From the NCBI GenBank assembly GCA_035221665.1, contig CM069162.1:22940001-23004000 (forward strand): a stretch of DNA of 64,000 nt. Direction: 5' to 3'. Positions 1 to 64,000 of this stretch are shown piece by piece. The notes beneath the pieces are model-generated. The model did no database searches. It saw nothing but the letters and a program-made list of their open reading frames with translations, and was not told the DNA's origin. The translations under genes and the position numbers were made by a program. Within the stretch, counting starts at the first letter, position 1, and the number at the start of each line of letters is the position of its first letter. The DNA comes from Okamejei kenojei (Eukaryota).

Positions 1-23
1 GTGGGGACACCATTCCTTCGAGT

Positions 24-408
24 GAGTGCAGGAGGATGAGCGGTGATCTTATGGAGGTGCACACAATCATGAGAGGAATAGATCGGGTGAGTCTCTTGCC
101 CAGAGTAGGGGAATCGAGAACCAGAAGACATGGGTTTTTGGTGAGGAGGGAAAGATTTAATAGGAACCTGAGGGGTAACCTTTTCACGCAAAGGGTGGTG
201 GGTGTAAGGAACGAGCTGCTGGGGGAGGTAGATGAGGCAGGGACTATCGCAAAGTTCGAGAAACATTCAGACAGGATAGGATAGGTTTGTAGGGATATGG
301 GCCAAACACAGGCGGGGGGGGGGGGACTAGTGTAGATGGGACATGCTGGACGGTGTGGGCAAGTTGGGCTGAAGGGCCCGTTTTCAAGCAGTATGACTAC
401 GACTCTAT
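24..408 (+). mobile_element. CR1 LINE 3' fragment (HER1-like tail)
   Basis: ORF 36-284 has the CR1 ORF2 C-terminal motif (SRTRRH...NLFTQRVVGVRNEL); tail gggctgaagggcccg...tatgactacgactc. Confidence 0.9.
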
Positions 409-893
409 AACACTGCTTGTATGAGAGGAGGAGCAGCAGAGTTTAGTCAAGACACTCCAAATTAACCCCTTTCCCTTTCTATGGAAACAGTAATTCTGCC
501 CATTTTTGGATGGCAGACTATCCACCTAACCCTTTCACTGATCATTATTCCTGCCCCGAGTCTCTGCCTCGTCCACCCCATCACAATTATCCCTACCCGT
601 CGACCCTGTTGTATCCAGCACCTCGATCCCAACAAGCAGCAAGAGTTGTAGCCCCAGTGTAGCCTCCCTGCCTGACTGGCAGCTAATCAGGCTGGCCTCT
701 GCATGGGCACCAATTCAATCAAAACATATAAACTATGGTTAAACACAATGGCATTCAAGCCAACTCAGACTTCCGGGCTTTTAAATGCAGCCTACTAAAA
801 ATTGGAAATATAATTAACTGTAATCCTCCCATAATTCGAAGGGGCCTCAGTAAGTGTTAATTCGCTCCTTTTATAATCTGCTTCCCCTGGAGC

Positions 894-1206
894 TTTAGTT
901 TAGTTTGGTTTTGAGATACAGTGCAGAAACAGGCCCTTCCGCCACTGAGTCCGCGCCGACCAGCGATCCCCCGCACCAACACGACCCTTGACACGCTAGG
1001 GACAATTTATAATGAAACCAAGCCAATTAACCCACAAAACTGCACGTCTTCGGAGTGTGGGAGGAAATCAGGGCCACCGGAGAAAACCCACACAGGTCAC
1101 GGGCAGAATGTACAAAATCTGTACTGACAGCATCCGTAGTCAGGATTGAACCCGGGTCTCTGGCGTTGTAAATCAGCAACTCTACTGTTGCACCATTGTG
1201 CCGCCC
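894..1206 (-). mobile_element. HE1-type V-SINE
   Basis: Reverse strand: tRNA-like head gggcggcacaatggtgcaac...gggttcaatcc, V-domain core, (taaac)n tail. Confidence 0.9.
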
Positions 1207-1212
1207 TTAATT

Positions 1213-4200
1213 AACATAGAAACATAGAAAATAGGTGCAGGAGGAGGCCATTCGGCCATTCGGCCCAGCACCGCCATTCATTGTGATCATGGCTGATCGC
1301 CCGCTATCAATAACCCGTGCCTGCCTTCTCCCCATATCCCTTGACTCCACTAGCCCCTAGAGCTCTATCCAACTCTCTCTTAAATCCATCCAGTGATTTG
1401 GCCTCCACTGCCCTCTGTGGCAGGGAATTCCATAAATTCACAACTCTCTGGGTAAAAAAGTTTTTTCTCACCTCAGTCTTAAATGACCTCCCCTTTATTC
1501 TAAGACTGTGGCCCCTGGTTCTGGACTCACCCAACATTGGGAACATTTTTCCTGCGTGTAGCTTGTCCAGTCCTTTTATAATTTTATATGTTTCTAAAAG
1601 ATCCCACCTCATCCTTCTAAACTCCAGTGAATACAAGCCTAGTCTTTTCAATATTTCCTCATATGACAGTCCCGCCATCCCAGGGATCAATCTCGTGAAC
1701 CTACGCTGCACTGCCTCAATCACAAGGATGTACTTCCACAAATTAGGAGACCAAAACGGTACACAATATTCCAGATGTGATCTCACCAGAGCCCTATACA
1801 ACTGCAGAAGAACCTCTTTACTCCTGCACTGAAATCCTCTTGTTATGAAGGCCAACATTCCATTAGCTTTCTTCACTGCCTGCTGTACCTGCACGCCAAC
1901 TTTCAGTGACTGGTGTACAAGGACACCCAGGTCTCGCTGTACCTCCCCCTTACCTAACCTAACCCCATTGGGATAATAATCTGCCCCCTTATTTTTGCTG
2001 CCAAAGTGGATAACCTCACATTTATCTATATTATACTGCATCTGCCACGCATCTGCCCACTCACTCAACCTGTCCAGGTCCCCTGCAACCTCCTAACATC
2101 CTCTTTACAGTTCACACTGCCACCCAGCTTTGTGTAATCCGCAAACTTGCTAGTGTTGCTCCTAATTCCCTCTTCCAAATCATTTATATATATGGTAAAC
2201 AGTTGCGGCCCCAACACCGAGCCTTGTGGCACTCCACTTGCCACTGCCTGCCATTCTGAAAAGGACCCGCTCACTCCTGCTCTTTGCTTCCGGTCTGCCA
2301 ACCAATTTTCTATCCATGTGCTCTAATTTTAGTCACCAGTCTCCCGTGCGGGCCCTTATCAAAGGCTTTCTGAAAGTCTAGATACACTACATCCACTGGC
2401 ACCCATTCATCCATTTTACTTGTCACATCCTCACAAAATTCCAGAAGATTAGTCAAGCATGATTTCCCTTTCATAAATCCATGTTGACTTGGACTAATCC
2501 TTTTACTGCTATCCAAATGCTCCATTATTACCTCTTTAATAATTGACTCCAGCATCTTTCCCACCACCGAAGTCAGGCTAACTGGTCTTTTGAATGTTTT
2601 CTCTCCACTTGAAAAGTGGGATAACATTAGCTATCCTCCAATCCACAGGAACTGATCCTGAATCTATTGAACATTGGAAAACGATCACCAATGCGTCCAC
2701 TATTTCTAGAGCCATCTCCCTGAGGACCCTGGGATGCAGACCATCAGGCCCAGGGGATTTATCATCCTTCAGTCCCATTAGCCTACCCAATACTATTTCT
2801 TGCCTAATGATTTTTTTTTTTCAGTTCCTCTACCCCCTTAGAGTTTCTGTCCTCCAGTACATCTTGGAGATTGTTTGTGTCCTCCTTAGTGAAGACAGAT
2901 CCGAAGTACCTATTCAACTCTTCTACCATTTCCTTGCTGCCCATAATTATTTCACCCGTGTCTGCCTTCAAGGGACCCACATTTGACTTTGCTACTCTTT
3001 TTCCCTTAACATATCTAAAGAAGCTTTTACTGTCCTTCTTTATATTCCTGGCCAGCTTCCCCTCATACTTCATCTTTTCAATTCGTATTGGCCGTTTTGT
3101 TTCCTTCTGTTGTCCTATGAAAGTTTCCCAATCCTCTGGCTTCCGGCTACTCTTTGCTGTGTTATACATCTTTTCTTTTAGTTTTATTCTATCCCTAACT
3201 TCTCTTGTCAGCCACGGTTGCCTCCTACTCCCCTTAGAATCTTTCTTCCTTTTTGGAATGAAATGATCCTGCATCTTCTGGATTATGCCCAGAAATTCCT
3301 GCCATTGCTGTTCCACTGTCATTCCTGCTAGGATCCCTTTATAGTCTACTTTGGCCAGCTTCCCTCTCATGCCTTCATAGTCCCCTTTGTTCAACTGCAT
3401 CACTGCCACTTCCGATTTAACGTTCTCCTTCTCAAATTGCAGATTAAAACTAATCATATTATGATCACTACCTCCAAGCGGTTCCTTTACCTCGAGTTCT
3501 CTTATCATTGGACAACACTAAATCCAGAATTGCCTTTTCTCTGGGCGTCTCCATTACAAGCTGCTCTAAGAATCCATCTCGGAGGCATTCTACAAACTCT
3601 CTTTCTTGGGGTCCTGAACCAACCTGATTTTCCCAGTCTATCTTTATATTGAAATCCCCCATCATCGCAGTGGCATTATCTTTGTTACATGCCAGTTTTA
3701 ACTCCTGTTGCAACTTACACCCTACATCCGGGCTACTATTTGGGGGGGGTCTGTAAATAACACCAATTAGTGTCTTATTGCCTTTACAATTCCTCAACTC
3801 AATGGGACTGTATTCGCAAGGGACTGTATTCCATCCCTCACCAGCAGAGCTACCCCCCCTCCTCTGTCCACCTGCCTGTGCTTTCTATAGGATGTATAAC
3901 CCTGAATATTAAGTTCCCAGGCCCGATCCTCCTGCAGCCACGTCTCAGTAATCCCCACAATGTCATATCTACCAACCGCTAACTGAGCCTCAAGCTCATC
4001 TAATTTATTTCTTATACTTCACGCATTCATATACAATACTTTTAATTCCTTACGCATCTCACCTTTCACAACGATCCCTATTACACTTGGCCATACTCTC
4101 CTATCCCTTTGTGAGCTTCCTTTCCCGTTAAGTCTGGGGTCATTAACCATCCCTTTACTCTCTTTCCCATTAACTCCATTGTCGACTATCTCATTTGACA

Positions 4201-4443
4201 TTCCACCCCCCTTATTCAGTTTAAAACCACCCGTGTAGCAGTGGCAAACCTGCCTGCCAGAATGCTGGTTCCCCCACCTGTTAAGATGCAATCCGTCCCT
4301 TTTGTACAGTCCCCCTTACTCCAAAACAGATCCCCAGGAACTGCACCAGTTCCTCAGCCACACGTTCAGGTCCCGTATCTCCCTGTTCCTGCTCTCGCCA
4401 GCACGAGGAACTGGAAGCAAACCGGAGATAACAACCCTAAGAG
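1213..4443 (-). mobile_element. Long CR1 LINE, frameshifted: end of ORF1 (SGNH-esterase-like) plus ORF2 (APE endonuclease + reverse transcriptase)
   Basis: Minus-strand ORFs carry LKVLYMNA, IGVIYRPP, MGDFN, LGGSDH (APE); PGPDG, QHGFMKGKSCLTNL, YLDFQKAFD, SGVPQGSVLGP, KFADYTK (RT); CR1 C-terminus; (tttctatg)n tail at 1213-1229. Several frameshifts and stops. Confidence 0.95.
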
Positions 4444-4521
4444 TTGTGCACTCTTTTCTTGGGCCACTCTCACCAGTGAGTCTAATCCCCTTACCCTTGT
4501 TAACAAGGTAAAGTGGTTACA

Positions 4522-4835
4522 TTTATAGATACAGCATGGAAACAGCCCATGGACTCCACATCATCCATCCATCACCCCTTTAGATTTGTTCCACGTTATC
4601 CCACTTTTGCATCCATTCCCTACACACCAGGGACATTTTTTTGTACTGACGCCAATTAACCTACAAACCTGCGCATTTTTGGCATGTGGGAAGAAACCGG
4701 AGTATAGGGAGGAATCCCGTGCGGTCACGGGGAGGATGCGCAAACTTCACACAGACATCGCCCGAGGTGAAGATCGAACCCGGGTCTCCGGCGCTGTGAG
4801 GCAGCAACTCTACCAGCTGCCCCACTGTGGCACCC
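4522..4835 (-). mobile_element. HE1-type V-SINE
   Basis: Same head, B-box (gggttcgatc) and core as the other copies. Confidence 0.85.
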
Positions 4836-5342
4836 TGTAAAGTAGTTACAGTAATCCGTTTTTTTTTTAATTGGACGCCAGGTGTTGACAAAAGAAATAG
4901 AAACGCTGCTATTTTGTTTTCTTTTGCTTGAGTAATTGGCAGGTTCTGCCAAAACTGCGCACAAAATTCACACCTGTTTTACCGGTGGCAATTGAAGCTG
5001 AGATAGCCTGCTGATCTAATTATCATATGCTGGAATGTGAAAGTAAGAATGAAAAGTTCAGGCCCAAGTCGAAGGCCTACCTCTACTAGCTATTCCCTTT
5101 TAAGCCGTGCAAATGCATGTTTTAAGCCATCAAAGCACTGTTTATCACTTCCAGCCAAACACATCAAGGCAGAGATTGACACAACAGGCTAGAGAAACTC
5201 AGCGGGTCAGGCAGCTTTAAGAAAACTCGCTCCCACATCAAGGCTGATCATTGAAGGCCACAGGGATCTGGTACAGCCGGGGGCAACCATGATCGCACTG
5301 CGTAGGAGGGGCAGGCTTGAGGGGCCAACTCCTTTTTTATTG

Positions 5343-5570
5343 TGTAGCAAGGAACTGCGGATGCTGGTTTAAACCGAAGATAGACGCAAAAGGCTGAAGT
5401 AGCTCAGTGCGACAGACAGCATCTCTGAAGAAAAGGAATAGGTGAAGTTTCGGGTCGAGATCTTTTTTCAGATGTTTGAAGATGGGACTCGAGCCGAAAT
5501 GTCACATTCCTTTTCTCTAGAGATGCTGCCTGACCCGCTGAGTTACTCCAGCATTTTGTATCCATCTTTT
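5343..5570. mobile_element. Penelope-derived short element, inverted (head-to-head) pair
   Basis: aaggaactgcggatgctgg...tttcgggtcgag followed by its reverse complement gaagatgggactcgagccgaaatgtcac...ccagcattttg. Confidence 0.8.
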
Positions 5571-5738
5571 TTATGTCCAGGTTTTGTCACTCATTCTGAT
5601 GTCAAAAAAATGTGCTCCAAGTGTCAGGGAGAAGATAATTCCTAAAACACCAGCAAAGTGACTTTGAAACCCGTTGTGCCTAAAACTTTGGGCAAATATA
5701 TTGTCATTTTGTAGAGGCACAGTAGATTGGCACAGTAG

Positions 5739-6057
5739 AGTGGCATGATGGCACAGCAGTAGAGTTGCTGCCTCACAACGCAACAGACCCGGGTTCGATC
5801 CTGACTGCGGGTGCTGTCTGTATGGAGTTTGTACGTTCTCCCCGTGACCTGCGTGGGTTTTCTCCGGGATCTCCCATTTCCTCCCACATTCCAAAGACGT
5901 GCAGGTTTGTAGGTTAATTGGCTTGGTAAAAGAAAAAAAAGGTAAAATTGTCGCTAGTGTATGTAGGATAGAGTTAGTGTGCGGGGATCGCTGGTCGGCA
6001 TGGACTCGGTGGGCCGAAGGGTCTGTTTCCGCTCCGTATCTTTACACTAAACTAAAA
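5739..6057 (+). mobile_element. HE1-type V-SINE
   Basis: A/B-box head, V-domain, gggccgaagggtctgtttcc stem-loop, taaactaaa tail. Confidence 0.9.
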
Positions 6058-6267
6058 TTGGAAATAAAATGGAGGGTGATGTAAAATAAATTACCAGCCC
6101 ATTCCACATTCACACAATGTGTAAATAATCTCCTTTATTTTTATCAGAGTTGTGTCCAATTGTAGGTTTCCTCTTCGTTCCTCTCGCTCTGTTTTGCAGG
6201 CAGTGGGGTTTCTATGTCAGACTATTCCCTCCAACCACTCTCTTCCCAACACAAGGGCCCCTAGTTT

Positions 6268-6358
6268 AGTCTGAAGGGTCTCGACCTGAAACATCACCTA
6301 TTCCTTCTCCAGAGATGCTGCCTGTCCCATTGAGTTACTGCTGCATTTTGTGTCTATT
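6268..6358 (+). mobile_element. Penelope-derived short element (degenerate hammerhead at 5' end)
   Basis: agtctgaagggtctcgacctgaaacatcacc...agatgctgcctgtccc. Confidence 0.8.
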
Positions 6359-6755
6359 GCTGCAATCAAGGTCTGGTTAATCCAAGGTGACGGGTCTCAG
6401 TCATCGTGGTATTAATGCCCTCGTTACCCATTTTTTGCACTGCAGAGCATCACAAAACCGTTTTGCTTCAGTGCACAGGGAGCGGCAGAGCGCAAATCTG
6501 AGTTTTCCGTGTCATTACCAGCACACTAGCTGTAAGCAGTTTCAATATCTGTCAGAAATTCATGCCCCTCTATCCAACTGTCAGGCAGTTCAATAGTGCA
6601 GCAAGGATTGAAGAAATCTTTACTGGCCTTGAAGTTGCTGCCCATTAGGTATTGACTCACCTCTACTGAGAAGCAAATGCTTCATCTGCTTTCTACATCA
6701 AGGTGTAGGGGAACTCTTACTCACTCTGTCTCTAAGATGGTCTTAAAATCACCAC

Positions 6756-6988
6756 GCGTTTAAAAGGAAAAGCGTTCTCAAGAAAAGAGATACTGGATGT
6801 ATAGGTTGCTATGTCAACGTATAAATATTTTATTTTGTTCTGTTTCAACCATTAGACAAATACATAGGAAGGAAACCAAGATCTAGCCCTCAGTCAAGCT
6901 GAGCATGTGAAGCAGGTACTCCAGGGGTGCAGCAGAAGCAAGCGTTTAAAAGGAAAAGCGTTCTCAAGAAAAGAGATACTGGATGTAT
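6756..6988 (+). repeat. Perfect 47-bp direct repeat (6756-6802 and 6942-6988)
   Basis: gcgtttaaaaggaaaagcgttctcaagaaaagagatactggatgtat occurs twice with 139 bp between copies. Confidence 0.95.
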
Positions 6989-7160
6989 TTGAACAGGTGC
7001 CAAATGGGAAGGAGTCACAGTTGCTCTCTGTACAATGCCAGTCTTCACCTTTCACAGCGTCACTGGGCTGCTCCCCATTGCTGCCTTACTCATCCTTTCT
7101 GCGTTTACACTCGTTGTACAGCCCGGTTTTCCGGGGTGCCAAGACCCCGTCATTCTCCAG

Positions 7161-7263
7161 CACCCAATCCTTCTCTCCAGAGATGCTGCCTGACCCGCTA
7201 AGTCACTCCAGCTTTTTGTATCTGTCCTCGGTTTAAACCAGCATCTGCAGTTCCTTCTTACAC
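7161..7263 (+). mobile_element. Penelope-derived short element, 3' part only
   Basis: cacccaatccttctctccagagatgctgcc...cagcatctgcagttccttc. Confidence 0.8.
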
Positions 7264-7594
7264 ATTGTCCAGCCATGCCTGAAGTGTAGAACGACTGAGG
7301 CCATTTGACTTTGCCGATCCATCCCTGTGCACTGACCGATGATAATTATCTACCCCGATATTTTAATAACTGACAGACGACAACGTAGCAAAGAATTCAA
7401 TCCATCCTACATGTTTCATATATCATCACTCTCTGTGCAACTTTGTCGGTGCCAGGACGTGGCCTGCCTGGGTCAGGTCTGCGACATGATTTTACCAGGT
7501 TGTATGCAAAACAGGTACATGTGGCAATGAAGGATCAATGAATCAATGAATCATTAAATTGAATTATTATCTTTGCTTTGAATTGAATCATGGA

Positions 7595-8530
7595 ATTGAA
7601 TAATTGAATAATTGAATAAAGAACTTTTCCTTCAAAGACCCTTGAAAGCTTCTTCCTCTAACGATAGAGGAAGATATCATGGGAACAAGATTCCAACTAT
7701 CTACTCTCTCCATGCTTCTTATAATTTTACATCGGTCACCCTCATTCACTGCAAGGAAAACACTTAAAACTATACGATCTCTCCCCATAAACCAGTCCTC
7801 TAATCCAGACAACATCCTATGCTCTCTCTCTCTCTCCAGCACTGCCATATCCTTCCTCTTATGTGGTGACCTGAACTGCTCACAATACTCCATGTGCAGT
7901 CTAATCTGTTATAGATTCACAGTGTGGAAACAGGCCCTTCGGCCCAACTTGTCCACCTTGTTTTGTAAAGTTGCTCCATTATGTCCCAATTTGTACGTTC
8001 TGCGCCACGACCTATGAAGGGAAGTGTGCCATAGGGCTTCTTCACCAGCCCATCTTCCTGTGTTGTCACTTTCATGGAACTGTACACTTGAACCCCAAGA
8101 TCCCTGTGTTAGGCAACATTCCTTCGCATCCTACCATTTACTGAATACGTCTACCCTTATATGACTTCTTCAAATGCCTGTCGGATTAAATTCTATCTAC
8201 CAAAGCCCTGCCCCACTTTCCATCTGATCTATATCCTGCTGCAGCCTTAGCCAACCCATCTCTCTATCTGCAACATCACCAAGAATTGTGTCAACTTCAA
8301 ACTTATTAATCATATCTCCTTTATTCACATTGTAATTATACATTGGAAACAACAAACATCACAGCACCAAGCCCTGTGATACATCACTGGTCGCAGACTT
8401 TCATTCAGAATAATATTCTTCCCCCACGAGCGTGTGCCTTTTGTCACTAAGCCAGTTTTGCTTCCCACTGGGCAACCCACCATGGATCCCCTGCGCCTTA
8501 ACCATCCTGTACCAGCTCACCATGCAGGGC
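7595..8530 (-). mobile_element. Old, degraded CR1 ORF2 fragments
   Basis: ORF 7588-7893 MEYCEQFRSPHKRKD... resembles CR1 LEYCVQFWSP; degraded RT-like sequence continues to about 8530. Confidence 0.75.
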
Positions 8531-8592
8531 TTTGTCATTGCCATACACAATCAAATAAGCTGCGACTGTTAACAGTGAGGAGGTACAGTGAG

Positions 8593-8908
8593 GGTGGCAC
8601 GGTGACACAGCGGTAGAGATGTTTGAGCCTTACAGTGCCAACATCTTGGGTTCAATTCTGACTACGCGTGCTGTCTGTATTGAGTTTGTATGTTCTCCCT
8701 GTGACTGCGTGGTTTTTCTCCGGGTGCCCCGGTTTCCACCCACACTCCAAAGACGTATAGATTTGTAGGTCAATTGGCTTCAGTGAGAATTGTAAATTGT
8801 CCCTAGTGTGTCGGATAGTACAAGTGTACGGGTATTGCTGGTTGGCATCGACTCGGTGAGCCAAAGGGCCTGTTTCCGCAGTATCTATAACCTAAACTAA
8901 ACTAAATT
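8593..8908 (+). mobile_element. HE1-type V-SINE
   Basis: ggtggcacggtgacacagcggtagag head to (taaac)n tail. Confidence 0.9.
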
Positions 8909-9029
8909 AATTGCTCACTTACAGTCAGTAGTAAGCACCAATGGTGCTACCACCCTCAGTGAAGGACAACAGTGTCACCACATCCCATGGGATGCAGCGG
9001 TGAATCAATGCACAACCCGAGCCAAGGGC

Positions 9030-9520
9030 AAGATCATTCTCAGCAAGAGTCCCACGCTGAACAATACTTAGTGAGTGCTGATATTGTTACCGTACTTTGG
9101 AAGGTCCACCAATGATAGTGTGCTCAGTGAGAGTCAATGATGAAATTATATTCATTAAGAGTCAGCCACGTGACTGGCTGGCAAAAGGCGGCTGGAATTG
9201 TACCCAGTTGGAGTCAATGGTGACTTTGTACTGATGTGGAGTCAATGTTAAACATGGATAGTGAAGGTGAGTGGAGAAACAGTGCTGAGTATGAGTCTGT
9301 GCTGGGCCACATGAGTGGCAAGGGTAAAATTGTGATTTGGGAAAACTGTATTGTATGTATGTATAGCCTCCGAGAAAGTCGGATGGAGTTTTGTAAGGAT
9401 CATGTATTGTATATATTTATTTCTCGAATAAAGTCTATTTTGAAATGTAACAAAAAAAAAATGAAACCACGCTCAGCGGTGAAACTGTGCTCAGCAGAAA
9501 GCCATGGTGATAGTTCTATT
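9030..9520 (+). repeat. Degenerate 28-bp minisatellite (approx. gaaactgtactcagtgagagtcaatggt), interrupted by an L1-Tx1 fragment
   Basis: gagtca recurs at 9131/9159 and 9211/9239 (28-bp spacing); unit resumes after 9461. Confidence 0.65.
9303..9461 (+). mobile_element. L1-Tx1 3' UTR fragment with AATAAA and poly(A)
   Basis: Aligns by eye with the reverse complement of 44666-44830 (gggccacatgagtggcaaggg...gatttgggaaa...cctccg...catgtattgtat). Confidence 0.75.
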
Positions 9521-9569
9521 CAGGGTTGGCATGGGCAAGTTGGGCCAAAGGGCCTGTTTCCATGTTGCA

Positions 9570-9650
9570 AAGACACAAAAAGCTGGAGTAACTCAGTGGG
9601 ACAGGCAGCATCTCTGGAGAGAAGGGAAGGGTGATGTTTTGTGTCGAGGC
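9570..9650 (-). mobile_element. Penelope-derived short element
   Basis: agacacaaaaagctggagtaactcagtgggacaggcagcatctctggagag. Confidence 0.8.
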
Positions 9651-10707
9651 TGCATGACTACGACTCTAAGATGCACGGTGGAAAAGCAGACAAGGCTTTG
9701 TTTGGGGAGAAAAACGGTGAATACAGGAGATGGTCGACTGATCCTGGTGGCCTCCAGCATTCAGAGTGAACGGGGAGAGGGACAAGAGCTCTGGTGATAT
9801 TCCATACACCACCTCTCCTGTGAAATGTCATGCAACCCCACTTTACAGCGCCTGCCCGCTCTGTATTAAAAAGAAAGGCGAAACCATATCGCACACATTG
9901 TTTCCTTGTTCCTTGGCTGAACGTTGCGATTCGGCTCAGCTTGGCGCTGGTTTGAGCTGGCAACATGCAGCTGGGAAGGGGTTAAAACAGCTGGCATTCC
10001 CATTACCTCAGCGGCTGCATCCGCTCCATACAGTACGCGACATTCTTATTCCAGCATTGCGTCAGAGGAGAAGCATTCATCCCGAACAGCAGGGATTTAA
10101 CATTTAAGCCCACAGCAACCAAATTACATCCGTCAAATCCAGCTGGTCTGTGTTCAGGCCTTACACCTGCTTTACTCTATTATTTGCATCACGAAGAGAC
10201 AGGCCATCCATTTGGAGACAGGCAACCTTTAAGGCTCATGGTGAGCTGAGAAATTAACTCAATTTTCTTTGCATCCAAATAGTCCCTTTTATTTTTGCCG
10301 GTGACTCTTGCGATAAAGAACACAGTTGTGCAAGGTGGGCCCCAGATTCCTTGGCCTTTGCTTCTTGTTTGGCAGTGACAAGGCTTTGTTGGCCCAGAAC
10401 TGGAAGAACCAGCCTGAGTTCCTGCTCTTGTAACGCCGGCTGGAGGCCCAGACTGGGTTCAGCTGCATTGATTCTCCTCTCCCATTTTCAATAACTCAAG
10501 CATGGCCTACCCTAACAAGCTGCAGTCTGGTTTACTGCAGAGGGGGATGTATCGCATCGCTGAATTCTATCCTTGTGAGAGGCCGTATCTTCAGAGAAAC
10601 TGACAGGGGAATTAGACATTTAAAAAATGTTGTCTGACGTGCAAACTGGAGACTATTCCCCGGGGAATGGCTTAAAAGTGACGGCAGGCATCCAAAGGTG
10701 CTAATGT

Positions 10708-10862
10708 GTTGGAAGGAACTGCCGATGCTGGTTTACACTGAAGATAGACACAAAATGCTGGAGTAACGCAGCTGGATAGGTCTCAACCCGAAAAGTCACC
10801 CATTCCTTCTCTCCAGAGATGCTGCATGTCCCGCTGAGTTACTCCAGCATTTTGTGTCCATC
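10708..10862. mobile_element. Penelope-derived inverted pair with 17-bp TSD
   Basis: Flanked by tccaaaggtgctaa(t/c)gt at 10691-10707 and 10863-10879. Confidence 0.85.
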
Positions 10863-11796
10863 TCCAAAGGTGCTAACGTTATCAGTGTATCTAATCTCAC
10901 TGCGGTGGCATTGGAGACAAGTATTTGACTGGAACCAAGGGCAGAAAGAAACTTGGGACCTAATGGATCCATTCGACAGCTGGACAATAGTGGCTGCAGT
11001 AGGGCTTTGAGGCTTGTCTGGGTGTATCCTGGAAGTGTCATTGTTTGAGCTCCTGGCTGGAGTCACTCTGCCTCCATTACCCCTGTGGTGCACTGCCCTA
11101 CCACACCAATTGAACAATAAACCAATGCTTCAGATCAAGGACAGATGGACCAGATTGAGTAATTCTCGATAATCATTCAAACAGGTTCTTTTCCCATCAT
11201 CAATGTAATGCATCACAATCAATTCTTACTTCCATTCTGGACAGTAATATTAAATTCCTGGACAAAGCTGGAAGGTGGCAACTTTAGGTTGATCTCCTGA
11301 TTCCCCAACTCCAGTGCATGACATGATTCAGAGGGTCAGGAAGAGTCCTAGTTTGATCAGAGAGGCATGCAAACTGTTTATCCGAGGCTGCATCAGGTGT
11401 ATGTCCAGGCTTTGGATGATCAGAACTTTAGGTTGGACTCTTTGCTCCTGGCCTCTCATCCAGTGACCTCCAATGACAGGTACAGAGTTGTTGTCAACAT
11501 AGTTAATGAGTTTAGTTTATTGTCACGTTACCGAGGTACAGTGAAAAGCTTTTGTTGCGAGCTAACCAGTCAGCGGAGAGACAACACATAATTACAACCG
11601 AGCCATCTACAGTATACAGGTACATGATAGAGGGAATAACGTGAATAACTTTAGTGCAACATAAACCAGTAAAGTCTGATTGAAGATAATCCGAGGGTCA
11701 CCAATGAGGTAGATAGTGGTTCAGGACTGCTCGCTCGATGTGGTACGATGGTTCAGTTGCCTGATAACAGCTGGGAAGAAACTATCCCTGAACCTG

Positions 11797-11890
11797 AAGT
11801 CTGAAGAAGGGTCTCGACCCGAAACGTCACCTATTTCCTTCGCTCCATAGATGCTGCCTCACCCGCTAAGTTTCTCCAGGATTTTTGTCA
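11797..11890 (+). mobile_element. Penelope-derived short element nested in the Rex1-type LINE, 11-bp TSD
   Basis: ccctgaacctg duplicated at 11786-11796 and 11891-11901. Confidence 0.85.
11798..11831 (+). ncRNA. Minimal type I hammerhead ribozyme motif (intact core)
   Basis: agt-CTGAAGA-A-GGGT(CTCG)ACCC-GAAA-CG-TC-acc; predicted cleavage after 11828; helix I only about 2 bp, helix III palindromic ACGT. Confidence 0.7.
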
Positions 11891-11964
11891 CCCTGAACCT
11901 GGAGATGTGCGTTTTCACTTTATATACCTTTTGCCCGATGGGAGAGAGGAGCAGAGGGAGTTGC

Positions 11965-12100
11965 CAGGTCCGCGAAGGGTCCTGGCCTGAAATGTTGCCT
12001 GTCTATTCCCTCCGCAGATGCTGCCTGACCTACTGAGTTTCTCCAGTACTTTGTGGTTTGCTCAGGATTCCAGCATTTTGCAATTTCTTGTATCTCCACC
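11965..12100 (+). mobile_element. Divergent Penelope-derived element (second subfamily)
   Basis: caggt-ccgcgaagggtcctggcctgaaatgtt-gcctg, then agatgctgcctgacc...ccagcattttgcaatttc. Confidence 0.7.
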
Positions 12101-12651
12101 AAAATAAGTTATTCAGTCCATCCAACCCGAGCTAGCTACAAAAAGGTCGTCCAGTTGTCCCTCTCCCCCCTTACTCTTCGTAGCCCAGCTGTGGATACTT
12201 TCCCTTTACAAGGAGTTGCCCAGTTTTAAGTGTTGCTGTTGAATCTGTCCTCCAGTAACACTGAAGGACTCGAATAAAGGATAGAGCAGAGGAGGACCCG
12301 GCTCTGAGAGCTTCTAACCACGGTCCTTAGCTCAGCTTATAGCCACTTAAATGCTCGTCGCAGGGGATGGAATGAACCCGGGTAAAAATCAGAAAAGGAA
12401 GGGAGAAAATGGCAGAGGAAATAAAGATGAACAAGCAGCTGGCAGTGTGTTTAAAGCTATTTCAATGTTGGGTTTTGCTCTTGGGGCTTGGGTTACAATC
12501 AGAAGCAGTTGATTGAATTGCTGCTCTGCAGTTCTCTGGCAACCAGCAATTACTCCCCAGGCTCTCATTACCATCCCCACTTACTACTTAATGCCACAAC
12601 TGGGAGAAAGGTTGCTGCAGAACGGGAACAGCTTCATCGCAGTAATTACTG

Positions 12652-13082
12652 CGGGTGAACCGGGAACCAGAGGACATCAGTTTAAGGTGAGAGGGGAAAA
12701 GATTTAATAAGAATCCGAGGGGCAACCTGTTCACACGGAAGGTGGTGGACATCTGGAATGAGCTATCGGAGGAGGTAGTTGAAGCAGAAACTATAACAAC
12801 ATTTAAAAGGCATTTGGACAGGTACATGGAGAGGACAGGTTTAGAGGGATATGGGCCAAATGCGGGCAGGGCTAGTTCAGATAGAATCATAGCGATACAG
12901 TGTGGAAACAGGCCCTTCGGCCCAACTTGCCCACACCGGCCAACATGTCCCAGCTACATTAGTCTCACCTGCCCGCATTTGGTCCATATCACTCCACTCC
13001 ATGTCTATCCATGGGGCATCTTGGTTGGCATGGGCAAGCTGGGCCGAAGGGCCTGTTTCCGTGCTGGATGACTCTATGACTA
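12652..13082 (+). mobile_element. CR1 3' fragment with an inverted tail piece nested inside (about 12885-12990)
   Basis: GTRGHQFKVRG...IWNELSEEVVEA motif; tail atgactctatgact. Confidence 0.85.
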
Positions 13083-13356
13083 CAAAGGGGAAGTTGCAAG
13101 GTTTGTGTACACAGGGTTTATATTCAGATGTCAGTGACAGTAGATGAGGTGAACGCAGGAAACATGCCTTCCCACTCTTTCACTTCCCTCTGCCTCCTTG
13201 ATGGTGCCAACAACGGGGCGCACTTCAGCTGATACCAGCTGCCTCTGGACACCCTCACAAGGAAAGAGTCAAATCTGGGCCCAGAACACTCTAGTGAAGC
13301 CATCCATTTCACCCTGCCCTCACTGAATTAGAAACATCTAAGGCATATTCAGCTCA

Positions 13357-13915
13357 TTGTGTCCATTCAGTATTGTGAGCAACTTTGGGCCCCATATCTG
13401 AGGAAGGATGTGCTGGCTCTGGAGAGGGTCCAGAGGAGGTTTACAAGAATGATCCCAGGAATGAGTGGGTTAACATGTGATGAGCGTTTGACGGCACTGG
13501 CCCTGTACTTGCTGGAGTTTAGAAGAACGAGGAGGGGACCTCATTGAAACATACCGAACAGTGAACGGCTTGGATAGAGTGGATGTGGAGAGGATGTTTC
13601 CACTAGTGGGAGAGCCTAGGTTCAGAAGTCATAGCCTCAGAATCAAAGGATATTCCTTTAGGAAGGGGATGAGGAGGAATATCTTTAGTGGTGGTGAATC
13701 TGTGGAATTCTTTGTCACAGAAGGCTGTGGAGGCCAAGTCAATGGGTACTTTTAAAGCAGAGATAGATTCTTGATTAGTACGAGTGTCAGGGGTTACGGG
13801 GAGAAGGCAGGAGAATGGGGTTAGGAGGGAGAGATAGATCAGCCATGATTGAATGGCGGAGTAGACTTGATGTGCCGAATGGCCTAATTCTGCTCCCATC
13901 ACTTAGACATTATGA
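13357..13915 (+). mobile_element. CR1 3' fragment
   Basis: YCEQLWAPYLRKDVLALERVQRRFTRMIPG. Confidence 0.9.
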
Positions 13916-14337
13916 CCACAGAGATCCAAACAGGATGATTTACATTGACCCCACTCCAGCAGTTCTAGCCCTTTGGGTCACAGCTCATCAAGACACCATG
14001 TAAATGTGTTGAGGGCCAGTGCCTCTGTCACACTTCAGGTGGAGAGTTTCACATTTCTGCCTCTGGTTGAGTGAGATAATGTTTTCTCAGTTCCCCTATA
14101 ATCTTTCTGTCAATTGAAAACCTGCACAGCCAACTAATTTCCTCTCTGCGAAGGGGAAAAAGCCCACCCTGCTCTTTCAAAACCTCTCCTAGTTTTAGAC
14201 ATCTCTATGAACTATTTGCTTCGTCTATCCCCATTCCAAATAGAGCAAAAACCACCCATTCTGCCTCTCCTCTAACGATAACTCAGCAGCTCTGCGACCC
14301 TCATAAATCAGCTCTGTTCCCTCTGCCATACTGTCAG

Positions 14338-14632
14338 GTTTAGTTTAGTTTAGTTTGTATATACAAGCCCTTCGGCCCACTGAGTCCATGCTGACCAACG
14401 ATCCCCGTGCACTAGCACTATCCTACACATTGGGGACACTTTACAATTTTAGCCGAAGCCAATTAACCTACAAAACATATAGGTTTTTTTAATGTGGGAG
14501 GAAGCCAGAGCACCCAAGGAAATCCCACACGATCACGAGGGGAACATGCAAACTCCGTACAGACAGCACCCATAGTCAGGCCGGGTTTCTGGCGCTGTAA
14601 GGCACCAACTCTACTGCAGGGTCACCGTGCCA
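14338..14632 (-). mobile_element. HE1-type V-SINE
   Basis: (gttta)n tail on the plus strand, V core, degraded head. Confidence 0.85.
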
Positions 14633-14922
14633 TTCTCGCAGTAGTGAGGTGGCCAGTACTGTATGCATTACTCCAGGTGTAGGCTCACTGGTGTTTTATA
14701 AAGACCAGCATAAACTCTCTATATTTGTATCCGAAGTCTTGGCAAATAAATCCAAATGTCACGTAAACCTCAATCACTTAATCCATTTGTCCCATTGCCT
14801 TCATGGATCTGGTGTGCATACGTGCACTCGATCTATCGGGGGTGAGTCTGGATGATATCCCTTTTCCGTCTCCCACCTCTGCACTCTTTTTTATCAAATT
14901 ACTCCAGGAACTTCCACTATCA

Positions 14923-15222
14923 GGGGCAGCATGGTGGTGTAGCGGTTGTTGCTGCCTCACAGCGCCAGAGACCCAGGTTGGATGTTGACTGTACGAAGTG
15001 GGTGCTGTCTGTACGAAATTTGCACATTGTTCCTGAGACCACCTGGGTTTTTTCCGCGTGCCCTGGCTTCCTCCCACACTCCACAGACGTACAGGTTTGT
15101 AGATTAATTTGGCTTCTGTAAAAATGGTAAATTGCTCGTAGCGTGTAGGTTAGTGCTAGTCGGCACCGACTTGGCGGGCCGAAGGGCCTGTTTCAGCGCT
15201 GTATCTCTGAACAAAACTAAAC
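14923..15222 (+). mobile_element. HE1-type V-SINE
   Basis: gggcagcatggtggtgtagcgg head; gggccgaagggcctgtttc tail. Confidence 0.9.
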
Positions 15223-15750
15223 CTCAACTACTTCCCTGAGAGCTGAAGACTTATTTGCAATAGGAAGTGGGACATCCCTGAATAATACAACCTAGAACCA
15301 CAATGTGCAACTACTTTAATTAACCTGTCTACACAAAATATACTTCGAAGCGGCTGTCCACCATGGCCTTGTGGAGAGGCAGCATCATCTGGTGCCATGG
15401 GAAGCCTCACTGATCTGTGTAGCGGCAGGGTGGGCATGAGTTGAGGAACCCTGGGTTCAGAATCACTGGATGTAGTAATCGGTGGTTTAATTCCGCAAAT
15501 CGTCCCGCAAATCAAATTTACATGTCTGCCTGAGCATACATATGCGGGGGATGTGAAGAGGAAAAGCTTTTCTAGGCAAAGTTATCGTGATCTGCAACTA
15601 GCTACCATTTGGGGGGGGGGGGGGGGGGGGGGTTGGAAATAGAGTTTGAAAGGGAAAACACATTGGCACAAGGGAAAATCATCTGCAGAGCGACAGGGAA
15701 AGAATGGGGGAATAGAACTGAAAGAATGCTCACCCAGGAGATGCAGAGGG

Positions 15751-16255
15751 AGTGCAGAGAAGGTTCACCAGACTGATTCCTGGGATGTCAGGACTGTCTT
15801 ATGAAGAAAGACTGGATAGACTCGGTTTATACTCTCTGGAATTTAGGAGATTAAGAGGGGATCTTATAGAAACTTACAAAATTCTTAAGGGGTTGGACAG
15901 GCTAGATGCAGGAAGATTGTTCCCGATGTTGGGGAAGTCCAGGACAAGGGGTCACAGCTTAAGGATAAGGGGGAAATCCTTTAAGACCGAGATGAGAAAG
16001 ACTTTCTTCACACAGAGAGTGGTGAGTCTCTGGAACTCTCTGCCACAGAGGGTAGTTGAGGCCAGTTCATTGGCTATATTTAAGAGTGAGTTGGATGTGG
16101 CCCTTGTGGCTAAGGGGATCAGGGGGTATGGAGAGAAGGCAGGTACGGGATACTGAGTTGGATGATCAGCCATGATCATATTGAATGGCGGTGCAGGCTC
16201 GAAGGGCTGAATGGCCTACTCCTGCACCTAATTTCTATGTTTCTATGTTTCTATG
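15751..16255 (+). mobile_element. Young CR1 3' fragment
   Basis: Uninterrupted 134-aa ORF2 C-terminus; tail atttctatgtttctatgtttctatg. Confidence 0.95.
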
Positions 16256-16351
16256 AGATAGCGCAGACGTATGTATGGGCCACATGGTTTCCAACTGTGT
16301 AATAATTGTTTTTGGGTGGTTGATCACCGCTGTGCTTAGATAGCAGCTTTT

Positions 16352-16615
16352 ACTTTAGACATAGGGCGTGGAAACAGGCCCTCTGAGTCCGCACCGACCA
16401 GCGATCACCCCGTACACTACCACTATCCAACAATTGTACCAAAGCCAATTAACCCACAAACCTGCACATCTACAGAGTGTGGGAGGAAACTGGAGCACCT
16501 GGAGAAAACGCATGCGATCACGGGTACAAACTCCATAGAGACAGCACCGAATCGAACCCAGGATCGTACCCAGATCTCTGGGAGCTGTAGGGCAGCAACT
16601 CTGCCGCTGTGCCAC
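16352..16615 (-). mobile_element. HE1-type V-SINE
   Basis: Matches the HE1 consensus seen elsewhere in the window. Confidence 0.85.
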
Positions 16616-17276
16616 ACAAACTGTGGAGATGTTTCAGGTTGATGTACACTGAGCTGAAATGTTAGCCCCTGTTTATTTTCTCCATCTGCCGATGCTTCCT
16701 GATTTGCAGAATATTCCCGGTAATTTCTGCAGATTGTGGGGAATTGCAGTGTGTGGAGTTCAATAGGAAAGGCACAGGAGGATGGATAGACATACTGGCT
16801 GGGAGAGCAGGGAAAGAACTTGAGCGATTCGGTACAAATTGCCCTTGCGACTGAGTGTTCCTGCTCAGAAAATGCCAAGAGCAAGAATAAAACATTTGCT
16901 CCACGGAGAAGTGATCTGTGTTACTGCAAATGAGCAGAGCGCAGTTTTCTGAACTCACTCACTAACCCCTGACAGAAAACTGCATATGCACTTGTCAAAC
17001 AACAATGAGTTTGGACTTCCTTATGATGGCATCCACAGTCAAACAAGCACTTAACCTTACTGCTCGAGTTCACACATTGAAGCAGGTACAGGAAATGAAC
17101 AAGGAAATGCTAAAAGAATAAATAGCCAGTTGATATTCCGGAGAGTGAATCACTGAAGTGCCATTGTGTCTCGGCAGGAGCAGGGCCGACACAGGCCAGT
17201 GTGGAACATCAGCTTCAGCAAACATCAGGTGAGCTGATTGAATTGCTTCTGAGATGCAATGGTCTGTCTGAATGGA

Positions 17277-17950
17277 ACTGCATCCCAGCGGGCATCTCGC
17301 TGGCACATATGCAGTCTCATCCTAGTGGGCATCAAGGTGGCACACATGCAGTCTCATCCTAGTGGGCATCAAGGTGGCACACATGCAGTCTCATCCCAGT
17401 GGGCATCAAGGTGGCACACATGCAGTCTCATCCTAGTGGGCATCAAGGTGGCACACATGCAGTCTCATCCTAGTGGGCATCAAGGTGACACACATGCAGT
17501 CTCATCATAGTGGGCATCAAGGTGGCACACATGCAGTCTCATCCTAGTGGGCATCAAGGTGGCACACATGCAGTCTCATCCTAGTGGGCATCAAGGTGGC
17601 ACATGTGCAGTCACATCCCAGCGGGCATCTCACTGGTACATGTAGTCACATGCCTGCAGGCCTCTCGCCGGCACACATGCAGTCACATCCCTGTGGGCAT
17701 TTCGCCGGCACACATGCAGTCTCATCCCAGAGGGCATCTCACTGGCACACTTGCTGGCTTAACCCACAATGTGGGTGAGAGGGAAACATGGATCAGCCAT
17801 GATGGAATGGTGGAGTAGACTTGATGGGCCGAATGGCCTAATTTTGCTCCTATAACTTATGAACTTATCCCTGCAAGCATCCCGCCGCCACACATGCAGT
17901 CACATCCCAGCGGGCATATCCCTGGCACATGTGCATTCACATCCCAGTGA
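17277..17950 (+). repeat. 37-bp minisatellite (cacacatgcagtctcatcctagtgggcatcaaggtgg)n, interrupted by a CR1 tail at about 17770-17865
   Basis: cacacatgca at 17341 and 17378; about 8 near-identical central units with diverged flanking units. Confidence 0.95.
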
Positions 17951-18143
17951 AATTCTCTCTGCTAAGAGTGTATTAGTAGAACCATCATTGGCATCAGTGC
18001 AAACACAAGTCAGCTGGAATGCCCCTGAATAAAGCAGAACTATGTCCCAGCAAAAGCTTCCCAGTTGGAATGTCACTGCATGTGGAAACATATCCCAGCA
18101 AGTTTGAACTGGATCAAGAGAGACTACATTTTGGGATGCATCT

Positions 18144-18335
18144 GTACAGTGCCAGATACCCGGATTCGATCCTGACTACAGGTGCTGTCTGCACTGAGTT
18201 TGTATGTTCTCCCCGTGACCTGCATGGGTTTTCTCCGGTTTCCTCCCACACTCCACAGGTTTGCAGGTCAATTGGCTTTGGTGAAATTGTAAATTGTCCT
18301 TAGTGTGTAGGATAGTGTCAGTGTGCGGTGGGCAC
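18144..18335 (+). mobile_element. Partial HE1-type V-SINE
   Basis: gattcgatcctgactacaggtgctgtctg...gtaaattgtccttagtgtgtagg. Confidence 0.85.
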
Positions 18336-19571
18336 GAATGTCACTGAGATAACTCGTTCGACAGGAAAATCTCTGGCAAGCGGCTCTTCGCAACAGGACT
18401 GCCAATGGCAAAATGGAACCACATCCTTGTAGGAACGTCACTGAATCAAGCAGGATCACGTCCAAGGAGGAGTGTCAGAGACACAGCCGGCAGGATCAGA
18501 ATGGACGGGGAAACGAGATATCCCGGGAGTCACTGGGGAAGTGGAGGCGTATTCCAGTGGGATGTGGAAGTCAACCCAGCCACTGGCTGCAGTGGGTCGT
18601 TATCACACAGACCATTACTGCCACTGGAGAAAACACCTCCCAGAATGAGTCAATGGCACAAGGGGCCATGTTGCAGCAGCACAGAGGTTAATGTGTGGAA
18701 CAGTCACGAGGCAGGAACCATATTCCAGCAGGTCCAACCAGGATCAAAACGTCAGGAGGAAACACCAGCTTCAGAAGAATGGAGCAACCAGTTGGGAATA
18801 AAACAAAACATCTTGGAGCAATAACATTCTTTAAGACCTGACTCTCAGCTTGTTATACAGCTTGTTTTTCAGCTAACTCCACGGACTGCATTGAGACTCA
18901 AAACCTGAAGTTGTTTGTACAGTGAAAGATTTAATGACCATCCCAGAAAGCAAAAACATAAGCTTTAAAGTATTTTTTATTTAATCTGTTTGGGGAGGAA
19001 TCACCATCAGAACAGTTGATTATTGAATGATCAGCTTGTTCAGTACTTCATGTCCTTGGCAGCTTTTAAATGGGATTCATTTGCCCAAAGCAATTTAACC
19101 ATCATCATGTGGGACATGGGTTATTTTTGCTAATTGAATTAAAAACGCAAGTTATTGGCTGAGATTGTAATCGGGTTTGACTGCTGCTTCATGCGTGGCC
19201 CAGCGAGGAGCTGAGCGGGCAGAGCTGGAACGGTCCGTCCATGCTTGTTAGCATGTCTCTCTCTGCAGGGGAACAAGACCTACATTTGGTCCTGGAAGGG
19301 GGAAAGAACATCACCATCTCCCTTGGTTTATGGTGCAACACACAGTGTGTGTGTGTGTGTGTGTGTCCGTATGTGTATATAGTCCCAGGGCAAGGGCAGC
19401 GTCAAATTCAACGGCAGCTTCCCTTACAGTTGTGGTTCGCATAAATTTGCTAGGTTTAGGTGCAAGAATAGCGTCAAGAAAGTATGCGATAGGCATTGCC
19501 CAGTCCTTGTGGAACCATTGACCAGGCAGCAAGCAATATCTGCTGAGGAAAGGAATAATGAAGAAACTGAT

Positions 19572-19766
19572 AGACAAATAGACTCAAACGCTGGAGTAAC
19601 TCGGTGGGTTAGGTAGCATCTCTGGAGAATGTTTGAAGAAAGATTCCGACCCTAAAAAAGTCACCTTTATGTTTTCCCTGGAGATGCTGCCTGACCCGCT
19701 GAGTTACTCCAGTATTTTTGTGTCTATCTTTGGGATGAACCAGCATTTGTAGTTCCTTCCTACACG
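19572..19766. mobile_element. Penelope-derived inverted pair with 14-bp TSD
   Basis: atgaaga(a/c)actgat at 19558-19571 and 19767-19780. Confidence 0.85.
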
Positions 19767-19959
19767 ATGAAGACACTGATCTGATTCAGATTAGTATGTG
19801 GTCATATACACCAGGGTGAAATTCTTTGTCCGCATGAAACTCACAGAGTAAACAGTGGCGATAAATAATACAATAAATACGACAAATGCAAATCAGCAGA
19901 ATGGCGCAAGATTGGAGTGCAAATCTGAGTTAGTTTTCATTAGCTCAGGAGATACCCAT

Positions 19960-20140
19960 GCACATCAGATGCCACTGAGTACTTTTCAACAGTGGTTACT
20001 CTTGTAGGATTGAAACAGTTAATTCAGAACACCAAGATTCCATAGATTGTATTGGGGATGATCAAATAATACACTTTAGTGACTTTGTTTCGGGGCACAT
20101 ATTGATCAAGGCACCAGAGAGAGCCTCACTGTTCATATTC
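19960..20140 (-). mobile_element. Old Deu-domain SINE (SacSINE1-like) fragment
   Basis: Reverse complement resembles the Deu core (tctctggtgccttgatcaatat...attatttgatcat) also seen at 56222-56630. Confidence 0.5.
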
Positions 20141-20158
20141 ACAACAGAAACATTGGGC

Positions 20159-20437
20159 CTTAGTTTAGTTTAGAGATACAGCGTGGAAAATGGCCCTTCG
20201 GCCCACCGAGTCCGTGCCGACCAGTGATCACCCGCACACTAGTTCAATCCTACACACTACGGACAACTTACAGAAGCCAATTAACCTACAACCCGCACGT
20301 CTTTGGAATGTGGGAAGAAACCAGACCACCCAGAGAAAACCAAAGCGGTCCCAGGGAGGACGTGCAGACTTCGTACAGACAGCACCCGTGGTCAGGATCG
20401 AACTCGGGTCTCTGGCTCTGTAAGGCAGCAAATCTGC
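20159..20437 (-). mobile_element. HE1-type V-SINE
   Basis: ttagtttagtttagagatacagcgtgg...caggatcgaactcgggtctctgg. Confidence 0.9.
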
Positions 20438-20745
20438 CGACCTGTATATCTCCTGGAGGGGTTGACGGGGCCTTGGCCTAACAACCCATAATGAGAGATC
20501 AACAGCGTCTTAAATTAACTGGACCACGGAAGGTGCGACATTTATACACGGCATAGTTTAGTACAATCAGTAGCTCACTGGAGGTGCCTGAAGGCAGATG
20601 CAGGTTTGCATCTGCTGTGTTAATAGGCAATGAGCAGTGGGGAGTCGTTAAAGTACAGCTCAGACCGTACCCATCTGGATATTTTTAATTGACTTTATCC
20701 AAATCTCTTTAGTGCACTGCCCAAACACTGATGATTCCCCTGCAG

Positions 20746-20923
20746 ACTTTTAAAGCAGGGATTGACAGATTCTTGATTAGTTTGGGTGTCCAGGATTATG
20801 GGGAGAAGGCAGGAGAATGGGGTTGAGAGGGAAAGATAGATCAGCTATGATTGAATGGCAGAGTAGACTTGATGGGCCGAATGGCCTAATTCTTGAACAT
20901 GTTATGAACTACTTATGAACATG
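20746..20923 (+). mobile_element. CR1 3' tail
   Basis: gggagaaggcaggagaatgggg...gggccgaatggcctaattc, ttatgaac tail. Confidence 0.85.
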
Positions 20924-20968
20924 AACAGACAGGGGCTATGATGCATGATCAGAAACCTGAAATACTAG

Positions 20969-20972
<4 letters not shown>

Positions 20973-21016
<44 letters not shown>
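20973..21016. repeat. (TC)n microsatellite
   Basis: About 22 TC units. Confidence 0.95.
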
Positions 21017-21018
<2 letters not shown>

Positions 21019-21508
21019 ATGTTAACTGATGTGCTGGTTAGTTCTGGCATTTTCTGTTTAGATATTGTATGAGTATATCCTGTAATTAGTAGAAAATGTT
21101 TCAGACTATTGACACTATCAACCAGCATGCAAATAAGCACCATGCTAATGCTGGGCTCCATGAAGTGCCCTCTTGCAGTTGTCCCCCACAGCTCACTGAA
21201 GTAATAGAGAATTGAAGAAGGTCTTTGCGTTTCCCTTTGTACACAATGGAGACAGAAGCCATTGAACCTTGCAGGTTGTTTTCTTTGAGTTAAAGTTAAA
21301 TGAAGCGGCAGATCTGGGAGTAGGTGCTCTGTCTACCCAATGCACCTTGTGTATTGAACTATAGTTGGCAACATTGGCTGAGCGCAGTGGTAACTATTCC
21401 ACCTCCTTAAACATTTACTGTCTCCACCACCTGAGCACGGTGACCAGGGTGTACATCATTGAATGGATGTACAGCTGTGAATTTTCCAAGTCTTCTTTGA
21501 CTTCTTTT

Positions 21509-21800
21509 GGGACAGCACAGTGGCTCAGCGGTAGAGTTACTGACAGCGTCGGAGACCGGGGTTTGATCCTGACTATGGGTGCTGTCTGTACAGAGTTTGC
21601 ACGTTCTTCCTGTGACTGCGTGGGGTTTCTCTGGGTTACCTCTGATTTCCTCCCACACTCCAAAGCCATACAGGTTTGTAAGTTAATTGGCTTTGGTAAA
21701 ATTGTAAATTGTGTGTAGGTTAGTGTACAGGGTAATTGCCGGTTGGTGCGGACTCGGTGGGCCTTAGGGCCTGTTTCAACTCTGTATCTCTAAAGTATAA
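21509..21800 (+). mobile_element. HE1-type V-SINE
   Basis: ggacagcacagtggctcagcggtagag head and V core. Confidence 0.9.
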
Positions 21801-22089
21801 AGAAAGCATCTCTCAAGCCCTCAACATCCACCACTGCACGGGCAGTAGATGAATGGCACCCCCACCATGTTCAAGCAGCCCCTTCATGCCACGTAGTGAT
21901 ATGCAATAGTCGCACCTTATCCAACACAACTGTGCGAGTGTTTACACTACACATGCTCAATGGTTCATGAAGGAGGCTTAACACCATCCGCTGAGAGTGA
22001 ATGAGAATAAATTTCAGCTTTGCCAAAGATATATCTATATCGTGAGAGTGACATTTCTAAAAACTGAATCCACATATTTTTTGGCTGAG

Positions 22090-22180
22090 GATAGACACAA
22101 AACGTTGGTGTAACTCAGCGAGTTAGGCAGCATCTGTGCAGAAAAGGAATGGGTGATGTTTCGGGTCGAGACCCTTCTTC
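22090..22180 (-). mobile_element. Penelope-derived short element
   Basis: Ends gggtgatgtttcgggtcgagacccttcttca (reverse of the hammerhead motif). Confidence 0.85.
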
Positions 22181-23494
22181 ATCTCTACGCTGTGTCAGAC
22201 TTCGGTAGCTCATCACTTTTACAATTGCACTACCATTCACCCTTGGAGACCTGGCCAGTTACACATGTACTACGAGAAGGTTTAACTCCCTGATATTCTC
22301 TTCCCTACTGTGGCGAAGAGCTTGCTGTGCACTTCTGACACCTCCCAGCGAAATGCCTGAGCACAATGAGGAGTCCATTGATAAGCTTTGCATTTGTATA
22401 TCAATGTGCTGAGCCACTGTGCTAGTTCATCACCTCCCCTTCCATAAGGGTGCATCCTAATGATAGACTGCACAACACTGAATGCTTAGGAAAGGTACGA
22501 GAGTTCAGCTTTCCTTGCCCAACATTAATCTGTACGGATTGCTTTGTGGGCTGGGTGGAGAGATGGGTGTGGCATGAATATAGACAATACAAAGCCATTT
22601 CTTTGAAAACAATATTTTAAAAAAAACGTGTAAATGACGACTGGTGGATTTAATTTGTCCCACTAATTGTTGACCGATGCTTTTACTGTTGCAAGCAACA
22701 CACTGGGGCACATTGAGAAACACTGGACCTTAAATCCTCCGTAGAAGAAAATACATAAACAGCACTATTGGATTTTATAGAGTACCGATTATTTACTCAA
22801 TCACCATGAGCAGTGAAATTCATCAGGTCTGTTTATATACTAGTAATAAAATCGCTAGAATTTAGTGTTCGCTTTATACTACCTCAGGGTTTCTTGGGCC
22901 CCATTTGTTTGCATTTAGTACAGTTGTGTCCCAGAGCTGTGCTAGTTGTTTCTGCTGTGAAACAAGGCGGTGTCACAGAGTCACCTGCTGCGGCCCGTCT
23001 GCCAGGCAAGGATTGCTACACAAGGTGCTAAGTGCACTGTTGCCACAACATGCTTCCCAGCTCCAAGCAACTGCAACAAATCCACTGCAGAATACATTTG
23101 CCGCTCCGCTGTGTGGGGTGGGAAATCAGAGCAGCCAGCATGTTCCCCAACCGGTTTGGAGGCTGCACACGGAAATCTGTGAAGCATTTAGCTTATTTAA
23201 CGTTTGCTGCTGTTGTATTGCCATAAGTTTGCTATTTTCCTCCCCCTCTTTTTGTTGCAGCTCCCAGAATCAAGCTCTGCAGTCATTAACCAGGTCCATT
23301 CATGAGGACAAGACATATGAGTGTAATACTACAGAGTTCATGTCTATATGGAGTGCCGCATTAAATACCGGCCACTGTTGGAATTAATATGCCTGTGCGT
23401 TTGCGTGTGCTTGTGCGTGTGCATATACATGTGTGTTTCAATGCATGTCCACATTGATAAATGCAGTGCGTTGGTGTCCATTTAGATGGATACA

Positions 23495-24035
23495 CCAATC
23501 TATTGTAGTTGGGTTGCATCTCAGATTCTTTTGGGAACAGCTCTGCAAAGAGTTGTGGATGTAGCTCAGTCCATCACACAGACCAGACTTCCCATCAACA
23601 CAATCAAAGACTTGTCCCTCCCCTGTCATTCCTTCTTCTCCCTGCTCCTGTACGGCAGAAGGAATGTAAGCTTGAAAGCACACGCTACCAGGCTCAGGAA
23701 CACTCCCTTCTCCTCTGATATCAGGCTCCATAAGCTGGGGTACAGTCCGATTCACTGTACTCCATTGAGGACAGTGGACTTTGTCTCTGGAACTGGTGCG
23801 CTACAATGCTGAGAACTATATTCTGCACTCTGTATCTCCCCCCTTTGCTCTACCTATTGTATTTGAGTTTGAACAGATTGATCCTCAGGAGTCAAGAGTG
23901 TTTTATCATCATATGACCCGGATAGAACAATGAAACTCTATGTGAAGTTTATATCTGATCTGTTTGGGTAGCATGCAAAATAAAGCTTTACACTGCATCT
24001 CAGTACATGTGCCAATAATAAACCTAAACCTAAAC
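23495..24035 (+). mobile_element. Rex1/Babar-type LINE 3' fragment
   Basis: LQRVVDVAQSITQTRLP...FSLLLYGRR..SLKAHATRLRN; taataaacctaaacctaaac tail. Confidence 0.8.
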
Positions 24036-24739
24036 GTAATGGCAAACCAAAACACTGCCGAGGCTAAAAATCTGGAACCAAAACATAGTCAGCATCTGTG
24101 GAGAGAGCAGCCTAATGACCTCCAATTAGTGTTAACTTACCTTGTGTCAAGAATGTGATAGTCATACAGCATAGAATCAGGCCCTTCGACCCACCGAGCC
24201 CCAGCAACACTGACCACCATTTCACACTTATCCCACCCTGGTCCCATTTTATTCTCCCCACATTCCCATGAACCACTTCCCAATTTCTGTTTCAAGATCA
24301 GAAGATCATACGTGACAGGAACAGAATCAGGCCAAACGGCCCCTCCAGTCTACTCCGCCATTTAATCAACCCCATTCTCCTGCTTTCTCCCCATAACCTC
24401 TGACACCCCGTACTAATCAAGGGCCGATTTACAGGAGCCCATTAACCTACCGGCATGCACATGTGCATCTCTAACCAGGTTGTATATTTGCAGATAATCA
24501 GATTAAATAGTTTGAAGCTTGGGTCTTGGTGTACATTCAACATACCCAATGGCCTTTCATCTTGTGAGCAGCAGCTTTTGCATTATTTTCCCATCTTTAC
24601 ATTCCGAAGCATTCAGTGTTTATGTAAACAATACAACATAACACCTTGGACTAACTCTGACACCTCTCTCCCCTTTCATGGAGTGATAGAATAACTCAGC
24701 TTGGAAACAAGCCCTTTGGTCCAGCCTTTAATCCAAAAC

Positions 24740-24955
24740 CCTCACCTGTATCCATCTAGCACTTGCTAGGCTTTGTCCTGCCCCCACTTCTTTTCCAGCT
24801 TACTTCTCTCCCCACCACAAACAGTCCGAAGAAGGGTCCCGACTGAAAACGTCACGTATCCATGTTCTCCAGAGATGCTACCTGTCCCGCTGAGTTACTC
24901 AAGCATTTTTTTGTCTTATTCTGTTAACCAACATCTGCAGTTCCTTGTGTCTCCA
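24740..24955 (+). mobile_element. Penelope-derived element with upstream pLTR sequence
   Basis: cagtccgaagaagggtcccgactgaaaacgtcac...catctgcagttcctt. Confidence 0.8.
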
Positions 24956-25005
24956 AACAAATACTAGTATGATGTGGCGTCTTTAAAGCATTTAAACAAC
25001 ACAAA

Positions 25006-25292
25006 GTGCGCGGCGGTAGAGTTGCTGCCCCTTCTGGGATCAATCCCGACCACGCGTGCTGTCTGTACGGAGTTTATACGTTCAACCCGTGACCGCGAGG
25101 GTTTTCTCCGTGATCTTCGGTTTCTTCCCACACTCCAAAGACGTACGAGTTTGTAGACTAATTGGCTTGGTATAAATGTAAATTGTCTCTAGCGTGTGTG
25201 AGATAGTGTTAATGTGCGGGGATCGCTGATTGATGCGGACTCAGTGGGCCGAAGGGCCTATTACCGCGATGTACCTCTAAACTAAACTAAAC
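25006..25292 (+). mobile_element. HE1-type V-SINE
   Basis: V core and (taaac)n tail. Confidence 0.9.
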
Positions 25293-27387
25293 ACTAATTG
25301 AAACAACAATACTGTCACAGAGTCATACAGCACGGAATCAGGCCCTTCAGCCCACCGAGCCCACACCACCACTGACCACCCAGTCACAATAATCCACACA
25401 TCATGCAAGTAAGGCATGGCCAAATAGGTACCTTTTAAGAGTATCTTAATAAGGAGAGGATTAGTATCCTGTACAATTAGTGAGCTAATTGCCCAAAGAC
25501 AGACGTGGAGGTCAGTTCATCATTTTTACATTACAACCTCCTCTAAACTGATATTCACATTGTAGACTAACAGTGTAACTGATCGCACATACTCTTAATA
25601 GTTAAGGCCCAAGCTCCCAGTGTCAGGGCAGGTAATGAACGCTTCATCCAGGCAAAGAACCTGAGAGCCTCACGTATGGGTGATTCCTCAATGAACACTC
25701 CCTATCCGCTGGCAGTGCGATTATGTAAAATTCGTACTACACTATAAGAGCAACTAGCTTTGAACCGTCTGCGGCCAGCAGTGACTTTGCTCCCACCTTA
25801 GAGTCACAGAGTGACAGAACACCGAAACTGGCCCAACCTCAACCACGCCGACCAAGATGCTAGTCTCATTTGCCTGCATCTGACCGATATATAGAGTCAT
25901 GGTGAGCTAGTTTGGAGACAGACGTGAAAAAGACAATTTACTGTGCTAACCATTCCCTCTCCGAAGACGAATCTGTCGGTTTCATCAGTTGCGATTAGTT
26001 TCCTTATTACAGGTATTGCTGGACTTGCACAATGGACACTTGGATAGGTGGAAGGCTAGGAAGGTTTAGAGGGATATGAATCAAATGTGTGCAGATGAGA
26101 CTCCCTTAGTTGGGCATCTTGGTCAGCATGGCTGGGTTGGCCGAAGGGCCTGTATAACTCTGCCTCTACAACTGGCTATGGAACAGTTGCACTACACAGT
26201 GCTGAACACTCTATTTTGCACTCTTTTCCTTTGCTCTACCTATTGTACTTGAGTTTCGCTTGATTGTATTAAATGTGTAATATTATATGATTTGATTGGA
26301 TGCCATGCAAAACAAAGCTTTTCACTGTACCTCATTAATACATGACAAGAATAAACCTAATCCTTAACCATCCTTATCTGTAAGTGGAGGCTGGGAACCC
26401 AGCAAGAACCAAACAGAATCCCAGAATCCAGGACAACAGACCTTCATGGTCAGATCAAGATCGTTGCACTTACAACAACTGGGACTTGAGAACAGCGCCA
26501 AACAGGTCTCACTGTACTACTGCTACACACTTGTACTGTATCTGAGATGATTGTCGCACATGCATCAAAGTGCTTCTGTACAGAGACACTTGTACTGAAC
26601 TGTATACAAAAACGAATTTCACTGTAGTTCGGCACACGTGACAAATAAAGGACCACACCACACCATACCGGACTCTGAGCCTAGCAATCCCAACAAGTTT
26701 ACCTGTTGCGCTTACTGGCTGTGACAGATTAATGTGCCACTGAGATGGCATAAAGGAGGCGGTAGATAGCAGCCGTTGCCAAAGCTTTAACCCATTACTT
26801 ATCTTTACAGCTGCTTGCAAACCTCCTGCGTACTTCTAGCATTTACCGTGACCTTTCAGAATTATTTTTGTTAACTACTCTGAGATGTGCAATTATTTTT
26901 ATGATGTTAGTGCTCTGTGGGGCACTACACTTAAAGGTCTCTGTGAGCATCTGTAATCGACTGCATGAAAGTGGCCCATCAAGATATTGTCACCTCAGCA
27001 GCCTGGCGGTCCTTGCTCCCAGACCAGCAGCTCGTTACTGCAGCAACCTCATCCGTGGAGTCTGCGCAAAATGATCTAACAAGTGCTTGCAGCCACTCCG
27101 CAGAGACGGCCCATTGTACTGAATGTTACACAGTGGCACGTACCGATACACTGCAACTCATACCCACCTGCTCTCAGTTATCTTCTCCTGTGACTCTGTC
27201 CCTTTCTCACTCAGCGTTTTGCTGCTGGATTTCTTGCTTGCTTTCTGCGTTTGGGAAGATACAACACAGTCATTTTTTACAGCAGGGTGTACAATACACA
27301 CCCGGCTTAAGTCATGTCATGGTCTGTGCTCTCAATCCGTCCCCATTACTGCAGCAAATTGCCTGTTGCCATTTTTGTTATCCATTC

Positions 27388-27540
27388 AGCTGCCTTACAG
27401 CGCTAGAGACCCGGGTTCCATCCTGACTACAGGTGCTGTCTGTACAGAGTTTGTACATTCTCCCTGTGACCTTGTGGGTTTTCTCCGGGTGCTCCGGTTT
27501 CCTCCCACACTCCAAAGACATGCAGGTTGGTAAGTCAATT
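27388..27540 (+). mobile_element. Partial HE1-type V-SINE
   Basis: gctgccttacagcgctagagacccgggttccatcc. Confidence 0.85.
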
Positions 27541-27785
27541 CCCCAGTTGCCAGGGGCCTAGGATTCCTGCCCTAAATGTCTCAGACTTGCTCCTCTAGCC
27601 CTATCTCTTTGACCAAGCTTCTGGGACCTCAGCCCAATGTCCCTAACGAGACTTCATGTCAAATTGTGTTTTGTGTACTTCTTGTGAAGCACATAAGGAG
27701 AATTTTGTTACATTACGGATGCTTTAAAAATAGAAGCTGCGTCATTCAGAAATACACAGATGATCAGGAGTCTGATCATCTATGT

Positions 27786-27900
27786 GACCCGAAACGTCAC
27801 CCATTCCTTCTCTCCAGAGATATTGCCTGACCCGCTGAGTTACTCCAGCTTTTTGTGTCCATCTTAGGTTTAAACCAGTATCTGCAGTTCCTTCCTACAT
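27786..27900 (+). mobile_element. Penelope-derived short element
   Basis: gacccgaaacgtcacccattcc...tctgcagttccttcctaca. Confidence 0.85.
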
Positions 27901-27919
27901 ATTTCTTGCACTACATATA

Positions 27920-28097
27920 GTTAGATTAATAACCTGACCATCATAATGTAGTTATGGGATCTTGCAGTATGTAAATTAACTGCCGGGTCTATCTACAGTA
28001 CAACACTGAAGACATCTCAAACAGTATTTCATGAGCTGTAAAGTGCTTGGAGACATCCCGTGGTCTTAAAAAGCTCTGGATAAATGCATGTCTTTCA
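27920..28097 (+). mobile_element. Deu-domain SINE 3' fragment
   Basis: tgggatcttgc...gtaaattaactgcc...gctgtaaagtgcttgg...taaatgcatgtctttc. Confidence 0.6.
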
Positions 28098-28689
28098 AGT
28101 CTTACTTTTATCACCATACTGCGCTTCCCTATTTAATGATTCAGTGAGAACTTCAGAATCAACGGGGACAGTGAGTCTTAATAGTCATTAGAAGTACAGC
28201 CACACCAGACCGCATGCTTCTGGTGCATGGAGTGCAGAACCCCCAACAAATGCCACACTGTGAGGTGACTGCTTGATGGAGATGTTGCCAGCAAGAGGCA
28301 CCAGCATCAGCCCAGCTGGGTTGGGTCGCGTGGTGGGATCCGCACAGCAGAGCCAGCGAGGAATCTTGAAAATGCAAAATTGAATGAATTAATCCTCTTA
28401 AATTTAGTTAAGTCTCGCCCAGTGAGGCAGGAAAGATTAGCAGTGAGGGAGTGCCCCCTCTGTGGTAAGCTGTCCAAGAAAAGCTCTGAAGCTTTCTGTA
28501 CATGCTGGCGGACCCAAGTATCTCACATTCCCCGCAGGCTGAGGAAGTGGTTGGGGATGGGAGGAGGGAAACATTTATAAAATATGCCTTTTCTCTTTGT
28601 GTCAAGTTACCTCCCAGCCCGTCCTAACGCAACTGTGCGAGACTGTGCCTCTATCAGTCAATCAGCTTCACCAGGCACGGTGATCACAC

Positions 28690-29097
28690 CTCACGCTGCC
28701 TCGGCCTCGGCAAGGCCAGCAGCATAATTAAGGACGGGTCGCAGCCCGGTCACTCCCTCTTCTCCCCTCTCCCATCAGACAAAAGGTAGAGAAATGTGAA
28801 AATGTACACCTCCAGATCCAGGGACAATTTCTTCCCCGTTGTTATCAGGCAACTGGACCATCCTACCAACAACTAGAGAGCAGTCCTGAGCTACTATCTA
28901 CCTCATTGGTGACCCTCGGACTATCTTTGATCGGACTTTATCTTGCATTAAATGTTATTCACGTTATTCCCTCTATTATGTATCTGTGCACAGTGGATGG
29001 TTGGATTGTAATCATGTATTGTCTTTCCGCCGACTGGTTAACACGCGACAAATGCTTTTCACTGTACCTCAATACACCTGACAATAAACTAAACTCA
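28690..29097 (+). mobile_element. Rex1/Babar-type LINE 3' fragment
   Basis: CLGKASSIIKD..PGHSLFSPLPS-type end; 3' UTR with gatcggacttt and tgacaataaactaaac. Confidence 0.8.
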
Positions 29098-29569
29098 AAG
29101 TCAAATGGATTGCTTCATTGCCTCACTCCAAAGACTCCTTGTATCGAGCTTTGAGAATCGTTTTGTTTTGAAGCTTTTACCTTCTCCAGTTCATCCAGGA
29201 TCATGAAAGGACGATAACAGTGCGAGGGAGGGGCAAGTTCAATGCTCCGAAATGCCGCGTAACCTCTCTCTGCTCTCTGGATGACCGGAACGGGAGAGGA
29301 GTCTTCCTCTTCTACGGAACAGAAAGAGAGAGTTAGATTTAGCTCTTAGGGCTGAAGAAATCAAGGGATATGGGGAAAAAACAGGAACGGGGTACTGATT
29401 TTAGATGGTCAGCCATGATAATATTGAACGCTAACCTAACAGCTAACTTAAAGCGGCATTCCAACATGAAAAGGTTCCCCACCCCTGTACTAGAACATAC
29501 AGCATGACCAAAATCTAGGCTAGTGAAGCAGGATTTAAAGACTGACTTAAAGGTGGACATAAAGGTAGA

Positions 29570-29660
29570 AACAAAGAACTGCAGATGCTGGTTTACAAAA
29601 AAAAGACACAAAGTGCCAGAGTTACCCAGCGGTCAGGCAGCGTCTCTGGAGAATATGGAT
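29570..29660 (-). mobile_element. Penelope-derived short element
   Basis: aagaactgcagatgctggttt...ggtcaggcagcgtctctggagaa. Confidence 0.8.
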
Positions 29661-29884
29661 CGGATACCGATACAAAATATTCCCCAGCTACTTTGTTGGA
29701 AAAACCTGTCTAACTTTTGATGTTTTTCCTACTAACGACTACTTACAATTCTTGAAATAAGTCCTCTGCAGTTATCTGTGCTCCATGCAGTAGGACCTTG
29801 GCAGACAGGACAAGCTGGGCATTCAACCTGCAGACGTATCACCAAACTCCACCCATTATCATGCATCTATCATCATGGGTCGCA

Positions 29885-30240
29885 TCTCACAGCTACATCG
29901 AGCAGGAGGTGCACAAGTCTGTCGTCCCACTCCACAAGGTTCAGGAACATCCACTGCCCTACAACCATCAGGTTTTGGAACCGAGCTACACAATCCTATC
30001 TCGACAACGGCCCAAGGACCACCTCTTGCCCTACTACGGACGTGTTTTATATCTAAATGTGTTTTCTCTTGTTTATTTGCAGGCTTATCTTCTTTCTACA
30101 GTCTTGAGGAATTTTGTATACTTTTGCATGATCTATGTTTTTGTGTGTTGCCTGAGTCTATATGCCTGTGCTGCTGTGGGCAAGGTTTTTCATTATACCA
30201 GCACGTATTTGTGCATATAATAATGAACACAACTTGTTTT
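29885..30240 (+). mobile_element. Old Rex1/Babar-type LINE 3' fragment
   Basis: SSRRCTSLSSHSTRFRNIHCPTTIRFWN resembles SGRRYRSL..TTRFRNSFFPTAIRLLN. Confidence 0.7.
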
Positions 30241-30279
30241 GATCGGACTTACCTCGCTTTGAAATATATTTTTTTGCAT

Positions 30280-31400
30280 CAGAGAGTCATAGTCATAGAG
30301 CACGGAAACAGGCCCTCCGGCTCAACATGTCCAAGCTGACCAAGATGCCCAATCTACACTACCCCCACCTGCCAGCGTTTGGCCCATATCCTCCAAAACC
30401 TTTCCTATCCATGTACCTGTCCAGATGTCTTTTAAATGCTGATATAGTACCTGCTTCAACTACCTCCTCTAATAGCTCAATCCATATACCCTCCACCGTC
30501 CTTGATTTCCCTACTCTGTAGGGTAAAAGACTGTGCCTTCACTCTATCTATTCCCCTCATGATCTCATACACCTCTATATGATCACCCCTCATCTTCCTG
30601 CGCTCCAAGGAAAAAAGTACTAGCCTGCCTAACCTCTCCCAATAGAGGTTGGGCAGGCTAGAACTTTTTTCCTTGGAGCGCAGGAAGATCCAACCCGACC
30701 TCCCGGTGGCTCAGCACTTCAACTCCCCCTCCCATTCCGTATCTGACCTCTCTGTCCTGGGCCTCCTCAACGGCCAGAGTGAGCAATGCCGCAAATTGGA
30801 GGAACAGCACCTCATATTCCGCTTGGGTAGTCTGCATCCTCTTGGCATGAACATTGAATTCTCTCAATTCTGTTAACCCTTGCTGTCTCCTCCCCTTCCT
30901 ACCTCTCCCTCAGCCCTCGGGCTCCTCCTCCTCCTTTTTCCTTTTTTCCCCCTGCCTCCCCCCACCCCCCATCAGTCTGAAGAAGGGTTTCGGCCCGAAA
31001 CATTGCCTATCTCTTTCGCTCCATAGATGCTGCTGCACCCGCTGAGTTTCTCCAGCATTTTGTGTACCCTCGATTTTCCAGCATCTGCAGTTCCTTCTTT
31101 AACACTCTCCATATAGCTCCTGCCCACAAGTCCTGGCAGCATCCTCGTAAACCTTCTCTGAACACTTTCCAGCTTATCAACATTCTTCCTAGACCAAGGT
31201 GACCAAGACATGAACACAATACTCCAAATGCAGCCTCACCGACGTCTCGTACAACTGCAACATAACATCCCAACGTCTATACTCAATACCCTGACTGATA
31301 AAGGCCAAAGTACCATAAGCCTTCTTGACCACTCTAGCCTGCTGTGACACCAGTTTCAAGGAACTATGTACCTAAACTCCTGGATCCCTCTGCTTCACTC
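30280..31400 (-). mobile_element. CR1 fragment split by a Penelope insertion
   Basis: DKLESVQRRFTRMLPGL on the right side; CR1 3' tail on the left side. Confidence 0.85.
30690..31104 (+). mobile_element. Penelope-like element 3' end: GIY-YIG endonuclease C-terminus, 3' UTR and hammerhead motif
   Basis: QPDLPVAQHFNSPSHSVSDLSVLGL...RKLEEQHLIFRLGSLHPLGMN is the typical vertebrate PLE endonuclease end; about 100 nt after the stop is agtCTGAAGAAGGGTTTCGGCCCGAAACATT (30974-31004). Confidence 0.9.
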
Positions 31401-34400
31401 ATGCACTCCTATTGTGCATTTGTAGCATGGAAACGTATATTCAACTCATCTGGTTTAAAGTTGAATGTCTGCTTCTCACAAACTTCGACCTGGCTTTCTT
31501 CATTGCAACATATTAGAATAACCCTCTACCCTTTGCAGCTTCCTGTGGAAAGAGTCCACGTCAAGCACCTCAACTACGTTCAGACTTCCAGTTTCATTGC
31601 TCACCGGTGAGTTAACATGTATCTGTTGAACTCTCTTATGTACAGGTAGGTGATCATCTGATATCAATGGTCCATGGTTCTGATCTACCGGCAGGACTGA
31701 CTACTCTTTCCTTGGCTAACCCAAGAGTGCTGTGAGCTTATCTGCCAGCTTTCTCTCACTCAGATAAAGACCCAGGGTATTCTCGCCATCCTCTGCGCTA
31801 TTCTCCCCACCACAAAGAGGAATAGAGGGAATATTGTTCCATGGGCTTTGCTGAGATAACGCGGCATGGGAGTGTGCATAATGCCCGGTGGGTAGTAATA
31901 CCAGTGCACTTCTGGTTCCTCAGCAGCAGCATCACCAGGATATTCACTGACTTAAGTCACGATGCCAAACACAGTGGAAATCATTGATCGCGCCAGAAGT
32001 ACAGAGAGATAAATCTGTTTATGTTAGCAAACAGCTCACTTCCATGCTGTCTGACACTCAGAGTCAATCACCTAATCCTTTCCCATCTGCTCACATTTTT
32101 ATTTCTTTAAGATTTAAAAAAAAAACATACACACAATTAACTCCTCAGAGCAAACGAAGAGCTTAGCAGCAAATACCAAGGATGAGAGAATCATCTGCGG
32201 CAAGGTTGGTGGTAACCCTGTACTGGAAAGTGCTGGAGTCTCTGCTTACAACGGCTTTTCCCTTTGCCCCAGCTTCTATCTTCATTTATTTAAAAGGCCT
32301 GGAATACAATCAGAAACTCAGTGTTTGCTTCAATCTGGAGGCCATTTTCACTGGGTAATAGGTCAGTGGGTGCGATGCATGAGACGTGATCCGAGCTGCC
32401 CTTTGCTTTGCTTACCACAAATGTCATATATATTAGTAAAGGTTTTTTCAAATGTGATCTGGACAAATGAGCGGTAGCATTTTTTGTGAACGGTGGTCAC
32501 CTTTGTTGCAATTAGTGTTATTCCAAATGCTAAGCATTATGTGTTTGCACGTTTTCCCACAGCGCACATGTCCTTCATCTCCTGGACTTTCCCCCCTCCT
32601 GTCCTTCCTTCAACGGCAGCATAAAGTTTCCACAAACATGAGATTCAATTGTTGTATCTGAGCATACAAAGTTAGTGCTGGTAGTCTCTGAAGCTGTGGT
32701 AGGGATAAACCTAATGTACAGCTGACATTTGGATTAAAGCAATTTTCTGTTGAGATAGCTCGGCAGTGGTTAGGTGCCTCCCTCGTCCTAGTCTTAGTAT
32801 ACATGGTAACATCTCCTGCCATTCAAACTAGGGTCTTGTAACTCCGAGTCCTAATGTCCCTCAGCGAAAGAGCACTTGGCATTGTAACCCAAGTAAACCT
32901 GCTCAACAGAATGTGGGATAAAATGGTTGACTTTATTGAATATGTCGTTTACCAGTACGCATCCTAAATCTTCCTCAAATACTGTGCATCCAACTATATA
33001 TATTTCTCAATAAAGTTAATGCCATATCCTTTTATGTCCACAGACAACGGAATCTGTTTATGTGATCATCTCATGCTGCAAATACCTTCTCCCTCTCTCT
33101 CCTGAATAAGTTTGATGTAGGACCACTGGAGACTGGCTGGTTTTTAAAAGGGGCAGAGCTTGCTAAATCAGGTTATTGTCGCTAATAATCAGAACCGGTG
33201 CTCATCCTAAATTCTTCTTTAAAGAAAAAATCCTCAGAGTATGTGAAGTATGAAGGGCACAAGGTTGCACAGCAGAGAAGCAGATTGCCACCTCGAGGGC
33301 TTCGGTTGGAATCTGACCCAGAGTAATGGGATGACTTCTTCTGCTCTGCTCCGAGGCTCTTGTTGCTGAGTGTCAGCTGTTCCTTCACCCCTCTTCCTTC
33401 CAGCATTAACTGTGCTGGCTTCAGTCACGGTTTGTCAGCTGCGAGGGAGAATCTTATACAAGACCAGTCTGGGAAGAATTGACGGCAAAGGAATGGGTTT
33501 CCCATCAGCCTGCTTGTATCACATCAAGTAAGGGGATATGGACTATGTGCGGACAAATAAGAGTTAGTCTTGGCATCATGTTCAGCATGGACATCGTGGG
33601 CCAAAAGGCCTGTTCACATGCTGTAATGTTCTGTTCATTCCACCTGGCGTTTAATGAATAATGTCATTAAAAGGAGGAGCCTCATCCATACAATCCATCC
33701 ATTCATGACAAATAGGGCCGAGAGGAATCATTATCATGCAGTGCAAAAGGCTAGTCCCAAGGTGAACAAAACATTGGGCCAAGGCTGAAAATGGAGTGTG
33801 AATGCACAGTTTTCCACAATGGCCACAGATGGCAACATTGGTGAACTCACTGTTTGGTTACTGTAGGTACATCCCAGACAGTACATATCTGCATGCTGGA
33901 GAGATCTAGAGACGTAGCGGAGAGATAGTCTCACTGGTGCATGCGTGGGCAACACTGCCAAGATAAGCTGAGAGAGGATAAATATGAGAGAGCCAAGGCT
34001 GGCCTCTAGGTAGGGCTCAACAGATAATCTGCATTCAATGCCGTTTGTAATGCTTTTCCATGATTTGCAAACAGTGTAGAATTTTATTCATTTTACTGAC
34101 TAAGATCATCCAGAACTTTGTTGTTTGTTATTTTAGCAGTTCAGGTTATTAGCTGAATGTAAATAGCACGGCTGTCCTGGAGGTATCTCTGGGCTGTTCA
34201 GCCGGGCTGATGGCTTCGCAGTCTAGACCTTCAGCATGGTTACTGCCATTCACGGAGCACGGTCAACAGACACAAGGTCACCAGCAATCAGCAGCTAGGA
34301 ATGCAGCTGAGAGGAATCTGCATTTGCTTGGTCTTTTCATGACCTCAAGATGACTTAAACGGCCGTGCAGCCCATGAAGTACTCTGACTTGCAGTCACTG

Positions 34401-34448
34401 CTGTAACAACCAGCTTCATATCACCAACATTGTGATAAAGATGAAATA

Positions 34449-34778
34449 CAGGAACACCACCGATTTTCCGGCAACTGATGGTCCGGCACCTCCTTCAATT
34501 CCGGACAAAATGTCAAGAGCATTGCATGTAGCACACAGACTTTTGGGATGTGTGCCTCCGTTTTGAAAGAGTTAATTGTTTACTTTTTGTTCATTGTTAA
34601 TTCTTTATTTCAGTTTCTAGCAGTCCTTGGTGCTTTAGAGACACCGGAGGGGTATAATTAATGGGTCAGAGGTGTATTGTTGAATTATTATTATTATATG
34701 ACCTCCTTTGGTCCAGCAAAATGGATAATCCGGCAAGGCTCTCGAACCAAGGGTGCCGGAAAATCAATGGTGTATCTG
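34449..34778. mobile_element. pogo/Tigger-like (Tc1/mariner) non-autonomous DNA element, nested in a Deu-SINE remnant
   Basis: 25-bp TIRs: caggaacaccaccgattttccggca versus reverse complement cagatacaccattgattttccggca; TA precedes the left end. Confidence 0.7.
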
Positions 34779-34872
34779 CTTGTGGGATAACTGCTGGCCT
34801 GGAAACGGAAATGAATCACTCTGCTTTGTACTTGAAGTAATGGCATAGGATGCTACACCTATGCAACCACTC

Positions 34873-35177
34873 AGGGCGGCACGGTGGCATTGCAGGAGAG
34901 CTACTGCCTTACAGCACCAGAGACTCGGGTTCGATCCTAACTACGGGTGCTTGCCTGAACAGATTTTGTACATTCTCCCCGTGACCGGCATGGGTTTTCT
35001 CCTTGATCTTCGGTTTCCTGCCACACTCCAAAGGCTTGTAGGTTTGTAGGTAAATTGGCTTGGTGTAAAATGGAAAATTGTCCTTGGTATGTGTGTAGGG
35101 CAGTGTTAATGTGCGGGGATCGCTGGTCGGAGCTGAAGGGCCTGTTTTCTGCGCCGTCTCTCTAAACTAAACTAAAG
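34873..35177 (+). mobile_element. HE1-type V-SINE
   Basis: gggcggcacggtggc head to taaactaaactaaa. Confidence 0.9.
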
Positions 35178-35771
35178 ACCTAAGGAACACGGTTTAAAGT
35201 TGCATTCAAAGGCACTAAAGCTGGTTGCTGCTGGCATCATTGGAAGTGTCAGTATATATTAGATGGGATTGAGTCCACAGCCGGGGACAAAAGGACCAGT
35301 GAGCCAAGATTTTATAATTCAGGTAACTCAATGCAGACTGCGGAATCAAGTGGGGACCATGTTGAATCCACAACTCATTTCTGAACTGCCTTCAATAAAT
35401 GTCATCAGAAGAGACACAGGTCTCCCTGGTAAGATTATCGTGTTACTACTGAACAGAGTTGGAATCACAGAATAAATTGCTACCATCAACAATGATTCAA
35501 TGATAGTTTATTGTCACATGTACCTAGATACAGTGATATTCTTTGTATTTGTATAGTATCTACATGCGCCAACAAAGTTACAAAAGGTTCATCAAACAGT
35601 CTATGTTCTCAGTGGCCACCTACTGGGTCCCCCCTTTGTTTTTGGGGCCCCCCGCCAGGTACCCTCTTCGTCTCGGAGCCTTCTGCCGCTGTGTGGTAGA
35701 ATCATCCTACCACAACCAGAGAGCAGTGCTAAACTACTATCTACCCCATTGGTAACCCTCAGACTATTCTT

Positions 35772-35980
35772 TAAGAAAGAACTGCAGATGCTAGAAAAAT
35801 CGAAGGTAGACAAAAATGCTGGAGGAACTCAGCGGGTGAGGCAGCATCTATGGAGAGAAGGAATCGGCAGCGTTTCGGGTCGAGACCCTTCTTCAGACAG
35901 GTCTCGACCCGAAATGTCGCCTATTCCTTCTCTCCAAAGATGCTGCCTCATCCGCAGAGTTCCTCAAGCATTTCTGTCTA
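35772..35980. mobile_element. Penelope-derived inverted pair with 15-bp TSD
   Basis: cctc(a/g)gactat(t/c)ctt at 35757-35771 and 35981-35995. Confidence 0.85.
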
Positions 35981-36007
35981 CCTCGGACTATCCTTGATCG
36001 GACTTTT

Positions 36008-36295
36008 TAAGGATAAGGGGGAAATCTTTTAGGACCGAGATTAGAAAAACATTTTTCACACAGAGAGTGGTGAATCTCTGGAATTCCCTGCCACAGATGG
36101 TAGTTGAGGCCAGTTCATTGGCTATATTTAAGAGGGAGTTAGATGTGGCCCTTGTGGCTAAAGGGATCAGGGGATATGGAGAGAAGGCAGGTAAGGGATA
36201 CTGAGTTGGATGATCAGCCATGATCATATTGAATGGCGGTGCAGGCTTGAAGGGCCGAATGGCCTACTCCTGCACCCACTTTCTATGTTTCTATG
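36008..36295 (+). mobile_element. Young CR1 3' fragment
   Basis: Near-identical to 15960-16255; tttctatgtttctatg tail. Confidence 0.9.
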
Positions 36296-37139
36296 TTGGC
36301 TGGCTTTACATTGCACTAAACTTTATTTCCTTATCATGTATCTGTACACTGTCAATGGCTCAATTGTAATCATGTATTGCCTTTCTGCTGACTGGACAGC
36401 ACACAACAAAAGCTTTTCATTGTGCCACAGTGGACATGACAATAAACTAAACTGTAAACATCCCCGGAGCCTTCTGCGTTCTTTAATGTCCACTCAGTGC
36501 ATGGAGTGTGCGATTACTTTTTAAAATCTTCTTAACGTTTGGAGTCTGGCCTCAGAATCCATCATCTATGCGTGGTGTAACCATGTAATTCAGAGGGTCC
36601 TGTGGGCTTGCAGGGAGGAAGCTAATCTCAATAGGAGCTCACAGGGGAAGTGAACCTAATATGGAACAACATCGTATGGAGTAGATGATCCTGGATTTAA
36701 TTTCTGGCCTTTGCTGATTTCCTAATCTCAAAGGGAGCAGCAGTAGGGTTAATTGAGGCAGGAGAGAAGGGACTATCAGTTCCTGACTGCAATGGAATAA
36801 CCAGCTGGAAAGTGCATTAAAAAAACGCATGCGTTAGCAGAATAGCTCACTCAGATTGTCCAAACTGTATAATGGGAGAGGTACCAAACGACTGCTGCTC
36901 CCAATGGAACTGTGTCCAATAATAGTGAGTGGTCTGTGGAAGGTTTATTAAACTGGTGATATATAGGACCAAGGTGTTGTGCACAATAGAACAGACCGCA
37001 GAAAGTGGTGCTGACGGACATCAGACTGTTTTGTCATCAGACTCCGGTCGGTCGATGAGGGGCCCCAAAAGAGACCTCAGTGAGGGATTGGGGGTGGAGG
37101 ATCAAGTGGTGAGCAGAAAACGGAAGAGGGACCTACATG

Positions 37140-37840
37140 TTCGGGAAGGAACTGCAGCAGCTGGCTTATACCGAAGATAGACAAAAATTGCTGGAGTAAC
37201 TCAGTGGGTCAGGCAGGTTCCCTGGAGAAATGGAATGGGTGATGTTTCATTCTGGCCTGTCTCCCTAAGGTGACCTACATGTAGTGGGATCCACACACCA
37301 TTCATGGTAGCCTTGGACTGATTAGTGTTGCTGGGGCGTGCCTCACATTTGTTGTGAAGGCCTCTCACTCCGCAAGTGGCCTGCACCATCCTTGGCCCAC
37401 AGATTCACACATGTAGAGGGATCCATGCATCATACACAAGAAGAAGGGTCCCGACCCGGAACGTCACGCATTCCTTCTCTCCACAGACGCTGCCTGTCCT
37501 GCTGAGTTACTCCAGCATCTGCAGTTCCTTCCTACACAGCCTTCACTTCAGTTCAGTTTAGTTTATTGTCACGTGTACCGAGGCACAGCGAAAGGCTTTT
37601 GTCTTGGACTGCACAGTAATGCAGGGGCAGGATTGATAGTTGTCCTGAAGGTCTCTTTCCCCAGGAGTTTATCCACACCATCCTTGCCCAAGATTCAGCA
37701 ATGTATAAGTAGCTCTAACTCGAGACTGAAGAAGGTATAGACCCGAAGCGTCATATTCTCCAGAGATGCTGCCTGGCCCGCTGAGTTACTCCAGCACTCT
37801 GTGTATTTTTGGTAAACCAGCACCTGCAGTTCCTCATGCC
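37140..37840. mobile_element. Three Penelope-derived short elements (37140-37250 minus; 37438-37537 plus; 37723-37840 plus)
   Basis: Each matches the shared about 130-bp consensus. Confidence 0.8.
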
Positions 37841-38818
37841 TCCCATGAAGCTTCTACAGTGAACCTGCGCCCAGAACGCTAGACACTGACCTACGGACAA
37901 CTGAAATCTACAAATATTCAGCTACTCTTGATGATGTCTGTAAAATGAGACGATGTATAACTTAGAACAACCCTGATCAATCACAGCTATAAATGTGATG
38001 GGCAATTGGACTGGAATCAATGCACCAGTATTTAACTCTGCTGCCCTCTCCAGATATGATTAGTGCAACCAAGTGAAGCACCCAATGTTTATCACCGTAA
38101 CCTGTTTGCAAGACATTGAACAGAGGGAAAGAGAAACATTTTGTTGTCCTCCTCTCTATTGTGCTGGTGACAATCTGTATTTGGCTGACAGAAATTCTGC
38201 TCTGACCCGGGGTTAATGACATGCACAGCGCATCGCACTGATCAAGTGAATAATGCAGATTTCTTCCCCCTTTGTAGTATAAAGTTAAAGCCTAGGTCAC
38301 AGAGTGAAGCTGCAGCGAGCAACTCCCCATGTGTCTCTTTTAATTAACACACTCGTAACTAAAGCTGCCGCCCAAGGTCAGACAACCGCCTCCCCTCAGA
38401 CAGGCAAGAGGACACGACTCACAACAGCGGCGATGAGGACAAGAGAACTGACCTCTCCAGGAGCAAAATGTCAATTAATTATACTTTTACTACCCTCTCA
38501 ATTATTACAAGCTGATAAGCTGAATAGGGTATCTGAAAATGGCATTAAATCATCAGCAAGTCGCTGGCTGGTGAGTACAGTGTGACAATTACCATAAAAT
38601 TCACAGATGTGGTGCCTAATAATAGGACATAAATAGTTAGAGGTTGTTTATGGCCTAATCCATACTCCTGTCATATTTCCCATCTCTTTAACTGGACAGT
38701 TTTGTCACAATAAGGGATTTTAAGGTGAGGGCTGGAAAATCAAAGTAATCCAGTGGTTGAAGGTGAATAGGACGTTTACTGAGTCTCACCCCTGCAGCAT
38801 GCAGATACCAACTCATGG

Positions 38819-39240
38819 GGTAGACACAAAATGCCGGAGTAACTCAGCGGGTCAGGCAGCATCTCTGGAGAGGAGGAATGGGTGACGTTTCCAGGCGAGA
38901 CCCTTCTTCAGACTGAGAGTCAGGGAAAGGGTAACGAGAGATATAGACGGTGATGGAGAGAGATGTGGAACAAATCAATGAAAAATATGCAAGAAAAGTA
39001 ACAATGATCAAGGAAACAAGCCATTGTTAGCTGTTTGCTCGGTGAGAATGGGAAGCTGGTGTGACGTAGGTGGGGGAGGGATGGAGAGAGAGGGAATGCT
39101 GGGGTTACTTGCATCCCTGCATTGAACCGAAACATCACCCATTCCTTCTCTCCAGAGATGCTGCCTGTCCCGCTGAGTTACTCCGGCATGTGCGTCTATC
39201 TTCAGTTTAAAACAGCACCTGCAGTTCCTTCCTGCACATA
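38819..39240. mobile_element. Penelope-derived inverted pair with a long antisense arm
   Basis: Minus arm 38819-39112 extends about 200 bp beyond the hammerhead; plus arm 39124-39240. Confidence 0.8.
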
Positions 39241-39696
39241 CCAACATGGGTTCAGTTTAAGTTCTCAGCAATGCTCAGTGGTTGCAGGTGTAAAGGGTAG
39301 GGACAGTGGTGGGAGGAGTGTAGGCAAAAGGGAGAAACTGAACGAGCAAAACACTGCCGATGCTGGAAAACTGGAAAGATTCGGAAAGTGGTCGTCAGTC
39401 CCTGTGGAGAGTGGGTGAAAGAGTTAACGTTGCAGGCCAGTGGCCATCCGTCAGAAGAGAGGAATGAAGCTGCTGCCTATGTGCCAAGTGGCAATGGATG
39501 AATGGGCTGCATCGATCACAGTTGTGGTTGTCTGCAGGTTGACTCCCACTCTGGTGTTGATAAACAACGAGTGGACATGAAGGATGCACTGAGCACTGTG
39601 AGGGACAGGTCAAACAACACGTGGGCATCCTTGGGAGAGGTGGGGACAAAATTGTCCTGAAGAAAGCTGCTGTGGGTGACACAGCTCTCACTACTA

Positions 39697-40000
39697 GGGC
39701 AGCACCGTGGCACAGTGGTAGAGCTACTGCCTTACAGCGCCAGAGACCCGGGTTCGATCCTGACTATGGGTGCTGTCTGTACGGAGTTTGTGACCTGCGT
39801 GGGTTTTCTCCGAGATCTTCGGTTTCCTCCCACACTCCAAAGACGTACAGGTTTGTCGGTTAAATGGTTTTGGTATAAATGTAAACATGTCCCTAGTATG
39901 TGTAGGATAGTGTTAGTGTGTGGGGATCGCTGGTCAATGCGGACTTGAAGGGCCTGTTACTGCATTGTATCTCCAAACTAAACTGAACTAAAACTAAACT
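39697..40000 (+). mobile_element. HE1-type V-SINE
   Basis: Head, core and taaactgaactaaaactaaac tail. Confidence 0.9.
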
Positions 40001-40488
40001 ATTGCTGATTCTCTGCTGCGTGCAGAGTCACTGGCCTGAAAGAAGAAAGTGCCCCTTCTCCACACAATGTGGACTTTTACTCAGAGGCACTGTACCTGGT
40101 TACTTCCTTTATTCTGTCCAGCAAGCTCTGTGCTTGCTCCCCTCGCCTGGAAGTAACTGGGGCGCGGTGGTCTGGTTCTGCCAGGCACCACAGTCACGTG
40201 TCTGTGGTGGTGAACTAGGCAGGAATCCTCACCACAATGCCCCCGAAAACATAATTACAGAGGGATTCACAATTGATCTGCACATTTTGTATCTGCATTT
40301 CTGTATTCTGCATTATATTATGTTTCCTTTCTCTTTTTGCACTACCTGCTGAACACACATAAAGTATCATCAGCCTGGAAAGCATGCAAAACAAAGTTTG
40401 TCACCATATCGCCATACAGGTGACAATAATAAACAAATACTAATATTATTTTGCCTTTAGTTCTACGTTTGTTTCTGTTAATATGTAG

Positions 40489-40523
<35 letters not shown>

Positions 40524-40552
40524 AACACGCACACTCACACACACACACATAT

Positions 40553-40801
40553 CTAGTTTAGTTTGGAAATACAGCGCGGAAACAGGCCTTTCGACCCACC
40601 GTCCGCGCCGACCAGCGTTCCCCGCACGTTAACACTATCCTACACACGCCTGGCAATTTGCAATTTTTACCGAAGCCAATTAACCTACAAACCTGTACGT
40701 CTTTGGAGTGTGGGAGGAAAGCGGAGCACCTGGAGAAAACGGCGAGAATGTACAAACTCCGTACAGACAGCACCTGTGGTCAGGATCGAGCCCGTGTCTC
40801 T
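40553..40801 (-). mobile_element. HE1-type V-SINE cut by the gap
   Basis: Matches consensus up to the N run. Confidence 0.9.
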
Positions 40802-40979
40802 NNNNNNNNNNNNNNNNNNNNNNNNNNNNNNNNNNNNNNNNNNNNNNNNNNNNNNNNNNNNNNNNNNNNNNNNNNNNNNNNNNNNNNNNNNNNNNNNNNN
40901 NNNNNNNNNNNNNNNNNNNNNNNNNNNNNNNNNNNNNNNNNNNNNNNNNNNNNNNNNNNNNNNNNNNNNNNNNNNNNNN
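40802..40979. other. Assembly gap (N run)
   Basis: 178 N. Confidence 1.
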
Positions 40980-42239
40980 AGTGTGTGTGTACAATAATAT
41001 ATTAAACTTAATATACTGAACCTTTTTTCCATTTACTATAATGTTTACAGCGAACTATGTTTACATATTCTGTTGTGCTGCTGCAAGTAAGAATTTCATT
41101 GGTCCATTTGGGATATATGACAATAAAACACTCTTGACTCTTGACTTTACGGTAGGCTGCTACATCATTGTAGATGTGAATGGAGCATTTGTCCTTTCTT
41201 CCACTATGTCGATGTTATACTCATTTAATTGAAGTTTCTCTCGGTACTCCTCGTGAATGCCTCTCTGCAAGCTCGGCCCCTTCACTATAAACTCAGCAAG
41301 CTGCCGGCGGATCCCAGTGTTCCAAATTCCAAGCCCCAATCCCTCCCCTCCATGGATTGCAGGCCACAGATGGGAGCTTGACATGCAAGGGGGAGATTAG
41401 GTCCCCCGTGGAATGTTTGATGAAACAGGACTGAATAATAAAAGAGAAGGCAGGTGAACCAGATAATGGAGGTCATTAAAACAAGGCTAGAGGATGTGGG
41501 TTCCCAGAAGAATAGGAAGGTAGGGCACCATTAACCGCCCCATTGCACCTTACCTACGACTCAGTTTTAGAGTTCAGAGCTGGATTTAACATGTCTATAT
41601 ATTACCCTCTAGCAAATCTCTTATCTGCAAACTCACAAGCTCAATTAAGCAATGTGGACCAGGAAATCTGTTGGTCTAACTCCCTAAGGATGCATACAGC
41701 CAACAATATAAATAGGAAAGAATTATTATACCACTCTGTCATACTTTCAGGATCTCCTGAATCAATTTACTGGATAGTCCTTTGAACCCTTGTTCAAATA
41801 ACATTTAGTATTACTCTGCAATTGGCACTGAGCAAGATCTCATCAACAGCAAAGAGATGAATGAACAGTTTATGATGGTAGACACAAAATGGTGGAGTAA
41901 GCCGGCGGGCCAGGCAGCGTCTCTGGAGAGAAGCATTTATCATGGTGTCGGCTACGGAAAGGAAGCAGGCCAGACCTGGATGCTCCCTGCTCTTCACTAA
42001 TCACTTTCACAAGGGCTTCTCCATGTCTAGACCGATGGACTGCACTTTGCACACCTCATGCCTCAGAGTCTACGACATTTTGTTACCAGAGTTCTCTTCT
42101 CCATTCACATAAATATGTCTCATTTGTACAAATGATGCAGCACCCACTCAAGCCTGAAGTCCTGCAATGGGACTTGAACTCACAAACTCCTCACACAGGG
42201 ATGCTGACACACTCACACTTTGTGTCAAACTGATGTTTT

Positions 42240-42530
42240 ATGTATAGCTAGAAACAGAAGATGCTGGCTTATACTGCGGAGAGACATAAAGTGCTGGAGC
42301 AACTCAGTGGATCAGGCAGCATCTCTGGAGAAAATGAACAGGTGGCGTTTCGGGTCAAAACCCTTCTTCAGGCTGAAAGTAGTGGGGGGGAGGGGGAGAG
42401 GGGGGGAGGGGGAGAGGGGGGGAGACTGGAGGTAGGAAAAGGCCAGAACAAATCAGGGTTGGCAACAGATGACCAAGGGAGTGTGGAGCCCATAATGGGC
42501 GATTGTTGGCTGGGTAAGAGGTGAACATTG
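42240..42530 (-). mobile_element. Penelope-derived element with upstream pLTR sequence
   Basis: ggcgtttcgggtcaaaacccttcttcag followed by a purine-rich arm complementary to the 24740-24830 type. Confidence 0.8.
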
Positions 42531-43109
42531 ATGGATTCAGGGATGCGAACAAACTGATGTTCCATGAACCTACTATATAATCCAAACATGGAGAATGACA
42601 GTTTGCAAAGTCTGGACTAAACACAGTGGGTTAGTTCCACTGAGACTAAGTTAGAATTTCTCTTTCACCTCACCCAGGCTGGGACAGATTCGAACACTCT
42701 CTGGTAACCCAATCAACAGTGCGAGGGAAGTACGTTCCCATGTCAAACAATTACCGTCTCAATGAGGACACGCTGTAATTCCATGAGGGAATCGTGCTAT
42801 TGCTATGCCATCATGATAATGAAATTAGTTACTGTAAGGCCCAATTATAACTGCATCTGAGATCTTGCCCACTGCACGCTACAAGGACACAAGTGAAGAA
42901 GCATGGTGGAACACACATCCAGCATCTGTTCATGGACCACAGGGACATAAGCTTTTCCCTTTTTATCCAAATCAAATTAACTGGAGAATGATATTTCTGT
43001 TCCCTATAAATACTATTTTTTTTCCATTAGAAGCACATCCTTTGCCTAAGGTCCAGAATACAAATTGTCAGTCTGCCTCTCAGCTAAAGGCAATGACTAA
43101 TACATCTTA

Positions 43110-43200
43110 AGACACAAAGTGCTGGAATAACTCAGCGGGTCAGGCAGCATCTCTGGAGAACATGGATGGATGAAGTTACGGGTCGGGATACTTCTTCTTT
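43110..43200 (-). mobile_element. Penelope-derived short element
   Basis: agacacaaagtgctggaataactcagcgggtcaggcagcatctctggag. Confidence 0.8.
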
Positions 43201-44223
43201 AATTGCCCTAGTTAGGTTTAAATTATATTTAATTTTGTTTTTTCCCCGTCCTATAATGCTAGGATTGGCAAACAATGTTCACAAGTAAGTTCTTCTCAAT
43301 GAGAGCAGTTGTCCTTTGGATAGCTTTACATTAAGGGCATCACTTTGTCATCAACTACTAGCTGGCAGTGAGTACCAGAATAATGATATAAAAGATCAAA
43401 TTCTCCAAATTACAATCACTACTATCAAGCCTTTATGCCTGATTATCACACACAAGGTCAGGGCCTTCCGATAAGAGATGGTAAACTAAAGCTCTCAGTT
43501 TTTTCTCGAAAAGATCTCACGGCAATAATTTAAAGAAGAGCAAGGAAGTTCTCACTCGTGATTGAAGGAAGATTCATCTTTCAACCCAACAGCATAACTG
43601 TACATTAACTGTGTCTGTGTGACACAGTGCTGACCAAAATACCCCATCAACGTCAGTCCCACCTGTCTGCATTTGGCCCATATCCCTCTAAATCTGTCCT
43701 ACACATGTACCTGTCTAAATGGCTTTTAAATGTTGTTATTGCACCTGCCTCATGTGTCATTTTTCTGCATTACCCATACCTCTTGATTCTATAATATCTA
43801 AACAGCTATCTTCACTATACTCAGTGACAAAGCTGCTACAACCCTGCAGGGGAAAGTAGTCTCAACATTCACGACCTACTTGTCATTCTTCTTATCTCTG
43901 ATCTGAACAGTGCCGCCTTCCACCTCAGTCAAGTGAAGCATCATCCCTGAAACTACCCTGTCGGGCCCTGTATATTTTCGTGAGATCCTATCTTAGGCTT
44001 GTAAACTTGAGAACCTGTACCAGTCAGTGTCACCAAGGCTCCATTTTTATTGAGCAAGACTTCTTTACCCATGTACTCAAATTTTGCAATAAAGGCCAGC
44101 GTATCATTTGCCTTCCAAATTGCCTGCAGTCGCTACCTGTTAAACATTACTGATTTGTGTGCTAGGACAGCCGGTTCCCAACATCGTTCAGGCTCTAGAC
44201 TGTGCTGTAGACTTTCAAGAAAG

Positions 44224-44520
44224 AGGCAGCGCAGTGGCGCAGCGGCAGAGCTGCTACCTTACAGCACCAGAGATCCCGATTCGATCCTGACTATGCGTGC
44301 TGTTTTTGTGGAGTCTGTATGTTCTCCCTGTGGCCGCGTGGGTTTTCTCCGGGTGATCCGGTTTCCTCCAACACTCCAAAGACGAACAGGTTTGTAGGTT
44401 AATTGGCTCCGGTGAAATTGCAAATTGATATGAGGATAGTGTTAGTGTACGGAGTGATCCCTGGTCAGCGTGGGCTCAGTAGGCTGCACTGTCTGTTTCC
44501 AAGCTGGATCGCTAAAGTCT
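44224..44520 (+). mobile_element. HE1-type V-SINE
   Basis: ggcagcgcagtggcgcagcggcagag head and V core. Confidence 0.85.
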
Positions 44521-44665
44521 ACAGTTGCAGCGCACGGTCTCGCCATTTAAGAATTACTCCACCTTGCCTATATTTATCTACCAACATGGATGACCTGATA
44601 TTTTCCCTTTTTTTATTCCTTCTGCCTTAACCTTTCCCAAATCACATACCTTATCTCCACCTCCC

Positions 44666-45005
44666 TTTTTTTTTGTAATTTCAAAGCAGACTTTTTTCAA
44701 GTAAATAATCCATACAATACATGAACTGTGCAAAAGGATTCAGCCGACATTCCCGGAGGCCCTACAAACATTCAATACTGCTTTCCCAAATCGCAGTTTC
44801 CCCCCCACACCCTTGCCACTCATGTGGCCCATTGGCGTGAATTCCCTTCCCTTATTTTGAGGGGCGTCTCCACCACACCCTGCCCCTCATGTCCAGCAGC
44901 GGAAGGACCCTAGACTGTCGCCCTCCCCCACAGAGCCTTGGCGTTGGCTAGCACCGAGCTTCAGCACGTACTCCTGCAGTCTGAACCTCGCTGCATGCTT
45001 GCGGT
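44666..45005 (-). mobile_element. L1-Tx1 3' end (ORF2 C-terminus, 3' UTR, poly(A))
   Basis: ARFRLQEYVLKLGA then frameshifted AKALWGRATV*, resembling Tx1 ORF2 ends; T9 tract at 44666-44674. Confidence 0.7.
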
Positions 45006-45191
45006 CAACACGGCCTATATGTACTGCATTCAATTCCCTCATCCAAATCAGTGATATAGATTGTGAACAGCTGGGACCCTGCAGCACTTACTAATCACAC
45101 CCTTCCAATCTGAAGCTGACCTGCTTATTTACGCGCTGCCTTTAATTTGCACACGCATAGGACTCCACAGTCAGGTACTTTCATTTTGTTC

Positions 45192-45406
45192 GTAGACAAA
45201 AGCGCTGGAGAAACTCAGCGGGTGCAGCAGCATCTATGGAGTGAAGGAAATAGGCAACGTTTCAGGCCGAAATCCGGAAATAGGCAGCGTTTCGGCCCGA
45301 AACGTGGCCTATTTCCTTCGCTCCATCGATGCTGCTGCACCCGCTGAGTTTCTCCAGCACTTTTGTCTACCTTAAATCTTCCAGCATCTGCAGTTCCTTC
45401 TTATAC
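45192..45406. mobile_element. Penelope-derived inverted pair with a perfect 15-bp TSD
   Basis: actttcattttgttc at 45177-45191 and 45407-45421. Confidence 0.9.
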
Positions 45407-45884
45407 ACTTTCATTTTGTTCAATGACTTCTCGTGCAGCACCTCACACAAGGCCATCTGAAAAGTTACACAAGAACCGGTTTCCTCTTTTTGTTCTGCTA
45501 GTTACAACCACAGAAACCTCTAACATTTGTCAAACATGATTTCCCTTTCAAGAACGTATGTTCTCTCGGCCCAATCCTATTATTATTTTCCAAGTGCTCT
45601 TTCATCACTGGTTTAATAATAGATTCCAACCTTTTCCCTCCTCTACGGGTCTATTGTGCTTTGTTTTTCTCTCTTTCTCCTTTCTTAAGTGGCGAGGTTA
45701 CATTTTCTTCCTTCTATTCTGTGGGAACTGCTTTGGAAGCGATGGAATTTGGGTAGGTGTCAAAAATACATCCATAACCTCCACTGCCACTCTCAGGGAC
45801 ATTGGGCCCATGGACCGAAAACGTCTGCATTGTGTTACTTTACCCACCGAGCAGAGATGAGGCCTTTAAATGTCTTTCAAAATG

Positions 45885-46002
45885 GGGACACAAGAGACTG
45901 CAGGAGTATTGAGCGACTTGCTGAAGGAACTCAGTGGGTTAGGCAGCATTTGGGGAGGGAGTGAACAGGCGATGTTTTGAGTCATGACCCTTCTTCAGAC
46001 CC
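45885..46002 (-). mobile_element. Divergent Penelope-derived element
   Basis: Reverse: gggt-CTGAAGAAGGGTCATGACTCAAAACATC-gcct. Confidence 0.7.
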
Positions 46003-46417
46003 CTCTTTCAAATGGCACAGCCTGTGGAACCAAGTAAAGAGAGCGATAAGTTGCCAGACTTGCTGAGACTAGTTGTCGGGTAGGCTAGTCCAGGAAACTG
46101 GATTTTCAGGCTTTTTGGCTTTGATGAGTGAAACTGTTAAGTCTACGCAGGGTGCAGCTAGCTATATTATTTTTATATTTCAAAACAGGCAGCATAAAAC
46201 TGAACTTTAGACGACGACCTCAGGAACCTGTGGCATTTACAAGAATGTCACAGTAGCTTTAGAGTTTGGAACCTCACAGTGGAGCGGTCACAGTGAGCCC
46301 AGTATTGACATCCCTTTCCTCAAGATCTTTGTGCATTTCTGCCATTTTCTATCATGACCTGAGACTGGATACAGCACTGCTTAGTGTCCTTACAAACCAG
46401 CTTGATTATATATTTGT

Positions 46418-47140
46418 ATGAACGAACTGCGGATGCTGGTTTAAACCAAAGATAGACACAAAATGCCTCTACTTCCTGAGAAGATTACGGAGAGTCGGTC
46501 TGTAAAGGAGGACTCTCTCTAACTTCTACAGGTGCACAGTAGAGAGCTTGCTGACTGGTTGCATCGTGGCTTGGTTCGGCAACTTGAGTGCCCTGGAGAG
46601 GAAAAGACTACAAAAAGTAGTAAACACTGCCCAGTCCATCATCGGCTCTGACCTTCCTTCCATCGAGGGGATCTACCACAGTCGCTGCCTCAAAAAGGCT
46701 GGCAGCATCATCAAGGACCCACACCATCCTGGCCACACACTCATCTCCCTGCTACCTTCAGGTAGAAGGTACAGGAGCCTGAGAACTGCAACGACCCGGT
46801 TCAGGAATAGCTACTTCCCCACAGCCATCAGGCTATTAAACCTGGCTCGGACAAAACTCTGAACATTAATACCCCTCCATCTATTATTTGCACTTTGTTA
46901 ATTTATTAATTCATGTGTGTATTTAAGTATATAACTGTAGTCAATGCCTACTATGTTCTGTTGTGCTATGCAAAGAAAGAATTTCATTGTCCTGTCAGGG
47001 ATATATGACAATAAACTCTTTTGACTTTTGACCTTGACTTTTGACTTTGACTTTGAAATGCTGGAGTAACTCAGCGGGACAGGCAGCATCTCAGGAGAGA
47101 AGGAATGGGTGACATTTTGGGACGAGACCCTTCGTCAGAC
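46418..47140 (-). mobile_element. Penelope-derived element split by a Rex1 insertion
   Basis: Left half ends aaatgc (46461-46466); right half restarts aaatgc (47056-47061). Confidence 0.85.
46467..47055 (+). mobile_element. Rex1/Babar-type LINE 3' part
   Basis: LTGCIVAWFGN...RLQKVVNTAQSII...PSGRRYRSL.TATTRFRNSYFPTAIRLLN; (ttgact)n tail. Confidence 0.9.
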
Positions 47141-47858
47141 GTTGATGAAGAATATTGATTACATATTTGATACATCATGTTGATTACATATTTGTTATAC
47201 ATGTTCTAACTTTCCCTTCTGTATTGACACAAAGTATCCACTAAGAGGATTCTTTATAAACTCACAGCTATTCCACCTACATTCCAAGCTAAATGTAGGT
47301 GGTGAAATGTCCTTGCCGTTCTTTGTCCTGTGATATTTCTCATTAACACCTCATTATCACTTAATGAAAGCTTCTGAATGTCTTCAACGTTTTTTTGAGG
47401 AATGTTGTGCTATTGTGCAGTATTACTCACACCTCCAGCTATAAAAGATTCCTGGCACCAACACAGATGTTTCAACTGGTGAGGCTACTTCAGCCCCATA
47501 ATGCTCTGGTTTCGAGGGGTAGGGGCCAAATGTGGGCAAAAGGGACTGTCTTGGTCGGCACAGACAAGTTGGTCTGCAGGGCCTATTTCCAGAGTATGAC
47601 TGTGACTCTATCCCTGCCTCCCTCTAATTCCAGACTTTATGAAATCCTCACTTCCTTTACAATGCCCAAGGCAGCCAGGTGACCCTCACTTCAACGTTTC
47701 CCTCGTCACTACCACCTCTCCATTTCTGCCTCCTTTTAAAAAATAATTTTATTTATTCAAACATGACCATTTGCCCTAATTTCTCAGGGATAAGATATGT
47801 TATGACTGATGAGATAACTAATCATTTGGATTTTTGCTCAGACTTTGATTGGACTTTA

Positions 47859-48832
47859 GATTCAGATTCAGATTCAATCTTTATTGTCATTGTACAGTGT
47901 AGAGTGCAGAGGCGACAAAATGCAGTTAGCATCTCACCCAGAAGAGCGAACATAGAATAATGGAATAGCAAAATATATAAATGTACATACAGTAGCAGTA
48001 ATGCAATTTTTCTGGGGGAAGGAGTGTCCGGGGGGGGGGGGGGGGGGGGGTGACTGGCAGTCACCAGGTGCAGAGTTAAGTTGTGTAACAGCCGCAGGGA
48101 AGAAGCTGTTCCTGAACCTGCTGGTCCGGCAACGGAGAGACCTGTAGCGCTTCCCGGATGGGAGGAGGGTAAACAGTCTGTGGCTGGGGTGAGAGCAGTC
48201 CTTGACGATGCTGCGCGCCCTTCGCAGACATCGCTTGCTCTGGACAGACTCAATGGAGGGGTGTGAGGAACCGGTGATGCGTTGGGCAGTTTTCACCACC
48301 CTCTGCAGTGCTTTCCGGTCGGAGACAGTAGTTGCCATACCATACTGTGATACAGTTGGTAAGGATGCTCTTGATGGTGCAGCGGTAGAAGTTCACCAGA
48401 ATCTGAGGAGACAGATGGACCTTCTTTAGTCTCCTCAGGAAGAAGAAACGCTGGTGAGCCTTCTTGACCAGTGTTGAGGTATTTTGGGTCCAAGAGAGGT
48501 CATCAGAGATGTTGACCCCCAGAAACCTCAAGCAGGAAACACGCTCCACCTCCGTCCCGTTAATATGGATGGGGGTGTGCGTGCCACCCCAAGACTTTCT
48601 GTAGTCCACAATTGGTCTTCTTGGAGTTAAGGGCCAGGTTGTTGTCAGCGCACCATGCTGCTAGGAGCTGAACCTCCTCCCTATAGGCCGACTCATCGTT
48701 GTCGCTGATGAGGCCAATCACCGTTGTATCATCTGCATACTTGATGATGGTGTTAGTACCATGTACAGGTGTGCAATCGTAGGTGAAGAGGGAGTAGAGG
48801 AGGGGGCTCAGCACGCAGCCCTGTGGAACGCC
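47859..48832 (-). mobile_element. Rex1/Babar-type LINE, RT C-terminal half
   Basis: GVPQGCVLSPLLYSLFT, KYADDTT, KKAHQRFFFLRRLKK; (tgaatc)n tail; 8-bp TSD ggacttta at 47851-47858 and 48833-48840. Confidence 0.9.
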
Positions 48833-49049
48833 GGACTTTATTGGACTTTAACTTGCACTTAACGTTATTCACGTTATTCCCTTTATCATGTAACTGTACA
48901 CAGTGGATGGCTCGATTGTAATTAGGTATAGTCTTTCCGCTGGCTGGTTAGCACACAACTAAAACTTGTCACTGTACCTACCGAGGGTTTGTTGTGTGCT
49001 AACCAGTCAGTGGAAACACGTGGCAATAAACTATAAACTCAAACTCAAG

Positions 49050-49775
49050 ATGGGGGTTGATTAGGGACAGTCAGCGTGGTTTTGCATGTGGGAGTTCGGT
49101 CTTACAAACCTGATTGAGTTTTTTGAAGAAGTCAGCCAATAGGTTGATGAGGGCAAAGTCATAAATGTTGTCTATATGGACTTCAGCAAGGCATTTGAAA
49201 CTGTTCCACATGGTAGGCTGCTCCGGAAGGATAGATCGCATGGGATCCAGGGAGGGCTAGCCAACTGAATACAGACTTGACTTCATGGAAAGAAGCAGCA
49301 GGTGGTGGTGGAAGATTGTTTTTCAGACAGGAGGCCTGTGGCTAGTGGTGTGCCTCAGGGCTTGGTGCTGGCCAAATATCCTAGAGCGGATCTTTGGTGC
49401 TGGCCACATTGCTGTTTGTGGTTTTTGTCAATGATTTTGATGCAAACGTACAAGGCATGATTAGTAATTTTGCAGATGACATGATGGTACCATAGATAGT
49501 GAAGATGGCTATCAAAAATTACAGCAGGATCTTGAACAGTTGAGCAAGTGGCTGAAGAATAACAAATGGAGCTTAATACAGAAAAGAACGAGGTGATGCA
49601 TTTTGGGAAGTCAAACCAGGGCAGGAATTTTACAGTGAATGGGCAAGGTCCTGGGAGTGTTGTAGGCTGATATGGGCCAAATATAGATAAAATACACTAA
49701 CTTAAAGGGGGTACCTTGATTAGCATAGACAAATTGGGTGGGAGGGCCTGTTTCCGTGCTGTATGACTACATGGC
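49050..49775 (+). mobile_element. Degraded CR1 RT fragment with tail
   Basis: tatatggacttcagcaaggcattt (YMDFSKAF), agtggtgtgcctcaggg (SGVPQG), tttgcagatgac (FADD). Confidence 0.85.
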
Positions 49776-51467
49776 TTCATCTTACGATACGATAGAACAT
49801 TTATATCCCAGGAGGGAAATTAGACTGCCAACAGTCATAAAACTCAACAAGATACATGAAAAATTAAAGTGACGAGTGGAAAGTCCAGGATTGCGGATGT
49901 GCAAAGATTGGGGGGGGGGGGGGGGGGAGGAACAGTCGAGAACGAAGGGGAACCCAACAAGGGGGCTGCTTGTTGGCATGTACTGCAGCAGGCCTGGTTG
50001 AACGCTGCGAGCAGAAGATAAGACTGTTCGATTAACTTTTTGCGATTTTGTCAGCGCAGGAAATGTGGCTAAGTGATACCTGCCGTAACAAATCTTTTGC
50101 ACTGTTGCTCGGTACATGTGACAACAAAGTATAATTGAGTGATTGAAAAAGCCAGACTGGTTTTCACAGTTAACAACGTATTTTAAACAGGCTATTGCTA
50201 CTTCAGAAGTATCATGATCAAGGTACTCTGTGTTGTGATAGAAAAGATTATTTCATGATCCTTCTTCCAACTGCTTCCATGCACTTTCGGAGATGCAACT
50301 GCAGTATAAGGGAGCTGTGGAAGCTGCAGGAGGAGCTTATACTAGCCACTAGCCTATTCTCATATCATTTTATATACAGCACCACAAGGAAAAATTCGGC
50401 CACGATTTAGACATCTGCGCAGGAATAAATTAGGAGCCAAACTGACCAAAACCAACCCGAGCGCACTGAGCTCAGGTCAGGCAGTGAGACTCAGCAATGA
50501 AGCTATATCTTAAATAATGCAAACCTCCTGCAACACTGCCCGACCTCTCCCGTCTCCAAGGGCTGTCAACCCTACAACATTCTTCAGCACTGAGAATTGA
50601 TGCAATATTTATAAAGAACCTGATTTGACCAGAGCCCAAGGACTTATAATCTTTTTGATACCTGAGCCAGACGTATATAGTCAGTTCCTGTCTGACTCGG
50701 GATGGGCAACCAGGGTCTACAGTGACAGTAATAGAGCTGACAGCTACATAAACCACATGAGTAGGCAGAACATCAACTGCTGGACTCAGACTAAAAAGGC
50801 AACTTGCTTCATTGATAGCGTATTTAAATGTCATGTAGCAAAAAGAGGAAATTAATCATCTTTAGATGCAGTAATCATTCTTCAGAAGAAGGTGACACTT
50901 CATATAATGTGAAGAAGATAAAATATGCAACTGGAATATTCAAAAAGATTGAACTATGTGACCTTTGTTTATGTCGCCGGCAAGTCTTGTCCTTGCTGGA
51001 TGCGGACTTATTTTCAACACAAATCTGCACACTAAATCTAACGTGAAGCTCTGACATGGTTTGTACACATACGTGCGATGCTTCTCATTAGCAAGATGCT
51101 GACTTAAATGTGACGATGAGATTTAGTTGGGTGGGAAAGATGGGCCAGTGGGTTTATCGGGTCTGGCATGGCTCCCTTGAACAAAAAACACACCAGCTTT
51201 TTGGAAGCACCATCCATATCAGTCCCAGCAGGTTTGGGAGTGGGACGATAATTTTGGTCACCGTGTGTTGTTTTGAGATTGCTTTAGCAAAATACTTCAA
51301 GCTCTTTATAAAATCCCACTCCTGGTAATATGCTGAGCTTGGCAGCTCTCTGTATAGTCAGAAATCTGACAGCCAGCGATTTCTCTATACCTGATCTGCT
51401 TAAGAAACAGGAGCAGGGAGCTCAAAACTGCAGCAATAAAATTTAAATCACTCTTAAAACGGAAACG

Positions 51468-51543
51468 ATTGGAATTAAATAATTACAGAAATCCAAACAG
51501 GATATGGTGTTGCTGAATTGGTTATGGGCTGTGGCCTATAAAA
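51468..51543 (+). promoter_or_regulatory. Possible core promoter (reverse CCAAT boxes + TATAAAA)
   Basis: ATTGG at 51468 and 51517, TATAAAA at 51537-51543, in a repeat-free island upstream of the candidate exon. Confidence 0.25.
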
Positions 51544-51909
51544 CACCCTCAGGGAAAGGACTGCTGGAAATGAATAAGGTCAAGTGACAAGGCTGAGATT
51601 TTTAAATAATTACATTTATGAGGCCAATAAATTATGATACATTTTCCCATTTTCAAATGACTGCAGTAATCCTTTTATTCTTCACTGAATTTTTTTTTCT
51701 CTAAAGGACTATTACCGCCTTCAGTAGATAGGATGAGGTGATGACCTGTCAAAGTCAATGGAGTTCTATTTGTCGATTTACATTTAATAATTCCTTACTT
51801 TTTGTTGGTCCAGGAACTCCAGTGCTTGGAGGTATTCCCTGGTTTAAAATAGAAACTGCTGATACAGAGGACACTCAAGTGACACTGTTCACTGTGATAG
51901 AGGACACTA

Positions 51910-51982
51910 ATGCTGAAGTGGCTGATCATTCACATATTTTGGTCAACTCAGTTCAGTCCTGTATTCAGCTCTGATAATTCAG
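51910..51982 (+). CDS. Candidate first coding exon (exon 51814-51982) with signal-peptide-like MLKWLIIHIFWSTQFSPVFSSDNS, phase 1
   Basis: Acceptor ccttactttttgttggtccag, strong donor CAG/gtaagc, first ATG in the exon; weak Kozak context. Confidence 0.4.
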
Positions 51983-52201
51983 GTAAGCAAACAACATTTT
52001 TTTTTTCCAAGTATTATAATTCCTCAAAAAGGCAGCCAATATTAACACCACCCTGGCACCTGAGAACCATTACCTCCTGCTTCAAGAACAGCTTCTTCCC
52101 GGCAACCATCAGGCCCTTGGACACTACACAACACTGATCTCAGCAACCGTGAGAGTCCTTCTATGGGCAGTGTCTATGGTTGGATTACGACTGGGGGGGG
52201 G

Positions 52202-52470
52202 GGGGCAGCAGTAGTGTTTCTGCCTTACAGTGCCAGAGGCCCAGGTTCGACCCTGACTACAACAGCTGTCTGTACGGCGTTTGAACGTTCTCCCTGTGAC
52301 CGTGTGGGTTTTCTCCAGGTGCTTAAGTTTCCACCCACACTGTACAGATTTCAGGCTTCTGTAAATTGTCCCTAGTGTGTAGGATAGTTCTAGTGTATGG
52401 AGTGATGGCTGGTCGGAATGGATTTGGTGGGCCAAAGGGCCTATTGCCACGCTGTATCTCGAAAGTAAAG
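52202..52470 (+). mobile_element. HE1-type V-SINE
   Basis: ccaggttcgaccctgactac core and tail. Confidence 0.85.
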
Positions 52471-52477
52471 ATATCTT

Positions 52478-52630
52478 ACTAGATAGGGCTCTTAAAGATA
52501 GCAGAGTCAGGGGATATGGGGAAAAGGCAGGAATGGGGTACTGATTGGGGATGATCAGCCATGATCACACTGAATGGCGGTGCTGGCTCGAAGGGCCGAA
52601 TGGCCTACTCCTGCACCTATTGTCTATTGC
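52478..52630 (+). mobile_element. CR1 3' tail
   Basis: ggggatatggggaaaaggcagg...gggccgaatggcctactcctgcacc. Confidence 0.85.
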
Positions 52631-52743
52631 CTATTCATTTTTTGCACTATGAATGCAACCTAGTATTACAGTTATTAATTTATGAATTTTAATTGTTTGA
52701 CTACTCTGTTTTATCTGTGTGTATTGTGTTGATGGGCCTGTTA

Positions 52744-53278
52744 AACCTAGAAACATAGAAAATAGGTGCAGGAGTAGGCCATTCGGCCATTCGAGCCTGC
52801 ACCGCCATTCAATATGATCATGGCTGATCATCCAACTCAGTATCCTGTACCTGCCTTCTCTCCATACCCCCTGATCCCTTCAGCCACAAGGGCCACATCT
52901 AACTCCCTCTTAAATATAGCCAATGAACTGGCCTCAACTTCCTTCTGTGGCAGAGAATTCCAGAGACTCACCACTCTCTGTGTGAAGAATGTTTTCCTCA
53001 TCTCGGTCCTAAAGGAATTCCCCCTTATCCTTAGACTGTGACCCCTTGTTCTGGACCTCCCCAACATCGGGAACAATCTTCCTGCATCTAACCTATCCAA
53101 CCCCTTAAGAATTTTGTAAGTTTCTATAAATCCCCCCTATGTCTTCTAAATTCTAGCGAGTACAAGCCAAGTCTATCCAGTCTTTCCTCATATAAAAGTC
53201 CTGACATCCCAGGATTGTCTGGTGAACCTTCTCTGTACTCCCTCTATGGCAAGAATGTATTTTCTCAGATTTGGAGAT
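52744..53278 (-). mobile_element. CR1 3' fragment
   Basis: ORF 52837-53100, same subfamily as 15751-16255. Confidence 0.9.
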
Positions 53279-53319
53279 TAAGCTGCTGCAATAGTGTCTT
53301 GGGCTGAAAGCTTTCAATC

Positions 53320-53635
53320 TAGGAGAATCTAGGACCAGAGGTAATATCCTCACAATAAAAATACATACCTTTAGAAAGGAGATGAGGAAGAATTTCTTTA
53401 GTCAGAGGCTGGTGAATCTGTGGTATTCATTGCCACAGACGGCTGTGGAGGCCAAGTCTATGGATATTTTGAAGGCAGAGATTGATAGGTTCTTGATTAG
53501 TGCAGGTGTCAGGGGTTATGGGGAGAAAGCAGGAGAATAGGGTTGAGAGGGAAAGATAGAGCAGCAATGATTGAATGCAGAGTAGACGGGGGGCCGGATG
53601 GCCTAATTCTGCTCCTATATCTTGTGAATCTATGA
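53320..53635 (+). mobile_element. CR1 3' fragment
   Basis: gaatctaggaccagagg...ggtgaatctgtgg...ggcctaattctgctcc. Confidence 0.85.
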
Positions 53636-53889
53636 GCTTTCTCGGTCAACTAACTACAAAGGTTTCCAGATATGATTCGAGTCACTTGGTCAGCAATCCC
53701 GACATCAAGACTAGTGATCAAGAGAATGTATTGATGATCGTGAAGCTCGACATTGTTGTAAAAACCCAGGTGGTTCAATAGTATAGAAAATCTATGGGTC
53801 CCATCCATTATCAACCTACATAACGTCTGTTGACCTGAAGTTGACCAGCAAATTGTTTCAAATGCAACCACTGCCACCACCTTCCCAGA

Positions 53890-54937
53890 GAGCGATCTTA
53901 TAGAGGTGTAGGGGTGATCTTACTGAGGTGTTTTAAATCATGAGAGGAATAGTCCGGATAGACGCACAGAGTCTCTTGCCCAGAGTTGGGGAATTGAGGA
54001 CCAGAGGACATTGGTTTAAGGTGAAGGGGAAAAGATTTAATAGGAATCCGAGGGTTAACCTTTTCACACAAAGGGTTGTGGGTGTATGGAACGTGCTGCC
54101 AGAGGAGGTAGTTGAGGCTGGAACTATCATAATGTTAAAGAAACAATTAGACAGGTGCATGGATAGGACAGATTCAAGATTCAAGATTCAAGAGAGTTTA
54201 TTGTCATGTGTCCCAGATACGACAATGAAATTCATGCTTTGCTTCAGCACAACAGAATATAGTAAATACAGAACAGATCAGTGTATCCATATGCCATTGA
54301 ATATACATATATATATATATACACACGTAAATAAACAGATAGTACAATGGGCTATTAATGTTGAGAGTTTTGTTTGAGTTGAGTTTAATAGCCTGATGGC
54401 TGTGGGGAAGCAGCTATTCCTGAACCTGGACGTTGCAGATTTCAGGCTCCTATACCTTCTACCTGAAGGCAGCGGGGAAATGAGTGAGTGGCCAGGATGG
54501 TGTGGGTCCTTGATGATGCTGCCAGCCTTTTTGAGGCAGCGACTGCGATAGATCCCCTCAATGTAGGGAGGTCAGAGCCGATGATGGACTGGGCAGTGTT
54601 TACAACTTTTTGCAGTCTTTTCCGCTCCTGGACGCTCAAGTTGCCTGAACCAAGCCACGGTGCAACCGGTCAGCATGCTATCTACTGTGCACCTGTAGAA
54701 ATTCAAGAGAGTCCTCCTTGAGATACCGACTCTCCGTAATCTTCTCAGGAAGTAGGGGCACTGATGGGCTTTCTTTATAATTGCATCGGTGTTCTCAGAC
54801 CAAGAGAGATCTTCAGAGAGTAGTTTAGAGGGATACGGGCCAAATGCAGGCAAGTGGGACTAATGTAGTTGGGACATGTTGGCCGTTGTGGGATAATTGG
54901 GCCGAAGGGCCTGCTGTCACGCTGTTTGACTCTATAA
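53890..54937 (+). mobile_element. CR1 3' fragment interrupted by a Rex1 copy
   Basis: RTRGHWFKVKG...FTQRVVGVWNVLPEEVVEA; resumes tttagagggatacggg near 54824. Confidence 0.85.
54171..54815 (-). mobile_element. Rex1/Babar-type LINE 3' part
   Basis: EDLSWSENTDAIIKKAHQCPYFLRRLRR; (gattcaa)n tail on the plus strand. Confidence 0.9.
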
Positions 54938-55843
54938 CTAAAGTAGTGCAATGAATTCTAACCTTGCCAGTGGTGCTCATGGCTCGAGAATAAATGTTAC
55001 AAAATCTCCTCCACTCTGGTGCATCTTTAACTGCATTAAAAAAATCTCCAGAAACCTTTCTTTTCAACACACACTACACTCCAGCATTATGTGCCTGTGT
55101 GGAAAAGACTCTGTGGCATTGTGCTATATTTTGCCGGAGTTACTTTGTGTTGTTGATTAATGGTCCGTCAGGACTTTGCCCCGCTGTATCTGTTCAGCCG
55201 CAATAATGACACGGACTGTGTCTTGCAGCAAATGGCCTCAACGTGTTGTTGTGTACAATGTACACGCATTTATCCGAGCGTGCTCCATGTGTATGTGTGC
55301 GTATCGTACATTTGCTTTTGAAAAATGTTGCTTTTTGCCACCTGCAAGGGAAGACTGCCGACACGGCAAGCTTTCCTACCTCTAATCCCGCAGTCCTGGT
55401 GGGAGCAGCAGGAAATGATTAGTCAGTCATTTTGCTGCAAGCTCCTTTTCTCCTGTGGCCCAACTGTGCCAGGTCAGAGAAGGCAGACGAGAACATTGCG
55501 TGAGACTGTCTGGAAAACTGCCACATGGCGTTATGGAAAATGACAGGCTAACAGATGGCAGTCTCTCTCTCTCTCTGGGGAATTTATTACACTGCGCTCA
55601 GGGTGACTGACTGTGTGATGGAGCCTGTGTTTCATAATTCATTTTCTCTTTTTTTTTTAAAGGCGCACACTCCTTTACCTCAGTAGGAAATTGTAAATTC
55701 TGGACTGCTTCACTGAGGGAATAACAGAAACCCAGAGTTTTTGTTTATTTGACTGCTTCTGCATTGGAAATGTTGCTTGAACATAATCTCCTTCCGCTTC
55801 TGCAGTCAAGTGTTCTGCCTGATAATCTCTGTAAAGAGGAGAG

Positions 55844-56033
55844 AAACAAAATGCTGGAGTAACTCAGCGGGACAGGCAGCATCTCCGGAGAGAAGAAACG
55901 GGTGACGCTAAGGGTCTCAACCCGAAACGTCACCCATTCCTTCTCTTCAGAGATGCTGCCTGTCCTGCTGAGTTATTCCAGCATGTTGTGTCTATCTTCG
56001 ATTTAAACCAGCATCTGCAGTTCCTTCCTACAC
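55844..56033. mobile_element. Penelope-derived inverted pair
   Basis: Arms meet at gggtgacgct/aagggtctcaacccgaaacgtcaccc. Confidence 0.85.
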
Positions 56034-56221
56034 GTGTCTGTAGAGAACGTCCCTTTGAATTGGGAAGCCGGCTATCATCGTGCCAGTATTCCCTCCATTT
56101 CCCCCTTCTCCCCGCTTCCTATAAGCCTTGGTACCTTGCTGAGGCATTCTGCCTTGGGCCCATATCCTTCTGGCAAAGGATCCATGTAGCTATTCAGAAT
56201 AAACATTCATTCTGCTGCCAG

Positions 56222-56630
56222 ATCTCTTGACTCTGAGTCAGAAGGATGTGGGTTCAAGGCCTGTTCTGCATATTTATACAAAATACTTAAGACCGATGGA
56301 TTCATGCAGCACTGATGACGGATGGAGGTGCTTGTGTTGTAAATGAGACCTTTAGCAGCGGCTCCACCTGCCCTCACAGGAGGATGGAAATGATCCCGTG
56401 CAATGGGTTCCAAGAGGAGCAGCAGAGATCTCCATGGTGTCCGCAGTAATATTTATTTTTCCATCATATAACCAGAGCAGATTATCTGCTCATAATCACC
56501 AGCTATTTATGAAACCTTGCTGTTGGAAATTTGGCTGCTGCAGTTCCTGCTTTGCAGTGTGACTCCCCTTCAAAAGCTGCCCCGTTAGCTATGAAGCACT
56601 TTGAAATTCTGTGAAAACTGGTTCTCTCTT
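56222..56630 (+). mobile_element. Deu-domain SINE (SacSINE1-like), near full length and diverged
   Basis: tRNA-like head ctctgagtcagaagg..gtgggttcaag; Deu core gagcag...ggtgtcc...aatattta...cagattatctg...aaatttggctgc. Confidence 0.7.
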
Positions 56631-56795
56631 TCTTAACTGTGTGCATAACAAGGGCTTCTGGCCCTTGCACTTGCGACAGACTCAGTGGGCTGAAATGCCA
56701 CCCTCGGTGCTACTATAACTGGGATTCATATCAATTTATATACAGACAGGAGGTGGAACCGGCCAAATGTTACTGACCTGGTCCAGTTAAACTAA

Positions 56796-56968
56796 AGATA
56801 GACATAAAGTGCTGGAGTAACCAGCATCTCCAGAGATAAAGAATGGGTGGCGTTTCAGGTCGGGATCCTTCTGAGTCTGAAGAAGGGTCCCGACCCGAAA
56901 CGTCACCCATCCTTTTTTTCCAGAGATGCTGCCTGACCCACTGACTCCAGCACTTTGTGTCTATCTTT
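56796..56968. mobile_element. Penelope-derived inverted pair
   Basis: aaagatagaca(t)aaagtgctggagt ... actccagcactttgtgtctatcttt. Confidence 0.9.
56874..56908 (+). ncRNA. Minimal type I hammerhead ribozyme motif (intact core)
   Basis: agt-CTGAAGA-A-GGGT(CCCG)ACCC-GAAA-CG-TC-accc; predicted cleavage after 56904. Confidence 0.7.
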
Positions 56969-57029
56969 GGTGTCTCTCTTTGGTTTCTACATTTCAGTAA
57001 AACTAAGTTCATTTCAGTACCACTAACTG

Positions 57030-57200
57030 TCTCCTCCCACTTACTTTCTTTGTCCCACCCCCTCCCGACATCAGTCTGAAGAAGGGTCTCGACCCAAAAC
57101 GTCGCCAATTCCTTCTCTCCATACATGCTGCCTAACCCGCTGAGTTTATCCAGCATTTTGTGATTACCTTCGATTTTACTAGCATCTGCAGTTCTTTCTC
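57030..57200 (+). mobile_element. Penelope-derived element
   Basis: tcagtctgaagaagggtctcgacccaaaacgtcgcc (G-to-A change in GAAA). Confidence 0.85.
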
Positions 57201-57586
57201 AAGCTTTAGAGGTACCACGTGTTAAAACAAAATGTAAAAACTGACACCTCATCTTATGTTCAGTTGGACAGTGAAGGTCCCATGACACAGCAAAGTCAAG
57301 TGAAATGTCCCAACTCACATTCCTGTTTCAAAAGAATTCCCTAAAGTTAATGATCCAGTTATTTGCCTCACTGCTTTGAGGAATCTTACTGGTTATATTT
57401 TGTTTCCTGTAAAAGAACAGTGTCCGCACTTCAAAACTATTTGGAGTCACAGGAGACTGCAGGTGCTGGAATCTGGAGCAAATAACAAACTGCTGGAAGT
57501 TTTTGTTCCACTTTCCGGCACCTGCAGTCACTTATATCTCCATTCTGCTCTCCCACAGCAAAGTCTCCTCCAGGCATTCCCACTTT

Positions 57587-57755
57587 GAAGACAGACAAAA
57601 AAAGCTGGAGTAACTCAGCGGGACAGGCAGCATCTCTGGGGAGAAGGAATGGGTGGTGCTTCGGGTTGAGACCCCTCTTGCTGCCTGTCCCGCTGTGTTG
57701 CTCCTACTTTTTGTGTCCACCTTCAGATTAAACCAGCATCTGCAGTTCCTTCCTG
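57587..57755. mobile_element. Penelope-derived inverted pair, centre deleted
   Basis: Arms match the consensus. Confidence 0.8.
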
Positions 57756-57775
57756 CTCTGTGAATCTCTCTCGTC

Positions 57776-57970
57776 GAGTGGATGTGGAGAGGATGTTTCC
57801 ACTAGTGGGAGAGTCTAGGACCAGAGGTCTGTGACACCAGACGGGTGTCAGGGGTCATGGAAAGAAGGCGGGAGAATGGGGTTAGGAGGGAGAGATAGAT
57901 CAGCAATGATTGAATGGTGGAGGGGACTTGATAGGCCAAATGGCCTAATTCTGCACCTATCGCTTATGAC
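57776..57970 (+). mobile_element. CR1 3' fragment with an internal deletion
   Basis: Matches 13577-13910. Confidence 0.85.
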
Positions 57971-58439
57971 CTTATCATCGCCTTCTGTTGTTTCTACTGC
58001 ACTTCAACATCATTCTCATCAACGCTCGTTACCAAGTCATTAGATCCTTGCTTAGTACATGTGTTCTCCACCATCTTTACTTCCAGCATCCCTCAGCCCA
58101 TCACCCCTCCTCAACTGGTTCCACCCATCACCAGCAGCTTCTGCCACACCCCTCCCTCTCACTTCTAAATGCCGGCTATAGTCTGAGTCCTGAAGCAGCT
58201 TTTCAACCTTAAATGTTAAACATTCCTTCGCCTCCACTGAGTACTTCCAGCTGTGTGGTTTGTTTGCTTCAAAAGTTATAGTTGGCTGCAAAAGACATTG
58301 GGATATTCTGGGGACATGAAATGTGCGAAGGAAATGGATGCTCTTTAGTTCTATTGTGCACCAAGATGGTTCTTATGAAATCATCTCTGATCAGCGCAGT
58401 TTACAGGTTAAATGTTAGCGAGGAACACTGCAACAGAAA

Positions 58440-58810
58440 CACGGCTAAGTGTTTCTCAGCCAATAAAGTATCTTTCTGTAGGGTAGACGTGTTATCGTGC
58501 AAGAAATGCAACAGCCTATATGTGCACACCAAGGTCCCACAAACAGCACGGCATCAAAGGTCACATTATTTATATTAGTGATGAAGATTGAGGGGATAAA
58601 TATCGGGTAGGTCACAGGATTTCTGCTCTATCTTGGAAGTGTGAAACTTTCCACAACCACCTGAGTTAGCAGGCAAGGCATTAGTTGAAACAGTCACCCA
58701 AAATATCCCCTTTCTGATGTCTCCTTGGCTTGCACCAGAATATCAGCCTGGATTTGTGCGTTCAACACCCTGCAGAAGGGTTGCATTGCTGCTTTCAGCC
58801 TCAGGATGTA
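58440..58810 (-). mobile_element. Deu-domain SINE (SacSINE1-like), diverged
   Basis: gtcccacaaacagc and ttgaggggataaatat are reverse complements of Deu-core motifs. Confidence 0.65.
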
Positions 58811-59040
58811 AACATTCCACCAAATCACAATCACAATAATACTTTACTAGCCAAGAATGTTTTGCAACATACGAGGAATTTCATTTGCCAAGTCAGTCGT
58901 ACAAATAAAAAGCAACTGAACACACAAAATACATTTTATCATAAACATCCACCACAGTGACTCCTCCACATTCCTCACTGTGAGGGAAGGCGAAAAAAAT
59001 GTCACATTGTATACAAAGGAGAATAGGATCTTTTCTGGCT

Positions 59041-59268
59041 AGGAGACACAAGAAACTGCAGATGTTGATACTGGAATCTTGTGCAAAACACCAAATGCTG
59101 GAGGAACTGAGTGGGTCATCTGTGGAGGGAACAAACATAATGCTTCCGGACAGAACCCTTTTTCTGATTCTTAAGACTCCAATCCGAAGAAGGGTCCCAA
59201 ACCAAAATGCCGTCCGTCCATTCCCTCCTCGGATGCTGCCTGGCCCGCCGAGTCCCTCCAGCACAGGG
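59041..59268. mobile_element. Divergent Penelope-derived inverted pair
   Basis: aagaaactgcagatgttg ... ccgaagaagggtcccaaaccaaaatgcc ... ctccagca. Confidence 0.7.
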
Positions 59269-59357
59269 TGTAAATGCAAGGCTGGGATGGGACATCACTG
59301 GGCCACTGCTAGCGGCAAGATCTGCAGAATTTGCCTTTTCCCCCCCAACACAAACAG

Positions 59358-59438
59358 CTGCATCACATTCTCTGAAACTACGTCTTCAGTTACTGAGAGG
59401 TTTTAGGCTTTTAAAAGGAGGTTTGAAACATGTTCTGC
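59358..59438 (+). CDS. Candidate 81-nt phase 1-1 exon (A)ASHSLKLRLQLLRGFRLLKGGLKHVL
   Basis: Acceptor gccttttcccccccaacacaaacag, donor C/gtaagt; only the phase-1 frame is open. Confidence 0.3.
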
Positions 59439-59934
59439 GTAAGTCAGCAAAGCTGGTATACTGTGTGCAGTGTGCAGAACTGCCAGATGCATTTTCAAGG
59501 GCAGAGCAGCACACGGGCCCAAGCTTTTGTAAACGATGCTCGGAGTTGATACTTCCCGGCACTAGCCCATGGTTGCCGCATTCTATTTCCCTTTGTGTCT
59601 CACACCCACGAGGCAAATGGAACACATTTGCTGCAGATAACCCGTGGACAGGGTCAATGACAATGGGAACTTCGGAGAAATTTGAGTGAAATCTGCTGGG
59701 ACCTTCATTCAGTGTGTGTGCAATTCCGTGGGAAATATCTTTGCACAGAATCAGTGCAGTGCACCCTTCCCCCAGCCTCTGCAAATGAATTTAACAGTCA
59801 CTGGCAGACTGTAAATCTGAATGCTGCCACCACCATTCTTAAAAACCACTGAGCCCAAGGCCTTCTCATATAAATCTGGGAATGGAATTTCTTAAAGCAA
59901 GGTTGGTCTGCAGAGTGAACTGTCATTTATATTC

Positions 59935-60002
59935 AAAGGTATACAAAAATGCTGGAGAAACTCAGCGGGTGAGGCAGCATCTATGGAGCGAAGGAAATAG
60001 GC
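59935..60002 (-). mobile_element. Penelope-derived fragment
   Basis: aaaatgctggagaaactcagcgggtgaggcagcatctatggagcgaagg. Confidence 0.8.
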
Positions 60003-60092
60003 ATGGGTTCAGGAGAAATTAATGCAGCATCGTCCCAGACCACTCACCAAGGTCAGTCTTGAGATCACAATCTTTTGACGCATTGGTGAGTA

Positions 60093-60275
60093 GTTTGGTT
60101 TAGTTTAGTTTAGAGATACAGCGCGGAAACAGGCCCTTTGGCCCACCGGGTCCGCGCCGACCAGCGATCCCTGCATATAAACACTATCCGACACACTAAG
60201 GACAATTTTTATATTTACCATGCCAATTTACCTGCATATCTGTACGTCTTTGGAGTGTGGGAGGAAACCGAAGAT
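60093..60275 (-). mobile_element. HE1-type V-SINE 3' half
   Basis: (gttta)n tail and V core. Confidence 0.85.
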
Positions 60276-60624
60276 GCTTTAAAATGGAAGATTTTTTTAA
60301 ATGAAAAGAAAAAAAAATAGAATGCATTTGGCTTTGTTATGGCCAACATGGTCAAGAGGCTCAAACCACCACATGTATTCAGCTGGAGTATTTAGACTGT
60401 TTCCAGAGACTATAGTGGGTGCAGTTCATACCAATACACAAAGTACAATGCATTGCCTTGAGTCTTCTACCAATATACAATGGACATCTACTTCGGCATG
60501 GAGAACCAGTATGGGCTGAGCCCGTGAAGCACCAAAACCAATGCTAGATAGAGCTTTAAAGCCACGTACTACTAGTACACACTATCAAATAGAAAGAGGA
60601 CGGCAGCTTATCAAATACTCAAGG

Positions 60625-61102
60625 ACAAAGGAAGCTGAAGAAAGTGGTGGACATTGCCCAGCCCATCATGGGCACTGGCCTTCCTACCATCAAAGAAATC
60701 TGCCCAAAGAGCAGCCACTATCATCAGTCCCACATCACCATGGCCATGTTATCTTGTTCTCCGTTTTCTCACCGCTCCCGTTGGGAAGATACAGGAGCCT
60801 GAGTACTGTTGCTTCCAGCTACAAGAACAGCTTCTTCCCATCAACCATTACGTTTTTGAAGCACACTTCACATCTCCAACCACAACCCTACCTTGGCACC
60901 AAATCACTACGGATTTTGCACTACTATGATTGTTCTACACACTTTGGTTTTTAGCACTATCATGGTCTGGTTTACTGATAATAACTGGTAATTTACTGTA
61001 TATTTGTTATTGTTGCCGCAGCTAATGTGCTTGTCGGGCTGCAACCAGTAGGACTTTCACTGTAGCAGTTCATATTGGTGCATGTGATAAATAAACACTC
61101 TT
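60625..61102 (+). mobile_element. Old Rex1/Babar-type LINE 3' part
   Basis: FSPLPLGRYRSLSTVASSYKNSFFPSTI. Confidence 0.8.
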
Positions 61103-61369
61103 GAAGTGCCACAGATCCCAGTAACAAACTAAATATCTCTGGTGACTCTCCGGTCTTTGCTGACAGGTTTTGTTGGGAGTTGGACATAATTTGCCATAGT
61201 GCACCTGGGAAGTATAAGCATAAGTGGCATTTCAACAAGTGCTGTTGTGTGAGAGTTTGTATCAACAGGATAGGATTCACATCTTTTAAAAAGTGAAAGC
61301 CCTCCTTCCACTACTATAGCAACATGGATGCACAAGGTAAAGAGGTCCCTGGTAATTAGCACTGCTTTT

Positions 61370-62420
61370 GGGGATGCATTTTGGGAGGATTAATGAGGCT
61401 ACGATGCACATAATGAGTGGTAAGATTCTAGGAATTAGCAAGGAACAGAGGGACCTTGGTGTGCATGTCTGAGATTCCCTGAAGGCAGAAGTGCAGGTAG
61501 ATAAGGTGATTAAGAAGGCATACAGAATGCTTGCCTTCATTAACTGGGGCCAGTGAGATTATGGTACAACTATACAAAAACACTGGTCATGTCAGGGCTA
61601 GAGTCCTACACCAGTTCTTGATGCCATACTTTAGGAAGGTTTCCCTGTCCTGGGACTTGTGCAGAGATAATTCATCCATGTGTTACTTGGGATGGAATAT
61701 TTTGGCTATGAGAAGACTGGAAGGTGGATTCTTTTTTTCTTGGAGCAGAGGAGGGACCTGGTGGATGTGTACAAAATTATGAGGGAAATAGTTAGGGGCT
61801 TTAGTCAGAAGCACTTTCCTTCAGCAGTTTTACTGGTTCAAAGGGATAGGAGATTTAGAGGGAATTTTGGAAGAAATCTTTTTTATGGATAACTTTCTCT
61901 GGAATACCAGAGGTTGTGGGAAGACATGACATAAGTATTTAAAATTTATGAAGGACAGAGATAGGATAGACAGTCAGAAACTTTTCCCCCAGGATGGATA
62001 AGAGGACATAGCTTTAAAGTGAGAGGGGCGAAGTGTAAAGGAGATGTGCGGGGCAGGTTTTTTTACACAGTGTCTGGAACATGTTTGGCTGGCTGGTGGA
62101 GGTAGATATGATAGTGGCATTTAAGAGACTTTTAGATAGGCACGTGGGCTTGCAGGGAATTGAGGTACATGGAGTATGTGCAGGCAGATAAGAGTTGGTC
62201 TTGGCATTATGCCAAGCACAGACGTAGTAGGCTGAAGGGTCTGTTCCTCTTCTGTACAGTTATATGTTCCATGCATGTCCTAGAGGGTGATTGTGATCAG
62301 GAATACGTTATCGGAGGAGCAGCGGATTCTCACAACATTTAAGAAGCATCTAGATGAGCATTTGAATCACCATGGCATAGCAGGCTACAAGATTGAATGC
62401 TGGAAAAGCTGATCCGTATA
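61370..62420 (+). mobile_element. Old CR1 fragments (at least two, nested)
   Basis: gaacagagggaccttggtgtgcatgtc (EQRDLGVHV) and degraded CR1 3' ends. Confidence 0.75.
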
Positions 62421-63129
62421 GATTAGTGCCCTGATGACTAAGTTTCCCACTTGCAAAGAACAGAATTTGCACGTGGAATATTAATAAAATATTAAGTACT
62501 ATGTGATTTTCTCATCAGAACAGTGCAATTTACCATATCTCATTCTGCATGTCTAACAGGTTTTATAATTAATTTCTCTCCCAGTAATTCCTCCATGTCA
62601 ACAGCTCTATTTACAGTACCAATGTTTCCCTGCATCATCTAGGTTTCGTGCCAAGTCTAATTACATGGTGCAGAGAGTAGGAGATGTACTGTAGGACCTC
62701 ACATTGACACCTTATTTTAAATTTGAGTATAGCGAGGAGATGCCTCTATAGAATGTAGAACACAGCACAGCCCTTTGGCCCACAATGTTAATCCTGACCA
62801 AATGTAACTAATCCCACCATTGGCCTGCACATGCTCGTTATAAATCACTGTTGCAAAAACTAGTCAAAGTGACCAATCTCCATGGAGGTTCCTGTGAGTG
62901 TCTGTAAGGTTTCTATCACGTGACATTGATGCTCTTCACTGTTGCCAGTAATGCATCGGAACGTGTCCTGTGAAACCGATAATCACTGACGTGATGTATC
63001 CTAGATCTCCGATTAATTCTGCAGTCCTCCTGATTGAATATTACTGGCTGTATGCCGCGTTGTCTTCAGCTGACATGGAGCATTCTCCATTTCCTTTACC
63101 CTCTTCCGCCTTGAGCTGTCGTTTGCACA

Positions 63130-63262
63130 CCTTACCCTTCTATTTCTCTATACTCCTTTTCCCCTGACTCTCAGTTAGATTAAGGGTTTCAACCCAAAAT
63201 ATCACCCATTTCTTCTCTCCAGAGATGCTGCCTGTCCCACTGAGTTACTCCAGCATTTTGTA
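63130..63262 (+). mobile_element. Penelope-derived element
   Basis: aagggtttcaacccaaaatatcaccc...agagatgctgcctgtccc. Confidence 0.75.
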
Positions 63263-63326
63263 CTTCTCCTGGATTGAGTCTCTTGACAGAGGCTGAGCTT
63301 CCCCCATCATTCCCGATCAGTCTTGT

Positions 63327-64000
63327 TTGGATTTGGATTCAATTTATTGTCATTGTCTTCAAATAAGAGACAACAAAATACTATTTTCCTTACAGTCATA
63401 CAAATAAAAAAAACACAAAAACACAGAACACGGCACGAACATCCCCGTAGCAGCACCAAAGTTCCCCACTGTGAAAGTCCAGTCAACCTCCTCGCTGATG
63501 TTCCCCAATGTTCACCCGTGGTCGGGTCCTCCCGAGCCCCCCGCAGTCGCCGCGATGTTCAGGCCCTCTCACCGAGAACGATGGAACCCCGACGTCAAAA
63601 GGTAAGACATCCTCAACTGCCTGGACCTCTGAATCGGCCACCTCCCACCGGAATCCGTGCCTCCCGAAGTCCGCAGGCCTAGCTGGGCGGAGAGTCACGC
63701 TGACGACCCCCCTGACAAATAGTCCCATGACTCCGCGATGTTAGACAGCACCGCCCGCGTTGGGAACTACAGCTCGGCGAACCACAGTTCCGCGATGTCG
63801 ATGCAGCAGGCCGAACACTCTCCAAATGGCGATCCCAGGTGTGGCATCGCCCGCTCTGCGATGTATCCAGCACTGCGCTGCTGCTGCTGAATCGGTCCCG
63901 GTAGGAAAGGCCACGTCAATCCAGTTGGTAGGCCTCGAGGAGGGGGGCGAGGGCGTGGCTCGGATAATAGTCGCATCCTCACCGGGAAGTGACTGAAGGA
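63327..64000 (-). mobile_element. Unclassified CpG-rich retroposon-like element with AATAAA and short-repeat tail, running off the window
   Basis: Reverse tail caataaattgaatccaaatccaaa; 63390-63475 resembles 58893-58985; no recognisable ORF. Confidence 0.5.

Follow-up and report, generated by a model that had tools for sequence, protein, structure and literature searches.

The short repeats that crowd this 64,000-nucleotide stretch of the Okamejei kenojei genome (the window hereafter) are probably dead-on-arrival, 5′-truncated pLTR insertions that derive from several subfamilies of EN+ Penelope-like elements (PLEs) of the Neptune/Nematis type; many of the short ones may be run-off products. 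The 5′ part of the repeat is a minimal type I hammerhead motif, which is intact in the family consensus and in two of the 43 copies (at 11801 and 56877). The class is already known, since scattered minimal hammerheads were described in 2014 as Penelope pLTR remnants, and the present case is a very dense family of it. The copy examined first is one of the two with an intact core, and its parts are as follows.

11797..11890, plus strand: the copy under study, a solo tail-less pLTR fragment of subfamily B; its true 5′ end lies at 11797-11800 and overlaps the TSD
11801..11828, plus strand: intact core, with C3 at 11801, helix II at 11809-11812/11817-11820, GAAA at 11821-11824, the predicted cut after C17 (11828) and a helix I of 2 bp
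11786..11799, plus strand: left TSD of this copy, 14 bp with 1 mismatch
11891..11904, plus strand: right TSD of this copy

A profile HMM built from copies in the window gave 46 matches that cover 4,508 bp (7.0% of the 64 kb), and no match was found in the reversed window used as a control. The 43 matches that pass E<1e-6 were used, and the weak ones at 16651, 57497, and 58190 were dropped. These 43 copies are balanced in orientation (21 plus and 22 minus, without strand bias) and make up 33 insertion units, 10 inverted pairs and 23 solos, in good agreement with the about 30 loci counted in the first-pass annotation. The density is approximately one copy per 1.5 kb. The mean divergence among the copies is 12.5%, and CpG decay is seen as TG/CA in 46 of 138 CpG sites. 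Several subfamilies are resolved in a tree of the copies, which covers 38 of the 43 over 73 columns with rough support.

The 3′ ends of the copies are bimodal. They fall at model columns 85-108 in 22 copies and at 127-137 in the other 21, with none between, so that an optional tail of approximately 35 bp is present in 21 of the 43 copies. The consensus length of about 130 bp given earlier is thus right for the tailed form (21/43) but not for the shorter class (22/43). Ten head-to-head pairs are found, nine of them directly adjacent, against a random expectation of 0.36 (maximum 5 in 5000); in the tenth, approximately 200 bp of UTR separates the arms. Exactly one arm is tailed in nine of the ten pairs (p=0.011). 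The pairs are listed here without a strand, together with the second intact core.

5340..5566: inverted pair, minus arm tailed and plus arm tail-less; 9-bp TSD at 5332-5340/5566-5574
10704..10862: inverted pair, minus arm tailed; 17-bp TSD at 10691-10707/10863-10879
19575..19766: inverted pair, plus arm tailed; 14-bp TSD at 19558-19571/19767-19780
35768..35986: inverted pair, minus arm tailed; 11-bp TSD
38818..39239: inverted pair, plus arm tailed, minus arm tail-less and reaching approximately 200 bp into the UTR; 12-bp TSD
45191..45408: inverted pair with its tail on the plus arm; the TSD of 15 bp is perfect, and 30 bp are duplicated locally at the junction
55835..56034: inverted pair, plus arm tailed; 10-bp TSD
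56787..56973: inverted pair, full tail on neither arm; no TSD found
56877..56904, plus strand: second intact core, located in the right arm of the preceding pair, where a long hairpin is predicted to enclose it completely
57583..57757: inverted pair, plus arm tailed; no TSD found
59043..59270: inverted pair of the divergent subfamily D, minus arm tailed; no TSD found

Seven of the ten pairs lie inside a direct repeat of 9-17 bp (TSD score ≥7). Since both arms of such a pair share one TSD, each of these pairs represents one insertion event. Among the solos, 4 of the 19 tested have a TSD score ≥8, the copy under study included, and an additional solo TSD was found in one of five long copies. In random pairs of 30-mers, scores of ≥7 and ≥9 occurred in 16/300 and 0/300, respectively, and the controls reach the scores used in 2-5%. 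A clear TSD is absent in 3 of the 10 pairs and 15 of the 19 solos. The structure described for PLEs, with an inverted 5′-truncated pLTR, a tail of 30-40 bp at one end only and a short TSD (PMC8557442; PMC3846280), is the same. The solos are as follows.

5171..5217, minus strand: short solo without core; 8-bp TSD
6269..6358, plus strand: tail-less solo, core with a 3-nt deletion
7162..7262, plus strand: tailed solo that begins, as defined by its TSD, with the base following the predicted cut (or with C17 itself); TSD at 7151-7161/7263-7273
9567..9648, minus strand: tail-less solo, start in helix II
11965..12094, plus strand: tailed solo of subfamily D, 5-bp helix I drawable, core degenerate
22085..22181, minus strand: tail-less solo, start at U4
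24822..24953, plus strand: tailed solo with a pyrimidine-rich upstream continuation, core broken
27785..27901, plus strand: tailed solo, start in helix II
29568..29663, minus strand: tailed solo, start near the cleavage site (boundary ambiguous)
37138..37248, minus strand: tailed solo, start at GAAA
37440..37531, plus strand: tailed solo with an internal deletion
37723..37840, plus strand: tailed solo, cleavage site deleted
41880..41935, minus strand: short solo without core; 11-bp TSD
42238..42549, minus strand: tailed solo with approximately 175 bp of UTR, U16.1 reads C; 12-bp TSD
43109..43197, minus strand: tail-less solo
45915..46002, minus strand: solo of subfamily D, G12 and G16.2 lost
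46414..46467, minus strand: fragment, 3′ end plus tail only
47055..47140, minus strand: tail-less solo, G12 reads A
57072..57203, plus strand: tailed solo that continues upstream, G12 reads A
59932..60013, minus strand: tail-less solo of subfamily B, start at the cleavage site or slightly upstream of it (boundary ambiguous)
63136..63262, plus strand: tail-less solo with approximately 40 bp of UTR in common with the 38911 copy, core broken

Two further points about the insertions should be noted. An A/T site that is diagnostic of subfamilies splits the main subfamily about evenly. The arms of the pairs 5340-5566 and 38818-39239 differ at this site, as if copied from two different RNAs, and the other informative pairs agree there. 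The copy under study sits inside another repeated sequence (11507-11961), and similar sequence (35699-35767) flanks the pair at 35768; nested insertion or a target preference is possible.

The derivation from Penelope, proposed from the letters alone, is borne out by the tail, the inverted pairs and the TSDs, and by one locus at which an endonuclease remnant and a UTR are joined to the copy at 30977. The remnant was located by reading the flanks of the copies.

30682..30876, plus strand: C-terminal remnant of a GIY-YIG endonuclease ORF (Penelope-like), with 62 open codons at 30688-30873 and the stop at 30874-30876
30877..30972, plus strand: pyrimidine-rich 3′ UTR from the ORF stop to the pLTR, last bases CAG, read from the flanks
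30973..31105, plus strand: tailed pLTR copy with a near-intact core (30977-31004, G16.2 reads A), the 3′ end of the ORF-linked insertion

The 62-residue remnant, too short for the Pfam scan of frames described below, has no Pfam match when searched alone. In a homology search with it, 9 of 29 candidates matched, the best two being Leucoraja erinacea proteins with 87% and 70% identity. Upstream of the part shared with the remnant, the homologues continue as a GIY-YIG domain that contains a cysteine pair; they also have the HH half of CCHH, and several carry the CX2-5CxxC linker. Only the HH half of CCHH is retained in the window, whereas two close homologues (P0003, 70%; P0012, 60%) carry both the linker and CCHH. 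A profile search returned 7,531 relatives. Pfam matches in 15 of the long ones, mostly below the curated cut-offs, are to GIY-YIG in 14 and also to RVT_1 in 11, and relatives over 600 residues (600-950, with RT) are 38-52% identical to the remnant. Judged on these sequences by the criteria given in PMC8557442, the element is probably a C-terminal-EN Penelope-like element of the Neptune/Nematis type. At the 5′ junction of the ORF-bearing fragment, approximately 36 bp of a flanking host repeat is duplicated in inverted orientation (30593-30629/30652-30688), an arrangement like fold-back or second priming on the target DNA.

Recognizable coding sequence is attached to this copy only, and 42 of the 43 copies have no detectable coding sequence. 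No Penelope RT was found by Pfam in 141 of the 146 stop-free frames of ≥85 residues in the window (the five that span the N gap were left out); the matches in those frames are only to LINE-type RT, endonuclease and ALKBH8_N. A tblastn search with 157 relatives gave no clear Penelope coding fragment in the window besides the 30.7-kb locus, with a weak match at 4874-4999 (E=0.001). A full-length element, with direct pLTR-ORF-pLTR order, is absent from the window.

The repeat at its 5′ end runs on into Penelope-like UTR, and UTR sequence lies upstream in six copies, whereas 25 copies start inside the unit. In the tree (38 of the 43 copies, 73 columns), the ORF-linked copy joins 45282 and 45275, both short, in a clade with support of 97/90, and it is 87-89% identical to its five nearest short copies. 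With this grouping, the short copies sampled here do not stand apart as a lineage of their own. No head-to-tail array of the repeat was found within the 64 kb, nor the two or more consecutive units with complete hammerheads that define a retrozyme. These observations speak against the retrozyme- or SINE-like satellite that had been proposed. No tRNA gene was found, and a 5S- or 7SL-type Rfam match is likewise absent; together with the continuity of the 5′ end with PLE UTR, this speaks against a SINE with a tRNA-, 5S- or 7SL-derived head.

The identity of the motif itself stands. In the consensus and in two of the 43 copies, C3-A9, G12-A15.1, U16.1, H17, the insertion after A9 and G10.1-C11.1 are all present, as in a minimal type I hammerhead, and the palindromic positions 15.2-16.2, proposed to form a dimeric helix III, read ACGU in both intact copies. 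A minimal-hammerhead descriptor, run on the window with its 178 N removed, matches exactly only at 11801-11828 and 56877-56904, the two cores called intact in the first-pass annotation, against 1 match in 300 dinucleotide shuffles. These two matches are copies of one consensus and count as one event. The core at 30977-31004, called nearly intact, does keep the core nucleotides, while the change of G16.2 to A breaks the ACGU palindrome. Both intact copies have a helix I of only 2 bp, as had been cautioned, which is short of the 4-5 bp expected of the PLE type. As for the longer variants of helix I, a 5-bp pairing is indeed drawable at 11965-12001, with CCGCGA instead of CUGANGA as the core enclosed by its strands. 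The core of the 4-bp variant at 45965-46002 is broken, with G12 and G16.2 lost. The longer variants belong to copies with broken cores.

The state of the core across the copies was compared with that of the body. The whole core is spanned by 18 of the 43 copies, and the mismatch among them is 18/180 (10.0%) in the core, counted at non-CpG positions, versus 138/936 (14.7%) in the body (p=0.10). The best-kept block of the body has 10.6% mismatch over all copies, like the core. G12, which lies in a CpG, reads A in 8 of the 34 copies that cover the position. The statement that the loop of helix II varies while its stem is kept fails as a sign of covariation: although 84% of the helix II cells are paired, none of its four pairs has changed on both sides, and no measure of helix covariation exceeds shuffles in the 22 of 43 copies used. 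The check proposed for excess conservation or covariation of the core thus found neither, and selection on the core was rejected, its conservation not being above that of the body; the copies decay neutrally. The proposed comparison with Rfam gave no hammerhead among 20 matches at E≤5. All 20 matches in the window are miRNA-like hairpins below the gathering score, some of them on inverted pairs, and Rfam is without a model that matches this hammerhead.

Folding in the local context gives a pairing probability of 0.05-0.19 for helix II and about 0 for helix I. In an artificial tandem dimer of the 11801 copy, the active fold is predicted to cost 17 kcal/mol. In the predicted long hairpin, the inverted arm pairs with the 56877 core along its whole length, and the nine adjacent inverted pairs have predicted folds of −60 to −155 kcal/mol. 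The expectation that transcripts crossing the region carry many potential self-cleavage sites is therefore not supported, given the two intact cores among 43, the loss of G12 to A, the lack of better conservation in the core, and these predictions. As to published activity, single minimal PLE hammerheads are reported not to cleave in vitro and dimers to have only low activity (PMC4209133). The anole PLE ribozyme is described as needing protein and as dispensable for in vitro insertion, with no RNA-seq ends at the site (PMC11167929), and eight of nine predicted Xenopus dimers are reported not to have cleaved (10.64898/2026.07.22.740005). The scattered copies are thus not supported as functional cleavage sites, and nearly all of them are probably decayed leftovers. 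A role of the ribozyme, if any, would lie in the RNA of the master element, probably with the help of protein or as a dimer. The inverted pairs, if transcribed, would give long double-stranded RNA, which is a likelier effect on host transcripts than self-cleavage.

The positions of the 5′ ends should be noted, since they bear on how the short copies arose. The truncation rate per base is 0.005 in columns 16-90, 0.046 in columns 6-15 and 0.29 in columns 3-5. Eighteen copies extend as far as C3, and 12 of them end no more than three columns upstream of it (p=4e-5 against the neighboring truncation rate, for an interval chosen after inspection); eight of these 12 ends are hard-bounded by an inverted junction or a TSD. 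The start columns are accurate to 2-3 nt only, and two pairs contribute both arms. The point at which the ends pile up is a TCAGT motif just before the ribozyme, which we take to resemble the initiator consensus. An Inr-like TCACT is present in a rotifer pLTR (PMC3846280), and Penelope is reported to have an internal, LINE-like promoter (PMC2377424). The pile-up suggests run-off copies from the 5′ pLTR; a pile-up at one place would also result from a discrete non-autonomous element. Most templates would have been uncut RNA, because the start of 36 of the 43 copies is C17 or lies upstream of it (start column ≤33).

A mechanism that would give these ends can be proposed along the lines of the anole PLE, for which nicking and extension of both strands and a predicted dimer are described (PMC11167929). 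An RT-GIY-YIG protein would nick the target DNA, as in the in vitro work on the anole element, and cDNA synthesis would begin within the pLTR RNA, at one or the other of two sites, so that a copy ends with or without the tail (PMC11167929). If both strands were primed, one per site, the two cDNAs could be joined at their truncated ends to form a head-to-head pair with one tail and one TSD; pairs would then be double priming events and solos single ones. Many short copies may have been primed in the 5′ pLTR of the element mRNA and run off at a transcription start in the initiator-like TCAGT. Run-off from the 5′ pLTR would give just this length of copy and would account for the great excess of such copies over coding fragments. 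Where transcription begins, where priming takes place and whether the RNA is cut at all are inferred from DNA here, and the biochemical model is a Poseidon-clade element, not a Neptune one.

Cleavage-site starts give one clean case, the copy at 7162, among the four TSD-defined short solos, and by a rough estimate approximately 10% is expected by chance. This start hints that some templates were cleaved, and as one case among four, within chance, it is taken as a lead only. It is possible, though we hold it somewhat doubtful, that the ends can be read as a fossil record in which a protein dimer with two RNAs primes opposite strands from two start sites, most short copies are TCAGT run-offs, and a minority like 7162 record cutting by the hammerhead in vivo.

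The pile-up at TCAGT might instead reflect the processing or structure of the RNA, either a 3′ splice acceptor abutting helix I, as in Penelope of Drosophila virilis, or a stall of the RT after helix II and at a C-rich tract. With an acceptor there, splicing might lengthen helix I and thereby activate the ribozyme. In D. virilis, an intron is reported to end on the 5′ side of a helix I of 2 bp (PMC4209133). All six copies that extend upstream have a tract of 75-94% pyrimidine ending in CAG one base before C3, though their UTR sequences differ, and truncation is already raised approximately 10-fold in the 10 columns 5′ of helix II. However, the copies that start at columns 3-5 share no upstream exon sequence, several of them keep the G or AG of the CAG, and no strong donor is seen by eye within approximately 200 nt upstream in 30682-30975 or 38911-39110. 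We consider this explanation unlikely. The other way to obtain a common start is a non-autonomous, SINE-like derivative of the pLTR, with short masters that begin at TCAGT, have an internal promoter and their own transcription, and are mobilized in trans by Penelope protein. The common 5′ end just before the core in 12 of the 43 copies and the lack of detectable attached coding sequence in 42 would fit such a derivative, as would the internal promoter of Penelope (PMC2377424) and the rotifer case in which pLTRs alone sufficed for mobilization in trans (PMC3846280). Six copies extending into the UTR, and one into the ORF, would not, nor would the failure to find a tRNA gene, the 97/90 clade of 45282 and 45275 with the ORF-linked copy, or its 87-89% identity to the five nearest short copies. 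In addition, the template of the anole PLE is reported to need RNA beyond the tail, the first 172 nt of the ORF (PMC11167929), which is absent in the solos. A derivative of this kind is accordingly improbable.

Very improbable is a family of non-LTR retrozymes, whose units would self-cleave, circularize and re-insert, so that host transcripts would carry numerous active cleavage sites. The motif does exceed chance (1 descriptor match in 300 shuffles), a 2026 preprint ties vertebrate retrozymes to PLE pLTRs, includes dispersed monomers in its counts and has examples from one chondrichthyan (10.64898/2026.07.22.740005), and the TSD-bounded copy at 7162 starts at the cleavage site, with two more (29663 and 60013) doing so ambiguously. 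Against this, the copies form no head-to-tail array in the window and show no permutation that would place their start at the cleavage site, only 2 of 43 are intact, neither conservation nor covariation of the core is seen, and folding is unfavorable. The inactivity of single minimal PLE hammerheads and the low activity of their dimers in vitro (PMC4209133), and the eight uncleaved of nine Xenopus dimers (10.64898/2026.07.22.740005), point the same way. Tandem offshoots may occur elsewhere in the genome. Truncated insertion of the EN+ element, with run-off for many of the short copies, is the reading that we prefer.

Other features of the window are as follows. A long, broken LINE with RT and endonuclease Pfam matches lies on the minus strand at approximately 1300-4500, and many shorter 3′ fragments of similar LINEs are found elsewhere; fragments at 48253-48847 and 54575-54859, also on the minus strand, have RVT_1 and/or ALKBH8_N Pfam matches. 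A second abundant family of approximately 300 bp (5729-6056, 8582-8909, 14922-15232, and others) has up to approximately 17 matching copies. By inspection this family, with a head that looks tRNA-like and a terminus of short TTTAG-type repeats, is probably a SINE. A 37-bp minisatellite occupies 17281-17738 (12.4 copies, 88% matches). At 52588-52794, an inverted repeat of a LINE-like 3′ end forms a long hairpin with a sub-threshold miRNA match in Rfam. A 50-bp near-perfect direct repeat (6753-6802/6939-6988) lies outside the other families, and 40802-40979 is an assembly gap of 178 N.

The element resembles the EN+ PLEs Neptune and Nematis, as described in PMC8557442 and PMC3846280, in its C-terminal GIY-YIG followed by UTR and pLTR, the hammerhead and Inr-like motif of the pLTR, the optional tail of 30-40 bp at one end, the inverted 5′-truncated head-to-head copy, the TSD, and relatives with the CX2-5CxxC linker. 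It differs in that almost only the last 50-135 bp survive here, at the high density given above and often as pLTR-pLTR pairs without an ORF between them. The motif has the features given for metazoan PLE minimal hammerheads by Cervera and De la Pena in 2014 (PMC4209133): CUGANGA, an extra base between 9 and 10.1, G10.1-C11.1, GAAA, palindromic 15.2-16.2, and no helix III. The present helices are shorter than those of the Schistosoma families: 2 bp for helix I, as in the D. virilis variant, against 4-5 bp, and 4 bp for helix II against 7-8 bp (PMC4209133). That paper attributes PLE minimal hammerheads, mostly single motifs with some close opposite-strand pairs, to truncated PLEs, and a search of its text and of one supplementary file found no cartilaginous fish named. 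Two intact motifs in 64 kb would, if typical, be far above the 4,000-9,000 per genome that it gives for coelacanth and Xenopus.

The Poseidon element of Anolis (PAc; PMC11167929) is similar in its two 3′ ends separated by the tail, its hammerhead tens of bases upstream, and its copies from uncut RNA. It belongs to a different clade, and its ORF starts inside the ribozyme region. Non-LTR retrozymes (PMC7229834; 10.64898/2026.07.22.740005) are likewise short and non-coding, with a type I hammerhead, and are related to PLE pLTRs. However, they are described as head-to-tail tandem repeats with canonical hammerheads and circular RNAs (PMC7229834), whereas solos, head-to-head pairs, tails, TSDs, and a minimal, mostly broken motif are found here. 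A Penelope expansion is reported in the whale shark genome (10.1101/443036). Our literature searches on skates and sharks found no description of this skate family or of its ribozyme, and repeat libraries probably hold the family as Penelope.

The patterns in the distribution of ends are the part of most interest. Approximately 7% of the window consists of many independent insertion ends, from which the mechanism of Penelope integration, the transcription start and any cleavage in vivo can be read statistically. If the doubtful fossil-record reading is true, the origin of the tails and inverted structures, and any cutting by PLE hammerheads in the cell, would be testable by mapping ends in the existing genome assembly.
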